A DNA stretch of 64,000 nt from IMG/VR virus record IMGVR_UViG_3300013947_000002, positions 32,001 to 96,000 of that record; one strand, written 5' to 3'. The stretch comes from a virus. Position 1 is the first letter of the stretch. Each line of letters starts with the position of its first letter. The notes under the pieces are model-generated. The model did no database searches. It was not told the origin of the DNA and was given only the letters and a program-made list of their open reading frames with translations. Shown piece by piece: positions 1-64,000 of the stretch. The translations under genes were made by a program, and so were the position numbers.

Positions 1-780
1 GTATCTTGACTTTTTATCCATATAATATCCTGTTACACAATCCTTCCAAGTTCGATACCACCACTGATACTTATACTTAGAAGATGTCAGATATATACTC
101 TTTGGTTCTTCAAGCCATCTTTTATTATTTGCGTATTTTGGATTATTCAAATAAAGAGGTTGCCTTGGAAATGCCATGCCTTCAAAAATCTGGTCAATAG
201 CAGACTTTTTCATAACTGCCGCTTCGTCATAAATTGTAAAATTAGAACGACTGCGACGGCTAGACTCGACAGGCGCTAATACGCGCAGGACAGAATTATT
301 AAGAGTGTTCTCTATTCTATAACCATCGCCCGGCTTGGTTATAACCAACCATTGTTTTTCGTAGCAATACCTGAGATAAGGAGAGAGTTTGTTAATCAAT
401 TCCCTTTGAATCTTGTCCTCAACAATAGCATTGGCCTGATCTACGGTGGATGCCGTGACAACAATCCAACAATTCGGATAAAGCATAAGCTTACACATTG
501 CAGCACAAGCCGTAACAAACGTTTTGGCACCGCCGCGCCCAGCTCTCCAAAAGAAGGTATCACTAACACCGATTTCATGTATAGCATCGCGCTGATACGG
601 CTTTAACGATATACCAAGATGAAACTCTGTATAAATATCCCAGTTGTAACGGTACAAGGAGTCCCAATCTATAACCCTTTCTTCTATCTCTGCATCGAGA
701 TTCTCATTACCAGATACTGTGCCACGCAATTTGTCAGCCATATACGCCCTACGAATGCCACCCATCTGAGAGCGCCCCAT
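1..780 (-). CDS. terL: terminase large subunit, N-terminal ~260 aa (runs off window start)
   Basis: Own minus-strand translation from ATG at 780. SD aggagg lies upstream and TAATG overlaps the upstream gene. Sequence: MGRSQMGG...KPYQRDAIHEIGVSDTFFWRAGRGGAKTF (Walker A-like)...NFTIYDEAAVM (Walker B-like). Not in the ORF track because there is no stop inside the window. Confidence 0.8.
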   Translation of the reverse strand, partial: MGRSQMGGIRRAYMADKLRGTVSGNENLDAEIEERVIDWDSLYRYNWDIYTEFHLGISLKPYQRDAIHEIGVSDTFFWRAGRGGAKTFVTACAAMCKLMLYPNCWIVVTASTVDQANAIVEDKIQRELINKLSPYLRYCYEKQWLVITKPGDGYRIENTLNNSVLRVLAPVESSRRSRSNFTIYDEAAVMKKSAIDQIFEGMAFPRQPLYLNNPKYANNKRWLEEPKSIYLTSSKYKYQWWYRTWKDCVTGYYMDKKSRY

Positions 781-1604
781 TATGCTTCCTCCTTGCTAAC
801 GTCTGGATATTCGCGAGTACAACAAATTGCATTGCGCAAGCTGCGCATCATCATTGCCTTTTCTTTCTCATAACCAACCTTATCGAGAAATTCTTGTAAT
901 TCCTCACATTCAGCCGGTCTAGTTGATTCTATAATGGCAACTCTCTTCTCAAATGCCCTTTCAGCGTCCGACTTTTGATTACTCTTAAAGTCATCAAGTT
1001 TAAGCAAAGACATAAGTGTCTTAATCTGCGCCTGAGTGTCTTTAGTTACGCCATTTTTATACTGTTCCAATTCCAACTTGCACAAATCACGATAGCGCAT
1101 CTCCATAGCGGTGCCCATCTCAAATACGCCAGACGTATAGCTATCAAACATATCGTCTAGCCATTGACAGTCCTCGTCCTCATAATCGCCACCCCACTGT
1201 TTGCGCCATCTTGCTTTAAGCGCCACCTCATCAGTTTCGCCCTTAGCAACATCGCCCAAATCCTTGAAATTAGACAGCTCCATATCACTATCCCATACAC
1301 CCGTTAATTTATCGGGCGATGTAGACAAGTAGGTATGATACAACATAAATAGACTAGGTTTTTTGCCCTTAGCCGCCTTATCTAGTGTCTCTAAGCATGA
1401 ATTATATTCTGCCCGCCGCATAGGAATGCCAGTCATCATACAGGTTGACCATAACGCCGCGCCTTGGTCTTTGGTCGCATCGAGCGCCTGTTTATATAGC
1501 TCAGTCACGCATGATTTACACGGCTTAATATATTCGCCCGTCTTGATTGGGCTTTTGTAAAATTGGCTATCTTGCTTTTCTTTGCCACAATACGGGCAAA
1601 ACAT
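780..1604 (-). CDS. hypothetical protein with N-terminal zinc ribbon; possible small terminase by position
   Basis: Track ORF 780..1637. Start moved to ATG 1604 (MFCPYCGKEK), preceded by aaaggaa. Lies directly upstream of terL and overlaps it. Function is inferred from position only. Confidence 0.35.
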   Translation of the reverse strand: MFCPYCGKEKQDSQFYKSPIKTGEYIKPCKSCVTELYKQALDATKDQGAALWSTCMMTGIPMRRAEYNSCLETLDKAAKGKKPSLFMLYHTYLSTSPDKLTGVWDSDMELSNFKDLGDVAKGETDEVALKARWRKQWGGDYEDEDCQWLDDMFDSYTSGVFEMGTAMEMRYRDLCKLELEQYKNGVTKDTQAQIKTLMSLLKLDDFKSNQKSDAERAFEKRVAIIESTRPAECEELQEFLDKVGYEKEKAMMMRSLRNAICCTREYPDVSKEEA

Positions 1605-1632
1605 ATTCTCATTCCTTTCAATTTCCAAATAT

Positions 1633-1665
1633 AACAAAACGGCCAGCCCACACAGAGCCAGCCGT
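1633..1665 (-). terminator. intrinsic terminator ending the long ncRNA
   Basis: Minus strand: acggctggctc-tgtgt-gggctggccgt, an 11 bp stem with 3 G.U pairs, followed by UUUUGUU. Confidence 0.5.
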
Positions 1666-2441
1666 TCGTTTATTTCATTTATTCAGTTGTCAAGGTTCAT
1701 ACTGTGATACCCTATCGCTAGGGGCATACGGCGTTTCGCCTTTAGTTGAACAACAGTTCCCATTGAGTTGGGCTTATTGTAGATATGAGGCCGTAGCCTC
1801 CGTCACCTCCTTTCGTCAATTATGCTTCGGATAAACCAGTGGATAATTCAAGAGAAAGTGACCTCCCTTCGGATATTCATAGCCGCCAATGAGTAGTAGC
1901 GACAGGCAGTTTCAGTATGTGCCTAGATACAAGCATTTCGTCAAAGCTCTTACTTGTCAAGCGCCATCAAGCATCTAGCGCTACTCACTGTTATGTTTTA
2001 ATCACGGCTAAGACTCGCTTGGTGTTACCGCCAATTTGGTCTTATTTAATCCCTCATCCCATGCACACGGGAACCGCAGTGCGCCTCATCTTATTTCACC
2101 CACGCATGGCGCTATGTTGGGAAATATGGTGCAATGGGTCTTAGATGTCTGCTCATCTCGCCTTTGCCTACTTATAGCAGAATCACCTGATATTTCTTTG
2201 CCGCATATCAGAAGCGTTTTTGAATATACGGTTTTCATCGTTGCCTTATGGTATACCGCAAACCTTCGATAAGCGTCCACATATCACTCATAGGCAACCG
2301 AGCCATATGCTTCATACGTTCGTATAACACACCTGTTGCTATACGCCTATCATCAAGGATAGGATTTTCGATACTATATTGACGTAGCCCGCCACAGCCA
2401 ACGTCATGCTCGTATTAGGCTCCACTGAATTGTGGATTCAC
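1666..2441 (-). ncRNA. candidate large structured non-coding RNA (~0.8 kb)
   Basis: Bounded by a near-consensus promoter and a terminator. No credible ORF in six frames. Visibly more G+C than its flanks. Many helices, e.g. gaggc-UACG-gcctc (1787-1800), TCCAC/GTGGA, and nested ATAGGC..GCAAC / GTTGC-CTAT. Confidence 0.5.
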
Positions 2442-2447
2442 GGCTCG

Positions 2448-2476
2448 ATTATATTCAACCCTACTAGATGCGTCAA
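2448..2476 (-). promoter_or_regulatory. sigma70-type promoter for the ncRNA
   Basis: Minus strand TTGACG (2476-2471), 17 nt spacer, TATAAT (2453-2448). Confidence 0.6.
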
Positions 2477-2529
2477 TCGCCCCGCAAGCATGATTGACCA
2501 GCCGTAGCTATCACCTAGTAGAGAATGAA

Positions 2530-3714
2530 TCAAAGATAAAATGTTTTACGCCACTCTGCACCATCTTCTGAATATGTAGTAAACATACAGGACGGTCTTG
2601 ACGCTTTACGAATTTTCTTGGCAAATCCATCAACGCCACATACAGAACCAACTCGCCAGCACAGCTTATCGCCTAGCTCGGTAATACCAGCGTTCTTCAT
2701 TTCTTGCCGATGCAGATGCCCAACATAGCACTCGTCAACGTCGATATTATATAAGTTCTCAAAATATCGCATTGTCTCGGCTACGTCGCCGCCATCACCA
2801 TGATGAAGCATAATTGCATTATTTTTAATATACTTAATGGCACAATCTGTATAATCATCAACCGTAATGCCGTCTATTGACTTTAGTCGCTCTTGTAGAT
2901 ACCATACAATGATTTTACCTAGATTTTCTTCCTCAAACTGTGGTTTAGATGTAAGAATGCGGCAGGTATCATGATTACCCCCGACCATTACAACGTTGAC
3001 AGGGATTTCAAGCCGGTCATGCAATTCAACAAACCAATCAGCTAGATATTCAGACAACTTGATAACTGTATCAATAACCGGCTCTCTCAGCTTAGTCAGG
3101 CTGGACGTGCGTAGAATATTCTCTACACAATCACCAAGCACAGCAACCGTAATATCATCAAGCCAAATGCAGTTATCATCATTGCACATCTTGTTAAGCA
3201 ACCCATCAAGCCGCGCCCTCATAATGTTGAAATCGTATTTATTCACAATTTCATTATATGCGCCCTTAATCTCGTAAGTTGAACCAGCATGAAGGTCTGA
3301 AATACAAAGAAGTCCACTCATATTTGTTTGAGGCAATTTATTAAACTCACGAATAGTAAAAGGCTCAAGACATCTAATCGACTCTGCAATCCTCTCCTGA
3401 ATCATGTCAGCTCTTGCGTCTAACCGCTGATTCTGGACATGCTGAATGTTCTCGCTCTGTAATTTCTTGCGCTCTTTCTCCAACTCAGTCTTCGCTTCTC
3501 TGAGTTGGTCTAAAATCTCCGCATCTTTCTCATCTGTCTCGACATCATCTGCACCATTCAGCATATTGCGGACAAACACGGCGCATCTTCGCAGATATTC
3601 GCTTGACCAGACATCCCTATAATCTTCACCAAGACAACGAGCCGTCCATTCTTGCAAGTCAATCAACTTGCTATCTAGTAGCTCAGTCGCTTGTCGTATC
3701 TTCGTTAGATTCAT
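2530..3714 (-). CDS. calcineurin-like metallophosphoesterase (SbcD/Mre11-like fold) with N-terminal coiled coil
   Basis: Motifs in order: ISDLHAGS (DxH), LGDCVENI (GD), GGNHD, MLHHGDGG, GHLH. Confidence 0.8.
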   Translation of the reverse strand: MNLTKIRQATELLDSKLIDLQEWTARCLGEDYRDVWSSEYLRRCAVFVRNMLNGADDVETDEKDAEILDQLREAKTELEKERKKLQSENIQHVQNQRLDARADMIQERIAESIRCLEPFTIREFNKLPQTNMSGLLCISDLHAGSTYEIKGAYNEIVNKYDFNIMRARLDGLLNKMCNDDNCIWLDDITVAVLGDCVENILRTSSLTKLREPVIDTVIKLSEYLADWFVELHDRLEIPVNVVMVGGNHDTCRILTSKPQFEEENLGKIIVWYLQERLKSIDGITVDDYTDCAIKYIKNNAIMLHHGDGGDVAETMRYFENLYNIDVDECYVGHLHRQEMKNAGITELGDKLCWRVGSVCGVDGFAKKIRKASRPSCMFTTYSEDGAEWRKTFYL

Positions 3715-4246
3715 TCAATTTCCGTTCCTTTTCCTTCTGTTTCCGTTCATATTCCTCTTTTTTCTTATTGATGACATTGATAAAATCATCATAGTTCTGT
3801 TGCTTTGCCTTTTCCATGCGCTCTTGTGCTCTTTGCTCAAGCGTTTTTCTTGCTGTTCGTTCTGCCTCGGCCTGAGTCAGCAACTTTAGGTCATTTGGAG
3901 TCAACTTGCGCTCACGGACGCGCTTACGGTATTTCTTTGTAACACCGCGCCCATTGACATTGTTAAGAAAATCTTCGTTGACTTTGTATAATATTTTAAA
4001 CCAAGCCGGATTGATTTGCTCAATAAGCTCCCCTTGTTCATTTTTAGCCATCACCCTACGTTCAGGTAATTCCTCCAATGAGAATGTTCCTACTGCTGGC
4101 ATTTGACACCTGCCATCAAAATGAAGAATGTGTATAATAGTATCAACAAATCCCATCCAGTATTTCTTGGCAGTCTGGGGCGATACATTGAGCAATCCAC
4201 CTGCATAAGTATAAAATTCTTGATTCAGCTTGTTATGTTCGGCCAT
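3683..4246 (-). CDS. HU/IHF-like DNA-binding protein with long basic/acidic coiled-coil tail
   Basis: Start at ATG 4246 (SD aaggaag). Core MPAVGTFSLEELPERRVMAKNEQGELIEQINPAWFKILYKV follows the HU beta-arm pattern. Confidence 0.55.
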   Translation of the reverse strand: MAEHNKLNQEFYTYAGGLLNVSPQTAKKYWMGFVDTIIHILHFDGRCQMPAVGTFSLEELPERRVMAKNEQGELIEQINPAWFKILYKVNEDFLNNVNGRGVTKKYRKRVRERKLTPNDLKLLTQAEAERTARKTLEQRAQERMEKAKQQNYDDFINVINKKKEEYERKQKEKERKLNESNEDTTSD

Positions 4247-4658
4247 CTTCTTCTTCCTTAGCAAACTTAGGATTGTCAGGATAATTCTCTAGTACCCAAG
4301 CGTCCCATTCTTCCTTGGCCGGGCCTTTACCGTACAATGTGCCAGCCTTAACATAACTTGCCATATGTTTCTCGGCCTTGAACTCTAGCCGATAGTAGCC
4401 CTTCCTATCAGGGTAATACATACGCCGCTTCTGAAAGCCGTTCCAATATTCACCCGCTGGCTTGGGCGGATGGTCGCGGAACGTAATCACGCCAATGTCA
4501 GGCAATGAATACTCGACACCGTGCTGTAGCGTCTCGCGGATGATGTCGTGATATGCCGTTAGCACAATTTCAATAATTTTTGTGTCAACGCCTGTGCGCC
4601 GAATCAGCTCTTTTTTCATATCGGCCTTGCCAAGCCGTGGATATTTATTCTTGTGCAA
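4233..4658 (-). CDS. HU/IHF-like DNA-binding protein
   Basis: MKKELIRRTGVD...LPDIGVITFRDHP...YYRLEFKAEK resembles the HU fold. TTG start behind ggaaggag; an alternative ATG lies at 4619. Confidence 0.5.
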   Translation of the reverse strand: MHKNKYPRLGKADMKKELIRRTGVDTKIIEIVLTAYHDIIRETLQHGVEYSLPDIGVITFRDHPPKPAGEYWNGFQKRRMYYPDRKGYYRLEFKAEKHMASYVKAGTLYGKGPAKEEWDAWVLENYPDNPKFAKEEEDGRT

Positions 4659-4734
4659 TTATATTGCTCCTTCCCTATTACTTTACCACTATATATTGTG
4701 GCTGACTCATTTTATCCATATATTTCCTACGATT

Positions 4735-5415
4735 TTAACATATCCCCCGTTCGGACAGGCGGGCTTCACGTGATGCAATGCGGCGCTGATTATCCGCTTT
4801 TTTGCCACACTCCTCAGAGCAATAATGCTGGCATACATCACGTGGTTTGAACCGCTTGCCGCAAATTGGGCAAATTGGATTAAGTGTGGCTGCATTGACT
4901 TTCAGATTCTCTACAATCTGCTTGCCAAAACAAGCCCACAACATTTTTTTATTGCTTGCTTTCTTAACCGTATATAGATACGCCACCAAGCTATTAACCA
5001 CAACATCCAGTGGCTCTTTGCTGTAATCCACAATATCTTGTGCTATGCACCGATACTTGTACAAATCGTCCTCATTGATATGCGGGTCATCGCCATAATC
5101 AAATCGGCGCTGATTCTTAATCCAGTAATTATACCGCTCAATGATTGGCGATTCTTCTCGCGTCGTATAATCAACTTGTTTGTTAATCAGCATTATCCAA
5201 TCAAACTTCCCAATTTTGTTATTATAGTGGATTCGGGAAGTAGGAATTTTGGCCGATATACGATTCATCGTGGAATTGTTGGGAGGCTCTACTTGGGTAT
5301 CCGGGTCTTTGTCTTTGGCGTATTGGAAGAAATTTGGCAATTTGGATTTAGTATATTTTTTTATAATATCTGAAATTTCTTTTGGCGGTTCCGATTTCCA
5401 CAATGTCTTTGCGAA
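4735..5415 (-). CDS. YonO/RdRP-like single-subunit RNA polymerase, exon 2 (C-terminal 226 aa)
   Basis: Frame is open exactly from the predicted 3' splice site (ggtattaaagG|ttcgca). No SD or ATG of its own. C-terminal zinc ribbon CPICGKRF...CSEEC. Confidence 0.55.
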   Translation of the reverse strand, partial: FAKTLWKSEPPKEISDIIKKYTKSKLPNFFQYAKDKDPDTQVEPPNNSTMNRISAKIPTSRIHYNNKIGKFDWIMLINKQVDYTTREESPIIERYNYWIKNQRRFDYGDDPHINEDDLYKYRCIAQDIVDYSKEPLDVVVNSLVAYLYTVKKASNKKMLWACFGKQIVENLKVNAATLNPICPICGKRFKPRDVCQHYCSEECGKKADNQRRIASREARLSERGIC

Positions 5416-6426
5416 CCTTTAATACCGTCTCTTTCGAGATACTTTAACACCACTCTAAGCGGTCGGAGTAGACTATCTCTTCATCTCAATGAGATGGATG
5501 GCACTTCGCAAGTAGGAATTTCACCTACAAGCTACACTGAAAACAGTTAGTCGTTACAGCTTCAAATGTTTGATATTTTAATTTTCTTGATAACCAAATA
5601 TCCAATCCTTATGGGTTTTATTTCGTCCGTGTAACACTCTGTCAATACAGGAATAACTTAAATTGCGGTCTTTTGCAAAATTTCTAATATTCACAAATTC
5701 TACATATTCGCCAGTTTTTAAGTTTCTTCCCCAACACGCCTTTTCGTGCGCCCTAGATGAATTGTCATGCAGGGTGAGCCATCTACAATTTTCTGGACAA
5801 TAATCACCATGTGGATTTATTCTGTCGATAGTCAAATCTTCTTGATAACCATTGGATAACGCCCAATCTCTGAATGTTTCATAAGAATTTAACCACTCGT
5901 CACAAACCGTAATACCCTTTGCTCCATAATCCGCATAGCTACGAACGTTAGGATTATAGCAACGCGACTTCATATTTGACCACGTCCTATAAAGTTTGCT
6001 TCGATTGCCAACTATCGCACCACCAGACTCTCCATGACGAGTTTTGTTCTGATGAACTCTCTCAAGTCTTAAACATCCACAAGAACGAATTGGTTTATAC
6101 TGCTGGACTAATTTGTATTTAACAACCTCGACAATGTTGCCGCAATCACACTTGCATACTACAAGTAATTTACCTTCTTTATTTCTTTTGTCTGGTAATT
6201 CAACAACCGTCAATTTTTCAAATTTATCGCCTATCTTAATTTCATTTGATCTCACACCTAAACCTCCTTTCTTTTATGATAACATCAAACATTCGCTTGC
6301 CACGGTATTGCCATGCGCTCATGCGTTTAGGGTTTTACCGTTAGCACGGCATATGCCGCACACCCTACATTTGTAGGTTCACCATCATTCACATCATATG
6401 TCACCATATGAGTGGACTATCGTTTA
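5416..6426 (-). mobile_element. group I intron with homing-endonuclease ORF, inside the RNA polymerase gene
   Basis: Minus strand carries gctaacggtaaaaccctaa (P3-P4 like), the R element taacGACTAactg and the S element agaTAGTCtactcc (P7 pairing GACTA/TAGTC). The 3' end ggtattaaagg matches the thyX intron end gggtataaagg. P1 is weak (gat/gtc). Confidence 0.7.
5578..6255 (-). CDS. intron-encoded homing endonuclease (HNH-related DRID...NCRW family)
   Basis: GTG start 7 nt after aaggagg. KLYRTWSNMKSRCYNPNVRSYADYGAKGITVCDEW...LTIDRINPHGDYCPENCRW. Paralogous to 37310..38005 and 58639..59334. Confidence 0.75.
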   Translation of the reverse strand: MRSNEIKIGDKFEKLTVVELPDKRNKEGKLLVVCKCDCGNIVEVVKYKLVQQYKPIRSCGCLRLERVHQNKTRHGESGGAIVGNRSKLYRTWSNMKSRCYNPNVRSYADYGAKGITVCDEWLNSYETFRDWALSNGYQEDLTIDRINPHGDYCPENCRWLTLHDNSSRAHEKACWGRNLKTGEYVEFVNIRNFAKDRNLSYSCIDRVLHGRNKTHKDWIFGYQEN

Positions 6427-8325
6427 ATCTATAACTTGATTATTCTTCATTGTCAACCAAGCGATAACCTTGATTTGTTCCTCCGTCATCTTACCGCCAT
6501 TAGCGTTTTTTACCTTCGAAATTGCATTACTGATAGGGCCGATTGAGCCGCCTGTATATGCTGTACTTACACCTTCATATAGCCTGTCTGCGTCGATAAT
6601 ACCACCACGAGCTTTTTTAAGGTCATATGACAGCGGAACAATCCCTTGCATATTGCGCTTTGCTACAGTTGTTAGCGTCTTATCCTTGACAACTAAAGAA
6701 ATATCTCCGTCAAAATCTTGCTGCAAGATACGGCTAATCATGTCATGACAACTAAAATAAACACACTTTGTCCCACCCAACCATTTATCAGTCAATTCAT
6801 TTCGCTTGTTGACACGAACGGCGTGTTCTTGGTATAGGTGCGGACTTCTCAGACAATCAAGCTCGTCGCCATCCTTGAATTGATTAGTATATACTTCACC
6901 ATTCTCAAGTAATCCAGTTGGGAATTGTTCACCCTTGAATAACCACTCACAGAACGCCACAGGGTCAGGTGAGATGAACAAGTATTTGCCATTGATTCTC
7001 AATCTACCGCCTTTTGCTTGTTTGACAAGACTTTTTTTAGTTTGCTTTAATATTTCCCGATTGTAAACATCCTTGAATAATTCTGGATAAATCGTCAACG
7101 CCTCTTGCATGGCTGTTTTTGTCTGATTATACTCAGTTGCCCCAAGCAATCTCATCGTTGTTTGATAGTCACGCCCAACACTGTCAATTTCATCTACTGT
7201 CTTCGCGATAAGCCGCTCAATTTCATTGTCGGTCATATCGCTCAATGATTGTAGCATCTGATAATTGATTCGAGCCTTTGGGATATAATCCTCCTCGACT
7301 TTGCAGCAACCGAAGTGACAACCATAACTCTTAAAGTTCGACTTGTAGCAGAACCAGCTAGGGTAGAATTTGTACAGCTTAAACATTGATTTCGTTAGGA
7401 TATACTGAATATCATCTTCAATGATTTTCCATTCCTTTCCATATATATCCGTAACAGACCAATCATCAGCGGAACAATATTCTTTGAGCCATCCTCTAAA
7501 ATCAAAGTAGGACACCAACCCCTTTATCCACGGGCCGCGCACGATTTGCGTCTTGAATCCGGGCTTACAACACATGCCCCACCCGTCAGTTTCAGCTATA
7601 ACCGTCTCTGATACTTTGCGCGTAATGCTATAATCTGTATAATCAATAAAGTCCGACTCGGCAGTTACCGGCATCTCAAAATCATCCACCACTATACACC
7701 GGTCTATATCAAAATCGTCCATTCTGTCTGTTGCAGATGCCATAAGGCTCTTATAGCTCAACAGCTTGTTTTCATTCATACCGCCCTGAGCGTTAATTGA
7801 ATCGATGGTTAATCCGCACATGAGCGTCTGCTCAACTTCATTATAGTCTTTTTCCCTAACGGCCATAAACCGCTTTGTGCGTATCATGCCAGCGCCGCAT
7901 GAGTAGAAAATGTAATGCTCGCCTTTGTAATTGAAACCATTGTGAATGATGCTATTAAGAATCTCAAAAAAGAACACGTTGACAATGATTATTTTGTCGC
8001 TACGCTCGAACGTCTTGATTCCTAGACTTCGAGTCAACTCAGAACAGAATAGATTGATGATTGTCTTGTCTTTTACTGCGTCTGGATTGAGTTCTCTAGT
8101 AATATTATCTTCGAGAGATTTTTTAAGCAATTTGACAAGTTCGTCTTTATGCTTTTTAATAACACGATTGATAGATGAGACACGCCATTTGCGATTTTGC
8201 CCATCTTTTTCTCGCATACGCAATGTATATAATTTAACAAGACGATTATGAATGGCTTGTTCATCCGATGTATAGAAAGCATCTGTATTGATGGAGGGGA
8301 TGAAGCAAAACTCTGTTAATGGCAC
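6427..8325 (-). CDS. YonO/RdRP-like single-subunit (two-barrel) RNA polymerase, exon 1 (633 aa)
   Basis: GTG start after gaggtgat. CLRSPHLYQEHAVRV...VYFSCHDMISRILQQDFDGDISLVVKD matches the cellular-RdRP/YonO catalytic pattern (P-x-L-H-like strand, then DxDGD). The joined length of 859 aa is consistent with my recollection of YonO at roughly 800-plus aa; I could not verify that here. Confidence 0.6.
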
Positions 8326-8457
8326 TTAGTAAATCACCTCTAATTCATTTTCTGAACTTCCATATATCCAAAGCGCCCAATCGCACTCAGTTGGCTCATA
8401 TTCATCATCCCATACCTCTGGTTCAGTATCGTCGCGCCGATACCAGTTATAGCTCAT
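8326..8457 (-). CDS. small hypothetical protein (43 aa)
   Basis: Own translation: MSYNWYRRDDTEPEVWDDEYEPTECDWALWIYGSSENELEVIY. ATGA overlap with bro; its stop abuts the RNAP GTG start. Confidence 0.4.
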   Translation of the reverse strand: MSYNWYRRDDTEPEVWDDEYEPTECDWALWIYGSSENELEVIY

Positions 8458-9113
8458 TTCGCTCCACAATTCTCCTTATCACCTCTTTCCTGCGACTGAA
8501 TAAACTTGCAAAATTCCTCCATTAGTCCATTGTCTGCAATCCACTCAATCTTTGTCTTATGTTCAGCAACCGCCTTAGTGTTGATATTATAACCAAGTTG
8601 CTTACTGAACCCAATATACATATCGCGCCAAGCATTGTCGGCGTTGTGCTTGTTCATATTATTAGCTCGGATGATATCTCGCATCAGCCTATAGCAATAA
8701 GCGCGGTCGAATTTGACTGGACACGTCTCTTTGAACACACCACTACTGTCAATGTATCGACCATACTTACGAATTGACGGTAAGACCTCATGTGTGACCC
8801 AGCGTCTGAATTTGCGCAACTCGGCTTCGCGCCTTGCAATGTCTTCTTTAGCTGCTCCACGAACCATCTTTGGCTTCATTATGAACAACGCCTGATAAAG
8901 ACCCGGTTCATTGACAGTCAACACCTTCTGCTTTCCGCCAAGGGTGTTCACAATGCGAATACCCTTTTCATCGTCATCGAGCCGATTTGCGATGTGGCTG
9001 ACGTTCTTAACATACAAAATATCGCAAATATCCTTTAGTACAAACCAGACCTCACCATCAACTTCTGCGACTCTCACGCCTTGTGTAGTATATTCAAATT
9101 CCTTAAATTCCAT
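8454..9113 (-). CDS. Bro-N domain antirepressor-like protein
   Basis: N-terminus FEYTTQGVRVAEVDGEVWFVLKDICDILYVKNVSHIANRLDDDEKG...NEPGLYQALF is the typical Bro-N signature. Confidence 0.85.
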   Translation of the reverse strand: MEFKEFEYTTQGVRVAEVDGEVWFVLKDICDILYVKNVSHIANRLDDDEKGIRIVNTLGGKQKVLTVNEPGLYQALFIMKPKMVRGAAKEDIARREAELRKFRRWVTHEVLPSIRKYGRYIDSSGVFKETCPVKFDRAYCYRLMRDIIRANNMNKHNADNAWRDMYIGFSKQLGYNINTKAVAEHKTKIEWIADNGLMEEFCKFIQSQERGDKENCGAK

Positions 9114-9200
9114 ATTTTTATTAGCCTCCTTGAGCTTAATGCCATTATATCATAATATAACTTGATATTTGTCAAGTAATAATTTCGGTCTAAAATTTAT

Positions 9201-9220
9201 CCCCCTATAACCCCCTATAA
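9201..9220. repeat. tandem 10-mer CCCCCTATAA x2, with an inverted near-copy at 9409-9418
   Basis: Direct reading. ttgtaggggg at 9409-9418 is the reverse complement with 1 mismatch. Confidence 0.8.
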
Positions 9221-9309
9221 GGTATAATTAAATACTAACGTATTTAATTATTTACTATATTATATCACAAATTTTTCTATTTGTCAATAGCAAAAATAAA
9301 AAATTTTCT

Positions 9310-9338
9310 CTTGACATTGTATTGCTTCTATGATATAT
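9310..9338 (+). promoter_or_regulatory. sigma70-type promoter (upstream of two tandem rightward promoters)
   Basis: TTGACA 9310-9315, 17 nt spacer, TATATT 9333-9338. Followed by the palindromes atattacta-gta-tagtaatat and ACAGTATATACTGT. Confidence 0.5.
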
Positions 9339-9459
9339 TACTAGTATAGTAATATATAAGTATTAACAGTATATACTGTAATAATAATTATTTTTTATAG
9401 AAAAGGGGTTGTAGGGGGAAAACCGTCAAATTGTAAACGAATTGTAAATGAAATTGTTC

Positions 9460-9488
9460 TTGACAAGTTGCGCGACATATGCTATAAT
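9460..9488 (+). promoter_or_regulatory. sigma70-type promoter of the rightward gene block
   Basis: TTGACA 9460-9465, 17 nt spacer, TATAAT 9483-9488. Confidence 0.7.
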
Positions 9489-9509
9489 CTTGCCATGAGG
9501 TGAAAAACA

Positions 9510-9722
9510 ATGCCACGAACAAAGAAAATTAACCCGCGCGTCCAATATGGCGACACTAGCTGGATTGTCAATGATTGCGGCAATGGGCAATTCGAGCTGT
9601 ATAATACCAGCACCAAACAAATTCCAGCAAAGAGTAATAATCCACTGGATTTTGATAAATATATTGACAAAATTTTTGGTAAGGAGGCGGCTAAGAATGT
9701 TCGAGATTTTCAAGCTGAATAA
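9510..9722 (+). CDS. hypothetical protein (70 aa)
   Basis: First ORF after the promoter, with SD gaggtg upstream of the ATG. Confidence 0.5.
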   Translation: MPRTKKINPRVQYGDTSWIVNDCGNGQFELYNTSTKQIPAKSNNPLDFDKYIDKIFGKEAAKNVRDFQAE

Positions 9723-10857
9723 GAAGAAGAAAGAGCTTGAAGGGCAGATTTCCAAATTAGAATCAACTATTGCAGAGCAACAAGAGAATATTTCTTACAC
9801 ACAGCTCAACATCGATATGTTGCACAAAGAAGAAAAGAAAGCACAATCTGCCGCGCTTCAAGAACAGAACAACTTAGATATTCTTGAAAACAAAATCCAC
9901 GCTATCGAAGAAATGCAGGATTATAACATCCCATATTATCAGGATTCGCTTGATGAACTTGAACATCGCCGCTATGAACTACAGAGCAAGATTGAATTGG
10001 CTGTGAATACTGGTCTGTATCGCATCGAACAAGGATATACGCTCAATGGCTCTGACAGGCGCGGCAAGGAAATGCAGGACGTATATGGGCGAGGACTGGT
10101 TTGCAGTTGCAACGCTTATATTGACAGCAAAGAAAAATCGCTGACAACAGGCAATATTGCTAAAAGCAAAGAATTGATTAAGAATAAATTTAATTCTTAT
10201 CAGTCCAAAGCCGGTAAGGTCGGCTTGGCGCTTAATGCTGAATATGTCAAGGCGCGACTTGATATGTTTGATGTCAATTTGGCCATCAAGGTTAAAAAGA
10301 AGGAAGAAGCAGCTAAGATTAGAGAAGAAAAGCGGCGGCTTAGAGAGCAAGAGCAATTGTTGGCTGATATTGCTAGAGAACGCGCCAAGCTGATTGAAGA
10401 AAAGAAAGCAATGAATATTGCATTTAGCAAGGCATTGACAGATGATGAGCGCAATGAGATTAAGGCTCAGCTTGCTAGTATTGATAAGCGACTTGATTCT
10501 ATTGCATATCGTGAAGCACATAGTAAAGCTGGTTGGCTATATGTTATTAGCTCGCCCAGCTTGCCCGGATTGACCAAAATCGGTTGCACGCGGAGATTGG
10601 TACCAATGGTGCGCGTGAAAGAATTATCAAGTTCCTCGCTCCCGTCACCATTTGTAGCTCATTGCTTTGTATTTAGTGATGATTGCTTTGAGCTTGAATC
10701 GCAGATGCACAAATATTTTGACAAAGAGCGAGTCAATCCTGATAGAGAATTTTTCCGCATTGAGCCGAAAGAGGCCATTGAGGTGCTAAGAGAAATTTTT
10801 GACGTTGATGTCCATTTTGTAGATGAAGATTGTGAAGATAATGAGGAGGATAAATAA
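9697..10857 (+). CDS. DUF4041-like coiled-coil protein with C-terminal T5orf172/GIY-YIG-like domain
   Basis: Start at ATG 9697 behind aaggagg. C-terminus GWLYVISSPSLPGLTKIGCTRR...RVKELSSSSLPSPFVAHCFVFSDDCFELESQMHKYFDKERVNPDREFF matches the T5orf172 pattern. Confidence 0.75.
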   Translation: MFEIFKLNKKKKELEGQISKLESTIAEQQENISYTQLNIDMLHKEEKKAQSAALQEQNNLDILENKIHAIEEMQDYNIPYYQDSLDELEHRRYELQSKIELAVNTGLYRIEQGYTLNGSDRRGKEMQDVYGRGLVCSCNAYIDSKEKSLTTGNIAKSKELIKNKFNSYQSKAGKVGLALNAEYVKARLDMFDVNLAIKVKKKEEAAKIREEKRRLREQEQLLADIARERAKLIEEKKAMNIAFSKALTDDERNEIKAQLASIDKRLDSIAYREAHSKAGWLYVISSPSLPGLTKIGCTRRLVPMVRVKELSSSSLPSPFVAHCFVFSDDCFELESQMHKYFDKERVNPDREFFRIEPKEAIEVLREIFDVDVHFVDEDCEDNEEDK

Positions 10858-10858
10858 T

Positions 10859-11371
10859 ATGACAAGAAAAGAAAAGATTGATATTCTTGAATGGTATTGT
10901 GACCATTGCGGCGATACTTGTGATGGATGCCCGTTTAATACTGTCGAGAACTATGGATGTGACTTTTCAGAAATGAATGACACAAAACTAGACAAGTTGT
11001 GTAAACACCTGAATGACGCAGACCAAGCCGCTTATGAAAACGCTGTTAATGAGTATTGTCACACAGAACCAGATGATCTTGAACTCCATATCGACCCAAA
11101 GGCGGCTCGCCACTATGCTATCTGCCAAAAACTCAATGCGGTATATAAGGCTAAGAATCATGATTATGGGGATTCATTTGGTGATACGTTCAAAAAGCTC
11201 GGCATTATCAGCGCAGTGACTCGCCTGAGCGATAAAATGAACCGACTTATGTCACTTGCTGTGGCACACGATGCCCAGGTAAAAGATGAAAAGATTGAGG
11301 ATACGCTACTTGACATGGCTAATTATGCAATTATGACGCTGATTGAATTGGGATATGAGGTAGATGAATAA
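10859..11371 (+). CDS. DUF1599/MazG-like nucleotide pyrophosphohydrolase-like protein
   Basis: Start at ATG 10859 behind ggagg. YKAKNHDYGDSFGDTFKKLG...RLSDKMNRL resembles the KxxDYG DUF1599 core. Confidence 0.5.
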   Translation: MTRKEKIDILEWYCDHCGDTCDGCPFNTVENYGCDFSEMNDTKLDKLCKHLNDADQAAYENAVNEYCHTEPDDLELHIDPKAARHYAICQKLNAVYKAKNHDYGDSFGDTFKKLGIISAVTRLSDKMNRLMSLAVAHDAQVKDEKIEDTLLDMANYAIMTLIELGYEVDE

Positions 11372-11619
11372 TGGCTGATTGTATTGATCGTGATGCACTG
11401 ATTGATAATTTGCAGAAATTCGCGTCAAACAGTTATGACGCTTATGTGAACAATATCATCATGGGTATGCCTAGAGCCAATGTTAAAAAAATTGTAACGG
11501 CACATTGGTTTTTTGGTGACGATGGTGTGTTCATTTGTAGCAAATGTGGCAATGCAGAGTCTAGCAATGGTCGTTACTGTTCGTATTGTGGTGCTGAAAT
11601 GAGCGAGGTTGCAGAATGA
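11371..11619 (+). CDS. hypothetical protein, C-terminal zinc ribbon
   Basis: CSKCGN...CSYCG. The N-terminus MADCIDRDALIDNL is paralogous to 12615..12929. Confidence 0.5.
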   Translation: MADCIDRDALIDNLQKFASNSYDAYVNNIIMGMPRANVKKIVTAHWFFGDDGVFICSKCGNAESSNGRYCSYCGAEMSEVAE

Positions 11620-11789
11620 GTGTATATATCAAACTTGAGGATGCGGTTGAAGCATTTAAGAAAGCCGAAGCAGATGACATTGAGAGGTTTGGTTATCATA
11701 TCGTTGACTGCTTTCCATCGGACAGAGCCATTGAAATCATCTGTAAATGTCATAGGTATTTGAGTAAAGACTACGAGGTTACAGAATGA
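11616..11789 (+). CDS. small hypothetical protein (57 aa)
   Basis: Own translation MSVYIKLEDAVEAFKKAEADDIERFG... with ATGA overlaps at both ends. Confidence 0.4.
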   Translation: MSVYIKLEDAVEAFKKAEADDIERFGYHIVDCFPSDRAIEIICKCHRYLSKDYEVTE

Positions 11790-11968
11790 CTAATCGTGAA
11801 TGGTTTGAGTTGAATTACTCGGAAGATAATAGGTTGGATTATATAAATAGTAAATGTCCACCCAGCACTGGTGGATATCCCAATTGTTCACATTTAATTG
11901 ATGATGTAACCTGTGATATTTGTTGGGAACAATGGCTCAGAGAGGAATACAATGAACCAGAGAACTAG
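11786..11968 (+). CDS. hypothetical protein (60 aa)
   Basis: Track ORF coupled to its neighbours. Confidence 0.4.
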   Translation: MTNREWFELNYSEDNRLDYINSKCPPSTGGYPNCSHLIDDVTCDICWEQWLREEYNEPEN

Positions 11969-12368
11969 GCGCGGCATTGAATCGGCGCGTCGAGCTAGCT
12001 ATGAATCTGCTTTTCCTCGCTATCATCTTGGAGCGGCGTTGTATTATAAGGGTGTATTGCTTGCTACTGGTTGCAACAGTACCAAAACAAGCCCATTGCA
12101 AAAGCGGCTCAATGCAGAGCGCGATTTCAACCCAGACCAGAGTGGCGTGGTCAATTCGCTCCATGCGGAAATTAGAGCATTGAGCAAAGTAAAATATCTG
12201 GATATTGATTTTGATAAAACCACGCTTTATATTTACAGAGAATATGCAAATGGCAATAAAGCAATGGCGCGACCATGCCCAGCCTGTATGCGATATATTA
12301 AAGAGCTGGGTATTAAGAATATATGCTATAGTACGGCCGATGGAATTGCCGAAGAAAGGATTGATTGA
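11952..12368 (+). CDS. dCMP/cytidine deaminase
   Basis: HAEIRAL and PCPACMRYI zinc-binding motifs. Start at ATG 11952. Confidence 0.85.
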   Translation: MNQRTRRGIESARRASYESAFPRYHLGAALYYKGVLLATGCNSTKTSPLQKRLNAERDFNPDQSGVVNSLHAEIRALSKVKYLDIDFDKTTLYIYREYANGNKAMARPCPACMRYIKELGIKNICYSTADGIAEERID

Positions 12369-12622
12369 TAATGCAACCGATTGACCTAGATTCTGAATAT
12401 ATCAAAGAAACCCTATATCGCACCGGCTTTAAGTCGAGAAAAGATATTGAGGATTGGTTGAATGCTGCGCCAGTTGTTGATGCTGTACCGGTTGTTAGAT
12501 GTAAGGATTGCATCTATTTTGGCGTGAATGATGAAAATGTACCATATTGCTTTAACAGGTTTGGACTTGATGACCTTGAGCTAAATGGATATTGTAATTA
12601 TGGGAGGGTAAATAATGGCTGA
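12365..12622 (+). CDS. hypothetical protein (VVRCKDCIYF family)
   Basis: Track ORF; paralogous motif shared with 12615..12929. Confidence 0.45.
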   Translation: MIMQPIDLDSEYIKETLYRTGFKSRKDIEDWLNAAPVVDAVPVVRCKDCIYFGVNDENVPYCFNRFGLDDLELNGYCNYGRVNNG

Positions 12623-12929
12623 TTATATCCGGCGCGAGGATCTGATGGCCGCACGGGAACAAGCGATTCGTGTGTATGAAAATGCAAATATTTTCAATGC
12701 CGCCGCAATCCGAGAAGATTTAAGACCGCTTCTGGATGCTGTTGTCGACGTACCCGCTGCAAATATTACAGAGATTATCCATTGTAAAGATTGTGCCTAT
12801 TTTCATCCATATCCATTTGAGCCCGAGTATGGCAGTTGCAAATATCATCTTGACCCCGACTTACAATGGGAAGAAAAGAAAGAAACGGACTACTGTAGTG
12901 ATGCAGAGAGGTTAGAAGATGAAGATTGA
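12615..12929 (+). CDS. hypothetical protein (IHCKDCAYF family)
   Basis: Track ORF; paralogous motif shared with its neighbours. Confidence 0.45.
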   Translation: MADYIRREDLMAAREQAIRVYENANIFNAAAIREDLRPLLDAVVDVPAANITEIIHCKDCAYFHPYPFEPEYGSCKYHLDPDLQWEEKKETDYCSDAERLEDED

Positions 12930-13419
12930 AAGAATCTGGGCAATGCCGAACAAATGGACTTTTAGTATTAAGCCAATTGCACAGTTGCTTAGAGATGAAA
13001 TTGGCGATGGTCTATGGGTCGACCCGTTTGCTGGCGAAATGTCTCCGGCTCAAATTACAAACGACCTGAACCCAGAACGGCCAACAACATACCATATGGA
13101 CGCGCTTGATTTTCTAAAGATGTTTGACGGTAATTCCATAGACGGGATTCTATATGATCCGCCATATTCCCCAAGGCAGGTTAAGGAATGCTATGATGGT
13201 ATTGGTGGCGAGTTGAAATGGGATGGCCGGACAAACTTTTGGAGCGATACAAAGAACGAATGTGCGCGTATTCTAAAGTTAAACGGTAAGATTATTTGTT
13301 TTGGTTGGAACAGCATGGGGCTTGGAAAAAATCGCGGCTTTGAGATGACAAGGATTTTGCTTGTACCTCATGGTGGGAGTCGTAATGATACAATCTGTAC
13401 AGTTGAGGTTAAGTGTTAA
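12919..13419 (+). CDS. small orphan DNA methyltransferase (N6A/N4C type)
   Basis: VDPFAGE (AdoMet loop) followed by ILYDPPYS (DPPY catalytic motif). Confidence 0.7.
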   Translation: MKIERIWAMPNKWTFSIKPIAQLLRDEIGDGLWVDPFAGEMSPAQITNDLNPERPTTYHMDALDFLKMFDGNSIDGILYDPPYSPRQVKECYDGIGGELKWDGRTNFWSDTKNECARILKLNGKIICFGWNSMGLGKNRGFEMTRILLVPHGGSRNDTICTVEVKC

Positions 13420-13546
13420 TGTGGACAAAATTCAAACGATGGCTAATTCGAAAGCTGGGCGGCTTTGCTGATGGATATAGGGTGCCTGATGAATGTAAGG
13501 AGAAGGTAAAGAAAGTGATTGAGAAATGAAAGGAGAGTAAAGATAA

Positions 13547-13810
13547 ATGAAACGGATTGCAATTATCATCAGCATGATTTTTTGTGTATTGCTTGGTGCT
13601 TGTAGCGTCACTATGGTAAATGCAGAACAAAACAGACCGGTTAAAATTTGGGCTGAAAATAGCAATGGATCTTACGATGTTTGTATTGTCGTAGATGAAA
13701 CTACTGGCGTGAATTATATTGTTGTTGGCGGAGATATGTATCAACGCCCAAGAGGAACTGCAATCACTCCTAGACTAAACGAGGATGGTACGCTATATGT
13801 TAGTAAATGA
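13547..13810 (+). CDS. putative lipoprotein
   Basis: Signal peptide MKRIAIIISMIFCVLLGAC with lipobox LGAC. Confidence 0.6.
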   Translation: MKRIAIIISMIFCVLLGACSVTMVNAEQNRPVKIWAENSNGSYDVCIVVDETTGVNYIVVGGDMYQRPRGTAITPRLNEDGTLYVSK

Positions 13811-14006
13811 TAAAATTATTACATCGGTATGTGATGGTTGCTTAAATTGGCACATCTGCAAATTTAGCGACGATGTGAAGCGCGCCGAGATTGAGTACAG
13901 AAAGATGCAGGAGGGCGCAAATTGGCCTGAATGTGTAGAAACGACGCTAGGATGTAAGCATAAGCAATGTGTAAGTAACCAGTGGTTGTATGACATCGGT
14001 AGATAG
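13797..14006 (+). CDS. hypothetical protein
   Basis: Track ORF 13785..14006, taken from its internal ATG. Confidence 0.4.
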   Translation: MLVNDKIITSVCDGCLNWHICKFSDDVKRAEIEYRKMQEGANWPECVETTLGCKHKQCVSNQWLYDIGR

Positions 14007-14121
14007 CACAACGACAAAAGCTGAATATATGCCGTCTGATTATACAAAATACGTTAATTATGATGATGACGATATTCATGATATTTTAGACGGATATAGT
14101 AAGGCTCGTTATAAATAAAAT

Positions 14122-14177
14122 AAAAAATCTGCCCCAAAACCCTATATATGTAGGGAATGAAATGGGGCAGATTTTTA
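14122..14177. terminator. bidirectional intrinsic terminator
   Basis: A-run, then atctgcccca ... tggggcagat (10 bp), then a T-run. Inner hairpin ccctatatatgtaggg. Sits between convergent genes. Confidence 0.75.
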
Positions 14178-15218
14178 TTGCTTATTGCGCTCATTTTTAA
14201 TCAGGTCTTTGAGTTTATCTGGTTGCGCAGGATTCATGTTAATATCAACGAACTCGCGCCGCTCTTTGCCAGTGATACAACTGAGCTGACTGGTCTGAAT
14301 AATCTTAACACAAGCCTCTTTATTGATTTTTTCAAAGCTAGGATAATGCTCATAGACATCTAAGAGCCGGTTGGCAATCCATTCTTTAGTGGCTGGCTTA
14401 ATGACATACACCTCTTTCACAAGGTCGTATTTGCCGCCAAACGCCTCTTTGGTCAGTTCGCCAAGTCGCGCCTCAAATTTATTATATAGCTCTTGACTGA
14501 CATATGGCTTATATACCTTGTTGTCAACAACTTTGCCCCAATTTGGTGGCATAATCTCAGAAACAGCCTTGGAATGAATGGCTAGGCACGTCTGATGGTC
14601 TACGCTGTCTTCAGGCACGTCATGGGTGGCCATATACTCCTCACCGTTTTTATTGGTTTTGAGTTTATAGAGCCGGTAACCGCGATTTAGGTCGATGACG
14701 TAACGGTTCTTCATAGTCAGCAATTTGCGCCTAGTCCATTGAGCAAGGATATTGTATACTATACCATTGACTATGCCCATGTATCCATAACGCTCTGAAT
14801 CTGAGACGGCTTGACTGTAGGTATAATTAAAATTATCATTGACCTCTTGGAACATCCTGAGCAGATTGCTGGTCGAAGCATAAATGGTGGCACAGTTAGT
14901 CTTGAGGAAGATCTGGTAAAGGGCGGCTTCAAATGCGGCCTGATACGAGTCTTTGTCTAGCTCATTGATAAGAGAATCAGCCTCTGGATAGACTTCTTGG
15001 ACAATATAGCGGGTCGGATATGAATTAGGCACAATATCAAGTTGGCAATAGTTGCGAATTTTATCAAGTTGATAGGAGCGAGAATTTCCGTTTTTTGGTG
15101 GAATATCAACTGCAGCACATAACTCTGAATATTTTAATTCGCGCCCTTCTATACCGACTAGAGCGTCAATTAGTTTATTATCTTCATTGGACGGCAGATA
15201 TTTTGATTTGTTTGGCAT
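14175..15218 (-). CDS. hypothetical protein (347 aa), the only reverse-oriented gene in the plus block
   Basis: Start at ATG 15218 behind aaaggaaa. No motif recognised. Lies beside the DnaA-box/AT-rich region. Confidence 0.6.
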   Translation of the reverse strand: MPNKSKYLPSNEDNKLIDALVGIEGRELKYSELCAAVDIPPKNGNSRSYQLDKIRNYCQLDIVPNSYPTRYIVQEVYPEADSLINELDKDSYQAAFEAALYQIFLKTNCATIYASTSNLLRMFQEVNDNFNYTYSQAVSDSERYGYMGIVNGIVYNILAQWTRRKLLTMKNRYVIDLNRGYRLYKLKTNKNGEEYMATHDVPEDSVDHQTCLAIHSKAVSEIMPPNWGKVVDNKVYKPYVSQELYNKFEARLGELTKEAFGGKYDLVKEVYVIKPATKEWIANRLLDVYEHYPSFEKINKEACVKIIQTSQLSCITGKERREFVDINMNPAQPDKLKDLIKNERNKQ

Positions 15219-15618
15219 ATTATTTCCTTTCTGTAACAATTTTGTAATGTTGGGACGTTCGTGGGTCTCCACTGGGACTTTGCGTGACGCTTTTATAGAA
15301 ATACTATATTAGTATCAGCGAACGTCCCAGTCCGCCCCATTATCTAATTATACTATATTTTGATTGGCTATTTGTTAATAAATTGTAAATTATGTCATAG
15401 ATTATTGGATTTACCGATTAAGTAAAATAGCAATCGTTATAAGGTGTGTGGTTTGATTTATTTTTTTTATCATGCTTTACAGGGTATGTGATTTGTAGTG
15501 CTACATACCATTTTCATCCATTTTTACCAGTTTCATCCATATCCCAGCCCCCGTCCTGGAAAATGCTGGCATCTTGAAAAACACCTGAAAATAGCACTTT
15601 GCAGGCGTATCGGCGAAG

Positions 15619-15647
15619 TTGTCCACTTTTCCACAGGTTTATCCACA
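15619..15647 (+). promoter_or_regulatory. three tandem DnaA-box-like 9-mers
   Basis: TTGTCCACT (15619-27), TTTTCCACA (15627-35) and TTATCCACA (15639-47, perfect consensus), all in the same orientation. Confidence 0.6.
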
Positions 15648-16433
15648 AGTTGCCAAGTGGTAACTCAAAAATCCAGATTCTGGTATCAAAATCGATATCC
15701 AAAATTTTGATATATAACGCGTGTTATATTACACGGATCGCATTTTTAGTAAACACAATTCACCTATTTACTCCAAGTAAATACCTATTACCATCATATA
15801 AATAATTATTATATCCACGTCAATAAACATTTACTTAAAATAAACATATACTATATCCTGCAATATAACCTAATATACCGCACTAGATGTTATACTATTG
15901 TAACTATTGTAATAAGTATATCATATCACTATTTTTATCAATACAATATATCGATAAAAAGTTAGTATAGTCAATATCGATATAAATATACTGATTGATA
16001 ACAAGAATCATTCTCATATGTATAATAATACAGTATATACATAGCATACTCATAGTCAATAGCGCACATTCTAACTTTTTTATAGTATAATGGCCGCCTT
16101 TACCTATAAAACAGTGAATATTGTAACTGTATAAAAACTGTATAACGGAATAAAAAGATCAGGCATATAAAAACACGCCTGCACATAAAAACGGCATCAC
16201 AGGACTATTATAGCTTTTTGTCCAGTCCAGCTATCATATACTATATAAATAAGAGATAGCCGTTAGTCAATTTATACAATTCAAACGCTTGTAATTTGTG
16301 CAAAATGTACTATTGACTTTTGCAGCGTTCTGGTATATCATATCGCAGCAGTGACGCGGGGAAGGCCGGCGAAATATCCGGCAAACCGCTAAAATAAACA
16401 AAACAATCACTTAAAAATTTTACAATATGCCGA

Positions 16434-16462
16434 TTGACAAAAAGAAATTTATCGGATATACT
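16434..16462 (+). promoter_or_regulatory. sigma70-type promoter of the G+C-richer gene island
   Basis: TTGACA 16434-39, 17 nt spacer, TATACT 16457-62. Confidence 0.6.
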
Positions 16463-16510
16463 CAAGGCACGATAAACAACTACAACAAAACATTTTAGGA
16501 GGAACAAAAA

Positions 16511-16903
16511 ATGAAAATCACTGTAAAATCTTTTGAGCCGCAAGAAAACATGAACGCTTACATCAGGGACCAGGAAGCAAAGCATCTTTGCAAGGGATTC
16601 AAGGCTATAGCAATCGACGGGGAAAAACTGGTAGAACTGGTAGATTTGAGAATCGGTGCAACCGCATCAACTGCATATGCTTGCGTATGGTTCAAAGGCG
16701 CGGATAAGTGGGCATACGGTTCTGGCAAGGCTTCCGGCTATGGATACGATAAGGGGAGCGCCGCTGTTGAATCAGCCTTCCGTGCTGCTGGCATGGTAAC
16801 TTCTGGTTTCGGCGGTACTGGATGCAATCGAGAGGCTGTGCAAGCTGCCGGGGAATATCTGTCAAACGAAAAGCCCGTGTTCGTCGTAGAATTTTACGGA
16901 TAA
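16511..16903 (+). CDS. hypothetical protein (130 aa)
   Basis: SD aggagg 8 nt upstream. Gly/Ala-rich; no motif recognised. Confidence 0.6.
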   Translation: MKITVKSFEPQENMNAYIRDQEAKHLCKGFKAIAIDGEKLVELVDLRIGATASTAYACVWFKGADKWAYGSGKASGYGYDKGSAAVESAFRAAGMVTSGFGGTGCNREAVQAAGEYLSNEKPVFVVEFYG

Positions 16904-16990
16904 ACATTTCCGCGCGGTTTCTTAAGGGTTTCCGCTCAAAAAGCCCTATTCCATGAACAAAAATTTTATAAAAATTTGGAGGAATTTACA

Positions 16991-17272
16991 ATGAAGTTTT
17001 ATCAAGTAAAGCACGAGGCCGACAACAAAAAACTTGACAAAAATTGGAATATTTTTGTCGGCGGCGAACTGTTTACCGAAAAAGAGATGGAAAAATATGG
17101 TAGACGGTGGGCAGATAGAAATAACTATGACCGGAATCGAGAAATGGCATACACAAAAAGACAACGTGAACTTTTTATGGAACATTTTATTGAACGAGAA
17201 ATTCCAAAAAACAAGACTTTTTGGATGTTTGGTGCGCGTTTCCCGTTCAAAGAATATAAACTGGAGGCGTGA
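16991..17272 (+). CDS. hypothetical protein
   Basis: ATG 16991 behind ggagg. Confidence 0.5.
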   Translation: MKFYQVKHEADNKKLDKNWNIFVGGELFTEKEMEKYGRRWADRNNYDRNREMAYTKRQRELFMEHFIEREIPKNKTFWMFGARFPFKEYKLEA

Positions 17273-17395
17273 CCATGAAAAGAAAAAAGTTAAACCCGGT
17301 TTACTGGGCATTTCAAATTTTGGGCGGCATGATTGCATTTACTAGCATTTTCTGGATTCCTGCGCTTGTCTGTAAAATTTTAGGAGGTTGACGTA

Positions 17396-17608
17396 ATGAA
17401 AAGATTCGTTCTCGAATATGCACATTTTGAAAAATCACGTCCGCGTGAGTATATGCCGGAGTGCGGACGCATTTTACATAATAAGGAATTGGACAAAATT
17501 GAATATTCATATATCCGTGGATATATCACGGAATCGGAAGCGGTAAAAATGATTTTGGAATCAGAAAGTAAAATCATTAAAGAATTACAGAAAGTAGGTT
17601 TAATGTGA
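17396..17608 (+). CDS. hypothetical protein
   Basis: ATG behind aggagg. Confidence 0.5.
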   Translation: MKRFVLEYAHFEKSRPREYMPECGRILHNKELDKIEYSYIRGYITESEAVKMILESESKIIKELQKVGLM

Positions 17609-17829
17609 TGCACACTGTAAAATATTGGGATAAAAAATTGCTTGCCTTGCAGAGTCTCGCGGACTCCGTAGGATATGATATTGACAACGACGCGGACTAT
17701 ATAGCCGCTTGCGCTTGCCAACCTGCAACGTTTGCGGAGTTTTGTAGAATGAAATACCCGCGCCCGGAGATTTTACCACTTTTTTACAACGTGGTCGAGC
17801 GTGTTCAATCTGTTAAAAATTGTAAATAA
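17605..17829 (+). CDS. hypothetical protein
   Basis: ATGTGATG overlap with the upstream ORF. Confidence 0.45.
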   Translation: MMHTVKYWDKKLLALQSLADSVGYDIDNDADYIAACACQPATFAEFCRMKYPRPEILPLFYNVVERVQSVKNCK

Positions 17830-17845
17830 TATGGAGGAAATTACC

Positions 17846-18250
17846 ATGGAAAGAACTACCAATTTTATGAACCGTATCCGTACCATTGCCAGAAAAAATC
17901 AGTTCCAGTATATGGTACTTGACAATTATGAAATCCCAGCCGTGCGCTTTACACCGTCCGACTACTGGGAAAAATCGGAAATTGTAAGCAAACTGAGAAA
18001 AACTGGGAAATACCACGTCGAAGAATCCAGATATGACTATACTTGCTACAATGAGTTTTGCGGAACCGTGTTAGTATTTGATGCACGGCAGTATGCCGAC
18101 TGGCGAGCGTTTCAGGATCGGCGTTCTCTGCTTATCGATTCCTTTTTCCTTGCGAGGCGGCACGGCTCCGATGCCTATGGTAAAAAATGCCAAGAACACT
18201 ATGCTCGGCGCAAGGGCATGATGCAGGAGTTTAACAGCATATACGCCTGA
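17846..18250 (+). CDS. hypothetical protein
   Basis: ATG 17846 lies 8 nt after ggagg. Confidence 0.5.
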   Translation: MERTTNFMNRIRTIARKNQFQYMVLDNYEIPAVRFTPSDYWEKSEIVSKLRKTGKYHVEESRYDYTCYNEFCGTVLVFDARQYADWRAFQDRRSLLIDSFFLARRHGSDAYGKKCQEHYARRKGMMQEFNSIYA

Positions 18251-18314
18251 GACGTCATACGCCGCCCGTAGCAAACCGAACAAGGAAAACGATAAACTAT
18301 AGCCAGACGCGCTG

Positions 18315-18416
18315 AAAAACCCGTGCGGAGGCGCTGAGGGCGTGAGACAAAAAAGGACGGCGAGAACATAAAACGGAATACAGATATAAACCCTCAGCGC
18401 CTCCGCACGGGTTTTT
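18315..18416. terminator. very long perfect inverted repeat (21 bp G+C-rich core, 26 bp with A/T runs), bidirectional terminator-like
   Basis: aaaaacccgtgcggaggcgctgaggg ... ccctcagcgcctccgcacgggttttt, with a ~50 nt loop. Confidence 0.6.
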
Positions 18417-18537
18417 CTTTGCTCCCCTATGTTCCTATATCCCGGCATAGTTCGCACCGTGTAAAGCCGCCAGAGCCGTCATAATGGCATTGTACAATAT
18501 GCCTAAAATGGACGACCATTTTTTATGCAATTTTTTG

Positions 18538-18566
18538 TTGACATATGGCGCACGATCTGCTATAAT
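18538..18566 (+). promoter_or_regulatory. consensus sigma70 promoter
   Basis: TTGACA 18538-43, 17 nt spacer, TATAAT 18561-66. Confidence 0.7.
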
Positions 18567-18572
18567 CAAAGT

Positions 18573-18805
18573 GACCTAGGGAAGCACCTATGAGGAGGGG
18601 GAGGTCGACCATGAGTTAAAGGCGTTTAACTGAATTACCAGCGGCTTCCAATCACCAGATTTTCCCAGCTATGCTTTAGCCAAGTGAAGCAATAAATCGA
18701 GGCGAAAAATCCTCACGCATATGACCTTACAATTTTTCACATTTTCCCCAGCAATATACAGTACATATACCTGCTCGGCGCGGCAAAAATCGAGCAGGGT
18801 TTTTT
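18573..18805 (+). ncRNA. candidate small RNA (~230 nt) from promoter to intrinsic terminator
   Basis: Only a 9-codon ORF. Hairpins GTTAAA/TTTAAC, GCTTC/GAAGC and GAGG/CCTC. Terminator cctgctcg...cgagcagg + GTTTTTT (18770-18805). Confidence 0.45.
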
Positions 18806-19533
18806 CGTGTACGCGTGTGTGGATTAGGCCAAGCGGATTTCCCCCAGTAATATATGCGTATATATGATTGCGGCGCGGCGCAGGGACGGCTCAGGACAGG
18901 CGTGGAGGCTCGAATCGACCGTGGGCATAATCTGCCTAGGGTGGATGTAAACATGGCTCAAATCGGCACGAGCTGGCTGTGGTGGCTATGATATAATCTT
19001 GACGTAATCTGCGCTTAAAACTCGCCTATCTCATATCGGCGCAAAAAGCAAAATCTTGTGTTATCCATTCAGAACTCGGAATAAATGACAACAACACATT
19101 ATTTTACGACGGAAAAATGTGTGAATGTATAAAAATCTCCTACGAAAAAGTGTCATATGTGTGTGAATATTCATATGAAAAATGTGATTAGTGCAACTTT
19201 CATACTAATATAAATCGTGATATGTGCAAGAAAGTATGGTGATGTATATATGCGCATTGCCGATAAATACATATATCTACGTCATGCGTATTGCTATCTG
19301 CATCATTTATGTGCATGATGATGTAGATGTATATGCATATGAATATGTGAATGGATATGCAGATGGATATATAACGTGTGTTATATATAGGTGAATATTT
19401 ATGTATGTACGAGCCGGAAATTTGAAATCCGTCTGCGAGATTGTATATATGAATGGAAAATCGAAACTCAAAATCGAGATTGATATTTTGCTTACATACA
19501 TACAAGCCCTAGAATTAAAATTGATTTTTCTAC

Positions 19534-19562
19534 TTGACAAATGAAATCAAATATGCTATATA
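19534..19562 (+). promoter_or_regulatory. sigma70-type promoter whose -10 is embedded in a (TA)8 run
   Basis: TTGACA 19534-39, 17 nt spacer, TATATA 19557-62. The TA run spans 19557-19572. Confidence 0.55.
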
Positions 19563-19603
19563 TATATATATACGAGCCACAGATTTGGAGAGGAGAAACG
19601 AAA

Positions 19604-20371
19604 ATGAAAAATGAGATTCGATATATCATTGCAGGAATTGGATTGGCTGTAATTGGATTTACTGCTTGTGGCGCATTTGTCTATCAGCAAATCAATGAAT
19701 ATAATGCCATGATGGATGAACGAGCCGCAAAATCAAAGCCGGTATCCTATTCAATTAAATGTGTGCCGATTGATGTACAAGAGCCGGTTGGCGCAACTGA
19801 AATCGAATATCTGCCATCCGATGATGATGATATAGGTATAGTCGAGATGGAGACTGTAGTCACCGAGGTTGAGCCTGAGCCTGAGCAGCAGATTGAAGAA
19901 TCAGAATCGGATTATGTCTATGTGCCGCCATTTCATTTGACAGAATACGAGACATGGTTTGTTGAATGTGTGGTAGCTGGTGAGGCTGCTGGTGAGCCGT
20001 ATAAGGGTAAACTGGCCGTTGCTCAGTGCTATTTTGACGCAATGCTGAAGGACGGCTTGTCAGCCACAGAAGTAAAATCGGCATATGGATATAGTGGCTG
20101 GAATGAAAATCTGGATAAGCAAGACCCCAAAGCATATGATGAGGTTAAAAATGCTGTAGCCGATGTGTTCTATGGCGGCAAATTTGTAACTGATAAACCG
20201 ATTTTATATTTCTATGCACCCGCATATGGTCGTAGTGATTGGCATGAAGCTCAGGAATATTGGAAAAGTATTGCTAACCATAAGTTCTTTTACCTTGCTG
20301 AAGATGTAAATGCAGAATGGACAAATATCCTCTTGACAAATGTAAATGAATATGATATGATTGAGCCGTGA
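19604..20371 (+). CDS. membrane-anchored SleB/CwlJ-like cell-wall hydrolase (possible lysin)
   Basis: ATG 19604 behind ggagaggag. N-terminal TM segment IIAGIGLAVIGFTACGAFV. C-terminus VVAGEAAGEPYKGKLAVAQC...ILYFYAP resembles the Hydrolase_2 pattern. Confidence 0.65.
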   Translation: MKNEIRYIIAGIGLAVIGFTACGAFVYQQINEYNAMMDERAAKSKPVSYSIKCVPIDVQEPVGATEIEYLPSDDDDIGIVEMETVVTEVEPEPEQQIEESESDYVYVPPFHLTEYETWFVECVVAGEAAGEPYKGKLAVAQCYFDAMLKDGLSATEVKSAYGYSGWNENLDKQDPKAYDEVKNAVADVFYGGKFVTDKPILYFYAPAYGRSDWHEAQEYWKSIANHKFFYLAEDVNAEWTNILLTNVNEYDMIEP

Positions 20372-20386
20372 GAGGTGAATTGAGAT

Positions 20387-20872
20387 ATGGATTTTGAGTA
20401 TATGAAAAAATGTTTCCCAAATTATACCTATAATATGTGGTGCGGTAATGAGCCAAAGAATCACGCGCCGTGCGTTAATGGCGATGAATTTGACAATTAT
20501 GAGGATATGTCAACGCCAAATCAGGGTTTCTGTCAGGCGTATCATGGCGAGTGCATCAATGGTGAATGGTCTTTTGAACCATATAGAATTTTCGTATCTA
20601 ATACGCGCCAATTCGATAATAATTATCATCTTGGTATCATGTATAATGTTGGCGATTTGGAATCGTATTGGCTCTATGAGAATTGGAATGGTAAATGCGA
20701 GCTTAAGACGACAACGAGTTGTAAGAAGTTACCTTATGTATCTGAATCCAAACTGCGCAGAATTTTGAATCCAAAGACAGAGCCTAAATCAATCGCATAT
20801 ACAATGTTTATCACTAAAGCAAGAGAGTTATTTGAGCTTGGAGATTGGAAAGGGGAATATAGAGATTTATGA
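20387..20872 (+). CDS. hypothetical protein
   Basis: Track ORF with SD gaggtg. Confidence 0.5.
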   Translation: MDFEYMKKCFPNYTYNMWCGNEPKNHAPCVNGDEFDNYEDMSTPNQGFCQAYHGECINGEWSFEPYRIFVSNTRQFDNNYHLGIMYNVGDLESYWLYENWNGKCELKTTTSCKKLPYVSESKLRRILNPKTEPKSIAYTMFITKARELFELGDWKGEYRDL

Positions 20873-21306
20873 TTAAATTAAAAGAGCCATATGTCTATTA
20901 TGATGACACAAACGATGTATTGTATATTTACGACGGAAAGACAGAGGTTGCGCAAATTGAACAGCCCCAATTTGATTTGAAATATGTCGCAGAATCACTT
21001 GGATGTGAGATAGAAAATTCGGCTGTTGTTAGTCAGAATCGAGAATTGGTCAAAATCGAACCATCTGGGATTTGTAGATTGTCTAAACCAGTTGCAGAAA
21101 TTGACGGTCGTCATGTTTTGTGGTATAGGTTTGCTGGTGAAGAATATAAGGTCGTAGAGGCTTTTACGGATGAGAATGGCGAATTTGTAATGTTTGACGT
21201 TGGGAATGTGGATTCAAATATAGTTGAGACCGTGTATTTTGTGAATGTGAAAGCTGAATGCTATCTGCGCGATTGCTTAATTGATGAGGGTGATAATGAT
21301 GATTGA
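20869..21306 (+). CDS. hypothetical protein
   Basis: ATGA-coupled track ORF. Confidence 0.5.
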   Translation: MIKLKEPYVYYDDTNDVLYIYDGKTEVAQIEQPQFDLKYVAESLGCEIENSAVVSQNRELVKIEPSGICRLSKPVAEIDGRHVLWYRFAGEEYKVVEAFTDENGEFVMFDVGNVDSNIVETVYFVNVKAECYLRDCLIDEGDNDD

Positions 21307-21679
21307 ATTTCTTGCTGATAATTATGAAGTCTGGAATGGGCATTTTATATTTCCGGATAAAGTGTATGAAAAATTACAACGTGTTCAGGCTTATTGCGAT
21401 GGGATTAAGCCGGTCGCATATTGTAGTGAGGCGATGGGCAAACTGATATTTGATATGAAATATGGAGATGAGCAAAAGAAATGGCAAGGATTTACTATTA
21501 GAATGGATAAGCGTCTTCCATTCTCTTATATCATCATATATTGCAAAAGAAAAAGTTGGAGAACGAAGAATCTTATTGTGTGGGATGAGGTTGTCCAATT
21601 TGGTGATTGCTCAGACAGAGAAAAAGAAACTGTCTCGCGCATTCTTTTGAGGAACCTGAAAGAGGGTGTTTGCTTATGA
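21296..21679 (+). CDS. hypothetical protein
   Basis: Track ORF. Start set at the ATG after gagggtg and uncertain by a few codons. Confidence 0.45.
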   Translation: MMIEFLADNYEVWNGHFIFPDKVYEKLQRVQAYCDGIKPVAYCSEAMGKLIFDMKYGDEQKKWQGFTIRMDKRLPFSYIIIYCKRKSWRTKNLIVWDEVVQFGDCSDREKETVSRILLRNLKEGVCL

Positions 21680-22065
21680 GCATTGAATTTTCTATTTCAT
21701 CTGGCATTCCCATTGCTATTTCTGGCGTAGGATATGTATACGATGAATACGACATTGAGATTGGTAGATTCTTAGTTGATTCTACATCAAGAATGAATGC
21801 GCCTCAATATTTCTTTTTGCATACACATGGTAATATTGACATATGGGAATCTGCTAATTATTTCGAAGATTGTATCCCAGAGCCAGATATGTTAGAATGC
21901 TTTACAGACAAAATCAAGATTGTAATGGATGTTATTAGCGCGGTCAATGTTGATTGGGTGATTGATGGATTTGAACTCCTCAAAGAAGGAGCTAAAATTG
22001 GTGAATTGACGTTTTGGTATTCTAAATGTGAGAAAGGAATATATAGGATTGAATCTAATGGATGA
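21676..22065 (+). CDS. hypothetical protein
   Basis: ATGA overlap; internal ATG of track ORF 21607..22065. Confidence 0.45.
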   Translation: MSIEFSISSGIPIAISGVGYVYDEYDIEIGRFLVDSTSRMNAPQYFFLHTHGNIDIWESANYFEDCIPEPDMLECFTDKIKIVMDVISAVNVDWVIDGFELLKEGAKIGELTFWYSKCEKGIYRIESNG

Positions 22066-22333
22066 TGGTGTTTATAAAATCCAAAATCTTGACGATGTTG
22101 AAATCAAAAAGATTGATGACGTTGATGCAGGATATATATATCCACTTAAGCGCGGCGACATCATTGACGTGTTCAAACCCGCTATCAAATGTAAATTGAA
22201 GCCAGACCAAATCTGGTCTGAATATCCTATGCTCAAATGCATCTCGCGTATTTATGAACGGCATAAGTGGTGGCAATTTTGGAAATGGGGCAAGGTGATT
22301 GGATATCAAATGATGTATATTGGAAAGGATTAA
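22058..22333 (+). CDS. hypothetical protein
   Basis: Track ORF; start uncertain (GTG 22028 or ATG 22058). Confidence 0.4.
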   Translation: MDDGVYKIQNLDDVEIKKIDDVDAGYIYPLKRGDIIDVFKPAIKCKLKPDQIWSEYPMLKCISRIYERHKWWQFWKWGKVIGYQMMYIGKD

Positions 22334-22350
22334 AAGGGAAAGAAATACAG

Positions 22351-22530
22351 ATGAAGATTGTAGTAGACGAAATGCCAGCCTATCCCTATGAATGTCGCAA
22401 TTGTTGTCTTGAAGGCGACATGGAATTTCATAATTGGGTATGTCTGGTTGGTGAAGAAAAGCACGTCTGTAAAAATGTAAAGGATTGCCCGTATTTTATT
22501 GGATTGGATGAGGTATTGAAAAATGATTGA
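22351..22530 (+). CDS. hypothetical Cys-rich protein
   Basis: ATG 22351. CRNCC...C..C pattern. Confidence 0.4.
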   Translation: MKIVVDEMPAYPYECRNCCLEGDMEFHNWVCLVGEEKHVCKNVKDCPYFIGLDEVLKND

Positions 22531-22711
22531 TTTTCTGCTACGCGCATTGTGGATATTTATTATTACAATTTTAGTATGTCTTGGATTTTTTGTTATATAT
22601 TTGGGTTGTTCTTGTGGAAGTTGGCTTGGATTATTTGCGATTCCAGCTTTGGCACTGATCATAGCCGGTATATTTGAAATAAATGATTGGGGGTATTGGC
22701 ATTGGCTATGA
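22523..22711 (+). CDS. small membrane protein (2 TM)
   Basis: Hydrophobic track ORF. Confidence 0.45.
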   Translation: MIDFLLRALWIFIITILVCLGFFVIYLGCSCGSWLGLFAIPALALIIAGIFEINDWGYWHWL

Positions 22712-22965
22712 CGGAGAATAAATTATTTGAATTACTAAAATCATACGACGAAGAATGCTGGACTATGGAACAAAAAGCAGATGGTAATTATCACATTATG
22801 TATAAGAGGCGCATGATAAACAATGATGGCTCAGATGCTGGTTGGCTATACACCGATGTTCCAAATGTAAGATTAAACAAGAATAACAAATGGGTCATCG
22901 AGTTGCCACGAGAAGATAGAATTGGAAGTCGAGCCGAACGTAGGAGAAAGCGAAATGAACAATAG
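22708..22965 (+). CDS. hypothetical protein
   Basis: ATG 22708 within track ORF 22687..22965. Confidence 0.45.
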   Translation: MTENKLFELLKSYDEECWTMEQKADGNYHIMYKRRMINNDGSDAGWLYTDVPNVRLNKNNKWVIELPREDRIGSRAERRRKRNEQ

Positions 22966-23182
22966 ACTTTCTGAATATCTTGAATCGTGCGATGACGAAG
23001 GAATGATCACATAGACTGCGGGATTTGACGAATGGTGGCGTATATGGTGTGACAAGTTAAATTTACCATACGACACATCATTTGAGGATTTCACGTTAGC
23101 ATTACAGCATTATCTATGGCCAAATGGTGTTTTATATCCTCTAAATAGAGCCGAACGCCGCAAATCAAAAAGAAAGAAATGA
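22955..23182 (+). pseudogene. 75-codon ORF interrupted by one in-frame TAG (23012-23014): nonsense allele or read-through gene
   Basis: Own translation MNNRLSEYLESCDDEGMIT*TAGFDEWWRIWCDKLNLPYDTSFEDFTLALQHYLWPNGVLYPLNRAERRKSKRKK. The 55 codons after the TAG contain no ATG, GTG or TTG. Confidence 0.45.
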
Positions 23183-23188
23183 CAACCT

Positions 23189-23764
23189 ATGTACGTCTTA
23201 TATAATCAAAAATATTATCTTATGCAAAACGCAATCGGACAGTGGATTCCAGCCGATAATCTAGCTGAGGCGTTCAAATTCAAAGACCGTATCAAAGCCG
23301 AAAATGCGCTTGCCAATTTACCAAAAGCAACACGCAATCTTGGCTATCAGATCAAGCAAATCGATGAGCCATCTAAACCCGTCGATATCGACCAGTTTGA
23401 AAATGTCGAATTGGTAAATTACGATTCAGCATTGGCACAAATTGGGGCATTCTGTGATTTGCATGACCAGCTTGTAGCAAGGGCGGCATGGGTTGAATAT
23501 AAGCTCAATGAGGTCGAAAACAAGATTCAGGATGTGCTACACGCCATTGAATTTAATAGCTATAATGCGCGAGATGGATATAAGATGTATAAGCTGCTAC
23601 ATGATTTGCGGCTCGAACGGCGCAGATACAAAGACGAGCAGATTATAGCAGACGTTACAACTAAGGGATTTGCCGGGTCAAATTGGGAAACAACTAAGAC
23701 CAGAGTGGACGATTTAAAGAATAGGAAATATCATGTAAGAAAAATGGAGGAGTTGTTTGAATGA
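23189..23764 (+). CDS. hypothetical protein (coiled-coil)
   Basis: Track ORF. Confidence 0.5.
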   Translation: MYVLYNQKYYLMQNAIGQWIPADNLAEAFKFKDRIKAENALANLPKATRNLGYQIKQIDEPSKPVDIDQFENVELVNYDSALAQIGAFCDLHDQLVARAAWVEYKLNEVENKIQDVLHAIEFNSYNARDGYKMYKLLHDLRLERRRYKDEQIIADVTTKGFAGSNWETTKTRVDDLKNRKYHVRKMEELFE

Positions 23765-23898
23765 CTGATATATTGTGGAATATTATTTCTCTTGCCGGTA
23801 CTATTGCACTTGCATTGGCAACCATTGGAACTTGTATTCTTTTAGCATGTGGTATAATTTGCATCATTCAGCAAGTCAAGGAGAAAATTAAGAAATGA
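23761..23898 (+). CDS. small membrane protein (45 aa)
   Basis: Own translation MTDILWNIISLAGTIALALATIGTCILLACGIICIIQQVKEKIKK, with ATGA overlaps at both ends. Confidence 0.4.
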   Translation: MTDILWNIISLAGTIALALATIGTCILLACGIICIIQQVKEKIKK

Positions 23899-24320
23899 TC
23901 GAAACAACGATTTATAAATGCGAATACTGTGGAGCGGAGTTTGATGATGAATATGAGGCGAATTGCCATGAATGGGTGTGTTGGTATGTCGACGTGAAGA
24001 AACGTGACGGTGGCAGCCTTAGATTTTATAAGGAAGATGGCACAGAAATCAAATTTGATGACCCTGGTTTCGTATGGGCTGAATTTGACGATGTGATGGC
24101 ATTTACAGTTGCTAATGATAGCGACGTAAAATTCGCTAAAGACTTCTTTGAATGGCATGGCTATAGCAATCCATTTCGAGCCATTGAGGACGATGAGCAT
24201 CCGAACTATTATGGTCTATGGTGGTTCGACCCAGATCTGCATTATGGTGGATGGGTGCGCGTAGACGACCAGATTAAAAAATGGGTAGATACTAAAAATA
24301 AATTTGTCAAAAGGGCTTGA
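23895..24320 (+). CDS. hypothetical protein
   Basis: Track ORF. N-terminal CxxC...CxxxxC. Confidence 0.5.
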   Translation: MIETTIYKCEYCGAEFDDEYEANCHEWVCWYVDVKKRDGGSLRFYKEDGTEIKFDDPGFVWAEFDDVMAFTVANDSDVKFAKDFFEWHGYSNPFRAIEDDEHPNYYGLWWFDPDLHYGGWVRVDDQIKKWVDTKNKFVKRA

Positions 24321-24345
24321 CATATGCGATTCTATATGGTATAAT
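24317..24345 (+). promoter_or_regulatory. sigma70-type promoter
   Basis: TTGACA 24317-22, 17 nt spacer, TGgTATAAT (-10 at 24340-45). Confidence 0.65.
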
Positions 24346-24375
24346 CCAATTATCAAATGAACGGAGATAACGATT

Positions 24376-24531
24376 ATGCTTAATACTTATTTCAAAATTG
24401 GCGATTATATTTGCCGCGTTGACCGCTATGACCGAGAAACTGGTCTGTGGGGATATCGTTGTGACGATGTACCTGTGTTCAATGGCTGGGCTTGTGAAAA
24501 ATTTATTGAGATGAATAAAATTTGTAGTTGA
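24376..24531 (+). CDS. small hypothetical protein (51 aa)
   Basis: Own translation MLNTYFKIGDYICRVDRYDRETGLWGYRCDDVPVFNGWACEKFIEMNKICS, with SD ggag. Confidence 0.4.
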   Translation: MLNTYFKIGDYICRVDRYDRETGLWGYRCDDVPVFNGWACEKFIEMNKICS

Positions 24532-24556
24532 CAAACAGCAAATCGTGTGGTATAAT
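24528..24556 (+). promoter_or_regulatory. sigma70-type promoter driving the leader + tRNA transcript
   Basis: TTGACA 24528-33, 17 nt spacer, TGgTATAAT (24551-56). Confidence 0.65.
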
Positions 24557-24653
24557 TAAGAAGCAATGAGGGAATTGGGAAGCCTGATTTGCGGCATTGT
24601 GAACCTCCTGAAAATATAGTCCTGAGCATGACGGTAAAACTGCTCGACAATAT

Positions 24654-24731
24654 GGTAGGGACGCCAATGTGGTATCGGCACCGCCCTTATAAGACGGAGA
24701 TAGTTTGGTTCGAATCCAACCCCTATCACCA
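24654..24731 (+). tRNA. tRNA-like gene, anticodon UAU (Ile, AUA codon), CCA encoded
   Basis: Hand fold. Acceptor GGTAGGG/CCCTATC (one G.U). 3 bp D stem with a GG loop. Anticodon stem CCGCC/GACGG (one C.A mismatch), loop CTTATAA. T arm TTGG-TTCGAAT-CCAA. Discriminator A + CCA. Imperfections lower confidence. Confidence 0.55.
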
Positions 24732-24764
24732 CGAAAAAATATAGATAATTAATGAGGCGATAAC

Positions 24765-25028
24765 ATGAAATTGTTCAAAGTATGGGTAGACAAGGTTGAC
24801 TATGACACCTATGATTCGTTTGTGTGTGTAGCAAATAGCGAAGAGGAAATTAGAAACAGTATCAGCGTAGATAGGTATAACAGTCGTGTTATACATTTGG
24901 ACGAGGGTGATGACAAGTATGAAACCTATGTCGCTTTTGAGGATTTTCAGGGCGAAATTCATATTGAAGAGGTAAATCTTGATGTAGATAAGCCATACAT
25001 TGTATGCGCAAGCTATAATGCTGGTTGA
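24765..25028 (+). CDS. hypothetical protein
   Basis: Track ORF. Confidence 0.5.
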   Translation: MKLFKVWVDKVDYDTYDSFVCVANSEEEIRNSISVDRYNSRVIHLDEGDDKYETYVAFEDFQGEIHIEEVNLDVDKPYIVCASYNAG

Positions 25029-25037
25029 GGTGATAAT

Positions 25038-25376
25038 ATGAGACTATATTTCGACATCGATGACTCTTGGTATGAGGGCTATGATAGTTATGATTTTAGA
25101 AAAGACATTGAGTCTGGAATTGTAGAATCGATCACTAATCGTCTATTGTCGGAAGACAAATACAGTTTCGCCGAAGAAGAGGCACGACAAATTGTTAAAG
25201 AAAACAAAACCGAGATTATTGATAAGGTAGTGCAGACAGTCAGTGCTACAATTCTCAAAAAACAAGAAATCAAATTGCTTGCGCCGTCTCTGTCTGAACT
25301 AAAAAATGCTGATGCTCAGGTTGTCAAATATTTTGAGGAAATGGTTGACAAGGCTATTGCTAAGAGGTTTAAGTAA
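25038..25376 (+). CDS. hypothetical protein
   Basis: Track ORF with SD gaggtg. Confidence 0.5.
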   Translation: MRLYFDIDDSWYEGYDSYDFRKDIESGIVESITNRLLSEDKYSFAEEEARQIVKENKTEIIDKVVQTVSATILKKQEIKLLAPSLSELKNADAQVVKYFEEMVDKAIAKRFK

Positions 25377-25377
25377 T

Positions 25378-25626
25378 ATGGAACAATCTCCGCTAAAAGC
25401 TATACGCGCCCACTGCATCGAATGTAGTTGTGGCTCAACCAGCGAAGTCAAAAATTGCGTCATCCGTGATTGTGAGCTGTGGCCGTTTCGCATGGGCAAC
25501 AATCCATTCCGTACCCGCTCAATGACCGATGAACAGAAGCAAGCTGCGGCTGAACGGCTCAAATCCGCTCGTCTCGCTAAAAAATCTTCATTAAATAATG
25601 TAGAAAATTCTGAACAAGAAGATTAG
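25378..25626 (+). CDS. small Cys4 zinc-finger protein
   Basis: ATG 25378 within track ORF 25306..25626. AHCIECSCGSTSEVKNCVIRDCELWPFRMG. Confidence 0.5.
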   Translation: MEQSPLKAIRAHCIECSCGSTSEVKNCVIRDCELWPFRMGNNPFRTRSMTDEQKQAAAERLKSARLAKKSSLNNVENSEQED

Positions 25627-25792
25627 TAAGGTAAGTTGTAGTGTAAATAATAAAGGAAATTTTATTGATTATTAGTGTATGAATCTTAACGATTGGATTT
25701 GTTTACTTGCTGGAATCGGCTATTCATTGTTTATGTTTGTGTGTGGTGCAGCATGGGCAAGCGACGTGTTGAAAAAATAATTAAAATACCTC

Positions 25793-25821
25793 TTGATAAA
25801 TAAAATCAAATGTGGTATAAT
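25793..25821 (+). promoter_or_regulatory. sigma70-type promoter driving a ~1 kb ORF-free transcript
   Basis: TTGATA 25793-98, 17 nt spacer, TGgTATAAT (25816-21). Confidence 0.65.
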
Positions 25822-25827
25822 TGAGAA

Positions 25828-26830
25828 TGTAAAGATGATGGTGCTACGAAGCCCACAGAGGACACTATCCATGGAGTGCCGAGCTGGGGAATACAGGAGC
25901 AGTAGTAAATGGAGTGAGATGAACAGCCATCATTATATGCCATATGAGGTCTTGAATGCGAATGAGCCAATGGCTGAAATTGCTCATCCAGATTTGGAGT
26001 AGTATTCAAGATATAACCTTAGCATTGCTCGTGCGAGAGGCAAGCCAAGCTAACTGCATATCCTACGTGGAATGTCTGTCTTGGATGGAAAAGAGCGAAT
26101 TAGGGAACGTGCGTGAGATAAATGAGAGAAGCATAAAAGCGGGTCACAGTCGTGTGAAAGACCGTAATGCCAAGTAGGGCGCACCAGTCAATCTGTTCGG
26201 CATAATAAAGGGATTGGGGTTGACGATTATAGAATGGCACATCGGAAAGACGATGATAATATCCGACCGGATTTGAAGATAACCGTCAAATCTATATCAC
26301 GCCTGCACTGGGGTCTGCGCAGAGTTTGAGAAGCGGCAGATACAGACTAGAGAATTGGGGTCGCGCCCAATCGTGCCACGTTAGCATCCATGCAAAAACG
26401 TAACGTCGAAGGTGATATAAGGATGTTATGTAAACAGCATTCACGAGCCGATGCTAGAAGTAGCTATGAGGTAGGAAGTCGGCTTGAGATTGAATATGGA
26501 AGTGTAAGCTAACTGGATAAACCTCGCCAATTTGGTGAGATTGCAAGTTCGATTCTTGTCACTTCTATTCCCCCACATCCATCACGCTTCTGTTTAGCAT
26601 TGCAAGCGTACCACGATGGATGTATAGAAAAGTCTAAAATCCTAGCTTTGTAAGGCTGAACACAAGAATTGGTCACTTGTGAACGGTCTAGTTTATAAGT
26701 TATAATGCTAGTTGCCGAATAGTTGAAAGCTGACCACCTGACGCTATGAGGCAGCGCTCGCCACACTCCCGATTTTAAGATGGTTGCGCAACTGTAAATT
26801 CAATTTAGCCTGAATTTGTAAGGAGTGTGG
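25828..26830 (+). ncRNA. candidate large structured non-coding RNA (~1 kb) with an embedded tRNA-like module
   Basis: No ORF with an SD. Visibly more G+C than its flanks. Helices include TTGGG-gtcgcg-CCCAA (26355-70), ACGTTA/TAACGT (26378-83/26401-06), AGCCGA/TCGGCT (26446-51/26479-84) and CCACACTCC/GGAGTGTGG (26771-79/26822-30). The 3' end is uncertain, and this could be a long 5' UTR of the HU gene. Confidence 0.45.
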
Positions 26831-26917
26831 CAATTCTATCAGGTCAATATGCGCATGAACATAGCGACTTGTTTTAATAAAATTTTATTAGAAATCGAAA
26901 GGAATTTATCAGGAACA

Positions 26918-27193
26918 ATGACAAAGAAGGAACTAATCAAGTATGTTGCTGGCTCGACCGAGCATACCATTAAGGACACAGAAGAAATTGTTGATGAATT
27001 TATCGACTATGTCAAGAATGCGCTGATTGAGCATGAGGATGTAACCATCCACGGCTTCGGCACATTCAAGACCAAGCTACGCGATGCTCGTACAGCTAGA
27101 AACCCCCAGACCGGTGAAACCATTGAAGTCCCTGCCAAGTATGCACTGGCATTTAAGCCGACAAGCACATTCAAGGCGGCTATCAATGAGTGA
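26918..27193 (+). CDS. hup: HU-type DNA-binding protein
   Basis: MTKKELIKYVA...VTIHGFGTFKTKLRDARTARNPQTGETIEVPAKYALAFKPTSTFKAAI is the canonical HU signature. Confidence 0.9.
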   Translation: MTKKELIKYVAGSTEHTIKDTEEIVDEFIDYVKNALIEHEDVTIHGFGTFKTKLRDARTARNPQTGETIEVPAKYALAFKPTSTFKAAINE

Positions 27194-27207
27194 ATAATCC
27201 TCCTGTT

Positions 27208-27244
27208 AAAAATCCCTATGGTCGAAAGATTGTAGGGATTTTTC
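27208..27244 (+). terminator. intrinsic terminator
   Basis: aaaaatcccta ... tagggattttt. Confidence 0.75.
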
Positions 27245-27256
27245 TAAAAATAACCC

Positions 27257-27285
27257 TTGACAAATCGCCGCTGTGGTGCTATACT
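27257..27285 (+). promoter_or_regulatory. sigma70-type promoter
   Basis: TTGACA 27257-62, 17 nt spacer, TATACT 27280-85. Confidence 0.65.
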
Positions 27286-27314
27286 TAAACCATCAAATAA
27301 AGGAGCTGAATGAT

Positions 27315-28151
27315 ATGAACGAACTATTTATTATGTCGCTTAAAGCAAAGCATCGTAGTGAGGGTACCATTCGCGAATATACCAAGGCGATCGAGAACTG
27401 CTTGTCGTATGTCAAGAAGCCTGAAACCGACATCAAGCCGATTGACCTTGAGTTGTGGCAGTCCAGCATGAGCAATCTTAGCTCTGCATCCGTAGCACAG
27501 CGCACATCGGCTGTTCGCGAGTATTTCAAGTTCTTGTATCGCAATGAATTTATCAGTCGCAATCCTGCTGATATGCTTGAAGCGCCGAGTATCAAGAATC
27601 GTGAGCAGTCGGCTCTTGATGGAGAGCAGGTCAGAGCGATGATTAACGCCGCAACAAATCTGCGTAACAAGGCGATTATTACGATGCTGGCTCAGACCGG
27701 TCTTCGCATCCATGAGCTTGCCAATATCACGCTTGAGCAGTATCAGAGCCGCAATGGTAATGTGTTGGTCATTCGTGGTAAGGGTGATAAGGATAGGCTG
27801 GTTGGCCTGGCTGATGAGACGATCAAGCTGATTGATAGCTATATTGCTAATGAGCGCAAAGACGGCTGCGAATACCTGTTCGTCGGCAATCGCGGCAATA
27901 AGATGGACGGCAAGAACACCAGTGCTATGCTCAAGGTGTGCGCTAAGAAGGCTGGTATTGAGAATTGGGAGGAGTTGCATATCAGCAATCATACGATGCG
28001 CCGCACGTTTGCTACGATGATGTCCGAAGCCGACGTACCTATTGAGATAATTAGTAAGGCAATGGGGCACTCAGGTTTGGCTATCACGTCCAGATACATC
28101 AAGCGCACCGAGCAGAGAGCGGTCAATGCTATGGCTGTTATGAGTTTTTAA
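27315..28151 (+). CDS. tyrosine recombinase/integrase (XerC/XerD-like)
   Basis: ATG 27315 behind aggag. GLRIHEL (Arg), HTMRRTFAT (HxxR), GHSGLAITSRYI (His...Tyr). Confidence 0.85.
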   Translation: MNELFIMSLKAKHRSEGTIREYTKAIENCLSYVKKPETDIKPIDLELWQSSMSNLSSASVAQRTSAVREYFKFLYRNEFISRNPADMLEAPSIKNREQSALDGEQVRAMINAATNLRNKAIITMLAQTGLRIHELANITLEQYQSRNGNVLVIRGKGDKDRLVGLADETIKLIDSYIANERKDGCEYLFVGNRGNKMDGKNTSAMLKVCAKKAGIENWEELHISNHTMRRTFATMMSEADVPIEIISKAMGHSGLAITSRYIKRTEQRAVNAMAVMSF

Positions 28152-28169
28152 GTTGAGGAGGATACAACA

Positions 28170-28724
28170 ATGATTCCGTATTCACTGTGGTTAGACGTAC
28201 TGAAAGAATTTGAAGAAAGGATGAAGAAAGACATGAAATTTGAGTACAAATTTTACGAAAAGAATCTAGCGCCAAAGTGGCTAGAGGGCGATTATGATCT
28301 TCATATTGAGGGCAATCGCATGGTTATGACGAGCAAGGATGGCAAGCAGGTTGAGACGCACTGCCATCCAGATGACGATTGGCAGTTACAGGTTGGGCTT
28401 GATGAGCTGAAGGATAGAATGGATAAGGCGAAGAAGCCAAGGGAGATTAAGGTTGGAGATGTTGTTAAAGTAAAGTTCCCGCAGAAGTATGGTTCTACAG
28501 ACTTGACAAGTTTCTTTGAAGAAAACAATATTCCTGTAGAGTGCATTATTCGTGTTGTTCAGGCTAATTCAAACCTTAATATGCCGTCCATTGATTACAA
28601 ATACCGCGTTTTGGCTATTGGATGTTTGTCTGCAAAGAGCGGCAAAAAATTGGCTTTAATCAAAAGCAATGTAACCGCATACCTGTATGTAGTTGACTAT
28701 GACAATCTGAGGTTAGTAGAATGA
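28170..28724 (+). CDS. hypothetical protein
   Basis: Track ORF with SD gaggagg. Confidence 0.5.
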   Translation: MIPYSLWLDVLKEFEERMKKDMKFEYKFYEKNLAPKWLEGDYDLHIEGNRMVMTSKDGKQVETHCHPDDDWQLQVGLDELKDRMDKAKKPREIKVGDVVKVKFPQKYGSTDLTSFFEENNIPVECIIRVVQANSNLNMPSIDYKYRVLAIGCLSAKSGKKLALIKSNVTAYLYVVDYDNLRLVE

Positions 28725-29017
28725 TCGAGATGCACAATGAGGTCGTGGAGGCCGTTGTAGAGCAGTACAAGGGCGCTGATGAGGATATTGCGGCTGATTG
28801 CTTGGTATATTTATCTAGCCTAAAAGTCCTGCCATTAGCGTACACAGCGACCACGGCACTAGAATCAATGGGGCGATGCCCTACTTGCGGCTGTAAGCTA
28901 GAGTCATACACTCATAGGGTGTATCATAGCGAAGTTGATGAGCCGCCGTATTATGAGTCAGTCACAGAGGTATATTGCCCATATTGCGACATCAGAGGAG
29001 GAGATTATGTCGGATAA
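28721..29017 (+). CDS. hypothetical zinc-ribbon protein
   Basis: CPTCGC...CPYCD. Confidence 0.45.
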   Translation: MIEMHNEVVEAVVEQYKGADEDIAADCLVYLSSLKVLPLAYTATTALESMGRCPTCGCKLESYTHRVYHSEVDEPPYYESVTEVYCPYCDIRGGDYVG

Positions 29018-29216
29018 TAAATTACATGACGTACTGAAAGCCGAACTTGAGCCTAAATTTCAGAGCTATTTCAATCAGGGCTTGATGACCGGCTGGGATG
29101 CTTGTATCTATGAGATTGACAAGCTGACGAACGGCCTGACTTCTGCCAAAGCAATCAAAGAGGTAATTAAGCGCAAGGTGGCTGAAGCCAATACAAGAGG
29201 AAAGAAGAATGGATGA
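29007..29216 (+). CDS. hypothetical protein
   Basis: ATG 29007 behind ggagga. Confidence 0.45.
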   Translation: MSDNKLHDVLKAELEPKFQSYFNQGLMTGWDACIYEIDKLTNGLTSAKAIKEVIKRKVAEANTRGKKNG

Positions 29217-29288
29217 TGTATGGCGGCTGGGTGTGTTTATGCTTCTATGGCTCGGCTTAATGTTCTATGAAATCAAGAAAGGTGATGT

Positions 29289-29558
29289 ATGAAAGACAAA
29301 AATCATCTATTGCCACTGTGGATTGCTGGCGGCTCGATATTATTTGTATCAGCCGCTATGCCGCTTATTGACTCTATGGTTACATGGATTTCATCGGCTA
29401 TTAATGCGCATATTAACCGTATGCAGATTGACTTAGAGCTTGACCAAAGAGAGGCACAGGCTGCTGCTGAGACGATTAAGCCAACACCTCAGATGACACA
29501 AGCCATTGGGTTTCATGTTGATTCTGAATCTGAATATGAGGATGATGATTATGAGTAA
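29289..29558 (+). CDS. hypothetical membrane-anchored protein
   Basis: N-terminal TM segment, acidic tail. Confidence 0.45.
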   Translation: MKDKNHLLPLWIAGGSILFVSAAMPLIDSMVTWISSAINAHINRMQIDLELDQREAQAAAETIKPTPQMTQAIGFHVDSESEYEDDDYE

Positions 29559-29748
29559 ACGCCCCTGCCACGTCTGGCAAATCCCATGTATGCGTTGTGA
29601 TTATCAATCTGATTGCGATAAGTACGTGAAAATTGATAATCGCATGGTTGCACAAAGAGAAAAAATGTGGAATGATGCCGATTTGAATTGTATGGACTGC
29701 ATCTTGAGGACGGTGCTGAAGATGAAGAAGGAGGGCAAGACGGCGTAA
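29551..29748 (+). CDS. hypothetical Cys-rich protein
   Basis: ATGA-coupled; internal ATG of track ORF 29506..29748. Confidence 0.4.
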   Translation: MSKRPCHVWQIPCMRCDYQSDCDKYVKIDNRMVAQREKMWNDADLNCMDCILRTVLKMKKEGKTA

Positions 29749-30071
29749 TGGAATGGATTGAAAAAATTGTATGGCATGAGGTTGTGAGTAGACCGCCTAC
29801 TGAACAAGAAAATGAATGGGCGGCTGAATGTGGACTTGCCGAATCAGAATATCCACCATACGTCTTTGACTGTGAAATGCCAGATGATAACCGTGATATT
29901 CTAGTATTGGGAAAAAGTGGCGATGTGTGGCAGGACACCTGCATGGCTGACGATGGATACGCTGGCTACAATTCGCTATATCTGGATAATCATGGCGATT
30001 GGGATGATGTTGTAGCATGGGCTTATATGCCCACTGGCAAGAGAGATATGGAGGCGGCTGATGCCAGCTAA
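29748..30071 (+). CDS. hypothetical protein
   Basis: TAATG-coupled; internal ATG of track ORF 29688..30071. Confidence 0.45.
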   Translation: MEWIEKIVWHEVVSRPPTEQENEWAAECGLAESEYPPYVFDCEMPDDNRDILVLGKSGDVWQDTCMADDGYAGYNSLYLDNHGDWDDVVAWAYMPTGKRDMEAADAS

Positions 30072-30089
30072 ATCATCTGAAAATAATTC

Positions 30090-30118
30090 TTGACATCTAG
30101 TTGATTCTGTGGTATAAT
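30090..30118 (+). promoter_or_regulatory. sigma70-type promoter of a free-standing homing-endonuclease cassette
   Basis: TTGACA 30090-95, 17 nt spacer, TGgTATAAT (30113-18). Confidence 0.7.
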
Positions 30119-30205
30119 ATAATAGAGGTGAGAAGTGGGTGCGCACCTACGATCTTTAAGGGAAGGTTGCTTGTCTCAATCTTCCCTACTCTAATAAATT
30201 AAATT
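30119..30205 (+). promoter_or_regulatory. conserved structured 5' leader (copy B), shared with 37207-37290
   Basis: Shared blocks TAGAGGT, TTTAAG, CTACTCTAA and ATTAAAT. Hairpins 30135-50 and agggaaggttg/caatcttccct (30159-69/30177-87) differ in sequence from copy A but keep their pairing. Confidence 0.55.
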
Positions 30206-30228
30206 CTTAGACAAGGAGAATATTAAAT

Positions 30229-30855
30229 ATTAAGAAATTTGGTAAAGAACATCCTAATTTTAAGGGGAATGAGTGGCGTATCGATGGTAATGTTGCAATC
30301 GGTATAGATGCTAGAGGGAATGAATTTTTGATTGATATCGCAGACATGGACGCTGTGAGTTATCATAGATGGAGTGGGCGAGATAAATCATCAAGACGTG
30401 CTTTGGGTGGCATTTATTTTACTGCTAGAATGTCGCGTACAGCACCTACTGGCAACAAAATTAAAATGTTGCAGAATTTTATATGGGAGATACATAATGG
30501 TGAAATTCCTGATGGATATATGGTTGATCATATAAATATGAAGCCCTATGATAACCGCTATTCTAATTTGCGCCTAGCCAATAAGAGTGTCAACGCTTTT
30601 AATGCACAGCGCATAAACAAAGTAAGCAATTGTGGTATTGTAGGCGTTATGAAGGTCAAAGATAATACTAAATATAAAGCTGGTCAATACCGCGCGTATA
30701 TTTCATACGGTGGTAAACGACATGAATTAGGATATTATAAAAATATAGAAGACGCAATTATCGAACGGCTCAAAGCAGAGCTTGAGCATTTTGGAGAAAT
30801 TTGTCCAAATAATAGAGAGTTATATAAAGAGTATGAGGATAGAGTGAATGGTTAA
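30229..30855 (+). CDS. free-standing HNH homing endonuclease with AP2-like DNA-binding domain
   Basis: DHINMKPYDNRYSNLRLANKSVNAFN (HNH), then GVMKVKDNTKYKAGQYRAYISYGGKRHELGYY (AP2-like). The frame is open from 30211 and the N-terminal IKKFGKEHPNFKGNEWRIDG looks coding. No ATG there; probable ATT start 10 nt after aaggag (track TTG 30328 is the alternative). Confidence 0.7.
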   Translation: MKKFGKEHPNFKGNEWRIDGNVAIGIDARGNEFLIDIADMDAVSYHRWSGRDKSSRRALGGIYFTARMSRTAPTGNKIKMLQNFIWEIHNGEIPDGYMVDHINMKPYDNRYSNLRLANKSVNAFNAQRINKVSNCGIVGVMKVKDNTKYKAGQYRAYISYGGKRHELGYYKNIEDAIIERLKAELEHFGEICPNNRELYKEYEDRVNG

Positions 30856-32254
30856 TAAAGGCGCATCTAGGCCATATCTAAAATGCATCGGCGCATCGGC
30901 TGTTGGTGTTACTCAATCATGCTATATGGTTCGTTTTCAAAAATACTGTATTATGTTAGATTGCGGCATTTACCAAGAGAGCGACATCCTTACTAATTAC
31001 AGACAGAATCAAGCGTTGCTTAAAAAGATTAAGCCAAGAGAGGTGGATTGGCTTATTTTACATGAGGCTCATGCCGATCACACATGTCTTGTTCCGGCTC
31101 TATATGCTAAAGGATGTCAAGCTCATATCATATGCCCAAAAGGAACTACGGCTTATCTTAAGGTGTTATGGGAAGATTCTTGTAAAATAATGACGCAGGA
31201 TTGTCAAAAGATTACAAACAAGCACGGGATTAAAGCTGCGCCATTATATACACCGGATGATATTGCGACAGCTCTTAGTAGATGTATCGAAGTCGAGGCA
31301 TTGACAAAATACAACTTAACACCTAATATTGTACTAACATATTATCCAGCCAATCACATTATCAATTCGTGCCAATTATCACTTGTAATGACGCAAGGCT
31401 ATCAACGTAAAGTGTTAAATTTTACTGGTGATATTGGAGGAAAAACGTCGCAGTTTTATCTTGAGTCAAGAGTTGATTTGCCGTTCTGCGACGTGCTGCT
31501 TGGTGAAAACACATATAATGCCATTGGGCGCAACAACAAGCCGTATGATAGGCAGAAAGATTTAGATAAGATTGAAGCCGTTCTTAATCAGTCTAAACGA
31601 ACACTGTTCCCTGTATTTGCATTAGGTCGATGCCAAAGTATATTAACTATACTATACCAGTTGTGGAAAGATAACAAGATTCCGCACGATGTTCAAGTAT
31701 ATGTAGATTCGCCTATGGCCCAAAAGATATGTGCTTTATATCCAGAAGACGATGTGCTGTGGAATGAAGTATATCATTGGGATAAATTGCAGTTTGTGCC
31801 TGACCACGCAACTACATTATTACTTCAAAATACAAAACCAACTCATCCTATGGTGGTTTGCTCGTCTGCGGGTATGCTATCGGGCGGTAAGAGTATATCA
31901 TGGGCTAAGGCGTTACTGCCAGACCCAAATGCCCATATTATGTTCTGCGGTTATAGCTCTGAAAATACGCTTGCTTCAAAGATTAGATTTGGTGAGAGAA
32001 AGATTAGTATTGAAGGTGACGTGGTTGAGAACAATGCTAATATCACGGAGCTTGTGTCATTCTCGTCTCATGCCTCGCGCGATGAATTGATTAATTATTA
32101 CGCAAATACGTTGCGTTTCAACAAGCTCTGCCTGGTACATGGCAATTATGACAATAAAGTCGAATTTGCCCATACTCTACAAGATGCGCTTGTTAAACAG
32201 GGTAAATCAAATAGGGTTGTAGTGACCCAACAAGACCAGAGAATTTTTATCTGA
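30848..32254 (+). CDS. metallo-beta-lactamase fold beta-CASP nuclease (RNase J/CPSF/SNM1-like)
   Basis: LHEAHADHTCLVP, SSAGMLSGGKS, FSSHASRDEL and LVHGN motifs in beta-CASP order. Confidence 0.75.
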   Translation: MVNKGASRPYLKCIGASAVGVTQSCYMVRFQKYCIMLDCGIYQESDILTNYRQNQALLKKIKPREVDWLILHEAHADHTCLVPALYAKGCQAHIICPKGTTAYLKVLWEDSCKIMTQDCQKITNKHGIKAAPLYTPDDIATALSRCIEVEALTKYNLTPNIVLTYYPANHIINSCQLSLVMTQGYQRKVLNFTGDIGGKTSQFYLESRVDLPFCDVLLGENTYNAIGRNNKPYDRQKDLDKIEAVLNQSKRTLFPVFALGRCQSILTILYQLWKDNKIPHDVQVYVDSPMAQKICALYPEDDVLWNEVYHWDKLQFVPDHATTLLLQNTKPTHPMVVCSSAGMLSGGKSISWAKALLPDPNAHIMFCGYSSENTLASKIRFGERKISIEGDVVENNANITELVSFSSHASRDELINYYANTLRFNKLCLVHGNYDNKVEFAHTLQDALVKQGKSNRVVVTQQDQRIFI

Positions 32255-32274
32255 AAAAATTAAATAAAACCCTA

Positions 32275-32329
32275 TTGACAACCGCTCTAATCTATGATAT
32301 AATCCAAGTATCAAATGAAAGGAGCGGTT
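32275..32329 (+). promoter_or_regulatory. nested promoter + SD-occluding hairpin cassette
   Basis: TTGACA 32275-80, 17 nt spacer, TATAAT 32298-303. The left arm aaccgctc (32280-87) lies in the spacer. The right arm gagcggtt (32322-29) overlaps SD aaaggag. Confidence 0.6.
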
Positions 32330-32398
32330 GTTATTATGACCACTGAAAAACTGTATGACGCAATCAAGACATGACGCGATTCTTGTAATGCTGAGGGT

Positions 32399-32983
32399 AT
32401 GACCAGTACGGCGTTTGAGATGAATAAGGTGATGGAGCAACTCGAATCCGATATGCTCCTTGCTGAAGCGAAGAAATCCGGCACTAAGCCGATTGTCACA
32501 GCGGCGAATCGGATTATCAAGAATGCACAGACTATGCCGAGAGAAATGTTGTGGGGTATGTTCACCAATCAGAACGAGGACGGCTCGACCTTATATTGTG
32601 TATGCGATGGTTATGTGGCTGTGCGGTTTAAGGAAAAGCCGCTCCTGCCTGAGATTGATAGTAAATATCATGGGCAAGAAATGCAACTTGAGCAGATTAT
32701 TAAAAAGGGCGATGGAGCTAGAGAAATTGGCCTGCCTGATATTGGCGAACTCAAGGTATATGTCAAAACGCATAAAATCAAGAAAACAAAAACAACTGAG
32801 GCTGGATTTGAGCCGTATCTGCTCAATGAAGAAATTGGCTTGTGGGTCAATCCTCAGTATTTGCTGAACGGCATGGAGTGCTTGCCTGATTGCAAGGCAT
32901 ATGCTACTAATGCGATTAGCGGCGTATATATGGAGTCTAAAAATGGCGATGGGCTGGTATTGCCGGTGAGAAAGAATAAATAA
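32399..32983 (+). CDS. hypothetical protein (possible sliding-clamp-like C-terminus); in-frame leader ORF upstream
   Basis: Track ORF. The C-terminal GLVLPVRKNK is reminiscent of the DnaN end (weak). The strong SD serves ATG 32336, which is in frame but separated by TGA 32372-74. Confidence 0.5.
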   Translation: MTSTAFEMNKVMEQLESDMLLAEAKKSGTKPIVTAANRIIKNAQTMPREMLWGMFTNQNEDGSTLYCVCDGYVAVRFKEKPLLPEIDSKYHGQEMQLEQIIKKGDGAREIGLPDIGELKVYVKTHKIKKTKTTEAGFEPYLLNEEIGLWVNPQYLLNGMECLPDCKAYATNAISGVYMESKNGDGLVLPVRKNK

Positions 32984-32997
32984 GGAGGATTGAAAAT

Positions 32998-33318
32998 ATG
33001 GAATACAATATTGGGGATATTATCAAGCTCAAGAATGATGCTGGTGTATTTAAGGTTGAAATTAAGAGAAAAATGGAAACAAATCAAGCCATTCAAGGAT
33101 ATGACGATGATTGCAGGTTTGATGGCGAGATGCGGCTCGAGGTGCATCATAGGGATTATGGTGAATATATCATCACTATGACGAGCCGTGAAGAATCTAA
33201 CGACACTGGTAGAATTATTGTATGCTGGCTTAATACTTGTAACGACGAGGTTGAATATTATCTTGGGCAGATTATTCAGTACGAAGAAAAAGAAGACGTG
33301 TTCGAGCTGATGAAGTGA
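32998..33318 (+). CDS. hypothetical protein
   Basis: Track ORF with SD aaggagg. Confidence 0.5.
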   Translation: MEYNIGDIIKLKNDAGVFKVEIKRKMETNQAIQGYDDDCRFDGEMRLEVHHRDYGEYIITMTSREESNDTGRIIVCWLNTCNDEVEYYLGQIIQYEEKEDVFELMK

Positions 33319-36300
33319 TGAGTAAGAATTATACGATTCTTCACCTTCATTCCATGCTGTCTAACGGTGTAACTAATATTGATTCAGTCACACGGTACGA
33401 CCAATATATAAATCGTGCCGCAGAGCTTGGCATGAAGGCTATTGCGTTCAGTGAACATGGGTCTGTTTTTCAGTGGGTTAGGAAAAAATTGTACGCCGAA
33501 GAAATGGGCTTAAAATTTATTGCAGCTGAAGAATTTTATCTAACTCAAACCCTATCAGAAAAAATTCGCGACAACTATCACTGTCTGCTTATCGCCAAGA
33601 ATTATGATGGCGTACTAGAGCTAAACAAGTTATCAACTAAATCATTCAATCGTGATGATAATTCATTCTACTATGTTCCGCGAATCACGATTGATGATGT
33701 GAAAAATACAAGCGACAATATTATCGTAAGCACGGCTTGCTTGGGCGGCGTTCTTAATAAAGCGCCAGATGATGTCAGATGGGATTTTTATCATTGGTTA
33801 TGTGAGCATAAAGATCGCTGTTTCCTTGAGATTCAGCCCCATCTTGACCCGGCTCAAAAGAGCTACAATAACACGCTATGGGCGCTATCCAAACAGAGCG
33901 GATTGCGGTTGTTAATGTGTACTGACACCCATGCGCTCAATTCTACCCATGTAGATGGGCGGCGCATTTTGCAGAAAGCCAAGAATATTCACTTTGATGG
34001 CGAAGACCGGTTTCACCTTGAGATGATGAACTACGATGAACTAGTTCAGCTATGCCGTATGCAAGATGTGCTTCCCATGGATGTGTATCTGGACGCTATC
34101 GAGATGACCAATACTGTGGCTGATATGGTTGAGCCGTTCGAGCTTGATTATAGCTATAAATATCCTCATCTATGGGGCGATGATAGCGAGGCTGTGCTTA
34201 GAGCTAAGATAGCAGATGGCATTAAATGGCGCGGCGTTGATAAACTATCTAATTATCAAGAATACCTAGACCGCATTGAATATGAAATGAAGGCGTACAT
34301 TCATAACGGCGCCATTGACTTTATGCTGCTCATGGAAGATATTGTTACTTGGTGTAGAACGCAAGATATTCAGATTGGATATGGGCGCGGCTCTTGCACC
34401 GGCAGTTTGATTGCTTACCTGCTTGGCATTACTGAGATGGATAGCATTAAGCATAAGCTTAATTTCGATCGCTTCATGAATGTCGAGCGCGTATCATTGT
34501 CTGATATCGACTCGGATATACCGCCTAACAGAATTGATGAAGTAAAGAATTATGTATTTAACAAGCATGGGTTGTATTGTGCCGATATTGTTACATTTAA
34601 TACCATTGCTCTAAAGGGTGCTATTCGGGATGTTGGTAGGGCACTTGAAATGTCGCTTGATGAGGTGGGCGATATTTGCAATAAGGTTGAACAAGACGAG
34701 GCCGGATGCCGCGCCAAATACCCAGAGCTATTTAAGTATGTAGATATTGTTAATGGTTGTGTTGTATCGGTTGGCAACCATCCATCAGGAATGATTGTTG
34801 CGCCGCATAGCATTGATGACTGCATGGGGTTATTTACTACAACAACCGATACCGTGCCAATCAGCCAAATCAATATGAAAGAGGTTGACTTGCAGAATTA
34901 TGTAAAGCTCGACTTGTTAAAGCTGATTACGATACAGATTATCAATGAGACGTGTAAGATGTGTGGAATTGAGCGCTTAACACCTGATAATATTGATGTT
35001 GCAGACAACGCCGTGTGGCGTTCTATCAGAGATGATACGACAGCAATATTTCAGTGGGAATCAGGCAGCGCAAGGCAGTATATAGCCAAGTTGCTATCAG
35101 ATACAACCATTGCCAAGTTGCGCAAGGTTCAGCCAGATATCGACTATATCACATTGCTGTCTATGGGCAATGGTGCGATTCGTCCTGCTGGTGCATCATA
35201 CCGCGATGAGCTTGCCAATGGCGATGTTCGCACATATGACAATGAGGCTATTAACCATTTCATGTCTGATACGTTCGGCTTTCTTATCTTCCAATGCCAG
35301 ATTATCGGATTTTTGCATAAATACTGCGGTTATACTATGGGCGAGGCCGATGTGGTGCGCCGCCATTTCGCCAAGAAGACGGGTACAGATAAGGATATAC
35401 CGCAAATTAAGGCTGGATTCGCTAAGACAATGGCTGAGCAATACGGCATGAGCCAAGAGCAATCTGATAAAACCATAGCGGATTTTATTCAGGTCATTGA
35501 GGATGCCAGCAATTACTTGTTCTCTCTCAACCATAGTCAGCCATATAGCTATGAGGGCTATGCAGAGGGATGGCTTAGATATTATTATCCGTTTCAGTTC
35601 TTGACAGTGTGCCTAAATGTCAATCAGGGCGACAATTCTGAGACATCGGCTCTGACCGCCTATGCTCATAAGATGGGCATTAAAATCAAGTCGCCGCGAT
35701 TCCGTCATTCTCGCTCGGATTATTTTTGCGATACTGCTGAAAATGTAATCTATAAGGGGCTTGGCTCAATTAAGTATATGAGCGCAGATGTGGCTGAAGC
35801 TCTGTATGGTATGCGCGATATGCAGTTTAAGAATTTTATTGATGTGCTGTTTGCCATCCAGCAGCTTGAATCAAAGCCTGATTCGCGCCAACTTGATATT
35901 CTAGTCAAGATCGGCTATTTTGACGAATTTGGCCCACCCAAAGCGCTATTGATTGGCATTGAGATTTTTAATAAATTTTCAAAATGCAAGACAATTAAAC
36001 TTGACAAATGGCGCGAAATAGGGTATAATGTAGATATGCTTGCGCCCTATGCCGGTAAGATGACGGATAAGACGGCGAGCCAGCTTGATAATCGTGGTAT
36101 TGTACTGGCCATCCTACGTTCAATGGAAATGCCAAAAACAACGATTATTGATAGGCTAAAATGGCAATCTGAGCTACTTGGCTATGTTGATACTTGTGAC
36201 CCTAAATCGCCCATTACAGATTGGCTTGTGCTTGATGTTAAGACAACTGGTTATGGCACGGTATATTGCCGCCTGTATAATATCAGCATTGGCATTGAGC

Positions 36301-36470
36301 GTGAAATGCGGGCGAATCGGCAATTTTGGGCTAAGAACAAATTAGAGCGTGGAGACGCAATTAGAGCTGTGACGCAAGAGAAAAATAAGATGAAAAAGGA
36401 TGAAAATGGTGAATGGGTGAGAACTAGTGAGGTTTACACCGAATTGAAATGCTGGTCTAGGATTGATTAA
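33315..36470 (+). CDS. dnaE: DNA polymerase III alpha subunit (PHP + PolIIIA core)
   Basis: ILHLHSMLSNGVTNIDS (PHP), GYGRGSCTGSLIAYLLGIT, SDIDSDIPPNR. 1051 aa. Confidence 0.9.
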   Translation: MMSKNYTILHLHSMLSNGVTNIDSVTRYDQYINRAAELGMKAIAFSEHGSVFQWVRKKLYAEEMGLKFIAAEEFYLTQTLSEKIRDNYHCLLIAKNYDGVLELNKLSTKSFNRDDNSFYYVPRITIDDVKNTSDNIIVSTACLGGVLNKAPDDVRWDFYHWLCEHKDRCFLEIQPHLDPAQKSYNNTLWALSKQSGLRLLMCTDTHALNSTHVDGRRILQKAKNIHFDGEDRFHLEMMNYDELVQLCRMQDVLPMDVYLDAIEMTNTVADMVEPFELDYSYKYPHLWGDDSEAVLRAKIADGIKWRGVDKLSNYQEYLDRIEYEMKAYIHNGAIDFMLLMEDIVTWCRTQDIQIGYGRGSCTGSLIAYLLGITEMDSIKHKLNFDRFMNVERVSLSDIDSDIPPNRIDEVKNYVFNKHGLYCADIVTFNTIALKGAIRDVGRALEMSLDEVGDICNKVEQDEAGCRAKYPELFKYVDIVNGCVVSVGNHPSGMIVAPHSIDDCMGLFTTTTDTVPISQINMKEVDLQNYVKLDLLKLITIQIINETCKMCGIERLTPDNIDVADNAVWRSIRDDTTAIFQWESGSARQYIAKLLSDTTIAKLRKVQPDIDYITLLSMGNGAIRPAGASYRDELANGDVRTYDNEAINHFMSDTFGFLIFQCQIIGFLHKYCGYTMGEADVVRRHFAKKTGTDKDIPQIKAGFAKTMAEQYGMSQEQSDKTIADFIQVIEDASNYLFSLNHSQPYSYEGYAEGWLRYYYPFQFLTVCLNVNQGDNSETSALTAYAHKMGIKIKSPRFRHSRSDYFCDTAENVIYKGLGSIKYMSADVAEALYGMRDMQFKNFIDVLFAIQQLESKPDSRQLDILVKIGYFDEFGPPKALLIGIEIFNKFSKCKTIKLDKWREIGYNVDMLAPYAGKMTDKTASQLDNRGIVLAILRSMEMPKTTIIDRLKWQSELLGYVDTCDPKSPITDWLVLDVKTTGYGTVYCRLYNISIGIEREMRANRQFWAKNKLERGDAIRAVTQEKNKMKKDENGEWVRTSEVYTELKCWSRID
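36001..36029 (+). promoter_or_regulatory. perfect consensus promoter inside the dnaE coding sequence
   Basis: TTGACA 36001-06, 17 nt spacer, TATAAT 36024-29. Confidence 0.45.
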
Positions 36471-36498
36471 ATTTAAGGAGGATTAAGTAAGTAAAAGT

Positions 36499-37158
36499 AT
36501 GGGTATCAGTGTGATGATTTTGGGCGATAGTGGCAGTGGCAAATCTGCCTCTATGCGCAACTTTAGTGGTAACGATGTGGCGATTCTAAATGTTGCATCC
36601 AAGCCGCTCCCATTCCGCAACAAGAATGGGCTAAAGATGGCCAATAAAGCCACATATGAAATGATTAAGGGTGCTGTATCAAGCAATCGCGCACCGAGCT
36701 ACGTTATTGATGACGCACAGTACCTTATGGCGTTTGAGAGCTTTGCTAAAGCCAATGAAACAGGATACGGCAAGTTCACCGTAATGGCTAAGAATTATGA
36801 AGAAATGCTGCGTTATGTGCAGGAGGAAACTAGCCCAGATACAATCGTGTATGTTATGCAACATATCGAAACGGATGAAAATGGCAAGGTTAAGGCTAAG
36901 ACGCTAGGCAAGATGCTAGATCAGCAGCTTACAGTAGAGGGGCTATTTACCATTGTCTTGCTTTGCGAGGCAGACGAAACCGGGCATCACTTTATCACTC
37001 AGTCCGATGGTACAAATCCGGCCAAGTCGCCTATGGGTATGTTTGATTCCGTAAAGATTGATAATGACCTAAAGATGGTTGATGATGCCATTAGAGACTA
37101 TTATGGGTTGAAAAAGCCAAAAAATACAAGTAAGTCTACTACGGCAAAAGCCGAGTAA
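36499..37158 (+). CDS. AAA_24/Sak4-like recombination-associated ATPase
   Basis: VMILGDSGSGKSAS (Walker A), VYVMQHIE (Walker B-like). Size and its DUF669 neighbour are typical. Confidence 0.7.
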   Translation: MGISVMILGDSGSGKSASMRNFSGNDVAILNVASKPLPFRNKNGLKMANKATYEMIKGAVSSNRAPSYVIDDAQYLMAFESFAKANETGYGKFTVMAKNYEEMLRYVQEETSPDTIVYVMQHIETDENGKVKAKTLGKMLDQQLTVEGLFTIVLLCEADETGHHFITQSDGTNPAKSPMGMFDSVKIDNDLKMVDDAIRDYYGLKKPKNTSKSTTAKAE

Positions 37159-37177
37159 AATATAATTGAAATAATAC

Positions 37178-37206
37178 TTGACAAATAGCAAGTATTGTGG
37201 TATAAT
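37178..37206 (+). promoter_or_regulatory. sigma70-type promoter of the second free-standing endonuclease cassette
   Basis: TTGACA 37178-83, 17 nt spacer, TGgTATAAT (37201-06). Confidence 0.7.
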
Positions 37207-37290
37207 AAAATAGAGGTCAAAGCTTGGTTGCAAACTAGCTTAGTTTAAGAGGGTTGCCTATATCAACCCTCTACTCTAAATTAAATCTTA
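37207..37290 (+). promoter_or_regulatory. conserved structured 5' leader (copy A)
   Basis: TAGAGGT. Hairpin aagct/agctt (37220-24/37237-41). TTTAAG. Hairpin agagggttg/caaccctct (37248-56/37264-72). CTACTCTAAATTAAAT. Confidence 0.55.
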
Positions 37291-37309
37291 TATAGGGAGA
37301 TTGATAAGT

Positions 37310-38005
37310 ATGGGTAAAATCGGGTAACATTCATCTAATTTCATTGATATGACTGGATGGAAAATGTGGGAGCATGGAATCTCTGACAGCAGGTTAATTA
37401 TAATTAAACAAGCACCAATCAAGAAAAGAAAAAAGGCTTATTGGATATGTAAATGTTCTTGTGGGAATCCGTCATATTTTATTGTAGAGGGAACGTGTAT
37501 AAGGTCTGGAAATACATTATCATGTGGGTGTGTGAAAAAAGATAGACATCCGCAGTCACATGGCTAATCAAAAAGTAAACTATATGCAGTTTGGGTTGCA
37601 ATGAAAAAGCGGTGCGAAAACGCAAACAGCCATGATTACGTTAGATATGGGGGACGTGGGATATGCGTATGTGATGAATGGAAAACATATGAACCATTCT
37701 ATAATTGGGCAATGAATAATGGATATTTAGAAGGCCTAGAGTTAGACAGGGTGGATAATGATGGCAATTATTGCCCGGAAAATTGTCGATGGACAACACA
37801 TCGAGAACAATGTAGAAATAGAAGTACAAATATTTGGATAGAGTATAATGGCAAGAAACTATCTCCAAGAGAATGGAGTAAAATAACGGGCATTCCAGAC
37901 GCAACTATTAGAGCAAGGCTACAATGCGGGTGGACGTCTGAAGAAGCTATTTTAGTACCATACAAAATGAAAAGGAAGGCGTATTATAATGAGAAAAATC
38001 AGTAA
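37310..38005 (+). pseudogene. free-standing homing endonuclease (DRxD...NCRW family) with two in-frame TAA stops
   Basis: One reading frame: MGKIG*HSSNF...CKCSCGN...RHPQSHG*SKSKLYAVWVAMKKRCENANSHDYVRYGGRGICVCDEW...LELDRVDNDGNYCPENCRW. TAA at 37325-27 and 37565-67. It aligns to the intact paralog 5578..6255, where the stops fall at D and E positions. Confidence 0.7.
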
Positions 38006-38609
38006 TTGGGATTCTATTGTTGAAAGCACATCGTTTAAGCGTCTAGCACCGGGAGGCTATATTGTCAAGATTCTCAATGTTGAGGACAACCCCAATAAGG
38101 AGTATCTAAAAATTTCGTTTGACATTGTAGAAGGAGATGAAAAGGGCTACTTCAAGAAGCAGTATGATAATGATAAGCGTGAGACGCGCAAGTGGCCCAA
38201 CGCTGGCTCGTTCATCAGATCGTATAAGGATAGTGCTGCTTCGATGTTTAAGGGATTCGTTGGAGCCGTTGAACGCTCAAACAAGGGATATGTGTGGAAT
38301 TTTGAAGAAAAGACACTAGTTGGTAAGCTGGTGGGGCTTATCATCGCAGATGAGCAGTATCAAAATCAGAAGGGCCAGATTCGTGAGCGTAACTATGTAG
38401 CTGCTGTTCGGTCTGTTGATATTATCAAGAAGGGTGAATTTGACGTGCCTCCTCTAAAGGAGTTAGATGGCTCTAAAGTCCAGCAGACAACCGCCAAGCC
38501 TGCACCCATTGCAGACCCGTTTGCGAATGATGCTTCCACCGCAACTGAGCCAGCTCCTGATTATGATAATCCGTGGGGTGGCGATGATGAATCTAATCCA
38601 TTTCTATAA
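37989..38609 (+). CDS. DUF669-like single-stranded DNA-binding protein
   Basis: Partner position next to the AAA_24 gene. Acidic C-terminal tail ending GGDDESNPFL, like SSB tips. Confidence 0.6.
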   Translation: MRKISNWDSIVESTSFKRLAPGGYIVKILNVEDNPNKEYLKISFDIVEGDEKGYFKKQYDNDKRETRKWPNAGSFIRSYKDSAASMFKGFVGAVERSNKGYVWNFEEKTLVGKLVGLIIADEQYQNQKGQIRERNYVAAVRSVDIIKKGEFDVPPLKELDGSKVQQTTAKPAPIADPFANDASTATEPAPDYDNPWGGDDESNPFL

Positions 38610-38616
38610 AAATATC

Positions 38617-38656
38617 AAAGCCGGGGCTTGACAACTCCGGCTTTTTATTGTATAAT
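38617..38656 (+). promoter_or_regulatory. nested terminator/promoter cassette
   Basis: Hairpin aaagccgg(gg)...(ct)ccggcttt + TTTTATT. TTGACA (38628-33) lies in the hairpin loop and TATAAT (38651-56) 17 nt downstream. Confidence 0.65.
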
Positions 38657-38676
38657 AGCCGCGAGGTGATAAATAT

Positions 38677-39108
38677 ATGAATACAGATGTGATGTTCTCT
38701 AGCGCGACAGATAATTGGTCAACACCACAAGATTTCTTTGATAAGTTGAATGACGAGTTCCATTTCACTCTTGATGTATGTGCAGATGACAAAAATCACA
38801 AATGCGAACACTACTATACCAAAGAAACAAACGGGTTAATTAGACCTTGGATTGGTACAGTATGGTGTAATCCTCCATATGGGCACACCATTGGCGAATG
38901 GGTGAGACGAGCATACTTGTCATCGCGCGTTGGCTCAACCACAGTGGTAATGTTACTACCAGCTAGAACAGATACTAGATGGTTCCATGATTACATCTAC
39001 AATAAACCAAATGTGGAAATCCGCTTCATCAAAGGGCGGCTCAAATTTGGCGATAGTAAAAATTCAGCGCCATTCCCATCTATGGCGGTAATCTTTAGAC
39101 CAAGGTAA
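38677..39108 (+). CDS. phage-type N6-adenine DNA methyltransferase (NPPY)
   Basis: SSATDNWSTPQDFF...VWCNPPYG...MLLPARTDTRWFH is the typical small phage Dam_N6 family pattern. Confidence 0.8.
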   Translation: MNTDVMFSSATDNWSTPQDFFDKLNDEFHFTLDVCADDKNHKCEHYYTKETNGLIRPWIGTVWCNPPYGHTIGEWVRRAYLSSRVGSTTVVMLLPARTDTRWFHDYIYNKPNVEIRFIKGRLKFGDSKNSAPFPSMAVIFRPR

Positions 39109-39126
39109 AAATCGAGGTGATGATGC

Positions 39127-39759
39127 TTGAATAGATTTCTATGTGTAGGTCAGCTATCAGAGCTACGAATTGACCTATATCAAACCCATATGAAAGCCAG
39201 ATTCAGCATCATCACCAACAACCAGTGCCTCACCATGAGCCAAACGATAAGCCGCAAATGGAATGAGGTGCAGATAAAGCAATGGCTTGATATGATGCCC
39301 TATATCCATCCGCGCATAGATAGCTATGTATATGTCAAAAATAAACATTATTATACAATGAAAAAATCTGATATGCCTACTAGGCTATTGGTATCTGGCA
39401 ATATCAATGAATGGAAAAAATCATTGTATTTTAATGTACAATATTGTCGCATAGCTGATGATAGTGCAGCTGATGGCATGAGCATAGAGATGGATGGGCA
39501 ATGGGTCGATTCTGGCCGATTCTTGAATATATGCGGAGATTCGCCTAGGGTGTTTAGCATCCAGCGCCCAGACGGCTGTGATGACCGCATATGCCGATTA
39601 CGGCTCAATTATGATGCAGGATATAGCATAGAGCAAAATCGGGTCATAACGCATGAGAGCGGCCTTAGTATAGTTGATTGTAAGAGGACAGATGTGGCTA
39701 TGAGCCAAGAAGAAATTGATAAATGGATGCTAGAATATGAGATAATTTCAGGAGGTTGA
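39127..39759 (+). CDS. hypothetical protein
   Basis: TTG start 7 nt after gaggtg. Confidence 0.45.
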   Translation: MNRFLCVGQLSELRIDLYQTHMKARFSIITNNQCLTMSQTISRKWNEVQIKQWLDMMPYIHPRIDSYVYVKNKHYYTMKKSDMPTRLLVSGNINEWKKSLYFNVQYCRIADDSAADGMSIEMDGQWVDSGRFLNICGDSPRVFSIQRPDGCDDRICRLRLNYDAGYSIEQNRVITHESGLSIVDCKRTDVAMSQEEIDKWMLEYEIISGG

Positions 39760-39760
39760 A

Positions 39761-40423
39761 ATGAATAATAAACGATTGCTTGTTTGTTGTGAAGAATCTC
39801 AGCGCGTGTGTACGGCCTTTCGTGAACGTGGTTGGGAGGCGTATAGCTGTGACATTGAGCCATATTCTGGTGGTCATCCAGAATGGCATATCCAGCAGGA
39901 TGTATTACCGCTAATCAATGGCGATTGTGAATTTGATACAGTTGATGGTGTGCATCATGTCATCGATGGCGAATGGGATTTGTTGATTTGTCATCCTCCT
40001 TGCACTTACCTTAGTAATGCCGGTGCGCGTCATCTATGGAAAGAGCACATTTTAAATCAAGAGCGGTATGCAAAAGGACTTGAAGCCAAAGAATTTTTCA
40101 TGAAATTCATCAATGCTAAATGCGAACATATTGTTGTTGAAAATCCAACACCGTCTAAAGTATATAATTTGCCACCTTATCAGCAGACAATTCAACCATA
40201 TGAATATGGACATCCATTCAAGAAAACAACTAGATTATGGGAGAAGGGCGTTCCACAACTTATCCCTACTAATATTGTAGAGCAAAGAGAGTCAACTAAA
40301 ATTGCTGGAAACTGGTATAACAAAGGTGGTAAAGAACGCCAAAAGAACCGTAGCAAGACGTTTGAAGGAATAGCTAAAGCCATGGCTGAACAGTGGGGAG
40401 AATATATCGAAAATTTATCTTGA
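39761..40423 (+). CDS. probable C5-cytosine methyltransferase-like protein
   Basis: ICHPPCTYLS (PC motif) and VVENP (ENV-like). No clear FxGxG loop, so confidence is lower. Confidence 0.5.
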   Translation: MNNKRLLVCCEESQRVCTAFRERGWEAYSCDIEPYSGGHPEWHIQQDVLPLINGDCEFDTVDGVHHVIDGEWDLLICHPPCTYLSNAGARHLWKEHILNQERYAKGLEAKEFFMKFINAKCEHIVVENPTPSKVYNLPPYQQTIQPYEYGHPFKKTTRLWEKGVPQLIPTNIVEQRESTKIAGNWYNKGGKERQKNRSKTFEGIAKAMAEQWGEYIENLS

Positions 40424-40448
40424 CAAATCAAACAATATATGCTATACT
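40420..40448 (+). promoter_or_regulatory. sigma70-type promoter
   Basis: TTGACA 40420-25, 17 nt spacer, TATACT 40443-48. Confidence 0.6.
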
Positions 40449-40478
40449 TGGATTATCAAAGAGATGGAGGTAAGGATT

Positions 40479-40625
40479 ATGGTTTGGAGAGTATGGTTCT
40501 ATAAAGACTGGATTGAGGATGCGATGTATGTGGCAGCAGATTCATTTGATGAAGCAATTGCATTGGCTCGTCAGTTTGACAATAGATATAGCGTGGCTCA
40601 GCCTGTAGGCAAAGCTAATGCCTAA
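40479..40625 (+). CDS. small hypothetical protein (48 aa)
   Basis: Own translation MVWRVWFYKDWIEDAMYVAADSFDEAIALARQFDNRYSVAQPVGKANA, with SD ggagg. Confidence 0.4.
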   Translation: MVWRVWFYKDWIEDAMYVAADSFDEAIALARQFDNRYSVAQPVGKANA

Positions 40626-41100
40626 GCCACCTACCATTAAATGCCGTCAATGCGGCAAACAGCAGCTCAAATCTGATGCAATCCAATTACCTAATAAATT
40701 CTGGTTCTGTTGTCAAGATTGCGCCGATAAGTGGTTGGCTGGACGTAAAAAGCAAGACAAGCCAAAAGAGGATTATAGCCCGCTGCGCAAATTGACCGAT
40801 TATGTACAGACATATGCACCTGATACCAAATGGGTCAAATTCGTACAGACGGTCAAGAAGATGCAGAGCGATTATGGGTTGACACCTCAATCTATACAAT
40901 ACTCTTTGTGGTATATGCGCGAACATCTGCGGCTTGGCTTTGATGGGTCTGGTTTACCACTAGTGCCATATTATGCTGAAGCAGCTAAAAAATACTACAA
41001 CTGGCGCAAAAAGATGCAACAGGTTGTTGCTGATTGGCAACTTGAGGACAAGAATGTTGAGATTGTTAGGCAAGAGAAAGAGGAGGATGTGTTTGAATGA
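40618..41100 (+). CDS. hypothetical zinc-ribbon protein
   Basis: CRQCGK...CCQDC. Confidence 0.5.
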   Translation: MPKPPTIKCRQCGKQQLKSDAIQLPNKFWFCCQDCADKWLAGRKKQDKPKEDYSPLRKLTDYVQTYAPDTKWVKFVQTVKKMQSDYGLTPQSIQYSLWYMREHLRLGFDGSGLPLVPYYAEAAKKYYNWRKKMQQVVADWQLEDKNVEIVRQEKEEDVFE

Positions 41101-41357
41101 AGCATAAAATGATTGGTTGTTCAGAAGAGTGTTTGAGGCTTGCTTGTTGCGATTTTTGCATCTACGTCATTTATAACACAATCTACGATGAAGTAGGTAG
41201 TATTGTGGGTATCGAGCCGATTGGTTGTAGTTTACATGATGATGAGCGCCATCAAGATATCGCTGAAAGCTGTGGATATTGTTCCGATTTCCATTGCTTT
41301 AGAGCGGATGAAGATAATATGGTCGTAGAGGAGATTGATGATGATGAACTGGCGTAG
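41097..41357 (+). CDS. hypothetical Cys-rich protein
   Basis: ATGA-coupled track ORF. Confidence 0.45.
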   Translation: MKHKMIGCSEECLRLACCDFCIYVIYNTIYDEVGSIVGIEPIGCSLHDDERHQDIAESCGYCSDFHCFRADEDNMVVEEIDDDELA

Positions 41358-41568
41358 TATGAGAATTAAGCCATCTGCGTATGAGTGGGTGCTTGTATCG
41401 TTCGCTGGTGAAAACAGAGAAAGGTTGCCAGATACTTGTATTGTTGGGGCGCTCTGGGAAACTGATGAAAGCGATTTAGCATGGTATGACGGCAATAGAT
41501 TTTATACAATTCACGACACAGACTATTGGGCTTATATTGAGTTGCCGATTGAATTTCCGGAGGACTGA
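41335..41568 (+). CDS. hypothetical protein (DUF551-like)
   Basis: W..P...VLVSF....A.WYDGNRFY pattern. Start uncertain within the ATG run. Confidence 0.4.
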   Translation: MMMMNWRSMRIKPSAYEWVLVSFAGENRERLPDTCIVGALWETDESDLAWYDGNRFYTIHDTDYWAYIELPIEFPED

Positions 41569-41571
41569 TTA

Positions 41572-43047
41572 TTGATATATGATGCAAATTCAGCACGTCT
41601 TTTATTAGGTTGTTTGCTAATCAAGCCCTCGCTTGCCATCTCCGATAAATACCCCCTGTCTAAAGCCGATTTTGAGCCAACGCCGTTCCATCTCCGTCTT
41701 TGGCAAGCGTGTGTAGCTCTTGCTCGTCGTGGAGCTGAGTCCATATCGAGCCTAGACATCTATATGCTATGTAAGAACAATAAGCAAGTAGAGGGTATAT
41801 TCAAGGCAAATCAACTTGACGATTTTATTGATACGGTCAAGCAACTTGCCAATGTCGGCAACTTTGACGTATATTACGCAAATGTGCGCCGGTGCACGTT
41901 GATTAGAGCGTATAAGGCGGCTGGGTACAATGTAGACAAATTTGAGCAAGATGACCAAGCATCCATTGAAGATATTGTACAGTGGTTTGACGCACAACAG
42001 ATAGCTATTAAAAAGACGTTCTATAAAGATAAGGATATTGACGAACTAAAGGCTGGTGATGGCTTTGAGGCGGTCAAAGAGGGCTTCAAATCAGAGCCGC
42101 TATTTGGCGCTACTACATTCAGCGAATATCTGAACACAGCGGCTAGAGGCTGGATTCCGGGACAGTTGTCAATCTATTCAGTCGGCTCAGGTATAGGTAA
42201 GTCAACTATCGGCTTGGCTAATCTTGTGCAAGTATGCTGTCCTAGAATCTATGATATAGACAAAGAGCAATATGTAGACAACCCATGCTATCAACATAAG
42301 GCCGGTCTGTATCTCCAATTTGAGATGGCTGGTGATACTGAAGTCACGCCTAAAATCGTGGCTACAATTAGCGGCGTACCATGCTTTAGCATTTTGAATG
42401 GCCGCTATGAAGAGGGCGAAGAAGAACGGGTAGACGAAGCGATTAAGATTCTGCATGAATCTAATCTGTATATCGTCACTATGCCTAATTATACGGTTGA
42501 CCTGATTGAATCATATGTCAAGGATTATGTGGTAAACCGAGGGGTCGGCTATTTGTGCTACGATTATATAGTCGAGTCAGCCTCAGTATCGAGCGATATT
42601 GCCAAAAAGAACGGTGTGGCTACACGGTCAGATCAGGTCTTATCAGGTATTGCAAGCAAGCTCAAGGATTTAGCCGTTGAATATAATATTGCCGTCCTTA
42701 CATTTACTCAAGTTAATGCCAATGCTATGACGCAAGAAATTATGGATAGTGGTGTTGCGGCTGGTTCTAGGGCGATTCAGAACAAGGCTGATATTGCTGG
42801 TGTTATTATGCCACTGCGCCATAAAGAACAGGACATAGCCGACATGGTGGCTGAAAAATATCCCGATAGAGTCAAGCCGAATCGTGTATTATCTGTCTAC
42901 AAAATGCGGTTCTCATCGGTTGAACAAGGCATCAAGATTTATTTTTATCTCGATTTGAATACAGGTAGAACTAAGGATTGTTTTATAACAACAAAATTTG
43001 ACCAGCTATATTCGCTCAGTAAGACAAGGTTGGTGTATGCTAAATAA
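41572..43047 (+). CDS. dnaB: DnaB-like replicative helicase
   Basis: N-terminus ARLLLGCLLIKPSL. Walker A YSVGSGIGKSTIG. RecA-like C-terminal domain. TTG start. Confidence 0.8.
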   Translation: MIYDANSARLLLGCLLIKPSLAISDKYPLSKADFEPTPFHLRLWQACVALARRGAESISSLDIYMLCKNNKQVEGIFKANQLDDFIDTVKQLANVGNFDVYYANVRRCTLIRAYKAAGYNVDKFEQDDQASIEDIVQWFDAQQIAIKKTFYKDKDIDELKAGDGFEAVKEGFKSEPLFGATTFSEYLNTAARGWIPGQLSIYSVGSGIGKSTIGLANLVQVCCPRIYDIDKEQYVDNPCYQHKAGLYLQFEMAGDTEVTPKIVATISGVPCFSILNGRYEEGEEERVDEAIKILHESNLYIVTMPNYTVDLIESYVKDYVVNRGVGYLCYDYIVESASVSSDIAKKNGVATRSDQVLSGIASKLKDLAVEYNIAVLTFTQVNANAMTQEIMDSGVAAGSRAIQNKADIAGVIMPLRHKEQDIADMVAEKYPDRVKPNRVLSVYKMRFSSVEQGIKIYFYLDLNTGRTKDCFITTKFDQLYSLSKTRLVYAK

Positions 43048-43319
43048 TGAAAGATATAATTGATGAACTGGTAGATTATATTGAAAATTGTACTTATGTT
43101 GATGTGTTGCAGACATTGAACAACGAGGAGAATATTCTACGGAAATATGGCAGTGCTTGGTCTGACAAGGTAGATAAAATTGTTCGTGACTCCATTACAA
43201 ATAACCATGATGCTTTATATACAAGCGTACTTAATGAGTGTTGTATTATATTTGGCCTTAGCAAGAAAGAACGTGATGAAATTGTGTCGAAGCTAAAGAA
43301 TGAAGGATACGCTAAATGA
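43047..43319 (+). CDS. hypothetical protein
   Basis: TAATG-coupled track ORF. Confidence 0.45.
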   Translation: MKDIIDELVDYIENCTYVDVLQTLNNEENILRKYGSAWSDKVDKIVRDSITNNHDALYTSVLNECCIIFGLSKKERDEIVSKLKNEGYAK

Positions 43320-43513
43320 TTGATAGAGTAAAAGAACTATACCTATGTGCTCAAGATATTGCTGCAAATGCTGATAAGTTATTAGCAGATGTTCCATATT
43401 ATCAAGATTGTGATGTTGTTATTGGTTTGCATAATGATGAATCGCCGTTCGTCAAGGTGGTACAGAGATATGTGCCAGAGGAAATTGTGCTGTGGTATAA
43501 GGAGAATAGCTAA
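43316..43513 (+). CDS. hypothetical protein
   Basis: ATGA-coupled track ORF. Confidence 0.45.
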   Translation: MIDRVKELYLCAQDIAANADKLLADVPYYQDCDVVIGLHNDESPFVKVVQRYVPEEIVLWYKENS

Positions 43514-43686
43514 TGTTGTGGATTCTTTATTGTGTAGGATTATTCTTGTCATTCTTTGGCATTTTTGTTGGTGGTAATAATTATAAACGAACACATAAAT
43601 ATAGCGACTTATTTGTATGTTGCACTGGTTGCGGCTTGTTGGCGTTTACTTTGATGCTTGGAGCTGTGTTGATTTTTGTTGTATGA
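43513..43686 (+). CDS. small membrane protein (57 aa)
   Basis: Own translation MLWILYCVGLFLSFFGIFVGG...LLAFTLMLGAVLIFVV. Confidence 0.4.
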   Translation: MLWILYCVGLFLSFFGIFVGGNNYKRTHKYSDLFVCCTGCGLLAFTLMLGAVLIFVV

Positions 43687-43729
43687 TTGATATTCCCAAT
43701 CTCAAATCTTAACCAATCGAGGAATTACT

Positions 43730-44056
43730 ATGATTCATATAAAAGTAAATGAGGAGCGCGAACAGGTGAATGTCCCGTATGCGCCTCCTCACTCATATGT
43801 TAAAAGCACAGAAACAATCTTGTCGTTCGATACTAAAGATGATTATGACAATTTTGTGGTAGAATCCCATGATAATGCAGATGGCTCTAAATATCTAAAG
43901 CTCGGTATCAATCTATATAAAGAGCCGGTTCGCTTGTGCCCTGCAATCACACACTATCTCAATGTTCAAACGTCTGATAATAAATCAGATGAGGAGCTAA
44001 TTCTTATTGGTACACAATATATTGAATTTGAAAAGATATATTTGAATCATGATTGA
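43730..44056 (+). CDS. hypothetical protein
   Basis: Track ORF with SD gagga. Confidence 0.5.
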   Translation: MIHIKVNEEREQVNVPYAPPHSYVKSTETILSFDTKDDYDNFVVESHDNADGSKYLKLGINLYKEPVRLCPAITHYLNVQTSDNKSDEELILIGTQYIEFEKIYLNHD

Positions 44057-45098
44057 TATTGCCTCTCTCAAATCCCAATTAACCGAAGACCGCATTATTG
44101 AGTTGCTTGATGCTCTAGGTGCTCCGTTGATGAAAGCGGATAGTAACAACCTTGTATTCCCGTCTATCTGCCACCAGAGCGACCCATTAGCCCATTCCGC
44201 TAAGCTCTGGCTATACCTCGACTCCATGCAATACAAGTGCTGGAGTTGTGGCTTTTCAGGTGATACCATATCTCTAGTTCAGCACGTCAAACATCTTGAC
44301 TTCAATCAAGCGATTACCTATATTTGCTCAACTCTAAATCTGCAAGTCGGTCAAATAGAGCAAAATGAGCAACTTGATAATTGGTCTGAATTGCGCCGAT
44401 TCTTACCAGATGCTGAGCCAGAGCCAGATAAGTTGGTTACATATGACCCAGCCGTCTTATCCCTATTTGACCACTTATACCCGCAAGATTGGCTAGATTA
44501 TGGGATAACGAAAGATATACTTGATAAATTCGGCGTAGGTTGGTATGCACGGCAAGCGTGTATTTCCATACCTGTAGTGTTTAATGGGCAACTGGTAGGT
44601 GTAAGGGGGAGATATACAAAAGAACAGGATGTAGCTAAAGGCAAGTATAGACCGATATGTACGCTTGATGGACAGGTGTTTAAATTCCCAAGCGGTGCTT
44701 GCTTTTATGGCTATGACCAGAATAGAGCAGCTATTGAAAAGTCGCGCCAAGTAGTGTTATTTGAATCAGAAAAAAGTGTGCTAAAGTCGCCCCAATATGG
44801 CATAGATAATGCTCTAGCCGTTTTTGGCTCTAATATTAGTAAGCGACATATTCAGCTATTGCTTGAGTTGGGTGTAAATGAGGTGGCGCTTGGCTTCGAC
44901 TCGGATTACCATATAGTGGGCGATGATGAATTTAGATTCTTTGCGACTAAGATGAAGAAGCTGGCGGCTAAGTTGCGTAGTTATTTTAACGTCTCGATTA
45001 TATATAACAATCAAGGCTATGATATGTATAAATGCAATATGATGGATATATCATATGAGCAAGCAATGAAGTTATGGGAAAGTAGGGTGAAAATTTAA
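44049..45098 (+). CDS. DnaG-like DNA primase (zinc finger + Toprim)
   Basis: CHQSD...CWSCGFSGD (CHC2). LFESEKSVLK and GFDSD (Toprim E and DxD). Confidence 0.8.
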   Translation: MIDIASLKSQLTEDRIIELLDALGAPLMKADSNNLVFPSICHQSDPLAHSAKLWLYLDSMQYKCWSCGFSGDTISLVQHVKHLDFNQAITYICSTLNLQVGQIEQNEQLDNWSELRRFLPDAEPEPDKLVTYDPAVLSLFDHLYPQDWLDYGITKDILDKFGVGWYARQACISIPVVFNGQLVGVRGRYTKEQDVAKGKYRPICTLDGQVFKFPSGACFYGYDQNRAAIEKSRQVVLFESEKSVLKSPQYGIDNALAVFGSNISKRHIQLLLELGVNEVALGFDSDYHIVGDDEFRFFATKMKKLAAKLRSYFNVSIIYNNQGYDMYKCNMMDISYEQAMKLWESRVKI

Positions 45099-45106
45099 TA
45101 TAGCTC

Positions 45107-45163
45107 TTGACAATCAACCTCCTTTGTGGTATAATCGCTATATCAACAATAAGGAGGTTGATT
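45107..45163 (+). promoter_or_regulatory. nested terminator/promoter/SD-hairpin cassette
   Basis: TTGACA 45107-12, 17 nt spacer, TATAAT 45130-35. Perfect 13 bp inverted repeat aatcaacctcctt (45112-24) / aaggaggttgatt (45151-63). The right arm contains the SD and is followed by TTTTATTT. Confidence 0.65.
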
Positions 45164-45169
45164 TTATTT

Positions 45170-46057
45170 ATGAGAGTATTATCGTTATTTGATGGGATTG
45201 CCTGTGGACGGTTGGCATTAGAAAGAGCTGGTATTAGAATCGATTCATATGATGCTTGGGAGATTGAAAAGAACGCAATTAAAGTCGCGGCGACCAATTA
45301 TCCAGACATTATAGAACACGGCGATGTAACAAAACAGGATTTTACAAAATATAAAGACAAGGTGGATTTGCTTATTGGAGGTTCGCCTTGTCAAGGATTC
45401 AGCTTTTCAGGTAGAATGCTGAATTTTAATGACCCTCGTAGCAAACTCTTTTTTGAATTTGTCAGAGCCATTGAAGAATGCAAGCCCAAATACTTTTTAC
45501 TTGAAAACGTTGTGATGAAACAGGAATGGCGAAACATCATTTCATCATATCTTGGAGTTGAGCCAATTGAAATAAATTCAGCACTTGTATCAGCTCAAAA
45601 TCGACGCAGATTGTATTGGACTAATATACCGAATGTAAATCAACCAAGAGATAAAAACATCAAACTAATTGACATTCTTGATGATAAATCAATGCTTAAT
45701 CCGGCCGCTATTCGTGGTCGTACAATTGTTGGGTATAATAAGAATACTGTTCAATGTCTTGAGGTTAGGTCTAAATACACTGACAAATCAAATTGTTTGA
45801 CAACCGTTGATAAGGACAATGTATTAACATCATTGTCACATGGTAGATATATTGACGTATTTAACAATACTTATCCGTGGCGATACTATACCACTGCGGA
45901 AATGTGTAGGTTACAAACATTGACAGATGATTATCTTAATATGATACCTGATAGCGCAGCGAGAAAAGCGCTTGGGAATGGATGGGCAGTGGATGTAATC
46001 ACACATATCTTCAGTTATTTACCAGATAAATATAAGATTGGAGGGGAGAAAGATTAA
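45170..46057 (+). CDS. dcm: C5-cytosine DNA methyltransferase
   Basis: LFDGIACG (I), GGSPCQGFS (IV), LLENV (VI), SAQNRRR (VIII), GNGWAV (X). Confidence 0.9.
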   Translation: MRVLSLFDGIACGRLALERAGIRIDSYDAWEIEKNAIKVAATNYPDIIEHGDVTKQDFTKYKDKVDLLIGGSPCQGFSFSGRMLNFNDPRSKLFFEFVRAIEECKPKYFLLENVVMKQEWRNIISSYLGVEPIEINSALVSAQNRRRLYWTNIPNVNQPRDKNIKLIDILDDKSMLNPAAIRGRTIVGYNKNTVQCLEVRSKYTDKSNCLTTVDKDNVLTSLSHGRYIDVFNNTYPWRYYTTAEMCRLQTLTDDYLNMIPDSAARKALGNGWAVDVITHIFSYLPDKYKIGGEKD

Positions 46058-46775
46058 AATTCATCCACTACTAGATTCCCTTAATGAAGCCACATTTTTA
46101 CGAGCATATTTACGTGTCTGTGGTATAGATGATGTTGATGCTTATCTGCATCCAGATAAGATTGAATATCAAAGCCCAGATATGTATAAGAATATGGATG
46201 TGGCTGTACTGCTACTTAAACAACATCTTACAAAAATGAGTAGAATCGCAGTTTTGTGCGACGAGGACGACGATGGCCTGTGTTCATGCGTTATCATTGC
46301 AGATATGCTTAAGCGGCTCAATGCTGAATATCGTATCTTCTTCCATACGGTTGCAAAGGCGCACGGTATTAGAGCCGACTCATCTGATAAGGTGCTGGAT
46401 GATATTCTTGAATATGCGCCATCTCTACTTATCATCCCAGACGCAAGCGCAGATAGAGAATCATGCCAGACGCTCAGAGAGCATGACTGTGACGTGCTTA
46501 TCCTAGACCATCATCTATATGATTTTTCAAATAATCCATACGCAGTTATTGTGAATTGTCTGCAACAGAGCGATACTAATCAATCAGCAAGTGGCGCATT
46601 GATAGCAAGCAAATTCGCCAATACCGTTCTGGGCAACGATAAAGACGAATATGCCGACCTTGTAGCCATGTCGCTTATTGGTGATGTTATGGATTTACGC
46701 GACCTAGAGAATAGAGCCTATATCAATCAATGGCAAAGAGATTATGAGAAGGCGGTGAGCAAGCCGAATGAATGA
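46038..46775 (+). CDS. DHH-family phosphoesterase, N-terminal (DHH) half of a RecJ/NrnA-like protein
   Basis: CDEDDDG and ILDHH motifs. Ends inside a (GAAT)3 repeat. Start uncertain (TTG 46038 or ATT 46053 after ggagg). Confidence 0.7.
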   Translation: MEGRKIKIHPLLDSLNEATFLRAYLRVCGIDDVDAYLHPDKIEYQSPDMYKNMDVAVLLLKQHLTKMSRIAVLCDEDDDGLCSCVIIADMLKRLNAEYRIFFHTVAKAHGIRADSSDKVLDDILEYAPSLLIIPDASADRESCQTLREHDCDVLILDHHLYDFSNNPYAVIVNCLQQSDTNQSASGALIASKFANTVLGNDKDEYADLVAMSLIGDVMDLRDLENRAYINQWQRDYEKAVSKPNE

Positions 46776-46777
46776 AT
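46766..46777 (+). repeat. (GAAT)3 tetranucleotide repeat at the DHH/DHHA1 ORF junction
   Basis: ccGAATGAATGAATtttt. It holds the stop of ORF 1 and the ATG of ORF 2. Removing one unit fuses the frames (PNEFLTYMVEK). Confidence 0.85.
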
Positions 46778-47703
46778 TTTTGACCTATATGGTAGAGAAG
46801 TTGGGCAAAGGTAGGCCGCCCTCTCCAACAAACGTGTCTTGGAACGTTGTGCCCAAGATTAACGCCGTTTTCCGAAATGGTACACAAGATGATAGGGCTG
46901 TGCTGATTGACGGCTTTATGGGCAACGTAGAGCCTGAGACGGCTATTAAGGTTGCTACTCGTTGCCATAGTAAACAAACGCGAGAGGTCAAAGCGCTGTT
47001 CGATTCGGCTATTAACAATCTCAACATTTATAAAAATTGCGTCGTAGCAATGATTAATAATAAACACAAAGAATATACTGGTCTATTGGCTAATAAGCTA
47101 ATGTCCAAATATAATAAGACTGCATTTGTGTTTAGAAAATTAGACCCATGCACTCTATCAGGTAGTTATCGCTCGCCTGTTGATATTATTGATTTACTCA
47201 ATGATAGCGGCTTAATCAAAGCGCAGGGTCACGGTTGTGCCGCTGGTTGCTTCTTGAAGGTGTCAAATGCCAAGCGATTCGTCAAGTGGTTTGACGAACA
47301 ACAGATTGATATGGCTGGCGTTGTTGAGGTTGCGGCAAGTATTGAACCAAGTCAAATTACACACGCGCTATGTCAAATTTGTGTGGACAATGAAGGCTTG
47401 TTCGGACAGGGGTGCCCCAAGCCACTATTCCATTGTACTTTAACAACTCCACAGATTTATGTATATCGTAATCGCTCAACTACTGTCAAGCTGATTCAGG
47501 ACGGCATTGAGTTCATTAAATTCTTTGTTAACAATGAAGAAGTAAGTCAGTTTGAGGCGGCACAGGGCAAATCCATAGAGGTTGTGGTATCTCTTGGATT
47601 GAATGAATATAATGGGCAAATTAAGCCGCAAGCAATAATCGAGCGATATGAAATTGTAGATAAGAAAAACGATGAATTTGATTGGGAAAGGATTTTTCAA
47701 TGA
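46768..47703 (+). CDS. DHHA1 half of the RecJ/NrnA-like phosphoesterase
   Basis: VVPKINAVFRNG linker motif. QGHGCAAG (GGGH-like DHHA1 motif). Confidence 0.7.
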   Translation: MNEFLTYMVEKLGKGRPPSPTNVSWNVVPKINAVFRNGTQDDRAVLIDGFMGNVEPETAIKVATRCHSKQTREVKALFDSAINNLNIYKNCVVAMINNKHKEYTGLLANKLMSKYNKTAFVFRKLDPCTLSGSYRSPVDIIDLLNDSGLIKAQGHGCAAGCFLKVSNAKRFVKWFDEQQIDMAGVVEVAASIEPSQITHALCQICVDNEGLFGQGCPKPLFHCTLTTPQIYVYRNRSTTVKLIQDGIEFIKFFVNNEEVSQFEAAQGKSIEVVVSLGLNEYNGQIKPQAIIERYEIVDKKNDEFDWERIFQ

Positions 47704-48773
47704 TTTACCTAGAATATGCAGCAACTAATTCATTCACCAAGTATCCGTCTAGCAGGTACGGCCCGTTCTTGAACCCTAATGCCAATTATGCTTACAGAGA
47801 GCAGAAGTTGCTTGATGAATGCAGAGATAGGGTAAAGGCGACTATTGGTGCAAAGAGTGGCAAAGTTATATTTGGTGGTACAAGTAGCCAGTTGATTGAA
47901 AATTTGATGAATCGTGCCAAGCGGAACACGGTAATCTGTTCAAAATACGAGCATGACAGTTTTTGGAGATACGGCTTTGATTCTATTGGAAATATCGATG
48001 AGTTACCAAATATTATTTCTGATACACCAGAAAGCTACGGAAAAATGCTTGTCATGTGGCAGGGTGTGAATAATATCACAGGTCAGATTTTTCCCATTGA
48101 GCAAATCGGCAATATGTGCCACAGCTATAATGCGTTCTTCATCTGCGACATGACGGCCATGATTGGAAAGGTGGCGATTCCTGACAATATTGACCAGTGG
48201 TGCGATATTGCTGTGTGGAGCGGCCATAAGCTAGCCACCGAGGGCGGCATTGGTTGTATGTGGCTATCTGACAGGTTTAATGAATGGCTGGGCGGCTTCA
48301 AGCTACGTGGTACGCCTAATCTGGCTGGGGCTTGTGCTATTGCAGATGCTACAGAGGATGCTTGTCAGAACGTAGATGCACATGAAGAATATTGCTATGA
48401 GCTATATCGCTATTTGCTTGCCGAGCTATCAGCTAATGGTATTTATGGCGGCGTTGTCAACTCAGCTATGAAACCAGACAAATCCGATGCTACAGAAAGA
48501 GCGCCTAGTACGTATGCTATCAATGCTATCATGCTTGACAATATCAATGCCGATAGTCTACAACAGTATCTAGCGTCGCAGTCTATTTATATTGGGATTG
48601 GTGGCTCTGCCTGTTCGAGCCTACATGATTTTAGAGTGCTTAATGCTTGCGGCTTGACAAATAATGAGGCAAGCAGAGTTATTAGAGTATCGTTTGATTA
48701 TGATACGGATAAGCAAGATATTGACGATTTGGTGTATAATATTAAACAATATAAGGAGAAGTTTGTAGGATGA
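47700..48773 (+). CDS. NifS/IscS/DndA-type cysteine desulfurase (PLP, class V aminotransferase fold)
   Basis: IYLEYAATN, VIFGGTSSQ, SKYEHDS, VNNITGQIFPI, WSGHKL (PLP Lys), LRGTPNLAG, GIGGSACSS (catalytic Cys loop), IRVSFDYDTDKQDID. ATGA overlap upstream. Confidence 0.85.
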   Translation: MIYLEYAATNSFTKYPSSRYGPFLNPNANYAYREQKLLDECRDRVKATIGAKSGKVIFGGTSSQLIENLMNRAKRNTVICSKYEHDSFWRYGFDSIGNIDELPNIISDTPESYGKMLVMWQGVNNITGQIFPIEQIGNMCHSYNAFFICDMTAMIGKVAIPDNIDQWCDIAVWSGHKLATEGGIGCMWLSDRFNEWLGGFKLRGTPNLAGACAIADATEDACQNVDAHEEYCYELYRYLLAELSANGIYGGVVNSAMKPDKSDATERAPSTYAINAIMLDNINADSLQQYLASQSIYIGIGGSACSSLHDFRVLNACGLTNNEASRVIRVSFDYDTDKQDIDDLVYNIKQYKEKFVG

Positions 48774-49834
48774 ACCATACAAAGGAAGATTTGAAAGAGC
48801 TACAATCTAAATCTCTTGAAGAAAAAGTACAGATTAGCTTGGCCCGTATTATTGAATGGCATGAACATTGGGATGGTAAGGTGTATATCTCTAATTCTGG
48901 CGGCGTTGACTCTACTGTCCTCAGTCACCTAGTCCATTCCATATATCCCGATGTACCAGATGTGTATTGTGATACTGGGCTTGAATATCCTGAATTACGC
49001 GATTTTATTATGAGTAAGCCAAATGTGGTTGTTCTAAAGCCTAAAATGAATTTTGTTGAAGTAATTAAAAAGTATGGTTATCCAATTATTTCAAAAGAGG
49101 TTGCATCTGTTATATCTCAAGCACGAAAAGGCAATAATTGGGGGTTGCATAAAATAAATGGGAAGAAAACAAATGGGCAAGACGATGCCTATGGAAAAGC
49201 TATGATGAAGTGGAAGTTTCTACTTGATGCCGATTTTAATGTTGATAATTATTGTTGTAAGGAAATGAAGAAAAAACTTGCGTATAAATATGAGAAAGAA
49301 AGTGGGTTAAAAGCGTTTGTCGGTACGATGACAGATGAGTCATTATTAAGAAAAACGGAATGGCTAAAACATGGCTGCAATGCCTTTGATGGTAATCGTC
49401 CAATTTCGACTCCGCTATCATTTTGGACTAAATCCGACGTACTGCATTATATTGTCAAATATAACATCCCATATGTCAAAGAAATCTATGGTGACATCAT
49501 AGAAAAAGATGGTGTATATACCACAACCAAACAAAAGCGCACAGGTTGCATTTTCTGTGGCTTTGGTTGCCATCTTGAAAAAGAGCCAAACAAATTCCAA
49601 ATATTAGCTAATATCAATCCTCATCTCTACGACTACTGTATGCGTGGCGGCAAATACAACGAATCTGGCATGTGGATTCCTGACAAGGGACTTGGTATGG
49701 CTAAAGTGTTAGATTATATCAATGTCAAATGGTGGAACGATGGCGATGAAGCCAAGCGAGACGACTATAGAGCAAAATATAAGGAGAAAGAAAAAATTGA
49801 GCAGAGCAGAACGCAACCGCCGCAAGAAGATTGA
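48770..49834 (+). CDS. PP-loop ATPase of the PAPS-reductase family (DndC/SspD/IbrA-like)
   Basis: YISNSGGVDSTVL (PP-loop), PLSFWTKSDVLHYI, RTGCIFCGFGCH Cys cluster, long C-terminal extension. ATGA overlap with the desulfurase. Confidence 0.8.
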   Translation: MNHTKEDLKELQSKSLEEKVQISLARIIEWHEHWDGKVYISNSGGVDSTVLSHLVHSIYPDVPDVYCDTGLEYPELRDFIMSKPNVVVLKPKMNFVEVIKKYGYPIISKEVASVISQARKGNNWGLHKINGKKTNGQDDAYGKAMMKWKFLLDADFNVDNYCCKEMKKKLAYKYEKESGLKAFVGTMTDESLLRKTEWLKHGCNAFDGNRPISTPLSFWTKSDVLHYIVKYNIPYVKEIYGDIIEKDGVYTTTKQKRTGCIFCGFGCHLEKEPNKFQILANINPHLYDYCMRGGKYNESGMWIPDKGLGMAKVLDYINVKWWNDGDEAKRDDYRAKYKEKEKIEQSRTQPPQED

Positions 49835-49979
49835 GCGACCACTAAAATATGCGCCTATTCATTGTCCGGATTGCGGACTAGTCGTAGATGAAAAATATAT
49901 TGTTGATATTAACTCGACTTGTCCTATTTGTGGTAAAGAGCTATTTGGCGCACTAAAAGAAATGATGAAAAATAATTAA
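49797..49979 (+). CDS. small zinc-ribbon protein
   Basis: TTG start 10 nt after aaggag. CPDCG...CPICG. Confidence 0.4.
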   Translation: MSRAERNRRKKIERPLKYAPIHCPDCGLVVDEKYIVDINSTCPICGKELFGALKEMMKNN

Positions 49980-49987
49980 ATAACCTA

Positions 49988-50042
49988 TTGACAACCTCCT
50001 GTTCATGTGATATGCTTATGGTACAAATTGAACAGGAGGTTG
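49988..50042 (+). promoter_or_regulatory. nested promoter/SD-hairpin cassette
   Basis: TTGACA 49988-93, 17 nt spacer, TATGCT 50011-16. 14 bp inverted repeat caacctcctgttca (49992-50005) / tgaacaggaggttg (50029-42), with the right arm containing the SD. Confidence 0.6.
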
Positions 50043-50049
50043 TTTAATT

Positions 50050-50298
50050 ATGAAATTTTATATCCATCGCACATTGAATTGTGAAACCGCAGATCAACTT
50101 AGACGTATTTACCCGATCCTCAGCTATTATGTTATGCACGATGAAAAGATTGGTTGGCTTGGAAACATGGGTGCTTGTATTGAAATCAATTCTTTTAAGA
50201 AGCTGATTGAATTGAACAAGACAACAAACCACCCCATTATCATTGATGTAAACGATGAAATTCCGACCATTGAAATCTATGACGATTGGAGGGAGTAA
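50050..50298 (+). CDS. hypothetical protein
   Basis: Track ORF. Confidence 0.5.
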   Translation: MKFYIHRTLNCETADQLRRIYPILSYYVMHDEKIGWLGNMGACIEINSFKKLIELNKTTNHPIIIDVNDEIPTIEIYDDWRE

Positions 50299-50302
50299 TT
50301 AA

Positions 50303-50566
50303 ATGCAAGATATACTTACCTACACAGCATGGCTCGATGTGGCATGCGACATCTGTAATAGCTTGTTGAAAGCAACTGTAACTATTGTAGATAATGAATT
50401 TAAGGTTGTGGCGAGTAAATATAGATGGGTTACATTTATCAGTACAGAGCGAATCCACTATGTATATAATAAAGGATGGGAACCAGCTTGGGGTGCAACC
50501 GAACTCATGAAGATGATTATTGACGATTGGGATATGTTGCTGGTTGATGCAGTACATGGGCGGTAA
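50303..50566 (+). CDS. hypothetical protein
   Basis: Track ORF. Confidence 0.5.
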   Translation: MQDILTYTAWLDVACDICNSLLKATVTIVDNEFKVVASKYRWVTFISTERIHYVYNKGWEPAWGATELMKMIIDDWDMLLVDAVHGR

Positions 50567-50667
50567 GAGCCGCATTTCTAAACAAATTTCGGAGGTATTG
50601 AATAATGCGTTATATGGGCGGAAAGAGCCGAATCAGCAAGCAGATCGCGAATGTGCTGAACGGCGCA
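50553..50667 (+). repeat. tandem codon-diverged duplication of the Dam N-terminal motif, in two frames
   Basis: 50553-50609 encodes YMGGKSRISKQISEVLNNA. 50611-50667 encodes YMGGKSRISKQIANVLNGA. The 58 nt offset shifts the frame by +1. Confidence 0.85.
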
Positions 50668-51345
50668 ATGAGAGAGAGAGAGAGAGAGAGAGCATTCGTA
50701 AGCCTGTTCTGTGGCTCATGCGCCATTGAGTCAAAGGTACAAGCAGACGTTAAAATCCTCAATGACAAGCACTCCTATCTCATTGCTATGTGGCAAGCGT
50801 TACAGAATGGCTGGATGCCACCTGATGTAGTGACCAAGGAAGAATATTATCACGTTAAAGCCAATATGGACGAAGACCCTGCTTTGACCGGATTTGTCGG
50901 CTTTGGTTGCTCATTCGGCGGCAAATGGTGGGGTGGCTATGCTAAAGATAAACGTGGCGATGATTACTGCGGTCAGGCAAAGCGCAGCTTGATGCGCAAC
51001 TATGTGGGTAAAGCCAAGTCTACTTTACAAAAAGATTTATCTGGTCTACAGATCGCTACATTCACTTGTCTTGATTATAAAGATGTAGAAATCCCAGATG
51101 GCGCGGTTGTATATTGTGATCCACCTTATGCAAACACAACGGGTTATACATTAGGCAAATTTGATACAGATGAATTTTGGGATTATATGCGCCAGCTATC
51201 TAAGCGATGTGATGTATATATCAGTGAGGAATCCGCGCCTGATGATTTTGAATGTGTCTGGAGCAAAGAGAAAGTAAGGACGCTTGAAAAGAGCGACAAT
51301 GTGAGTCGCGTCAAAGTAGAAAAATTATTTAAGTGTAAAGGTTAA
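50605..51345 (+). CDS. dam: Dam-type N6-adenine DNA methyltransferase (D12 class) with an internal (AG)11 tract
   Basis: MRYMGGKSRISKQI, FVSLFCGSCAIE (motif I-like), VVYCDPPYA (DPPY). SD ggagg 50591-95. Confidence 0.85.
   Translation: MRYMGGKSRISKQIANVLNGAMRERERERAFVSLFCGSCAIESKVQADVKILNDKHSYLIAMWQALQNGWMPPDVVTKEEYYHVKANMDEDPALTGFVGFGCSFGGKWWGGYAKDKRGDDYCGQAKRSLMRNYVGKAKSTLQKDLSGLQIATFTCLDYKDVEIPDGAVVYCDPPYANTTGYTLGKFDTDEFWDYMRQLSKRCDVYISEESAPDDFECVWSKEKVRTLEKSDNVSRVKVEKLFKCKG
50671..50692 (+). repeat. (AG)11 dinucleotide repeat inside the dam CDS
   Basis: Direct count: agagagagagagagagagagag, translated as RERERER. Confidence 0.95.
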
Positions 51346-51351
51346 AATATT

Positions 51352-53520
51352 ATGCCAAAAGCAAAACTACTCCCACAGCGATTCTTATACCGTGACACCA
51401 AGACCGATTTTGCCATCCTGTCATGTAAGCTGGTTAATCCTGTTGCCGGTATAGAGACGCACCCTGTATATCACAACCTAACATTGAAAGGTGCGAATAT
51501 AGCCAACTTTGAGCTGAATCGCCGCATTGACTGTATCATCGAGCCAATCATTGATGAGAAGCATCCATACAGCTATAAATTTATCAGCTTTGGCTCGTTT
51601 GAGGCAAAAGGCGGCAAATTCAAGTTGACAGAGAAACAGGAGTTACAGGCTCTACGCAGCTTGATGACGAATAGACAGGCTGAATCATGCCATGCCGCCT
51701 ACCCTCACTTTGTCAGTATGGTGCTAAATGGCGAACAAGAACAAATCGACCCAAGCAAAATCAAGTATGTGAAGAACGTGCTGTTAAACCGTTATATCGC
51801 CAAAATCAAGTCAATCAATAACCGCATCGCATTTATGGAAGAAGCGGCTAAATGGTCTATTGAATCCGATGAGAACCTGAATAAGATTGCGGCGCGATAC
51901 GGCAATATTGACGAGTTCAAAGAGGACATTGAACAGAACCCATACAACGTGCTTATGGACGTGTTGGATTGGGGCTGGACAAGGGCTGATAAGGCGGTAA
52001 TGAAATATGCGCCATCTCTTGCTTGTTCATTAAATAGAGCCGAAGCCGCCTGTATCTATCTACTCAAGCGAAATGAGGATGATGGCAACACGCGAATCGG
52101 CGCATCTGAGCTATTTGACCAGTTTGTGTCTCTATGCCCCGAATCGGTTAGTTATATCTATGAGGCAGTCACTACATCGTCTAAAATTTACTATGAGCCA
52201 GAGCGCAAGTATGTAAGCCGCAAATCGACCTATATGGCGGAATGCCATGTAGCTGAGGTCGTGAAGAAAAAAATAGCCAATCCACATTATTATCCTATGA
52301 ATTGGCAGAAGTTTACAAGCGTAGACGGATTAGATCTGACAGATGAACAATCACAGATTCTTGAGATGGCTTGTAAACAGGACGTAATGATGTTGACGGG
52401 GAGTGCCGGTTCTGGTAAGAGTCAGACACTCAAGGCCATTATTGAGATGCTTGAAGCTAACAACTATGGCTATACACTGCTAGCTCCAACAGGAATCGCC
52501 GCAAAGAGGATGCGTGAGGCAACAAGTCGTGAAGCCAGCACCATTCATATGTTCTTGCTGAGTGAAGCGATGGCGGGCGATTATGTGTTGATTGACGAAT
52601 CTGGCATGGTTGCAGTTGACCTGCTATCCGCTCTATTCAATAAGCTCAATGACAATACCAAACTCATCTTTATTGCAGACCCATCTCAACTTGCTTCTAT
52701 CTCATGTGGCAATGTTGTGCGCGATCTGCTTGATGGCGGCATCGTGCCTGTATGTAACTTAACCAAGGTGTTCAGATACAACACGTCTGGTATCATAACC
52801 ATTGCTACTGATGTACGAAATGGTGATAGTAGCCATCTGACAGATACTTTCACGGATTATAAGTTTGTTGAAATTGATACATTACCAATCAAGCAAATTG
52901 AGCGAGAATATGCGGCGCTGTTGGCTAGTGGCTATGGGCAGGATGATATATTGATTCTGTCGCCATTCAATAAGGGGCAATGCGGCTCATTGGTTATCAA
53001 CAATTATATCCAAGATAAATTTAACCCAAATCCACCTACAGATGTTGGCTGGACGATGAATGGTGTAGAAGTCAAGTTCCGTGTTGGTGATAAGGTCATC
53101 AATAAAAAGAATGAATATCGTATGCCGCTTGCCGATAGAGATGATACGGCGTTTGTAGCTAATGGCGACATGGGGCGCATCGTGGATATTGAGCCTGATG
53201 ATAAAATGCCACAGATGGTCGTGCATTTTGATTGCGGTGATTGCCTGGTTGATAAGGCGCATATCAGTAGAATGTTGCTAGGATATTGTATCAGCACACA
53301 TAGCAGCCAGGGCTGTCAAGCAAAGGCGGTGATTGTGGTGGTAGATAGAAGCCATATGCGGCTTATTTCGCGTAACCTGCTATACACTGGGGTGTCAAGG
53401 GCGCAAGAGCGGCTAGTAGTAATTGGCGATATGGAGGCGATTGAGGCAGGACTAAATGTGCAGGAAGAAAAATGTAGGAATACGTGGTTGAGAGAGGTGT
53501 TAAAGGATGGCGTTGATTAA
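51352..53520 (+). CDS. RecD-like SF1 helicase
   Basis: MLTGSAGSGKSQTL (Walker A), VLIDESGMV (Walker B). C-terminus ISTHSSQGCQAKAV...LLYTGVSRAQ. Confidence 0.8.
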   Translation: MPKAKLLPQRFLYRDTKTDFAILSCKLVNPVAGIETHPVYHNLTLKGANIANFELNRRIDCIIEPIIDEKHPYSYKFISFGSFEAKGGKFKLTEKQELQALRSLMTNRQAESCHAAYPHFVSMVLNGEQEQIDPSKIKYVKNVLLNRYIAKIKSINNRIAFMEEAAKWSIESDENLNKIAARYGNIDEFKEDIEQNPYNVLMDVLDWGWTRADKAVMKYAPSLACSLNRAEAACIYLLKRNEDDGNTRIGASELFDQFVSLCPESVSYIYEAVTTSSKIYYEPERKYVSRKSTYMAECHVAEVVKKKIANPHYYPMNWQKFTSVDGLDLTDEQSQILEMACKQDVMMLTGSAGSGKSQTLKAIIEMLEANNYGYTLLAPTGIAAKRMREATSREASTIHMFLLSEAMAGDYVLIDESGMVAVDLLSALFNKLNDNTKLIFIADPSQLASISCGNVVRDLLDGGIVPVCNLTKVFRYNTSGIITIATDVRNGDSSHLTDTFTDYKFVEIDTLPIKQIEREYAALLASGYGQDDILILSPFNKGQCGSLVINNYIQDKFNPNPPTDVGWTMNGVEVKFRVGDKVINKKNEYRMPLADRDDTAFVANGDMGRIVDIEPDDKMPQMVVHFDCGDCLVDKAHISRMLLGYCISTHSSQGCQAKAVIVVVDRSHMRLISRNLLYTGVSRAQERLVVIGDMEAIEAGLNVQEEKCRNTWLREVLKDGVD

Positions 53521-53907
53521 ATGAATTATGAATTTCATGTAGGGGATTATGTTAAGACAAGAGCTGGATATATCGGGTATATTGATAATGTCTCCGACTT
53601 GGGAGATGGGAACATTGTAGTTCGTGTACGTTGCGAAGATGAAGACCTTGTGCCCTTTAAAGTTAATGACTTAAATGTCACAAATAATTTTCTTCGTATC
53701 GGCGCATATGATTTCACTAAGAAAGAAAAGAAGAAGATTGAACATCTTGAAAAAGACTTGCCAGTAGAGGGACGAATTAAAGATAAAACGGTTGAATTTA
53801 AGCAATACTTTAGCGATGGAGAGTACGTTAAGTTTGTTTATAATGGCAAGATGATTGATAAAATCAATGAGCTTGTTGATGCTGTGAATAAATTGATGGA
53901 GAAATAA
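53521..53907 (+). CDS. hypothetical protein
   Basis: TAAATG-coupled track ORF. Confidence 0.5.
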   Translation: MNYEFHVGDYVKTRAGYIGYIDNVSDLGDGNIVVRVRCEDEDLVPFKVNDLNVTNNFLRIGAYDFTKKEKKKIEHLEKDLPVEGRIKDKTVEFKQYFSDGEYVKFVYNGKMIDKINELVDAVNKLMEK

Positions 53908-53909
53908 AA

Positions 53910-54128
53910 ATGACAAGAACAACGTGTGATATTTGTGGCAAACTAATTACTGATAATAGAGAGAGATGGCTCGTGTCAATTCAATCTGCAGTTGGCGTTA
54001 ACGTCCTTAAATATGGGCAAAAAAATTGTGAGCTGACCATTTGTGATGTTTGCCAAGATTGTGCCGATTCAATTTATAATTATGTTCAAACACTAAAAAC
54101 CACTCTTGACAAATCGATCGAGGTGTGA
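53910..54128 (+). CDS. hypothetical zinc-finger protein
   Basis: CDICGK...CDVCQDC. Confidence 0.45.
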   Translation: MTRTTCDICGKLITDNRERWLVSIQSAVGVNVLKYGQKNCELTICDVCQDCADSIYNYVQTLKTTLDKSIEV

Positions 54129-54150
54129 TAATATAGATGACAAGGAGGTA

Positions 54151-54330
54151 ATGCGATTGACAAAACAGCAACTAATCAACAATTTGTCGAAAATGCGTAC
54201 AATGGCTGAAGATACGGCACACGTCCGTATCCATATTGGCAACCAGCTCCATGACATTGACAAAATTGATACAGTAATTGACATGGATACAAATAAACCA
54301 AATATTGTTATTCATGTTAAAGATAAATAA
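54151..54330 (+). CDS. hypothetical protein
   Basis: ATG 54151 after aaggagg. A promoter-like TTGACA at 54106-11 lies upstream. Confidence 0.45.
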   Translation: MRLTKQQLINNLSKMRTMAEDTAHVRIHIGNQLHDIDKIDTVIDMDTNKPNIVIHVKDK

Positions 54331-54347
54331 AAGGAGGATGATGATTA

Positions 54348-54665
54348 TTGTTTGTAAATGAGGTATATGAGTCTATCTGGAAAGACCGATACCAAAAGGA
54401 TGGTGAGTCATATGATGAGCAACTATGGCGCGTAGCTGAATTTATTGCTAGAGCAGAAGATGATAAGCCATATATGTGGGCTGATAAGTTTTACTCAATT
54501 ATGAAAGAAGGTTATTTCTTTCCTGCTGGTCGTACCATGAGCAATGCTGGCGTTGGTGAAAAACTAACCCTCAATAATTGCTTTGTCGCGCCTATTATTG
54601 GCAATAGTATGGAGCAGATTTTTGATGCGGTTAAGCTAGGCGCTATGACACATAAGGCTGGAGGT
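54348..54665 (+). CDS. nrdJ: class II (B12-dependent) ribonucleotide reductase NrdJ, exon 1
   Basis: TTG start 10 nt after aaggagg. FFPAGRTMSNAG...LNNCFV...SMEQIFDAVKLGAMTHKAGG. The joined product is 786 aa. Confidence 0.8.
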
Positions 54666-55530
54666 AAACACAATTCTGCCTCCCTGTGCAGTAATGCACA
54701 GTAAAAAATTCTGTGAACCTATAAATATAGGGTGTGGTTTTGACGTTTAGTAGTTATAGGAAATGATAATTAACAAAACCGCTAACGGGGAAACCTAAGT
54801 CAATACGATATGGCAATCCCGTGGAAAGTTGCTTGGTTTAAGAGAAAAAATAAATAAGAGAGGAGGATTCAATGTGAATCATGTAGAAATTTCAGATTAT
54901 CCGGGTTATGAAATTTTTGAAGATGGTCGCGTGTTTTCAAAATATACAAACAAGTTTCTAACATCAAAGATTGATAGATACGGATATAGCGTATATCATT
55001 TAAGACGTGGTAAAAATGAATTTCCAACAGCGCATAGATTGGTTGCGTTGGCATTTATTCCCAATCCGAATGGTTTTCAATCTGTAAACCATAAAGATGG
55101 AAATAAACAGAATAATAATAAAGACAATCTTGAGTGGTGTTCTGAATCATATAATAGTTGGCATAAATGCAACATCCTTAATGAGAAACCAATCAGATAT
55201 GGAGATAAACAAGTTGTGGCTAAAAATACAATAACTAACGAAGAGATATTGTTTAATTCAGAATCTGATGCTGCGATATTCTTTAATGTATCACAAACAA
55301 CTATCAGTCGAAAAATTTTGACCAAACATATTACACCTAAAAGATGTAAGACACAAAATTGGCTGTTTGAATTTAAGTAACTCAAAAACTCTTAAACCAA
55401 GTAAAATCTCTAACGACTATCCATAATGGAGTACAGCATAAGCGAAATTCTTATGTTGGAAGTGCAGAACCCCAACAAATAGTTGGGTGAAGATATAGTC
55501 TAAACTATTATGAAAATAATAGAATCAATG
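54666..55530 (+). mobile_element. group I intron 1 in nrdJ, with HNH endonuclease ORF
   Basis: P1: exon ggaggT pairs with the IGS Gcctcc (54678-83), with U.G at the splice site. gctaacggggaaacctaag. R tctaacGACTAtcc, S aagataTAGTCtaa. Ends in G. The splice restores AGG|GIGYAFSNL. Confidence 0.8.
54874..55380 (+). CDS. intron-encoded HNH homing endonuclease (NUMOD4-HNH-HTH type)
   Basis: GTG start 7 nt after ggagg. ISDYPGYEIFEDGRVFS, VNHKDGNKQNNNKDNLEWCSESYNSWH, C-terminal FFNVSQTTISRKI. Confidence 0.8.
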   Translation: MNHVEISDYPGYEIFEDGRVFSKYTNKFLTSKIDRYGYSVYHLRRGKNEFPTAHRLVALAFIPNPNGFQSVNHKDGNKQNNNKDNLEWCSESYNSWHKCNILNEKPIRYGDKQVVAKNTITNEEILFNSESDAAIFFNVSQTTISRKILTKHITPKRCKTQNWLFEFK

Positions 55531-56032
55531 GGAATTGGATATGCGTTCAGTAATCTAGCCCCCAATGGCTATAAGACGCGCAATGACGCTATTGCATCTG
55601 GCCCAGTTAGTTTTATGGATGTATTTAATGCTCAGACAGCTACGGTGCAGCAAGGTAGCAGGCGCGGCGCAAACATGGGTATGCTCAGTGTGTATCATCC
55701 TGACATCCTTGAATTTATACGCGCCAAGTCTGCAACTGAAGGACGGCTTAATCATTTTAATCTATCCGTAGTTGTAGATGATGCTTTTATGCAGTTAGTC
55801 ATTGCCGATGGTCAAGTTCAGTTGCATTGGCCTATTTATGATGAAAAGGGCAATAAGTTACCACCAGCCAAGTGGGATAAGCAGTTTACCAAGCTAGTGC
55901 CAGCTCGTGATATTTGGAATGAAATCATGAAGATGGCATATGATAATGGTGAGCCGGGCGTATTCTATGAGGATAATGCTAATAACCGCAATCCTGCATG
56001 GTATGTAGAAAGAATTGTATGCAGCAATCCGT
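55531..56032 (+). CDS. nrdJ: NrdJ exon 2
   Basis: GIGYAFSNLAPNG...GPVSFMDVFN...SRRGANMGML...RIVCSNP, then 1 nt of the Cys codon. Confidence 0.8.
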
Positions 56033-56202
56033 TAGCCGTATAAACGTGCGGATGTAAAATCTCCTCTGATTGACTTGGACGCTGAATACACAGCTACAAG
56101 GGGCAAGGGTAATGCTAGCCTGAACGACTAAGCGAGGAGACCCCAAGGGGATGCGATAGTCTAGCGCACGATGTGAAATGTATTTGATACACATTGTGTG
56201 AG
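56033..56202 (+). mobile_element. ORF-less group I intron 2 in nrdJ (short; 3' boundary less certain)
   Basis: P1: exon atccgT pairs with Gcggat (56047-52), with U.G at the splice site. R gaacGACTAagc, S gcgaTAGTCtagc. Ends in G at 56202. The splice gives SNP-C-AEYL and creates the catalytic Cys codon t|gc. Confidence 0.65.
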
Positions 56203-57743
56203 GCGCTGAATATCTAGCAGGTACAATCAATTCAATCGGCCCGTCGCAGTATGGCGGTGCTTGTAACCTCGGCTCATTGTTCCTTCATAATTTTGTTCGT
56301 AATCCATTTACTAAACAGGCACATCTTGATACTGAAGCCCTACGCGATACAATTTCTATTGCTGTCCGTATGCTTGATGATATTATTGATGTCAATAAAT
56401 TCCCCGACAAGATTTATGAGAATTATCAGAGGGGTATGCGCACCATTGGTATTGGTATTACAGGTCTAGCTGATATGCTTGCTATGCTAGGCATGAAGTA
56501 TGACAGTCAAAAAGCAAGAGATTATGTTGAATCTCTAATGCAAATGATTACAAATGCTGAATATTATGCCTCTGTGCAACTTGCTAAAGAAAAGGGTTGT
56601 TTTCCTCTGTGTGAGCCCGACAAGCATATTGACGGCGCATATGTCAAGGACGTCCTAGAAAAAGACGTACTCGATGAAATGGCCGAGTACGGTATTCGCA
56701 ATGCCAAGATTCAAGCCGTTGCCCCATGTGGCACAATCTCTATAGTATTCGGGAACAACTGCTCTAGCGGCATTGAGCCGATTTTCTCTCTGAGTTATGA
56801 CCGCAAGGCAAAGATTGGCGGTCAGGATGATAAGGATGTCAAAATCGTCAAGATGATGGACTACGCTTATTATCTATATCATAAGCTGAAAGATGAAGGC
56901 AAGCTCCTAGATTTTGATGAACATGATATTTTCCCAACCGCTCTCAATATGTCTGTTGATGACCATGTAGCTATGCTTGCCATTATTAGCAAATACACCG
57001 ACATGAGCGTTAGCAAGACAATCAACGTTCCTACTGAAGCATCGTTTAATGAAGTCAAGGACATTTATATGCAATGCTGGGAAAAAGGCATTAAGGGTTG
57101 CACCATCTTTAGACCTAATGCTATTCGTCAGGGCATTTTGCTGACTGATAATAAGCAAGGCGAAGAAAAATCTGAATCGATGGAACCACCAACTCTCCCT
57201 CGCGGTTCAATCATCGAGCCAAGCAATGACCTGATTGGCAAAAAGCGCAAGATTCAGACAGGATGTGGCAGCTTACACGTCATCGGCTTCTTTGACCCCA
57301 TTGATGGCAGTCTACAAGAGGTATATTTCAACAAAGGCTCGACAGGCGGATGCCAGAATTTCATGGTTGGTCTGAGTCGCGCAATCAGCCTACTATGCCG
57401 TGCCGGTGTAGATATTATGACCATCAAAGACCAGCTTGATTCAACAGGTGTATGCCCCTCTTATGCTACGCGCAGAGCAACCAACCATGATACCAGTAAG
57501 GGGTCTTGTTGCCCCATGGCTATTGGCAATGCTCTAGTTGATATGTATAATGAGATGCAAGCAGAGCTAGATGATAAAGAGGATGACGATAAGCCGGTAA
57601 AGAAAGTACCGATTAAATCCGAGATTGGCAAAGTAAACGTATTAAATACGAACAATGGTGTATGCCCTGAATGTGGCGAACCGCTTGTGTTTGAGGGCGG
57701 TTGCTGCACCTGTAAGTCATGTGGATATACAAAGTGCGAATAA
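56203..57743 (+). CDS. nrdJ: NrdJ exon 3
   Basis: YGGACNLGSLFLHNFV...TGLADML...APCGTISI...C-terminal Cys cluster CPECGEPLVFEGGCCTCKSCGYTKC. Confidence 0.8.
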
Positions 57744-57761
57744 ATAAGGAGGATTAACCAA

Positions 57762-57986
57762 ATGACAGAACCCCGTATCAATTTCTATAAGAATCGACTA
57801 GGTGATGAGGACTGGATTTGCTCATGTGATGAACTTGACCTCATGTCCGAACCAAACAAAGGTGACCTACTATGGTTGCCCCTAGATGGTGATGACGAAG
57901 GCCGCGAGATGTATGTAGTCATGCAGAAATATATCTCAGGTGATGAAATTGCCTATTTCTGCAAGCCATATAATTGGGAGGATTGA
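57762..57986 (+). CDS. hypothetical protein
   Basis: Track ORF with SD aaggagg. Confidence 0.5.
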   Translation: MTEPRINFYKNRLGDEDWICSCDELDLMSEPNKGDLLWLPLDGDDEGREMYVVMQKYISGDEIAYFCKPYNWED

Positions 57987-57987
57987 G

Positions 57988-58230
57988 ATGAAGTACCTAC
58001 TAAGATTTTTTATCAACTATGCAAATTGTTGCAAAACAAAACATCAATATGAATACACTTATGCCGCCCGTATGCTAGTGCCACGCATTGGTGAGCACGT
58101 CTGGCTACCAACAGAAGATGGGCTAGGTGCTAGATATCTAGTTCGCAATGTTGAATACGACCTATATAACAGTAGAGATATTAATATATATGTCGTAAAA
58201 GATGATGAAGCAGATGAGGAGGATTACTAA
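57988..58230 (+). CDS. hypothetical protein
   Basis: ATG 57988 after ggagg. Confidence 0.45.
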   Translation: MKYLLRFFINYANCCKTKHQYEYTYAARMLVPRIGEHVWLPTEDGLGARYLVRNVEYDLYNSRDINIYVVKDDEADEEDY

Positions 58231-58440
58231 TTGCCAGATTATTTTGTTGAGTTGAAGAAACATCCAACAGATGACGATTGGGCATGGTGTAAATATTGCA
58301 CGTTGAACACAGTGGGGAAGAGCGCAACAGCTCTTCCCTCCGATGAATGGAAACGCAAGCTAATCGCATCTGAGCATAGTCCACTTAGAGAGTTATGGTT
58401 TGGCGTTCATATGGTCATCCCATATTGGGTGTCAGTGCAT
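58231..58440 (+). CDS. thyX: ThyX-like flavin-dependent thymidylate synthase, exon 1
   Basis: TTG start after gaggagga. ASEHSPLRELWFGVHMVIPYWVSVH resembles the ThyX HESVLEH...SR...Q segment. Confidence 0.6.
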
Positions 58441-59461
58441 TAACATAAAAGTGCCCTTACATAGTAATATGTATTGAAAACTCCGTTAACTTGTAATTGC
58501 AAGGTGTGAAGTTAACTTTTTAAGGTCGGCAAGGAAATATGCCGTTTATAACTTTGCTAACAGGGGAAATCTAAGGTTGACACTATGACAACCCTGTGCT
58601 ATAATTAAAATGTCCAGAGAAAGAAGGAGGTGAGAATTTTGAAGAAAATTAACATAGTTAACAATATTTATTCTTCCAATCATTACGGTGATTTTATTGT
58701 AGAGAAAGAGCTAAATTCGCAAGGAACAAGCACATATTATCAAGTCCGCTTTTTGAAAACTGGTACAGTATGCAAGGCTGAAAAACATAACATTAAAAAA
58801 GGTTCCGTAGCCGATTGCTATGCTAAAACAATTTATGGTGTTGCTTGTCGAGGGCAAGCATCTTCCAGACATCCTACTTTAAACAAAGTAGCTTTTAAGC
58901 GTTGGACGGCTATGGTGTCCCGTTGTTATAATCAAAATGATATTGGTTATAAATCTTATGGTGGTAAAGGTTATACCGTATCTGATAGTTGGCTTTGTTT
59001 TGAAAATTATATACGAGACATTGTTGATATTGAAGGTTTTAATGAAGAAAAATATCTCAAAGGCATCATTCAATTGGATAAAGATATTAAAGCCCCCGGT
59101 AACAAAGAATATTCTGCCGACAAGTGCATATTTCTAAATGCTTCTATTAATAAGAGAAATCAACCTTCAAAGCAAAGAGATTTTTATGCTATTTCACCAC
59201 AAGGACAACAATTCATATATAATAACGCTAATGCCTGTGCCAAAGAAAACAACCTAACCGCAAGAACTATCTTAAAATGTTTGAAAGGTCAATTCTCACA
59301 ACACAAAGGCTGGACATTCAAATATGTAGTCTAACGACTATCTCGAAAGAGAGTAGAGCAATTATGAAATGAATTGCTCGAAAAGCGGAGAACCCATATC
59401 TTTATGGGTTGTGATATAGTCTACTCCCCTAATAAATATCGGGAAACCGAGGGTATAAAGG
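58441..59461 (+). mobile_element. group I intron in the thyX-like gene, with endonuclease ORF
   Basis: P1 gcaT / Gtgc. gctaacaggggaaatctaagg. R gtctaacGACTAtctcg, S gtgataTAGTCtactcc. 3' end gggtataaagG. The splice gives WVSVH|FVRHHIGCNHYVQSQR (RHR...S.R-like ThyX motif). Confidence 0.75.
58639..59334 (+). CDS. intron-encoded homing endonuclease (same family as 5578..6255)
   Basis: TTG start 8 nt after aaggagg (track start is GTG 58630). VAFKRWTAMVSRCYNQNDIGYKSYGGKGYTVSDSW. Confidence 0.7.
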   Translation: MKKINIVNNIYSSNHYGDFIVEKELNSQGTSTYYQVRFLKTGTVCKAEKHNIKKGSVADCYAKTIYGVACRGQASSRHPTLNKVAFKRWTAMVSRCYNQNDIGYKSYGGKGYTVSDSWLCFENYIRDIVDIEGFNEEKYLKGIIQLDKDIKAPGNKEYSADKCIFLNASINKRNQPSKQRDFYAISPQGQQFIYNNANACAKENNLTARTILKCLKGQFSQHKGWTFKYVV

Positions 59462-59797
59462 TTTGTACGTCATCATATCGGTTGTAACCACTATGTCCAA
59501 TCTCAGAGAAATGATAGACAAGATAAATACGACCGTAACAAAGCGCCGCAAGATGAGCTAGTCAGTCATGTTATGTCGATTAACGCCCAAGAGCTTGTAT
59601 TTATGTCCCATAAGCGCCTGTGCAATCAAGCATCTCCTGAAACACATAAGGTAATGCAACAGATTGTTGATGAGGTGATTAAAACTAATCCTGAATTTAA
59701 GGATTATCTAGTGCCGTTATGTGAATATAGAGGCGGTTTATGCACCGAGTTCCATCCATGTGGATATAATAAAAAATTTAAGGAGAAGCAAGAATGA
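59462..59797 (+). CDS. thyX: ThyX-like protein, exon 2
   Basis: FVRHHIGCNHYVQSQRNDR...INAQELVFMSHKRLCNQASPETHKVM. The frame is open from the splice site and there is no start codon before 59573. Confidence 0.6.
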   Translation, partial: FVRHHIGCNHYVQSQRNDRQDKYDRNKAPQDELVSHVMSINAQELVFMSHKRLCNQASPETHKVMQQIVDEVIKTNPEFKDYLVPLCEYRGGLCTEFHPCGYNKKFKEKQE

Positions 59798-60117
59798 CTA
59801 AAATTTTTATCTCTCAGCCAATGAATGGCAAGACAAATGAAGAAATCCTTAAAGCGAGAGAAGATATTACTACTAGATTATCAGCGCAATTTGCTAGATG
59901 CAACACATATATTGAGATTATTGATTCGTTCTTCAAAGATGCCTCACACGATGCCAAGCCTCTATGGTATCTAGGCGAATCAATTAAGTTAATGAGTGAA
60001 GCAGACATTGTGTTCTTCTGTGACGGTTGGCAAGCCGCTAGAGGTTGTCAGATTGAGCATGATTGCGCTCTTGAATATGGCATTGATACTATGTATGAGG
60101 AGGATTTAATTTGTTGA
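59794..60117 (+). CDS. DUF4406/nucleoside 2-deoxyribosyltransferase-like protein
   Basis: IFISQPMNGK...SEADIVFFCDGWQAARGCQIEHDCALEYGI. Confidence 0.5.
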   Translation: MTKIFISQPMNGKTNEEILKAREDITTRLSAQFARCNTYIEIIDSFFKDASHDAKPLWYLGESIKLMSEADIVFFCDGWQAARGCQIEHDCALEYGIDTMYEEDLIC

Positions 60118-60608
60118 AGATTAAAGCAAAGCGCATAACCGATACTGCCAAGTTACCTACTTATGGTAGCGAACGCGCGGCTTGTATGGATTTATATGCG
60201 GATTTAAGTGACCATTGCATCACGCTTAATCCGGATGTAGAAGTGCGCAATATTAGTGGCAATGAAAACGGCCCGATTCAGCGTGTGGGTATTGCGCCCC
60301 ATAGCACCATCAAAATTCCTACAGGTTGGGCATTTCAGCCACCTGAAGGATATATGCTACAGATTCTACAGCGCTCCGGTCTAGCAAGCAAAGGGCTAAT
60401 CCCGATTGGTGGGGTAGTAGATAATGATTATGTTGGCGAGGTTACAATCATTCTTCTTAATACAACTGACGATTATATCTTCGTACAGAACGGCGACCGT
60501 ATTGCCCAAATGGCTCTACGCAAGTATTATCAAGCTGACTTCGAGCTAGTTGATGAGCTAGATGAAACAGAGCGTGGGGACGGTGGGTTTGGCTCTACTG
60601 GCACATGA
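60111..60608 (+). CDS. dut: dUTPase
   Basis: RSGLASKG, GVVDNDYVGEV, GDRIAQM, RGDGGFGSTG. Confidence 0.9.
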   Translation: MLKIKAKRITDTAKLPTYGSERAACMDLYADLSDHCITLNPDVEVRNISGNENGPIQRVGIAPHSTIKIPTGWAFQPPEGYMLQILQRSGLASKGLIPIGGVVDNDYVGEVTIILLNTTDDYIFVQNGDRIAQMALRKYYQADFELVDELDETERGDGGFGSTGT

Positions 60609-60835
60609 TTCTACCGCGACTATGTATCAATGGTAGCAGATACCGTGTAGAGCTGTATTATCCTGAAGACCCAGATAATCCCATTGCCACCATGTCTGGC
60701 TCGGCTCGTTCATCATGTGACCTATTTGCCAATATGCTATATATGGTGCTAGAGAATTATGATGACGGCTATGACGTAGGCTACAATGACGCAATAGATG
60801 ATATGGAAGGAGGCGAATTTGATGTGGAAGTTTAG
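60605..60835 (+). CDS. hypothetical protein
   Basis: ATGA-coupled track ORF. Confidence 0.45.
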   Translation: MILPRLCINGSRYRVELYYPEDPDNPIATMSGSARSSCDLFANMLYMVLENYDDGYDVGYNDAIDDMEGGEFDVEV

Positions 60836-61112
60836 ACCAATCGGACTCTACTACGAGCTATTAGTCGATGACGACAGTATCTATCTATGCCGTAAACGAG
60901 ACACGATTATTCAAGCCGTGATTGAGGATTTATGCGATAGACATAATCGAGCAATGGCGGCATATGAAAACCTAGATACTGATATTGTCAGTTGTGATGA
61001 GGCGTATCTGAATGGACTAGAAGATGGCAAGGAATATGGTTATACAAACGGCTACGATGATGGATATAAACGTGGCGTTGCAGATGCTCTAGGCAAAGAT
61101 ACTATAGAATAA
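60822..61112 (+). CDS. hypothetical protein
   Basis: ATG 60822 after ggaagga. Confidence 0.45.
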   Translation: MWKFRPIGLYYELLVDDDSIYLCRKRDTIIQAVIEDLCDRHNRAMAAYENLDTDIVSCDEAYLNGLEDGKEYGYTNGYDDGYKRGVADALGKDTIE

Positions 61113-61116
61113 AAAA

Positions 61117-61160
61117 ATGGGGAACATGATTACAGATATTTATTCTGCCATGTTCCCCAT
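61117..61160. terminator. bidirectional terminator between convergent blocks
   Basis: atggggaacatg ... catgttccccat (12 bp), flanked by A7 and AT-rich runs. Confidence 0.7.
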
Positions 61161-61169
61161 AAATTTATA

Positions 61170-61700
61170 TTAGTCGCCAGCAACCGCTTTCATCACAATC
61201 TTAAATGTTTGGTCACCAGTATTCTTGACTTGTTTAGCTTCAGTAGTATATCCTGTTTTAGTGGCCGTGACAGTGTATGTATCGCCAATGCCACTTAGCA
61301 GAAATTGCTTGGCATTGTCGCTAACAGGGTCGACCTCTTCGCCATCAGCATCGGTGACAGTAATGATAGCATCCTTTGGTGTTACATCAACAGTCAATAC
61401 AAAACCGTCCTGTAGCTCAACAGTGCCCTTTACAACCTTGAAAAAACGTCCATCAAGACCAACACCACAATTGCCCCTACCGACAACAGGCGTACCAACT
61501 TCCTCGCCTTCGCTATTGTGTAGAGTAATAAGCTTAGCGCCGCCAACCGCAGCCACGGCAAATAGTGCTCCATCCCAGAGCTGACCGCAAGTAGAAACTG
61601 CCTTAGATTTATCAACAGTTGTTGCATCAACATCGCAAATCACCCCGTTAATTAGTTTGAGCGTTGAACCGAGCTTGATGCCCCCACAAAAATTAGCCAT
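61170..61700 (-). CDS. tail-fibre-associated protein with C-terminal Ig/beta-sandwich-like domain
   Basis: Position in the fibre block. VLTVDVTPKDAIITVTDADGEEV...YTVTATKTGYTT. Confidence 0.45.
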   Translation of the reverse strand: MANFCGGIKLGSTLKLINGVICDVDATTVDKSKAVSTCGQLWDGALFAVAAVGGAKLITLHNSEGEEVGTPVVGRGNCGVGLDGRFFKVVKGTVELQDGFVLTVDVTPKDAIITVTDADGEEVDPVSDNAKQFLLSGIGDTYTVTATKTGYTTEAKQVKNTGDQTFKIVMKAVAGD

Positions 61701-61720
61701 GTTCTATCCTCCATCCTCTA

Positions 61721-62446
61721 TTATGTTTTAGATACCCATGCAAGAGCGCCGTCAACAACACCTAGCACCTTTCCATTATCATCAGCAGTAAAGGCTGGAA
61801 CGGCGATAGCGGTAGAGGCTAGAGCACCCACGTCAGATGCTGTCAATGTAATATCAGCCGATAGAGCCTTGCCGTTCACCTTGCGTGTGGTTGGAACCTT
61901 GCCATCAAGAGCGGTTTTGGTTGCCGTAGAGACAGGTTTGTTTGCATCGGATGTATTGTCTACATTGCCAAGTCCAACGTCGCCCTTTACAAGTGTCACA
62001 TTTGCGGAAAGTGCATGACCTGCCACCGTTCTTGTAGTAGGTACAGCGCCAACATCGCTTGCAGACAGGGCGATAGCACCAGTCTTCGTATTAACAGACT
62101 GCACGGGCGCTCCGCTTGTTGTGATAAACTTGGAATCATTGGTTAATTCGCTAACCTTAGTAGGAACGGCGCTTGTTTTCGCATAACCGGTGAGCGCAGA
62201 ATTTGTAATAAATCCGTTGTCGTTCTGTAGTTCACTTGTCTTGGTTGGGATAACGGTTGTATCATCGAGCGCTCCAATATCGGATGCGCTTAGTACGACT
62301 TCGCCAGTTTTACCATTGACAGAGGTCACATCTCCACCACTACCAGACTTAGTGTTAAGCACGGGTCTACCTAATTCATCCTTAGTATATTCAAACTGAT
62401 CTGCATTAAGTAAGCATCCACCATCATTTGCTCTAATTGTTGCCAT
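61721..62446 (-). CDS. tail fibre protein with repeat motifs
   Basis: Repeats LSASD(I/V)GA..., TTR(T/K)V(A/N)G(H/K)ALSA(N/D)(V/I)TL and GLGNVDNTSDANKPVSTATKTALDGK. Confidence 0.65.
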   Translation of the reverse strand: MATIRANDGGCLLNADQFEYTKDELGRPVLNTKSGSGGDVTSVNGKTGEVVLSASDIGALDDTTVIPTKTSELQNDNGFITNSALTGYAKTSAVPTKVSELTNDSKFITTSGAPVQSVNTKTGAIALSASDVGAVPTTRTVAGHALSANVTLVKGDVGLGNVDNTSDANKPVSTATKTALDGKVPTTRKVNGKALSADITLTASDVGALASTAIAVPAFTADDNGKVLGVVDGALAWVSKT

Positions 62447-62475
62447 ATATAATCATTCCTTTCATTATTTATGTA

Positions 62476-63627
62476 TTAAATAGCCGAACCAGCACCTAAA
62501 GCAACAATGTATACGTCTAGGTCTGTTGTCGCAGAAGTATTGTTAATATAGATACTATTATCCACAGCGCCCTTTGCCAATGTCCATTCCTTCAGCTCAC
62601 TCACATTGGCAATATTAACAGTAGAGCCACATACATATGCGATAGCAAGACCGCTATGCACAGCATCACAAGCCGTTAGCATATATACGCCATTTGGCAA
62701 CGTAGTAATAGCGCCCGTGTTCTTGCCCTGCCGCACCATCTTCTTTGTTGCTGTCTCATCTTTTACCTCTTGTGTAAGGTAAGCTAAATTAACAGCATGA
62801 TTGGGAGCTGTGGGCGTGCCGACGTTGATTGGGCGATATGTAGACTGACTATCAGGTGCTAATACAGCCGCTTCGTTATTAGTGGTGCTTGTAATGCGAA
62901 CGCCATTAGTGCCAGCAGTATGGACGACATTGCCAATATATAATGGATATTGGTCAGCAGTCGATATTTCCTGAACATCGGTAATGCTATTAGCCGCCAT
63001 GCTGAGATTGCCGTCCATTGTACCGCCTGTCAGCTGTAAATACTCAGCCGCTTGGTCAACATCTGACCATTCATCATTAACTGGGTCAGCAGTATGGAAA
63101 TAATTGACAGCCCGAGTATGGACTAATTGCCCATTCGTAGTAACCTGTGTATATCCAAATGTAAAGCCAGCATCACCACTCTCTGCAATTTGAGCGTTCA
63201 TCAATGGTAGCCGCACATCACCATTTCCAATAGATACAGCGATATTTTCTTTGGCATCAAATGCGGTCTTAATTTCGACCCATGTCTTATTGGCGGTATA
63301 TGTGCCATCTTGATGGTCAGTCAGGATGACAATGAAATCCTCAGATGCCAATGCTTGCCAATGAGTAACTGAGCCGTCATTAGCTAGAAAATGACCCGCT
63401 GTCTCAGATGTGATAGGTGGCAAGCCCGTATCAACCGCAGTGGTATCATCGGGTTGCTCTACCCATTCAGCAGATGCACCATTGTAGATATACCGCTTAG
63501 CTGTATCAATCTCATAGAATTTATCGGCATTGACTGCATCGATTGCCGACTTATCATCTGTGCTCAAGCCGCAATATTCAGCGTATCTTGGCGCGTCATA
63601 ATAGGATGGTCTAGTTAACGTAATCAC
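62476..63627 (-). CDS. tail fibre/receptor-binding protein
   Basis: Track ORF 62476..63645. Likely GTG start at 63627 (ITLTRPSYYDAPRY), parallel to the upstream paralog's N-terminus. Confidence 0.55.
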   Translation of the reverse strand: MITLTRPSYYDAPRYAEYCGLSTDDKSAIDAVNADKFYEIDTAKRYIYNGASAEWVEQPDDTTAVDTGLPPITSETAGHFLANDGSVTHWQALASEDFIVILTDHQDGTYTANKTWVEIKTAFDAKENIAVSIGNGDVRLPLMNAQIAESGDAGFTFGYTQVTTNGQLVHTRAVNYFHTADPVNDEWSDVDQAAEYLQLTGGTMDGNLSMAANSITDVQEISTADQYPLYIGNVVHTAGTNGVRITSTTNNEAAVLAPDSQSTYRPINVGTPTAPNHAVNLAYLTQEVKDETATKKMVRQGKNTGAITTLPNGVYMLTACDAVHSGLAIAYVCGSTVNIANVSELKEWTLAKGAVDNSIYINNTSATTDLDVYIVALGAGSAI

Positions 63628-63803
63628 ACCTTGCCCTCCATCCATTGATTATTTTCAGCGTCATAGCGATATGTGCGCCCTGTATCTAGCTCGTGATATG
63701 TCGCACCATTCTCTATATTGCTTGGCTTAGTATCAATAGAGCGCCCGGTAAATTCAGGCGCTCTTGGTGTAGTATAATATGCTGGACGATATAATGTTAT
63801 CAT
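63624..63803 (-). CDS. small protein (59 aa) paralogous to the fibre N-terminal domain
   Basis: Own translation MITLYRPAYYTTPRAPEFTGRSIDTKPSNIENGATYHELDTGRTYRYDAENNQWMEGKV. Compare ITLTRPSYYDAPRY...FYEIDTAKRYIYNGASAEWVE in the fibre protein. Confidence 0.5.
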   Translation of the reverse strand: MITLYRPAYYTTPRAPEFTGRSIDTKPSNIENGATYHELDTGRTYRYDAENNQWMEGKV

Positions 63804-63818
63804 GGTATCATCCTTTCT

Positions 63819-64000
63819 TTAATTTTTTGCTTTAATATAGGTATACAACCCACTTGCAATAGATATCGATGGTAAATTAGCACTAACTGCAATATTGCTT
63901 TCATAGACAGTAGTATCAACCATCGCGTAATACTTGTCCTTACCGACCAAGATTGGCACTGTTGAAATAATGGGGTTGGATTGTTTGTATAAATTATTAC
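63819..64000 (-). CDS. C-terminal end of a structural protein (runs off window end)
   Basis: Open frame to the window edge: ...VGKDKYYAMVDTTVYESNIAVSANLPSISIASGLYTYIKAKN*. Confidence 0.5.
   Translation of the reverse strand, partial: NNLYKQSNPIISTVPILVGKDKYYAMVDTTVYESNIAVSANLPSISIASGLYTYIKAKN

Follow-up and report, generated by a model that had tools for sequence, protein, structure and literature searches.

What occupies a gap of about 0.9 kb without genes, directly 5' of the packaging genes of a gut phage? The gap (2533..1605, minus strand) precedes a YonG_N-family gene in the window, the whole 64,000-nt stretch analysed here (positions 32,001-96,000 of IMGVR_UViG_3300013947_000002), and the phage, a temperate one of the gut, is organised like Bacillus phage SPbeta. 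A first-pass annotation had read the gap as one large non-coding transcript, and as the second of two such RNAs in the same genome. Comparison with relatives (loci with L numbers below) shows that it is genuine non-coding RNA on the sense strand, and that it is a mosaic of separable small folded domains and not one large RNA. The non-coding, minus-strand structured part of the earlier reading thus stands; its unity does not, as the domains are independent, only a core and a hairpin are universal and ~100 nt had already been described as the drum motif. Our best explanation of the whole, to which we give a probability of about one half, is a modular non-coding leader of the packaging/late block (the YonG_N gene and TerL, plus portal in relatives) whose core would act as a ribosome-binding 5' stabiliser or attenuator.

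Searches among GenBank phages gave no DNA similarity to the window. In a search for the host, the core pattern had no match in GTDB genomes, and a protein scan of those genomes returned one distant Bacilli MAG, which is without the core.

Organisation of the gap

In 5' to 3' order on the minus strand the modules are a promoter block, an 83-nt cassette, two hairpins with a drum RNA, a variable stretch with a pseudoknot candidate, domain D, a 133-nt core, a small insert and an intrinsic terminator, followed by the YonG_N ribosome-binding site and then TerL. The lack of a credible ORF, noted at first pass, is borne out: the longest ORFs found there have 64-95 aa, are antisense for the most part and lack a significant match to Pfam or PHROG, and tblastn of the gap against SPbeta yonH, yonI and yonK found no trace of these genes.

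Folded as one piece the entire 809 nt has a z-score of -4.48 against its own shuffles, and most modules folded singly do no better than shuffles. No long-range helix between modules survives comparison with relatives. Gap length ranges from 258 to 1506 nt among 26 close relatives, with blocks present or absent independently, and in some functional relatives the gap is 258-261 nt and holds core and terminator only. Close relatives exchange, lose or gain the upstream cassettes, among them the DUF3800-VIII RNA and genes for homing endonucleases; L023 and L030 carry insertions with HNH and NUMOD4 endonuclease ORFs. The Rfam scan suggested at first pass (positions 1400-2800, E<=10) returned drum as its sole match and no large-RNA family. 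Kinship with the other proposed RNA, at 25793-26830, found no backing in BLAST similarity, shared Rfam families or core-model matches, which corrects the idea of two related giant RNAs in one phage. The region 25793-26830 has only a tRNA-like match, next to an integrase.

The core leader RNA and domain D

The universal part of the gap is the core and the hairpin downstream of it, found in all relatives down to ~35% protein identity. For the core (1741..1873, minus strand, 133 nt) we built a covariance model, R1, which scores 88.1 bits in the window (E 1e-16) and finds one match per locus in 58 loci (64-119 bits), always directly 5' of the YonG_N gene, with an additional match cut by a contig end. 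The core is co-conserved with the N-terminal zinc-ribbon half of that gene's product. It is absent from the more distant PMBT24, TR-TP1 and SPbeta, and has no Rfam match at E<=10.

Read along the minus strand, the core opens with SD1 (GGGAGG, 1867..1862), and helix P1 joins GUCAC (1862..1858) to GUGAC (1806..1802). An 11-codon mini-ORF, MNYPLVYPKHN, runs from UUG (1851..1849) to UGA (1818..1816), there is a weak apical hairpin (UGG/CCG), and SD2 (GAAAGGAGGUGA) occupies 1814..1803. Then come the hairpin GAGGC-UACG-GCCUC (1800..1787) with AUCU after it, P4 (ACAAUA 1780..1775 with UGUUGU 1755..1750) and P5 (CCCA 1772..1769 with UGGG 1762..1759), and there is an internal loop with conserved nucleotides AG // AAC. 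The predicted fold places part of SD1, the mini-ORF start codon and SD2 in base pairs.

Covariation in related phages, proposed earlier as a check, was found in both the core and domain D. In the core, 88.5% of cells are paired against 72.5% in shuffles (0 of 500 shuffles reach 88.5%), and the covariation score is 0.525 against 0.243, with slid controls at no more than 42%. Each helix occurs in 10-16 distinct versions, and its own partners are fully paired in 88-100% of them, compared with 9-10% (P3, P4, P5) or 32% (P1) when partners from different versions are combined. The UACG-capped hairpin picked out at first pass is real and covaries, with GAGCC/GGCUC and GUGGC/GCCAC in relatives. Sense-strand G-U pairs are frequent (GU in 34 of 46 rows at one P1 pair, for example), which fits RNA and not duplex DNA. 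We do not count P2 (CUU/AAG) as a supported helix, since 65-74% of its cells are paired and its sequence is conserved.

The mini-ORF keeps its frame. In all 27 distinct versions a conserved UUG is in frame with a conserved stop before SD2, and the frame is maintained at each of four lengths (33, 36, 39 and 45 nt) that arose from several indels. Between versions the peptides differ or are unrelated, and there is covariation in the internal hairpin. All starts are UUG, with no AUG or GUG among them, so the UUG may be kept for pairing and not for initiation. SD2 is complementary to the 16S rRNA 3' end over 12 nt in the window and over 7-13 contiguous nt in 32 of 32 sequences. The one start codon that follows it is 0-3 nt away, and there is no conserved downstream frame and no usable start; a second mini-ORF after SD2 was considered and dropped because its frame is not conserved.

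Domain D (1878..1996, minus strand) is a multi-stem element closed by CAUA (1996..1993) and UAUG (1881..1878), with an internal hairpin and a terminal hairpin, GUCGC-UACUACUCAUUG-GCGGC (1903..1882), whose loop is able to pair with CAGUGAGUAG on its 5' side. RNAalifold on nine sequences gave compensatory changes in 8 of 18 pairs, the closing helix being one example (AU/UA versus CG/CG). The SPbeta late leader has a related hairpin, GCC-GCUACUAAUCAA-GGC. Core and domain D are two undescribed, covariation-supported RNA domains without a match in Rfam 15.

Exchangeable upstream cassettes

Cassette A1 (slot 1, 2365..2447, minus strand, 83 nt) holds two predicted hairpins, among them UCCAC/GUGGA (2436..2432 with 2425..2421); it is found only in the window and L039 and has a fold z-score of -1.23. 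In relatives slot 1 carries a DUF3800-VIII RNA, a 55-nt 'A2' hairpin with an AAGGAG element, or nothing. The next two hairpins (2321..2364, minus strand), CCUAUC/GAUAGG at 2363..2346 and CGUAUAGCA/UGUUAUACG at 2345..2321, are invariant in every relative with drum at this first site (fold z-score -2.95). A nested AUAGGC-GCAAC/GUUGC-CUAU helix proposed earlier competes with the drum fold and with both of these local hairpins, which are conserved, is partly broken by one-sided changes in relatives, and is not supported.

The drum RNA (RF02958; 2224..2320, minus strand) is a full-length match to model positions 1-112 and belongs to its class by score, marginally, at 43.3 bits against a gathering score of 43, or 0.3 bits over threshold (E 8.4e-5 for 64 kb). 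It keeps the conserved UGAA, GGA, GGUU, ACC and GAAAAC nucleotides. The homologous site 1 scores 43.6-44.9 bits in L019, L021, L030 and L039, and relatives have another drum between terL and portal (site 2), with 45-57.6 bits. Compensatory changes in drum P2, seen in few independent versions at either site, include CUCG..UGAG in the window versus CCGG..CGGC in L030 (site 1), and CGGCGGC/GUUGCCG in L024 versus CAAUGGC/GUUGUUG in L039 (site 2). A terminator 3' of drum is described for the class (PMC5737381); from 2224 to 1667 on the minus strand we found no terminator-like site, and in L019, L021, L029 and L030 drum directly adjoins the core.

The motif classes to which drum and DUF3800-VIII RNAs belong are reported to be associated with DUF3800-type genes (PMC5737381), drum being linked to a particular nearby protein family that is possibly DUF3800-related. 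In the window the neighbours of drum are YonJ-like, YonG_N, TerL and portal, and no Pfam match to DUF3800 stood among the matches listed first for 56 window ORFs or, at E<=0.01, among 20 size-matched ORFs. The drum label by itself explains little. The DUF3800-VIII RNA (RF03075) has no match within 1400-2800 of the window at E<=10, and occupies slot 1 of L027, L028, L030 and L031 with 48-54 bits.

Between drum and domain D lie stretches of narrower distribution. Stretch C (2122..2223, minus strand), with a hairpin CUGAUAU/AUAUCAG, is common only to the window, L039, L027 and L031 in a BLAST mosaic (fold z-score -0.76), and stretch F (2001..2080, minus strand), with hairpins CCCGUGUGCAUGGG and UAAGAC...GUCUUA, only to the window, L039 and L027 (-1.18). 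Module E (2081..2121, minus strand) separates them and is a candidate H-type pseudoknot formed by S1 (CCCA/UGGG, 2121..2118 with 2102..2099) and S2 (GCGCC/GGCGC, 2112..2108 with 2085..2081). The same 45-nt module is present in L014, L027, L031 and L074, and the GCGCC/GGCGC helix listed at first pass is its S2, a candidate that reappears in distant loci; the single divergent version, in the distant L068 (S1 CCUG/CAGG, S2 GCGCU/GGCGC), weakly suggests that the pseudoknot forms.

Promoter, terminator and the downstream gene

The promoter proposed earlier is present. TTGACG-17-TATAAT (2476..2448, minus strand; -35 at 2476..2471, -10 at 2453..2448) matches 11 of 12 consensus positions and is the best site in 1400-2800, where promoter-like sites as a class are not enriched (4 found, 3.2 expected). 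It lies in an 85-nt promoter block (2448..2533, minus strand) that is nearly invariant in ~20 relatives, with changes mainly in the spacer; conservation ends exactly at the -10, where the variable cassettes start. A perfect TATAAT occurs only in the window and L039, and most relatives have TATATC. With so poor a -10 in most relatives, the transcript start may lie further upstream and the gap may be intercistronic.

Three other candidates touch on this block. A stem CUAGGUG/CACCUAG around the -35 shows only one-sided or wobble changes and is mismatched in two variants, which promoter spacer variation explains more simply. The motif YTGAATAT is over-represented (32 copies in the window, 12 expected) and present at the promoter block, 5' of the core and in the tail, but as a phage-polymerase promoter it fails, its copies being mostly in coding DNA and without extended consensus. 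The sequence GGCTGGTCA, common to the promoter block and the SPbeta P_YonO region, is a weak lead only as a YonO promoter core, as it also occurs inside genes of other loci.

On the 3' side of the core, the insert (1691..1740, minus strand; GGCG-AAA-CGCC, then a hairpin CCCUA..UAGGG) is present only in the window, L027, L037, L075, L097, L099 and L100; the sequence of its second hairpin varies by clade and its position is constant. The single-stranded tail ACAACUGAAUAA (1679..1690, minus strand; consensus ACAACUGAAUAU) is conserved in most clades, and the majority of single-sequence folds leave it unpaired. The hairpin terminator seen at first pass is likewise confirmed (1627..1667, minus strand), with a 13-bp stem (1667..1637) followed by UUUUGUUAUAUUU, the U-tract at 1636..1627 and a fold z-score of -5.07. 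Every clade has a hairpin here, its sequence unrelated from one clade to another, and a U-tract goes with most of them; some clades, e.g. L066, are without one. Folds of 16 diverse leaders revealed no conserved antiterminator in which the tail, P4b or another core segment pairs with the terminator.

The gene that follows (783..1604, minus strand) has its RBS, GAAAGGA, at 1619..1613 and its ATG at 1604..1602, and its stop overlaps the TerL start (TAATG, 782..778). It had been labelled a putative small terminase. The product is a zinc-ribbon protein of the YonG_N family, and its model (pLDDT 79.5) has neither a sequence nor a fold match in the PDB; the label is not supported.

Discussion

That the gap is non-coding, carries structure on the minus strand and sits directly 5' of the packaging pair with a conserved hairpin/terminator between makes a role in expression plausible, in agreement with the first-pass annotation. 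We infer that SD1 and the UUG mini-ORF of the core are binding sites for ribosomes or 30S subunits, and that SD2, an extended complement of 16S rRNA without a usable start codon, may be bound as well. Ribosomes on the core would block 5'-to-3' decay by RNase J1, and in this way the core would set the stability, hence the level, of the packaging mRNA; translation of the mini-ORF would open the P1-P3 hairpin that otherwise buries SD1, start codon and SD2. There are Firmicutes precedents in SD-like 5' stabilisers that block RNase J1 decay, such as the cry3A STAB-SD and the ermC leader (PMC4113751, PMC3997798). At the terminator, host polymerase coming from the upstream promoter would stop and leave a short leader RNA, and a YonO-type phage polymerase would read through this terminator into the packaging genes. 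The window encodes a YonO homologue (43% identity); SPbeta YonO is without a flap domain, and the discussion in PMC5467207 suggests from this that an enzyme of its type may ignore intrinsic terminators. A plain STAB-SD needs no elaborate structure, and P4-P5, the internal loop and the tail appear to fall outside what a stabiliser model accounts for.

Several other readings deserve weight. The upstream cassettes (A1, drum, D and E, with DUF3800-VIII or A2 in relatives) could be free-standing, trans-acting small RNAs made from the 2476..2448 promoter, for example decoys or antitoxin mimics against a host RNase-H-like DUF3800 defence, their tie to the packaging leader being one of physical linkage alone. 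This is compatible with our explanation of the core, and we think it unlikely, if the best of the alternatives. Cassette turnover between near-identical phages recalls counter-defence loci, a second drum copy lies between terL and portal in relatives, and DUF3800, with which the drum and DUF3800-VIII classes are reportedly associated, is an RNase-H-like domain tied to mobile elements and defence systems. The tested window ORFs include no DUF3800 gene, however, there is no terminator or obvious processing signal between cassettes, drum is here without the 3' terminator of its class, SPbeta has these motifs inside a long YonO-made leader and not as separate genes, and decoy activity is not known for any of them. 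We are more doubtful that the core, perhaps with domain D, modifies the transcribing polymerase in the manner of HK022 put or Bacillus EAR, giving read-through of 1667..1627 and later terminators. A conserved structured RNA immediately 5' of a conserved terminator heading a long operon invites this idea, the internal-loop nucleotides and tail resemble a recognition surface, and the SPbeta late operon likewise opens with a long structured leader; yet in sequence and structure the core resembles neither put nor EAR (Rfam, E<=10), and the frame-conserved mini-ORF and two strong SD-like elements would be left unexplained.

Very unlikely, in our estimation, is a DNA-level signal, whether a pac site used in headful packaging or a promoter of hairpin type that the phage polymerase would recognise. 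The core does lie directly 5' of a gene in small-terminase position and is co-conserved with its zinc-ribbon half, the related isolate PMBT24 is a pac-type phage, and two metagenomic contigs start 52 and 138 nt 5' of the gene. Against this, the compensated helices contain many G-U pairs, which are C-A mismatches on the other strand; the SPbeta genome opens between yonR and yonP and not at yonG; a mosaic region that varies between strains is where contig breaks are to be expected; and the YonG_N protein is not demonstrably a small terminase. Slightly less probable again is a single large, ornate trans-acting RNA of the GOLLD/ROOL kind spanning the whole ~0.8 kb. The whole-region z-score and the bracketing by one promoter and one terminator speak for it, and GOLLD too has a variable half and occurs in phages (PMC5737381). 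The gap shares with GOLLD and ROOL the character of a structured non-coding RNA of several hundred nt in a phage genome, but it differs in having no covariance-model match, no fixed architecture, no adjacent tRNA and domains that are dispensable singly, being lost, gained and swapped independently. Decayed protein genes, an origin raised at first pass, are scarcely credible: SPbeta carries yonH and yonI between yonJ and yonG, but the ORF and tblastn results above speak against them and what is conserved is helix covariation, nothing codon-like.

What was an anonymous gap is now mapped as a set of RNA parts. Core and domain D are widespread in a large group of human-gut phages, and the core is a compact, testable candidate for setting the level of DNA-packaging proteins. 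Drum and DUF3800-VIII, orphan motifs since 2017, are here placed in the long leader at the head of the late genes in SPbeta-like phages. As DUF3800-VIII is part of the YonO-made SPbeta leader that has been mapped experimentally, deletion and reporter tests are possible in Bacillus subtilis. An improbable but wider proposition is that phages with the YonO-type RNA polymerase, a non-canonical single-subunit enzyme, have late-operon leaders that share a toolkit of exchangeable domains (drum, DUF3800-VIII, the A2 hairpin, domain D and the core) that work with that polymerase or with the packaging machinery. Such domains might promote terminator read-through, keep nascent RNA off the template of an enzyme without lid and flap, or take an RNA part in packaging. 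Were this true, the 'DUF3800-associated' orphan classes from 2017 would be placed in a biological setting, and SPbeta, in its host Bacillus subtilis, would offer a genetic system ready for testing them.

Among known systems, SPbeta itself has the same neighbourhood of YonO, HU-like protein, YonJ, YonG, TerL and portal. Its YonO-transcribed late operon has a 5' leader described as an 'unannotated non-coding RNA' (PMC5467207), starting, by the published primers, near L125 10358-10550. Like the gap, this is a long CDS-free structured stretch heading late genes, and it shares DUF3800-VIII (47.5 bits), the A2 hairpin with AAGGAG (A2-like hairpins match relatives at E 1e-7 to 1e-10) and the D-type hairpin with the window's phage clade. 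The window itself is without A2 and DUF3800-VIII, and the SPbeta leader, of ~1.3 kb, is placed differently, between yonN and yonK upstream of yonJ, with no drum match at E<=1 and no core (best R1 match 12 bits). Compared with the drum class as described, drum here is one domain of a longer leader, with two extra conserved hairpins 5' of it, no terminator of its own and no DUF3800-type gene found nearby. Leader-peptide attenuators and HK022 put/EAR resemble the locus in placing a short ORF or structured RNA just 5' of an intrinsic terminator that heads an operon; the core differs from such attenuators in having no regulatory codon run and no alternative antiterminator pairing that we could find.

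The 5' stabilisers are another parallel. The STAB-SD sequence reportedly reads GAAAGGAGG (Agaisse and Lereclus 1996), and like SD2 it is a strong SD-like sequence in a 5' leader, with extended 16S complementarity, that starts no gene; the SD-like element of the core stands ~200 nt upstream of the gene. The ermC leader has in common with the core a short leader ORF. Unlike the known stabilisers (cry3A STAB-SD, ermC, hbs), the core sets two SD-like elements on either side of its mini-ORF, inside a conserved long hairpin, with a conserved P4-P5 domain and then a tail and a terminator on their 3' side.

Results

Every gene from the start of the window to ~9.1 kb is carried on the minus strand, including TerL (1..780) and, with a stop that overlaps the TerL start, a gene for a 274-aa zinc-ribbon protein of the YonG_N family (783..1604). 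A gap of 926 nt separates the latter from a metallophosphoesterase/exonuclease gene (2533..3714), beyond which HU-like DNA-binding proteins follow, also on the minus strand. In relatives the flanking proteins carry the precomputed Pfam labels YonJ_CC and YonG_N. In the AlphaFold model of the YonG_N protein (pLDDT 79.5), a CxxC...CxxC ribbon at the N-terminus leads into helices. Conservation is far higher in the N-terminal half of the protein; the C-terminal half changes in step with TerL. The PDB gave neither a sequence nor a fold match, so a small-terminase role is only putative, by position.

What the first-pass annotation had observed in this gap was confirmed. The promoter TTGACG-17-TATAAT (2476..2448) matches consensus at 11/12 positions, there is no credible ORF (longest ≤95 aa, zero family matches among the gap ORFs), an 809-nt stretch is more stable than its shuffles (z = -4.48), and a 13-bp hairpin with a U-tract (1667..1637) forms a terminator-like site. 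When parts were folded singly, only a 133-nt core (1873..1741), two hairpins 5' of a drum RNA and the terminator clearly beat their shuffles. The drum RNA (RF02958; 2320..2224, minus strand) scored 43.3 bits in Rfam with curated thresholds, where its gathering score is 43. It was the sole result of a permissive Rfam scan of 1400-2800 (E ≤ 10), in which GOLLD, ROOL and other large RNAs were not found. Drum is an orphan motif for which 3' terminators were described, reported to associate with neighbouring proteins that may be related to DUF3800 (Weinberg et al. 2017, PMC5737381), an RNase-H-like domain.

No GenBank phage matched the DNA, and comparison was made with 26 close relatives from IMG/VR. 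Across these the gap varies from 258 to 1506 nt as blocks come and go, their order being: a conserved block of 85 nt that runs up to the -10, slot 1, the two hairpins and drum, slot 2, domain D (1996..1878), the core, slot 3, the hairpin/terminator and the RBS. Slot 1 holds an 83-nt cassette (A1) in the window and locus L039, a 55-nt hairpin and AAGGAG element (A2) in other relatives and the DUF3800-VIII RNA (RF03075) in four loci (48-54 bits), and is empty in L029. Drum is joined straight to the core in five loci, and L015 and L026 have core and terminator alone. Such swapping and loss counts against one large RNA folding as a whole. Two close relatives carry homing-endonuclease ORFs (HNH or NUMOD4) within the gap (L023 2872-3669, L030 2623-3123), marking the leader as a hot spot for mobile insertions. 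Drum and DUF3800-VIII are missing from 20 more distant loci and are thus accessory parts. A second, better-scoring drum (45-57.6 bits) lies between the stop of TerL and the portal gene in L024 (6691-6804) and at the equivalent place in 10 other loci, a position past the window's left edge, so in this clade the YonG_N-TerL pair is flanked by drum at either end. Separately, the IMG/VR contigs L085 (3300013947_000097) and L109 (3300045988_134281) start 52 and 138 nt, respectively, upstream of the YonG_N gene, L109 within the core; these starts may reflect breaks in the assembly at a region that varies between strains, or a true DNA end.

The core is nearly invariant across close relatives, which alone is weak evidence since the 5' half of the adjoining gene is likewise ~92% identical. 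Distant relatives of the YonG_N protein (35-65% identity) were therefore compared, in which the gap is 260-320 nt and the core diverged yet recognisable. Its plan starts with a small GNRA hairpin overlapping a Shine-Dalgarno-like sequence (SD1, GGAGG), then the 5' strand of helix P1, a UUG, the apical hairpin P3, a stop codon overlapping a second such sequence (SD2, GAAAGGAG) and the P1 3' strand. Next come an optional hairpin (GAGGC-UACG-GCCUC, 1800..1787, in the window) and AUCU, then the P4 5' strand, AG, hairpin P5, AAC and the P4 3' strand. Optional inserts, a tail (ACAACUGAAUAU), a hairpin usually with a U-tract, and the RBS complete it.

The hand-defined helices are paired in 29/29 sequences. 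Each occurs in 10-16 distinct versions; 88-100% of these pair fully with their own partner, vs 9-10% (P3, P4, P5) or 32% (P1) of cross-combinations. In the MAFFT alignment 88.5% of cells were paired vs 72.5% in shuffles, a level reached by 0/500, with changes on both sides at 14 core pairs; the covariation score was 0.525 vs 0.243, and slid controls were at most 42% paired. The picture was the same in a model-based alignment (47 distinct sequences). Frequent G-U pairs make the structure sense-strand-specific, and hence RNA. R1, a covariance model of the core, found exactly one copy in each of 58 loci and one further hit truncated at a contig end, all directly upstream of the YonG_N gene; nothing was found in SPbeta, PMBT24 or TR-TP1.

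Domain D recurs in distant loci, with 18 pairs by RNAalifold and compensatory changes in 8 of them, including the closing helix (CAUA/UAUG vs CCAA/UUGG) and the terminal hairpin. The loop of this hairpin is able to base-pair with a segment upstream, where one compensatory switch is seen (GAGU/ACUC vs GAUU/AAUC). Several clades share module E (2121..2081), a candidate pseudoknot of which one version is divergent.

Within the core, the frame from the conserved UUG to the conserved stop just before SD2 is open in 27/27 distinct versions, at lengths of 33, 36, 39 and 45 nt produced by several distinct indels. The encoded peptides are unrelated (MNYPLVYPKHN in the window; MHPFVCIYQTKV, MRPTVRKYLTKV and MSTCEIFTKA elsewhere) while the internal hairpin covaries, which suggests selection on translation rather than on the peptide, with the caveat that the start is invariably UUG and partly paired. 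SD2 is complementary to the 16S rRNA 3' end over 7-13 contiguous nt in 32/32 versions (12 nt in the window, GAAAGGAGGUGA, 1814..1803), and no usable start codon or conserved frame was found after it in the compared leaders.

Discussion

The gap is a modular leader that exceeds chance, holding one known orphan motif (drum) and, by comparative analysis, at least two undescribed RNA domains with covariation support. The second giant RNA originally proposed, at 1633-2476, is not borne out. Nor is the region a paralogue of 25793-26830: neither BLAST similarity nor an Rfam family links the two, and the only R1 match in the window is 1873..1741 (88 bits). That other region, also flagged as non-coding in the first-pass annotation, seems to be an attP region containing a fragment of a tRNA and not a large structured RNA; it has a tRNA-like match (26498..26567, +, 30.9 bits, not called by ARAGORN) and ends just before a tyrosine integrase gene (27273..28148, +). 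The octamer YTGAATAT is enriched 2.6-fold in the window (32 observed vs 12 expected; e.g., 2458, 12393, 33251, 56206), probably a codon-usage effect since copies are mostly intragenic and lack a wider consensus.

In Firmicutes, SD-like leader sequences hold a 30S subunit or ribosome, blocking RNase J1 and stabilising the mRNA, as in cry3A STAB-SD, ermC and hbs (PMC4113751, PMC3997798). With moderate confidence we infer that the core is a stabiliser of this type, at which a bound ribosome or 30S subunit would stabilise or gate the packaging mRNA. The terminator would keep products of the host polymerase apart from late read-through. The stabiliser mechanism does not account for the conserved P4-P5 domain or the tail. 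A search of the leader folds for an antiterminator alternative found none. Reading the core as a pac site is weakened by SPbeta, where the packaging start lies between yonR and yonP.

The phage is SPbeta-like. An RdRP-type polymerase is labelled upstream in relatives (precomputed Pfam), and in the window a minus-strand ORF (6427..8325) is 43% identical to SPbeta YonO residues 8-625, the C-terminal part (residues 636-839, 33% identity) being encoded apart (4738..5403, minus). The split gene (4738..8325) resembles one interrupted by a homing-endonuclease insertion of intron or intein type; Rfam at the gathering threshold reported no group I intron in it. The intervening ORF 5581..6255 has a weak I-HmuI NUMOD-like match. 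In SPbeta (NC_001884, our L125) yonN and yonK are separated by 1.68 kb free of any CDS, where published primer-extension primers place the YonO transcript start near 10358-10550. Its leader holds, downstream of this start region on the minus strand (9410-9475, 9545-9662, 9699-9716), a DUF3800-VIII RNA (47.5 bits) as in slot 1 of relatives, two A2-like elements in tandem, each a hairpin with AAGGAG (CUGC-CAUG-UGCAG; UGUAC-CAUGAU-GUACA), which are homologues of the A2 elements in this clade (E 1e-7 to 1e-10), and a D-type hairpin (GCC-GCUACUAAUCAA-GGC). With three small elements in common, a long leader of such motifs is a trait that this phage group shares.

Follow-up and report, generated by a model that had tools for sequence, protein, structure and literature searches.

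A phage gene for a YonO-type RNA polymerase, apparently interrupted by a mobile group I intron

Is it one gene or two? The DNA considered here is a stretch of 64,000 nucleotides from a virus (positions 32,001 to 96,000 of IMG/VR record IMGVR_UViG_3300013947_000002), to which we refer as the window. On its minus strand, two open reading frames resembling the parts of a polymerase flank a third one. The original prediction took the two as a single YonO/RdRP-like RNA polymerase gene split by a group I intron. The answer that we favour, with a probability of roughly 0.9, is very similar: a single gene encodes a DNA-dependent RNA polymerase of the YonO type (single-subunit, two-barrel), and a mobile group I intron resembling subgroup IA splits this gene. 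The parts are:

6427..8325, minus strand: exon 1 of the yonO-like RNA polymerase gene; 633 codons, GTG start; with the GxIRTK motif and, at residues 537-541, the catalytic DFDGD
5416..6426, minus strand: group I intron; 1011 nt, in-frame TAA first, terminal G at 5416
5578..6255, minus strand: predicted homing endonuclease gene; 225 aa, GTG start after GGAGG; in the P6 terminal loop
4735..5415, minus strand: yonO-like gene, exon 2; 226 codons plus stop; C-terminal helical region and Cys4 zinc ribbon

The 633-residue frame is found at 6424-8325 on the minus strand. It begins with GTG, has a GAGGTG ribosome-binding site and contains the peptide quoted in the original prediction, DFDGD included. 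Its stop codon, TAA, coincides with the first three nucleotides of the insert, the 3' end of which reads ..GGTATTAAAGG. Joining 6427-8325 to 4735-5415 yields a protein of 859 residues, near the 839 of YonO, as had been foreseen. The two frames are contiguous, since they abut on PHROG 8308 (847 profile positions): the first covers positions 7-644 (E = 1e-200), the second 645-844 (E = 2e-22). Uninterrupted homologs bear this out. P0002 and P0006, which are 92-93% identical, span the junction as ..MKNNQIIDFAKTLWKSEPP.. (..NNQIID/FAKTLW.., the slash marking the junction here and below). A single-piece protein is seen in 88 of 94 related loci; the two frames are by no means always separate genes. 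The second frame aligns pairwise to the C-terminus of YonO. It was said to lack a Shine-Dalgarno sequence and an ATG, and indeed a conserved start codon and ribosome-binding site are absent, the starts called varying among the relatives (173, 215, 218, 205-232 aa). It was also said to be open exactly from the 3' splice site; the open frame is there, but it opens one codon earlier (TAA AGG / TTC..). The continuity of the gene is a direct observation.

The same holds for the borders of the insert. In blastn comparisons with the intron-less relatives L007 and L015, the alignment breaks exactly at window positions 6426/5415, which agrees with the predicted intron at 5416-6426. Further evidence comes from the uninterrupted proteins and from a U•G pair in P1 together with the terminal G, the intron ending in ..AAAGG at 5416. 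Ligation of the exons would restore an invariant motif that is present in the uninterrupted homologs. An intein was also considered; it is ruled out because the insert starts with an in-frame stop.

What would the joined gene encode? The call of a YonO-type single-subunit two-barrel RNA polymerase is supported by several lines of comparison. The predicted product shares with SPbeta YonO (Forrest et al. 2017, PMC5467207) the DxDGD triad, the C-terminal Cys4 ribbon and 40.5% identity over the full length (SPBc2 YonO, 99% of the length in a single tblastn piece, E = 6e-174). D537, D539, G540 and D541 are invariant among 36 homologs, and DFDGD aligns to the DNDGD of YonO. The yonO gene of SPBc2 is uninterrupted, in contrast to that of the window.

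The fold was modelled on P0006, the uninterrupted homolog 92% identical to the window protein. With this model (mean pLDDT 84.5, pTM 0.75), Foldseek retrieved RDR2 and QDE-1 as the best PDB matches (E = 1e-17 to 1e-11; RDR2 7w82 with E = 9e-17 and TM 0.52, QDE-1 with E = 1e-12) and also the Thermus-phage two-barrel RNA polymerases 8f5m/8f72 (E = 5e-6). The two-barrel fold is thereby shown on the model of this homolog, and the structural comparison with QDE-1 that had been proposed came out in favour of the prediction. Profile searches with the window exons did not detect a polymerase family in Pfam or NCBIfam. Exon 1 does not match the Pfam model RdRP (PF05183) at E <= 1; neither does SPBc2 YonO. 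The model is matched by the homologs P0030 (71% identical, 35.9 bits) and P0039 (58% identical, 40.7 bits), the cut-off being 23.8 bits. A PDB sequence search with the spliced protein matched the zinc ribbon alone, and weakly, from which we gather that no YonO structure is deposited.

The intervening RNA can be folded as follows:

6256..6426, minus strand: 5' ribozyme segment, with structure and covariation
6429-6425 with 6419-6415, minus strand: P1
6411-6394, minus strand: P2
6386-6380, minus strand: P3 5' strand
6377-6364 and 6361-6344, minus strand: two extra hairpins
6341-6302, minus strand: P4/P5
6301-6284, minus strand: P6 5' strand
5416..5577, minus strand: 3' ribozyme segment, with structure and covariation
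5574-5558, minus strand: P6 3' strand
5552-5548, minus strand: P7 5' strand (R element)
5547-5536, minus strand: P7.1, all 4 pairs compensatory
5532-5508, minus strand: P7.2
5503-5497, minus strand: P3 3' strand
5496-5482, minus strand: P8
5475-5471, minus strand: P7 3' strand (S element)
5466-5425, minus strand: P9.0/P9/P9.1

P1 pairs GAU/UA with UAGUC, places the U•G pair at the junction and is invariant in four orthologs; it is short (5 bp). Across the four orthologous yonO introns, 97.9% of 88 pairs are maintained and 27 pairs are changed on both sides. Shuffling yields 10 ± 2.4 such double changes, with none of 500 shuffles reaching the observed number, and slid controls yield 1-3. The core helices (P3, P4, P7, P8), like the R/S elements, are intact and do not vary among the four orthologs, while the peripheral helices covary. 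P1, P3, P4 and P7 covary also with the yonO intron of phi3T and with the thyX and nrdJ introns of the window. As had been noticed, the yonO, thyX and nrdJ introns of the window have much in common: the R element (AACGACTA), the S element (GATAGTC) and the block GTGAACC..AGGGTGTG occur in all of them. The thyX intron ends in ..GGGTATAAAGG.

Michel and Westhof reportedly recognise subgroup IA by two additional helices, P7.1 and P7.2, which follow P7 and precede the 3' strand of P3. Both are present in the window intron, in this very place. Its assignment as a subgroup-IA-like group I intron with a P3/P7 pseudoknot is supported by direct observation of structure and covariation, by the U•G pair at the 5' site, the terminal G and the R/S elements; the earlier group I call was right. 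The adopted P3 pairs and covaries in all four introns (yonO, phi3T, thyX, nrdJ). Two other candidates for P3, one using the strand immediately before P4, following the Rfam alignment, and one via a GGUGUG junction, were rejected on inspection of the sequences because they are not complementary in the phi3T, thyX and nrdJ introns. A P10, on inspection of the sequence, would have at most 3 bp and is not conserved. Two hairpins lie in J3/4, where canonical group I introns have no more than a short linker; such an insertion may characterise this intron family.

With Rfam, no group I match was obtained in the window at the gathering threshold or at E <= 10, which is to be expected with a 700-nt ORF in P6 but counts as a negative result all the same; nor was one obtained in the loci of phi3T, Goe14 and BUCT083. 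An ORF-less ortholog of 290 nt (L011) matches RF00028 (Intron_gpI) at model positions 1-253 with E = 1.6e-6 and 32 bits, a score below the gathering score of 50, and does not satisfy the P3 assignment of RF00028 itself. The only other match, in L039, is likewise below threshold. That this 290-nt version keeps the ribozyme argues that the RNA, rather than the endonuclease gene, is conserved.

The gene in the P6 loop most likely encodes an endonuclease of the HNH family. The product matches phrog_374 'HNH endonuclease' with E = 1e-57 and the Pfam model I-HmuI_NUMOD-like with 21.6 bits, below the cut-off; none of the HNH models of Pfam and NCBIfam match it, and a PDB sequence search returned no meaningful match. 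An invariant motif reads TIDRI..YCPENCRW (also given as TIDRI..NCRW..DNS), in which, by our own reading, an Arg presumably sits where the first His of an HNH motif is expected. L008 and L013 carry intact orthologs with 77-78% identity. To the ORF of the thyX intron the identity is 28%, and no similarity could be detected to the nrdJ intron's HNH_3 endonuclease. The HNH nicking endonucleases of the I-HmuI type from Bacillus phages are also intron-encoded and share the C-terminal I-HmuI NUMOD-like module, a weak Pfam match in the window; the window endonuclease differs from them in lacking a Pfam HNH match. An enzyme of this kind would cut or nick the intron-less allele site-specifically.

Among close relatives, some have the intron and others lack it, at one and the same precise site; this is a direct observation. 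Of 14 IMG/VR relatives, 2 have it, and the proteins P0031, P0033, P0036, P0037 and P0038 stop exactly at ..NNQ[VI]ID. The precise presence/absence and the intact endonuclease gene support its being a mobile (homing) element. The phage group of the window is uncultured and comprises genomes of ~90-96 kb, seen only in metagenome contigs and in viral contigs of IMG/VR; one sample is labelled Hadza. A scan of GTDB genomes for close relatives found nothing; a profile scan found relatives at 37-60% in MAG bins of mixed taxonomy, which are probably mis-binned phage contigs.

Around the gene lie:

9259..9287, minus strand: candidate host-type promoter; TTGACA-17-TATAAT with TG, 12/12 consensus; upstream of a bro-N gene, a 47-aa ORF and yonO
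4233..4658, minus strand: HU-like DNA-binding protein gene, directly downstream of yonO; Pfam Bac_DNA_binding 24 bits, above the cut-off

The order of yonO and the HU-like gene is that of yonO-yonN in SPbeta, and YonJ- and YonG-like genes lie downstream in relatives. Between the candidate promoter and yonO, a search of the minus strand turned up nothing resembling a terminator. For SPbeta YonO, biochemistry and genetics have demonstrated DNA-dependent RNA synthesis and the transcription of late genes, and the expression of 37 late structural and lysis genes requires it (PMC5467207). Homology to YonO and gene order suggest that the window polymerase, too, would perform DNA-dependent RNA synthesis and transcribe late genes. 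The original prediction went one step further and postulated an undiscovered class of late promoters; this extrapolates from SPbeta, whose own YonO promoter is undefined (PMC5467207). The shared motif that was to be sought did not turn up: a comparison by eye of the yonN-yonK region of SPbeta with the late block of the window gave nothing convincing.

A proposed course of events can be sketched. The bro-N gene, the 47-aa ORF and yonO are probably transcribed by the host RNA polymerase from the consensus promoter at 9287-9259. The intron would fold in the pre-mRNA, and guanosine-dependent self-splicing would start with the attack of an external guanosine after the U of the P1 U•G pair (..AUAGAU/UAAAC..). 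The freed 3'-OH of exon 1 would next attack after the terminal G at 5416, and the ligated exons would restore the invariant NNQVID/FAKTLW of an 859-aa polymerase; translation of unspliced RNA would end at the first codon of the intron, TAA. The polymerase, by homology with SPbeta YonO, would then transcribe the downstream minus-strand late block. The endonuclease would cut or nick the intron-less yonO of co-infecting relatives at the conserved ..AATAATCARRTNATHGAT/TWYGCNAARAC.., and repair from the intron-bearing copy would spread the intron (homing).

Of course, the locus can be read differently. A homing endonuclease cassette might simply have split yonO, with separate translation of the halves and their assembly into a working polymerase. 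A precedent for genes in pieces is reportedly found in phage Aeh1, whose ribonucleotide reductase is split. Exon 1 indeed ends in a stop and holds both conserved catalytic motifs, a TTG at 5403 could begin a product of 222 aa, and in every relative that has the intron, gene callers make two proteins of the gene. We nevertheless consider this very improbable: the RNA between the exons keeps a conserved group I fold marked by compensatory changes, the fold persists in the 290-nt version without endonuclease gene, exon 2 has neither a conserved start codon nor a ribosome-binding site, and its open frame extends to within a codon of the 3' splice site. Equally improbable is a decayed or splicing-incompetent intron, which would leave a pseudogene here or only a truncated 633-aa product. 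The 5 bp of P1 and the unusual J3/4 insertion may be quoted in its favour. However, P3, P4, P7, P8 and the R/S elements are intact, and exon 2 keeps the family-invariant K636, T637, AKDK and Cys4 ribbon; being 96% identical to its counterpart in L023, exon 2 therefore appears to be under selection. Also, SPbeta cannot do without YonO for the 37 late genes mentioned.

The least probable reading, with a very slim chance indeed, concerns the enzyme: an RNA-dependent RNA polymerase or another nucleotidyl transferase, e.g., a primase-polymerase, instead of a DNA-dependent transcriptase. The best solved-structure matches, RDR2 and QDE-1, are eukaryotic RNA-dependent RNA polymerases, homologs match a Pfam family called 'RdRP', and database names often read 'RNA-dependent RNA polymerase'. 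Yet the closest characterised relative is by far YonO, with 40% identity over the full length, and YonO is DNA-dependent and transcribes late genes (PMC5467207). A placement in another family also found no backing, as no primase-polymerase family was matched in Pfam, NCBIfam and PHROG searches. We thus stay with one YonO-type gene and its intron.

How novel is such an intron? It was predicted that none in a gene of this kind had been highlighted before. In the literature searched, no description of a yonO intron was found, so far in agreement with the claim; the site itself, however, is interrupted in public genomes of SPbeta-like phages. The same codon is split in the yonO of phi3T, SPR, Goe11, Goe14, BUCT083 and SPbetaL3-7, where GenBank annotates two genes (yonO_1/yonO_2). 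Since public Bacillus phage genomes already have an intron at this position, we are dealing with an ordinary kind of element. These introns share with that of the window the codon boundary (..NNFTID/FAKTLF..), the TAA at the start, the G at the end and the core (P2 GNRA loop, GTGAACC..AGGGTGTG, GCTAAC, AACGAC, GGTGAAATTCC), with compensatory changes in P3 and P7. They differ in their P9 module and in their cargo: the phi3T intron has 400 nt and no ORF, those of Goe14 and BUCT083 have 1290 nt and a GIY-YIG gene in the P4/P5 region, whereas the window has its HNH-family gene in P6. YonO-like genes have related introns in at least two further places, the catalytic DxDGD included, and thus in at least three invariant motifs in all (GGxNxN/K, DxDGD, NNxxID/xAKT). 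Their ORFs are of four kinds: HNH-family, GIY-YIG and, as judged by eye, a frame with a LAGLIDADG-like motif and a Bro-N-like frame.

Outside YonO-like genes, similar sequences occur in SPO1-like phages. Positions 5421-5486 are ~87% identical to DNA polymerase introns of SIOphi, over 60 nt of the 3' core and P9 region, and to unannotated DNA beside the tail genes of Moonbeam; a megablast of the locus against phages matched only these 60 nt of the intron core. In the placement of P7.1/P7.2, the R/S sequences and the ORF in the P6 loop, we take the window intron to resemble orf142-I2 of Staphylococcus phage Twort and T4 td. The T4 td, Twort and SPO1-like introns have a J3/4 of 2-3 nt and reside in other host genes, whereas the window intron has two covarying hairpins between the 5' strand of P3 and P4. 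Introns in phage RNA polymerase genes have been published for 201phi2-1 gp273/274, a multisubunit polymerase (PMC2919709), and for PhiPA3, whose virion RNA polymerase gene gp211/209 houses an intron with the endonuclease gp210 (Birkholz et al. 2024, PMC11620839). In PhiPA3, as in the window, a mobile intron with an HNH-family endonuclease sits in a phage RNA polymerase gene that is not of the T7 type, and related phages without the intron provide the target allele, in the window presumably so. The genes of PhiPA3 and 201phi2-1, however, encode multisubunit polymerase subunits of jumbo phages, and that of the window a single-subunit YonO-type enzyme.

For annotation, the locus should be given as one 859-aa polymerase with an intron, instead of two hypothetical proteins and an endonuclease, and the same correction applies to yonO_1/yonO_2 in phi3T, SPR, Goe11, Goe14 and related records. 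The YonO strategy of late transcription would be extended from Bacillus prophages to an abundant group of ~90-96-kb phages in metagenomes and viral contigs, which thus offers many homologs for comparative mapping of the undefined YonO promoter. It is tempting, although rather doubtful, to regard the YonO-type late polymerase gene as a preferred battleground of mobile introns, in which the predicted endonuclease of the window may disable the polymerase gene of intron-less co-infecting relatives. If true, this would amount to interference competition, as with PhiPA3 gp210, and not to purely selfish behaviour. The pairs with and without intron, at 92-98% protein identity, are a natural system for studying, at an RNA polymerase gene of phages, both homing and competition mediated by the endonuclease.

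Judged from their sequences, the outer open reading frames of the yonO-like locus constitute one gene. The locus is read as follows:

8325 to 6427, minus strand: ORF 1, 633 codons, GTG start nine bases after GAGGTG, stop TAA at 6426-6424
6255 to 5578, minus strand: ORF 2, 225 codons, between the outer ORFs
5418 to the stop at 4735-4737, minus strand: downstream open frame (ORF reading)

In a profile search, the first ORF covers positions 7-644 of the 847 profile positions of PHROG family 8308 (E = 1e-200), and the downstream frame covers positions 645-844 (E = 2e-22). Joined at 6427/5415, the two yield 859 aa, which align with yonO of the SPbeta genome record SPBc2 in a single tblastn piece (40.5% identity, 99% coverage, E = 6e-174). 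The pairwise alignment with SPBc2 YonO runs from the N-terminus to a common C-terminal Cys4 ribbon, and ..IDFAKTL.. spans the junction. The predicted ligated-exon junction reads ..GTTATAGAT / TTCGCAAAG..; uninterrupted homologs of 859-862 aa and 92-93% identity in a large protein collection read ..WLTMKNNQIIDFAKTLWKSEPP... The contiguous profile mapping, the single-piece alignment and these homologs thus uphold the original prediction that the outer ORFs are one gene. Nor are YonO-like ORFs always separate genes: 88 of 94 related loci encode one uninterrupted protein.

The gene product is predicted to be a YonO-type polymerase. The peptide quoted in the original prediction, including DFDGD, is indeed present in the first ORF. 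In an alignment of 36 homologs including SPBc2 YonO, R149 and K151 (GxIRTK), D537, D539, G540 and D541 are invariant, as are N628, N629, I632 and D633 before the junction and K636 and T637 after it. An AlphaFold model was obtained for P0006, an uninterrupted protein 92% identical to that of the window (mean pLDDT 84.5, pTM 0.75); there the junction falls within helix 615-637. In a Foldseek search of the PDB this model matched plant RDR2 (E = 9e-17, TM 0.52), QDE-1 (E = 1e-12) and, at E = 5e-6, the two-barrel polymerases of Thermus phages (8f5m and 8f72); it had no further match at E < 0.1. The Pfam RdRP family is matched neither by the window protein nor by YonO itself; it is matched by the homologs P0030 and P0039. 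Full-length homology to YonO, the invariant Asp triad and the model's matches to RDR2 and QDE-1 bear out the YonO/RdRP-like call. YonO is a processive DNA-dependent RNA polymerase that requires its aspartate triad (PMC5467207).

The intervening 1011 nt are a group I intron by sequence, and splicing is predicted. Compared by blastn with the intron-less relatives L007 and L015, the alignment stops at 6426 and restarts at 5415, exactly the borders originally proposed (5416-6426); the uninterrupted site in these relatives is ..AATAATCAAATTATTGATTTTGCGAAAACG... Helices were assigned by inspection, and their coordinates were verified by script.

Elements of the yonO intron (minus strand)
P1: GAU/UA paired with UAGUC, U•G at the splice site
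P2: helix closed by a GNRA loop
P3: GAUGGUG (6386-6380) with UGCCAUC (5503-5497)
P4/P5: ACGGUA-AAA-CC..GG-CAA-UACCGU
P6: 225-aa ORF within the terminal loop
J6/7, then P7: GUAAC; GACUA (5552-5548) with UAGUC (5475-5471), the R and S elements
P7.1 and P7.2: between P7 and the 3' strand of P3
P8: 5496-5482
P9.0/P9/P9.1: three-way junction
Terminal G: 5416

The presence of P7.1 and P7.2 leads to placement in subgroup IA. Four orthologous introns were aligned after trimming of the ORF loop. In this alignment the 88 proposed pairs are 97.9% paired, and 27 of them have changed on both sides; shuffles gave 10 ± 2.4 (0/500 reached 27), and sliding the partners by 1-3 columns left 1-3 such pairs. P3, P4 and P7 are invariant in the four orthologs; they covary with the yonO intron of phi3T and the thyX and nrdJ introns of the window. 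P3 occurs in four versions (GAUGGUG/UGCCAUC, GUCAGUG/CGCUGAC, CUCCGUU/AGCGGAG and UUCUGUG/UGCAGAA), and P7 is GACUA/UAGUC in three of the four introns and GACCA/UGGUC in phi3T. The helices and their covariation confirm the group I assignment, and R (GACTA) and S (TAGTC) are, as had been noticed, common to the yonO, nrdJ and thyX introns of the window. The Rfam model Intron_gpI finds no match in the window itself, as expected because 700 nt are inserted in P6. The ORF-less intron of L011, a relative, aligns to the model over its full length with 32 bits (E = 1.6e-6), below the gathering score of 50 bits, and P4-P5, P6, R, P8 and S in that alignment agree with the assigned helices.

Two hairpins (6377-6344, minus strand) lie between the 5' strand of P3 and P4. 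They show compensatory changes (CCUAC/GUAGG and GUGCGGC/GCCGUGC), are bordered by conserved GUGAAC and GGUGUG, and recur in the nrdJ-1, thyX and phi3T introns and in those of the related loci L031, L039, L044 and L089. The canonical group I core has no two hairpins at this place; J3/4 measures only 2-3 nt in canonical introns, including those of phage Twort and T4 td. SPO1-like phages have unannotated DNA that is ~87% identical to the 3' core and P9 region of the window intron; in SIOphi it sits between fragments of the DNA polymerase gene.

The window has three further group I introns:

54666-55530, plus strand: nrdJ intron 1, HNH_3 ORF at 54829-55380, same intron family
about 56033-56240 (borders approximate), plus strand: nrdJ intron 2, short and ORF-less, R element at 56124, S element at 56156, same intron family
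58441-59461, plus strand: thyX intron, I-HmuI-like ORF at 58630-59334, same intron family

The borders of nrdJ intron 1 and the thyX intron were derived from the P1 U•G, the terminal G and exon motifs. A tRNA-like sequence at 26498-26567 (plus strand) scores 30.9 bits against an Rfam threshold of 29 and has an unusual anticodon-arm alignment.

The ORF in P6 is preceded by a GGAGG ribosome-binding site. It matches PHROG 374 'HNH endonuclease' (E = 1e-57), and its C-terminal domain weakly matches the I-HmuI NUMOD-like type; the thyX-intron ORF is 28% identical to this ORF. Its catalytic class is taken from the PHROG annotation, since none of the HNH models of Pfam and NCBIfam is matched. The family of this predicted endonuclease (5578-6255, minus strand) has an invariant TIDRI..YCPENCRW..DNS, with Arg at what we take to be the place of the first His of the HNH motif. 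It also has a Cys-rich segment near the N-terminus, CxCxCG..SCGC, of which the L039 intron ORF has several copies.

Five protein clusters of 622-633 aa terminate exactly at ..NNQ[VI]ID, which implies an insert at this position in other relatives too. Among the 94 loci the same site is interrupted in L023 and L024; L023 (IMGVR_UViG_3300013383_000025, 95,956 nt, IMG/VR) matches the window at 95.9% identity over the locus and its insert. Contigs found via the truncated proteins yielded further orthologous introns: those of L008 and L013 are 1009 and 1007 nt long and have the same ORF, and that of L011 is 290 nt long and lacks it. In two diverged orthologous introns the endonuclease ORF is intact and 77-78% identical.

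The same codon boundary is interrupted in phi3T, SPR, Goe11, Goe14, BUCT083 and several SPbetaL phages; SPbeta and phi3T differ at this locus. These inserts all start with TAA, end with G and have a core homologous to that of the window intron. The phi3T insert is 400 nt and ORF-less, unlike the 1011 nt with ORF of the window. In Goe14 and BUCT083 the insert measures 1290 nt and includes a GIY-YIG ORF. GenBank labels the interrupted genes as two genes or yonO_1/yonO_2, and our literature search found no paper calling the yonO interruption an intron. For multisubunit polymerase genes of phages, introns have already been published (PMC11620839, PMC2919709); the HNH endonuclease of the PhiPA3 intron nicks the polymerase gene of a rival phage (PMC11620839). 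The window case therefore belongs among known kinds, being preceded by same-site interruptions and by introns in phage polymerase genes. YonO-like genes of other metagenomic contigs are interrupted elsewhere by related group I introns:

L031 2307-3222: after ..GGIN[TP]N/KFLAY.., ~window residue 187, ORF present
L039 3049-4342: same position, ORF present
L044 2570-3580: at ..RILQ/VDNDGD.., HNH_3-like ORF by eye
L089 4093-4997: within QFD/CDGD, ORF with LAGLIDADG-like motif by eye
L089 5272-5562: 289 nt, ORF-less, 5' splice site placed by P1 4 nt upstream of that in the window

One of these ORFs is Bro-N-like by eye. Core blocks of the window introns recur in the inserts of all four loci, and the Rfam match in L039 is sub-threshold. 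From these sequences, the YonO-like gene appears to be a hot spot for introns.

Yet another aspect is transcription. In SPbeta yonN follows yonO, and in the window an HU-like gene directly follows the yonO-like gene, so the order is conserved; in relatives, the next genes downstream have YonJ_CC and YonG_N domains. The divergent intergenic region 9114-9546 holds three near-perfect sigma-70-type candidate promoters with TG extensions:

9287-9259, minus strand: 12/12 consensus, upstream of and on the same strand as the yonO-like gene
9460-9488, plus strand
9311-9339, plus strand

The region probably separates a bro-N/yonO/late arm from a plus-strand replication and nucleotide-metabolism arm. The promoter at 9287-9259 is consistent with expression of yonO by the host polymerase. 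In L007 an additional segment after the YonJ-like gene (8785-8825), absent from the window, contains TTGACA-17-TGTGATATAAT, a perfect host-type promoter match.

The late block contains a drum RNA (RF02958; 2224-2320, minus strand; 43.3 bits), flanked by a 394-aa Metallophos gene, whose L007 ortholog is YonJ-like, and the gene that follows. Both L007 and L023 have kept this RNA, and L007 has a DUF3800-VIII RNA in addition. The ~200 nt upstream of the drum RNA (2321-2520) are conserved across the window, L023 and L007 and appear structured. YonO transcribes the SPbeta late operon, starting upstream of yonK and an unannotated ncRNA, and its promoter is undefined (PMC5467207). SPbeta-like phages have a skipping-rope RNA after yonN, close to the reported YonO-dependent transcript start (PMC5467207). 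These RNAs may indicate where YonO-dependent late transcripts have their 5' end.

Follow-up and report, generated by a model that had tools for sequence, protein, structure and literature searches.

A DnaA-box cluster carried as one allele of an exchangeable cassette in a conserved non-coding region of gut siphoviruses

Results and Discussion

The DnaA-box-like sequences described here lie in a 34-bp cassette that is exchanged among closely related phages, and they are best explained as an optional input from the host DnaA protein to a phage control region, where they may assist the opening of an origin, regulate a promoter, or both; we put the probability of this reading at roughly one half. 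The cassette is dimorphic within a single phage species, a comparable box cluster recurs in a distant lineage, and the neighboring gene encodes a protein whose predicted recognition helix co-varies with three putative operator sites. That DnaA binds the boxes, and with what effect, we infer from the sequence. The proposed picture is that of a conserved modular non-coding region upstream of a self-regulated winged-helix gene, in which a 34-bp slot is exchanged by recombination. Host DnaA would most likely bind the boxes as an optional input and not as the essential initiator. Once bound, it could act to either side: in the 3' direction it could help to open the AT-richest DNA of the genome, and in the 5' direction it could affect an invariant extended -10-like element directed towards the antisense gene.

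Genome and replication genes

The window, i.e., the whole stretch of 64,000 nucleotides that was analyzed, comprises bases 32001-96000 of an IMG/VR record of 98,280 bp. The record ends in a 78-bp terminal repeat, which we take to be an overlap left by the assembly of a circular or permuted genome. Ribosome-binding sites and promoters in the window have a Firmicute-like look, and the following genes serve for orientation:

27273-28151, integrase-family gene
33315-36470, PolIII alpha
41572-43047, DnaB-like helicase
44049-45098, primase
51352-53520, RecD-like helicase

Besides DnaB, the replication module contains Sak4, an SSB-like protein, an HNH endonuclease, and methyltransferases; the replication genes are 18-29 kb distant from the box region. 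The first-pass annotation had recognized no initiator in this phage, and the searches bear it out. Six-frame profile searches of the whole genome for DnaA, DnaA domain IV, DnaD-like, lambda-O, Phage_rep_org_N, and DnaC/IstB returned no matches, and family scans of the replication module recognized neither an initiator nor a helicase loader. No tRNA was found.

The DnaA-box cluster

Three DnaA-box-like 9-mers in the same orientation had been described at 15619-15647, and all three are present on the plus strand, one of them perfect:

15619-15627, plus strand, box 1, TTGTCCACT, two mismatches to TTATCCACA
15627-15635, plus strand, box 2, TTTTCCACA, one mismatch to TTATCCACA
15639-15647, plus strand, box 3, TTATCCACA, perfect, zero mismatches

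A gap of 3 bp lies between boxes 2 and 3, and box 1 abuts them, so that boxes 2 and 3 have the arrangement of an oriC-type origin, in which at least two tandem boxes lie no more than 3 bp apart. The additional core reported at about 15811 likewise exists and reads ATATCCACG, and the 64-kb window contains only one other perfect box. By the definition of three same-strand boxes within 30 bp with at most three mismatches in total, the 98,280-bp genome contains a single cluster, and none was encountered in 200 genomes simulated with a first-order Markov model; the cluster is non-random.

In bacterial oriC, the basal unwinding system (BUS) consists of tandem DnaA boxes, a short spacer, and DnaA-trios (PMC8287927, PMC6669920), with at least three trios (3'-NAN-5', consensus 3'-GAT-5') starting no more than 16 bp from a box (PMC8287927). 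On the box strand, a script scanning the 0-16 nt next to each box for a run of three trios (NTN x3) found none. The strand taken to carry the trios is that of the Bacillus subtilis origin.

An exchangeable 34-bp slot

The boxes are part of a sequence element with sharp borders that sits directly after a conserved block (block B, 15477-15612) and of which this genome carries the DnaA-box allele:

15613-15646, unstranded, exchangeable 34-bp cassette ("slot"), delimited by pairwise alignment with the contig L001 and by dimorphism in 12 contigs

In L001, the closest relative (96.5% identical over 11056-16180), the pairwise alignment displays a clean substitution of 15613-15646 by a sequence of the same length, with all three boxes gone and the flanks essentially identical. 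Contigs from many samples, 24 in all, encode the exact protein of the neighboring antisense gene (P0001). The slot could be read in 12 contigs, i.e., the window, ten contigs in which the protein is identical, and L001 (99% protein identity). Five of them carry the DnaA-box allele (the window, L049, L055, L056, and L057), and seven carry an unrelated alternative 34-bp allele (L001, L048, and L050-L054), with both alleles seen in independent samples that encode the identical neighboring protein. L057 is a recombinant in which the left-flank variant of the alternative-allele group is paired with the DnaA allele, indicating that the cassette recombines on its own. Another 20 relatives have other cassettes at the slot, most of which are 16-22-bp palindromes and one of which is a direct repeat, and slot types combine freely with the operator types of the neighboring gene. 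The alternative allele in 7 of the 12 contigs and the other cassettes in 20 more relatives imply that the boxes are dispensable. Since they are missing from more than half of the conspecific genomes, they are not the essential initiator-binding site of a phage origin. A search for the source of the cassette gave no exact matches in viral, metagenome, and bacterial genome collections, from which close records of this genome may have been withheld.

Most slot alleles form stable hairpins, several of which are followed by T-runs, and the DnaA allele does not. Many relatives (among them L001, L002, L005, and L013) also have a small GC hairpin and TTATTTT right after block B, resembling a weak plus-strand terminator, and the left border of the DnaA-box allele ruins the 3' half of this small hairpin (15600-15625 of the window).

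Box clusters in relatives and distant lineages

The antisense gene has 21 IMG/VR relatives with 78-99% protein identity, and 20 of these are devoid of the three-box cluster. Among seven further lineages fetched, six are without a box cluster, and only the P0039 lineage (L045 and L046) has a comparable one. Conservation of the boxes in relatives, on which the first-pass annotation had staked its reading and which a BUS would lead one to expect, is thus largely missing, both in these lineages and in the 7 box-free conspecific contigs. Degenerate DnaA boxes show no general enrichment across the antisense-protein family, L045 excepted, and box signals in L043 and L016 were rejected as scattered AT-rich near-matches.

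L045 and L046, from two runs, represent a lineage with 32% identity in the neighboring protein. They have five same-orientation boxes within 72 bp, two of them perfect, two reading TTTTCCACA, and one reading CTTTCCACA. The boxes are found where a G-poor AT-rich tract begins, 545-616 nt upstream of the antisense gene:

L045:3540-3625 and L046:120-185, minus strand of the loci, box unit

Two of these boxes precede trios (CTA CTA TTA and ATA CTA CTA), after 4 and 0 nt, which fits the box-spacer-trio rule of the bacterial BUS (PMC8287927). The clusters in the window and in L045/L046, set against six cluster-free lineages, indicate that box clusters arose at least twice, sporadically and in the same orientation towards AT-rich DNA. 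Given this recurrence at an equivalent place, DnaA input still looks selected.

The setting of the boxes is more widely shared. A lone opposed antisense gene, preceded by 0.9-1.5 kb without credible genes, is kept in homologues of 58, 55, 39, 38, and 32% identity, and the control region, 1.2-1.5 kb in length and 1.3 kb in this phage, is always upstream of this lone gene.

Architecture of the non-coding region

Apart from the slot, the non-coding region contains the following elements:

15338-15393, unstranded, conserved block A, with a minus-strand TATAAT at 15347-15355 (TGGTATAAT in most relatives)
15381-15390, AATTGTAAAT motif within block A
15477-15612, unstranded, conserved block B, 135 nt, shared by all 21 IMG/VR relatives and ending in an invariant 24-mer right after which relatives diverge
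15673-15729, unstranded, series of three short palindromes able to form hairpins, separating the boxes from the AT-rich tract
15740-16150, unstranded, G-poor AT-richest tract, partly conserved (block C, 15896-16177), with ATCGAT-type palindromes
16160-16181, minus strand, terminator-like hairpin followed by a T-run, partly conserved in relatives
16313-16341, plus strand, rightward promoter-like site TTGACT-17-TATCAT, conserved in several relatives
16434-16462, plus strand, rightward promoter-like site TTGACA-17-TATACT (11 of 12), before the first small gene (16511-16903)

The boxes had been described as followed by very AT-rich DNA, full of palindromes and lacking a credible open reading frame. 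The base composition is as described, with 15751-16150 being the lowest-GC 400-bp stretch of the whole genome (25.0% GC), and the lack of a credible reading frame also holds, as relatives differ by numerous indels whose lengths are not divisible by three; the small open reading frames were rejected as coding on account of this pattern. The richness in palindromes persists only marginally after control for composition (stems of 6-8 bp: P = 0.35, 0.10, and 0.05). Conservation of block C is moderate. The AT-rich tract is on the side expected of a BUS unwinding element but starts about 90 bp from the boxes, past the three hairpins.

Block B contains an invariant GTGCTA (15498-15503) and TAGCAC (15592-15597) in inverted orientation, as well as two 16-nt direct repeats and a C-run (15548-15552). 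Its minus strand has an extended -10-like element, AGTGCTATTTT, which is invariant or nearly so in 20 relatives, and the boxes would occupy about -38 to -66 of the leftward start that it predicts near 15581. This element is without a -35 and is not recognizable in the lineages that are most distant. A consensus promoter elsewhere in the window, at 58570-58605 (TTGACA, 17 nt, TGTGCTATAAT), indicates by its combination of TGTGCTATAAT with a consensus -35 that the phage uses extended -10 elements of the TGTGCTA type. The local G/C skew flips at block B, the left side being G/T-rich and the right side C/A-rich and G-poor, and the same flip is visible by eye in distant lineages. A structured RNA in block B was rejected: RNAalifold gave no consensus structure on either strand, only the invariant 6-bp inverted repeat with 0 compensatory changes, the single-sequence fold z-scores were weak (-1.8 and -1.7), and Rfam had no match at the gathering or E-value threshold.

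The antisense gene and its putative operators

The gene that borders the region and its leader comprise:

14122-14177, unstranded, bidirectional terminator-like hairpin (A-run, stem TCTGCCCC / GGGGCAGA, T-run) at the 3' end of the antisense gene
14175-15218, minus strand, lone antisense gene P0001, 347 aa, with a predicted N-terminal winged helix and a conserved C-terminal domain
15251-15261, plus strand, putative operator copy a, TGGGACGTTCG, varying together with the P0001 recognition helix and the other two copies (b and c)
15271-15331, unstranded, long palindrome with AT-rich inner arms containing -10-like hexamers (TATAAT on both strands in relatives)
15273-15284, plus strand, putative operator copy b, TGGGACTTTGCG, outer left arm of the palindrome
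15319-15329, minus strand, putative operator copy c, inverted, outer right arm of the palindrome

P0001 has no matches in Pfam, PHROGs, NCBIfam, or PDB sequences. Its AlphaFold2 model (pLDDT 83) begins with an H-E-H-H-E-E winged helix, followed by an alpha/beta domain, and has no fold match in the PDB, so that none of these sequence and fold searches relates P0001 to a known Rep or initiator family. Matches in BFVD are uncharacterized gut siphovirus proteins only. The family comprises 466 representative clusters in metagenomes; its distant members match phrog_36702, which is of unknown function, and it touches no other PHROG. No relatives of P0001 turned up in 185,579 bacterial and archaeal genomes, and no prophage or host was found that way; cultured phages gave no nucleotide or protein match to P0001. 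The sole cultured-phage match to the family, hypothetical protein GP200 of Geobacillus virus E3 (L067, 139086-140201 of NC_029073.1), is a distant member with 29% identity to P0145 and is uninformative.

The outer arms of the long palindrome (about 10 nt) and the third, direct copy 22 nt nearer the gene vary between relatives and always match each other. The type of site tracks residues 41-50 of P0001, which form the predicted recognition helix. For example:

recognition helix NGNSRSY, site TGGGACGTT
recognition helix NGDSRSS, site TGGGCTAAT
recognition helix DGGSRAS, site TCGGACTTT
recognition helix SGNTKIS, site TTGTAC(A/T)TT
recognition helix GGCSK(V/I)T, site TTGTCTAAA

Five specificity types occur in close relatives and five in distant lineages, each with its own helix sequence (leaders L001-L066), so that the family has at least ten, and outside the recognition helix the P0001 sequences of close relatives are almost the same. 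A DNA-binding domain that co-varies with several operator copies at the promoter is what a repressor and its operators would display. The marks of a lysogeny repressor of the CI kind are absent, with no prophage relatives in the 185,579 genomes and no CI-like domain in the protein. The three operator copies are the only close matches of the P0001 site in the genome, and given this, together with the co-variation of the helix, the predicted target of P0001 is almost certainly its own promoter region. With two direct copies and one inverted copy around the -10-like hexamers, the arrangement would suit autoregulation of the kind seen in iteron replicons, and a search of the genome for the site revealed no iterons of P0001 in or beside the AT-rich tract. 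A protein other than DnaA could also recognize the boxes, as a similar TGTCCACTTTT string is the putative operator of the antisense protein in L042.

A competing site at 9.1-9.5 kb

The cumulative GC skew, which had been suggested as a check on the origin, goes against the box region, having its minimum at 9310, about 6 kb from the boxes; it counts weakly, being confounded by transcription direction and gene orientation. At 9.1-9.5 kb this minimum coincides with a divergence of gene orientation and a nearly equal AT content, the divergent intergenic region 9001-9400 (25.8% GC) coming close behind 15751-16150. Positions 9114-9546 are a candidate for an alternative origin or control region. A perfect palindrome with 12-bp arms and TATAAT at 9224-9251 is like the inner palindrome of the antisense-gene leader of relatives. 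Two direct CCCCCTA repeats are found at 9198-9217, with an inverted copy at 9409-9418. The AATTGTAAAT motif of block A recurs as tandem AATTGTAAA(C/T)G, two full copies and a third degenerate one, directly upstream of a consensus promoter at 9460-9488.

Alternative explanations

The first-pass annotation proposed a DnaA-dependent phage origin, and it stands in part. The boxes are non-random and point towards the AT-richest DNA, no initiator of the phage's own was recognized, and box clusters recur in L045/L046; what does not stand is a general requirement, with the boxes missing from 7 of 12 contigs and from most relatives, no DnaA-trios, and the skew minimum at 9310. In the strict form of an obligate, oriC-like origin this explanation is hardly tenable. 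Tandem boxes 3 bp apart upstream of AT-rich DNA in a phage with no initiator found are what it would predict, but all three boxes are absent from 7 of 12 conspecific contigs and the cluster is absent from 20 of 21 IMG/VR relatives and six of seven further lineages, no DnaA-trio occurs within 16 nt, and about 90 bp with three hairpins intervene between the boxes and the AT-rich tract. The dimorphism of the alleles essentially excludes it. As to an origin of any kind in the region, its extreme AT content, the conserved place by a putatively autoregulated gene, the lack of another initiator, the orientation of the boxes, and the L045 unit argue for it, and the lack of iterons, the lack of Rep homology, the remote replication genes, and the competitor at 9.1-9.5 kb argue against it. 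A possible, though on the whole doubtful, explanation is that the region is the phage origin, with the antisense winged-helix protein as its initiator and the DnaA boxes as accessories. The AT-richest DNA of the genome is here, the place beside a putatively autoregulated gene for a sequence-specific DNA-binding protein is conserved, the genome searches turned up no other initiator or loader, and the boxes face the AT-rich tract in two independent lineages, one of which (L045) has BUS-like trios. In addition, the N-terminal specificity domain of P0001 varies and its C-terminal domain is conserved, a pattern also found in lambdoid O proteins. Nevertheless, the only three sites of P0001 are those at its own promoter, with no iterons in or next to the AT-rich tract; P0001 resembles no Rep family in sequence or fold; the GC-skew minimum and the divergence of gene orientation map to 9.1-9.5 kb, which is almost as AT-rich; and the replication genes are 18-29 kb off. 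We regard as unlikely a related reading in which the region is a modular phage origin with an exchangeable "opener", i.e., DnaA in some alleles and lineages, such as the allele of the window and the complete box-plus-trio unit of L045, and palindromes for other factors elsewhere, and in which the winged-helix protein would be a new type of initiator or a regulator of the origin. If this were true, the coexistence of both alleles in a single species would perhaps be an adaptation to different host strains.

Two further explanations dispense with a role of DnaA at an origin or promoter. The slot and its neighbors may represent non-coding RNAs or their terminators, with the box allele acting as a cassette that removes a terminator and DnaA having no role. 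We find this improbable, even though most slot alleles are stable hairpins, several with T-runs, and the DnaA allele is not, even though the GC hairpin and TTATTTT after block B in many relatives are ruined by the left border of the DnaA allele, and even though in some lineages a downstream G-run could base-pair with the C-run of block B. Block B has neither a consensus structure nor compensatory changes on either strand, fold z-scores reach only -1.7 to -1.8, there is no Rfam match and no convincing plus-strand promoter upstream, and a near-perfect box array that arose twice in the same orientation would be left unexplained. Alternatively, the boxes could be a decoy that titrates host DnaA from a multicopy phage genome, in the manner of datA, and thereby shuts down host initiation with no effect in cis. 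Dispensable, polymorphic boxes and high-affinity consensus sequences within the cluster would suit such a decoy, but three boxes are a small sink, and a decoy gives no reason for the same slot and orientation in two lineages; we consider it very improbable. For the preferred reading of the boxes as an optional host-DnaA input, it should be noted that "optional" says nothing about which initiator serves genomes with the other allele, should this region be their only origin.

Comparison with known systems

The origins of iteron plasmids and prophage-plasmids (P1 oriR, F oriS, pSC101, and RK2 oriV) combine a Rep protein with DnaA boxes, and DnaA acts as a helper for which the requirement varies. 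The phage region resembles these four in having a few boxes by an AT-rich tract and a putatively autoregulated gene for a DNA-binding protein. It differs from them in that no iteron array is found in the AT-rich tract, known Rep families are unrelated to P0001, and the boxes belong to one allele of a cassette that is exchanged. With the bacterial oriC BUS it shares same-strand tandem boxes 3 bp apart facing AT-rich DNA, and in the relative L045 also CTA CTA TTA-type trios 0-4 nt after the boxes, whereas the window has no trio run within 16 nt, an AT-rich tract about 90 bp away, and boxes that are not conserved. DnaA also acts as a transcription factor, for instance in dnaA autoregulation and in the stimulation of lambda pR. 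Boxes at about -38 to -66 of an extended -10-like element are consistent with such a role, although the phage promoter is predicted from its sequence. Likewise, a variable DNA-binding domain that co-varies with three sites, the rest of the protein being conserved, recalls the CI/Cro-operator and O-iteron modules of lambdoid phages. P0001, in contrast, joins a winged-helix N-terminus to a C-terminal domain without a known fold match, its sites are asymmetric 9-12-mers (two direct and one inverted), and it has no prophage relatives in 185,579 bacterial genomes.

It is already known that plasmid and phage origins can contain DnaA boxes and that DnaA can act as a transcription factor. The new findings are that a phage species carries a DnaA-box array as an allele of a mini-cassette that recombines, that such an array has independently recurred in the same non-coding region in a distant lineage, and that an uncharacterized protein family has operator-protein specificity modules. 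DnaA boxes routinely serve for origin calls in phage genomes; as the statistically solid cluster described here is a dispensable allele swapped by recombination, such calls need comparison with relatives. Two alleles in otherwise identical phages, along with a distant lineage whose boxes are oriC-like, constitute a natural experiment that could test how phages without an initiator couple replication or early transcription to the initiator of the host. This work also defines, in a widespread group of gut siphoviruses, a large winged-helix family (the 466 clusters) with co-varying operator triplets, and a conserved long non-coding region adjoining the winged-helix genes.

Contig ends

Many contigs of relatives (L003, L006, L013, L001, and L054-L066), including near-complete ones of 95-98 kb, start or stop in the non-coding region. 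Fixed genome termini in the region were rejected because the contig ends are scattered; assembly breaks at strain-variable DNA explain them best.
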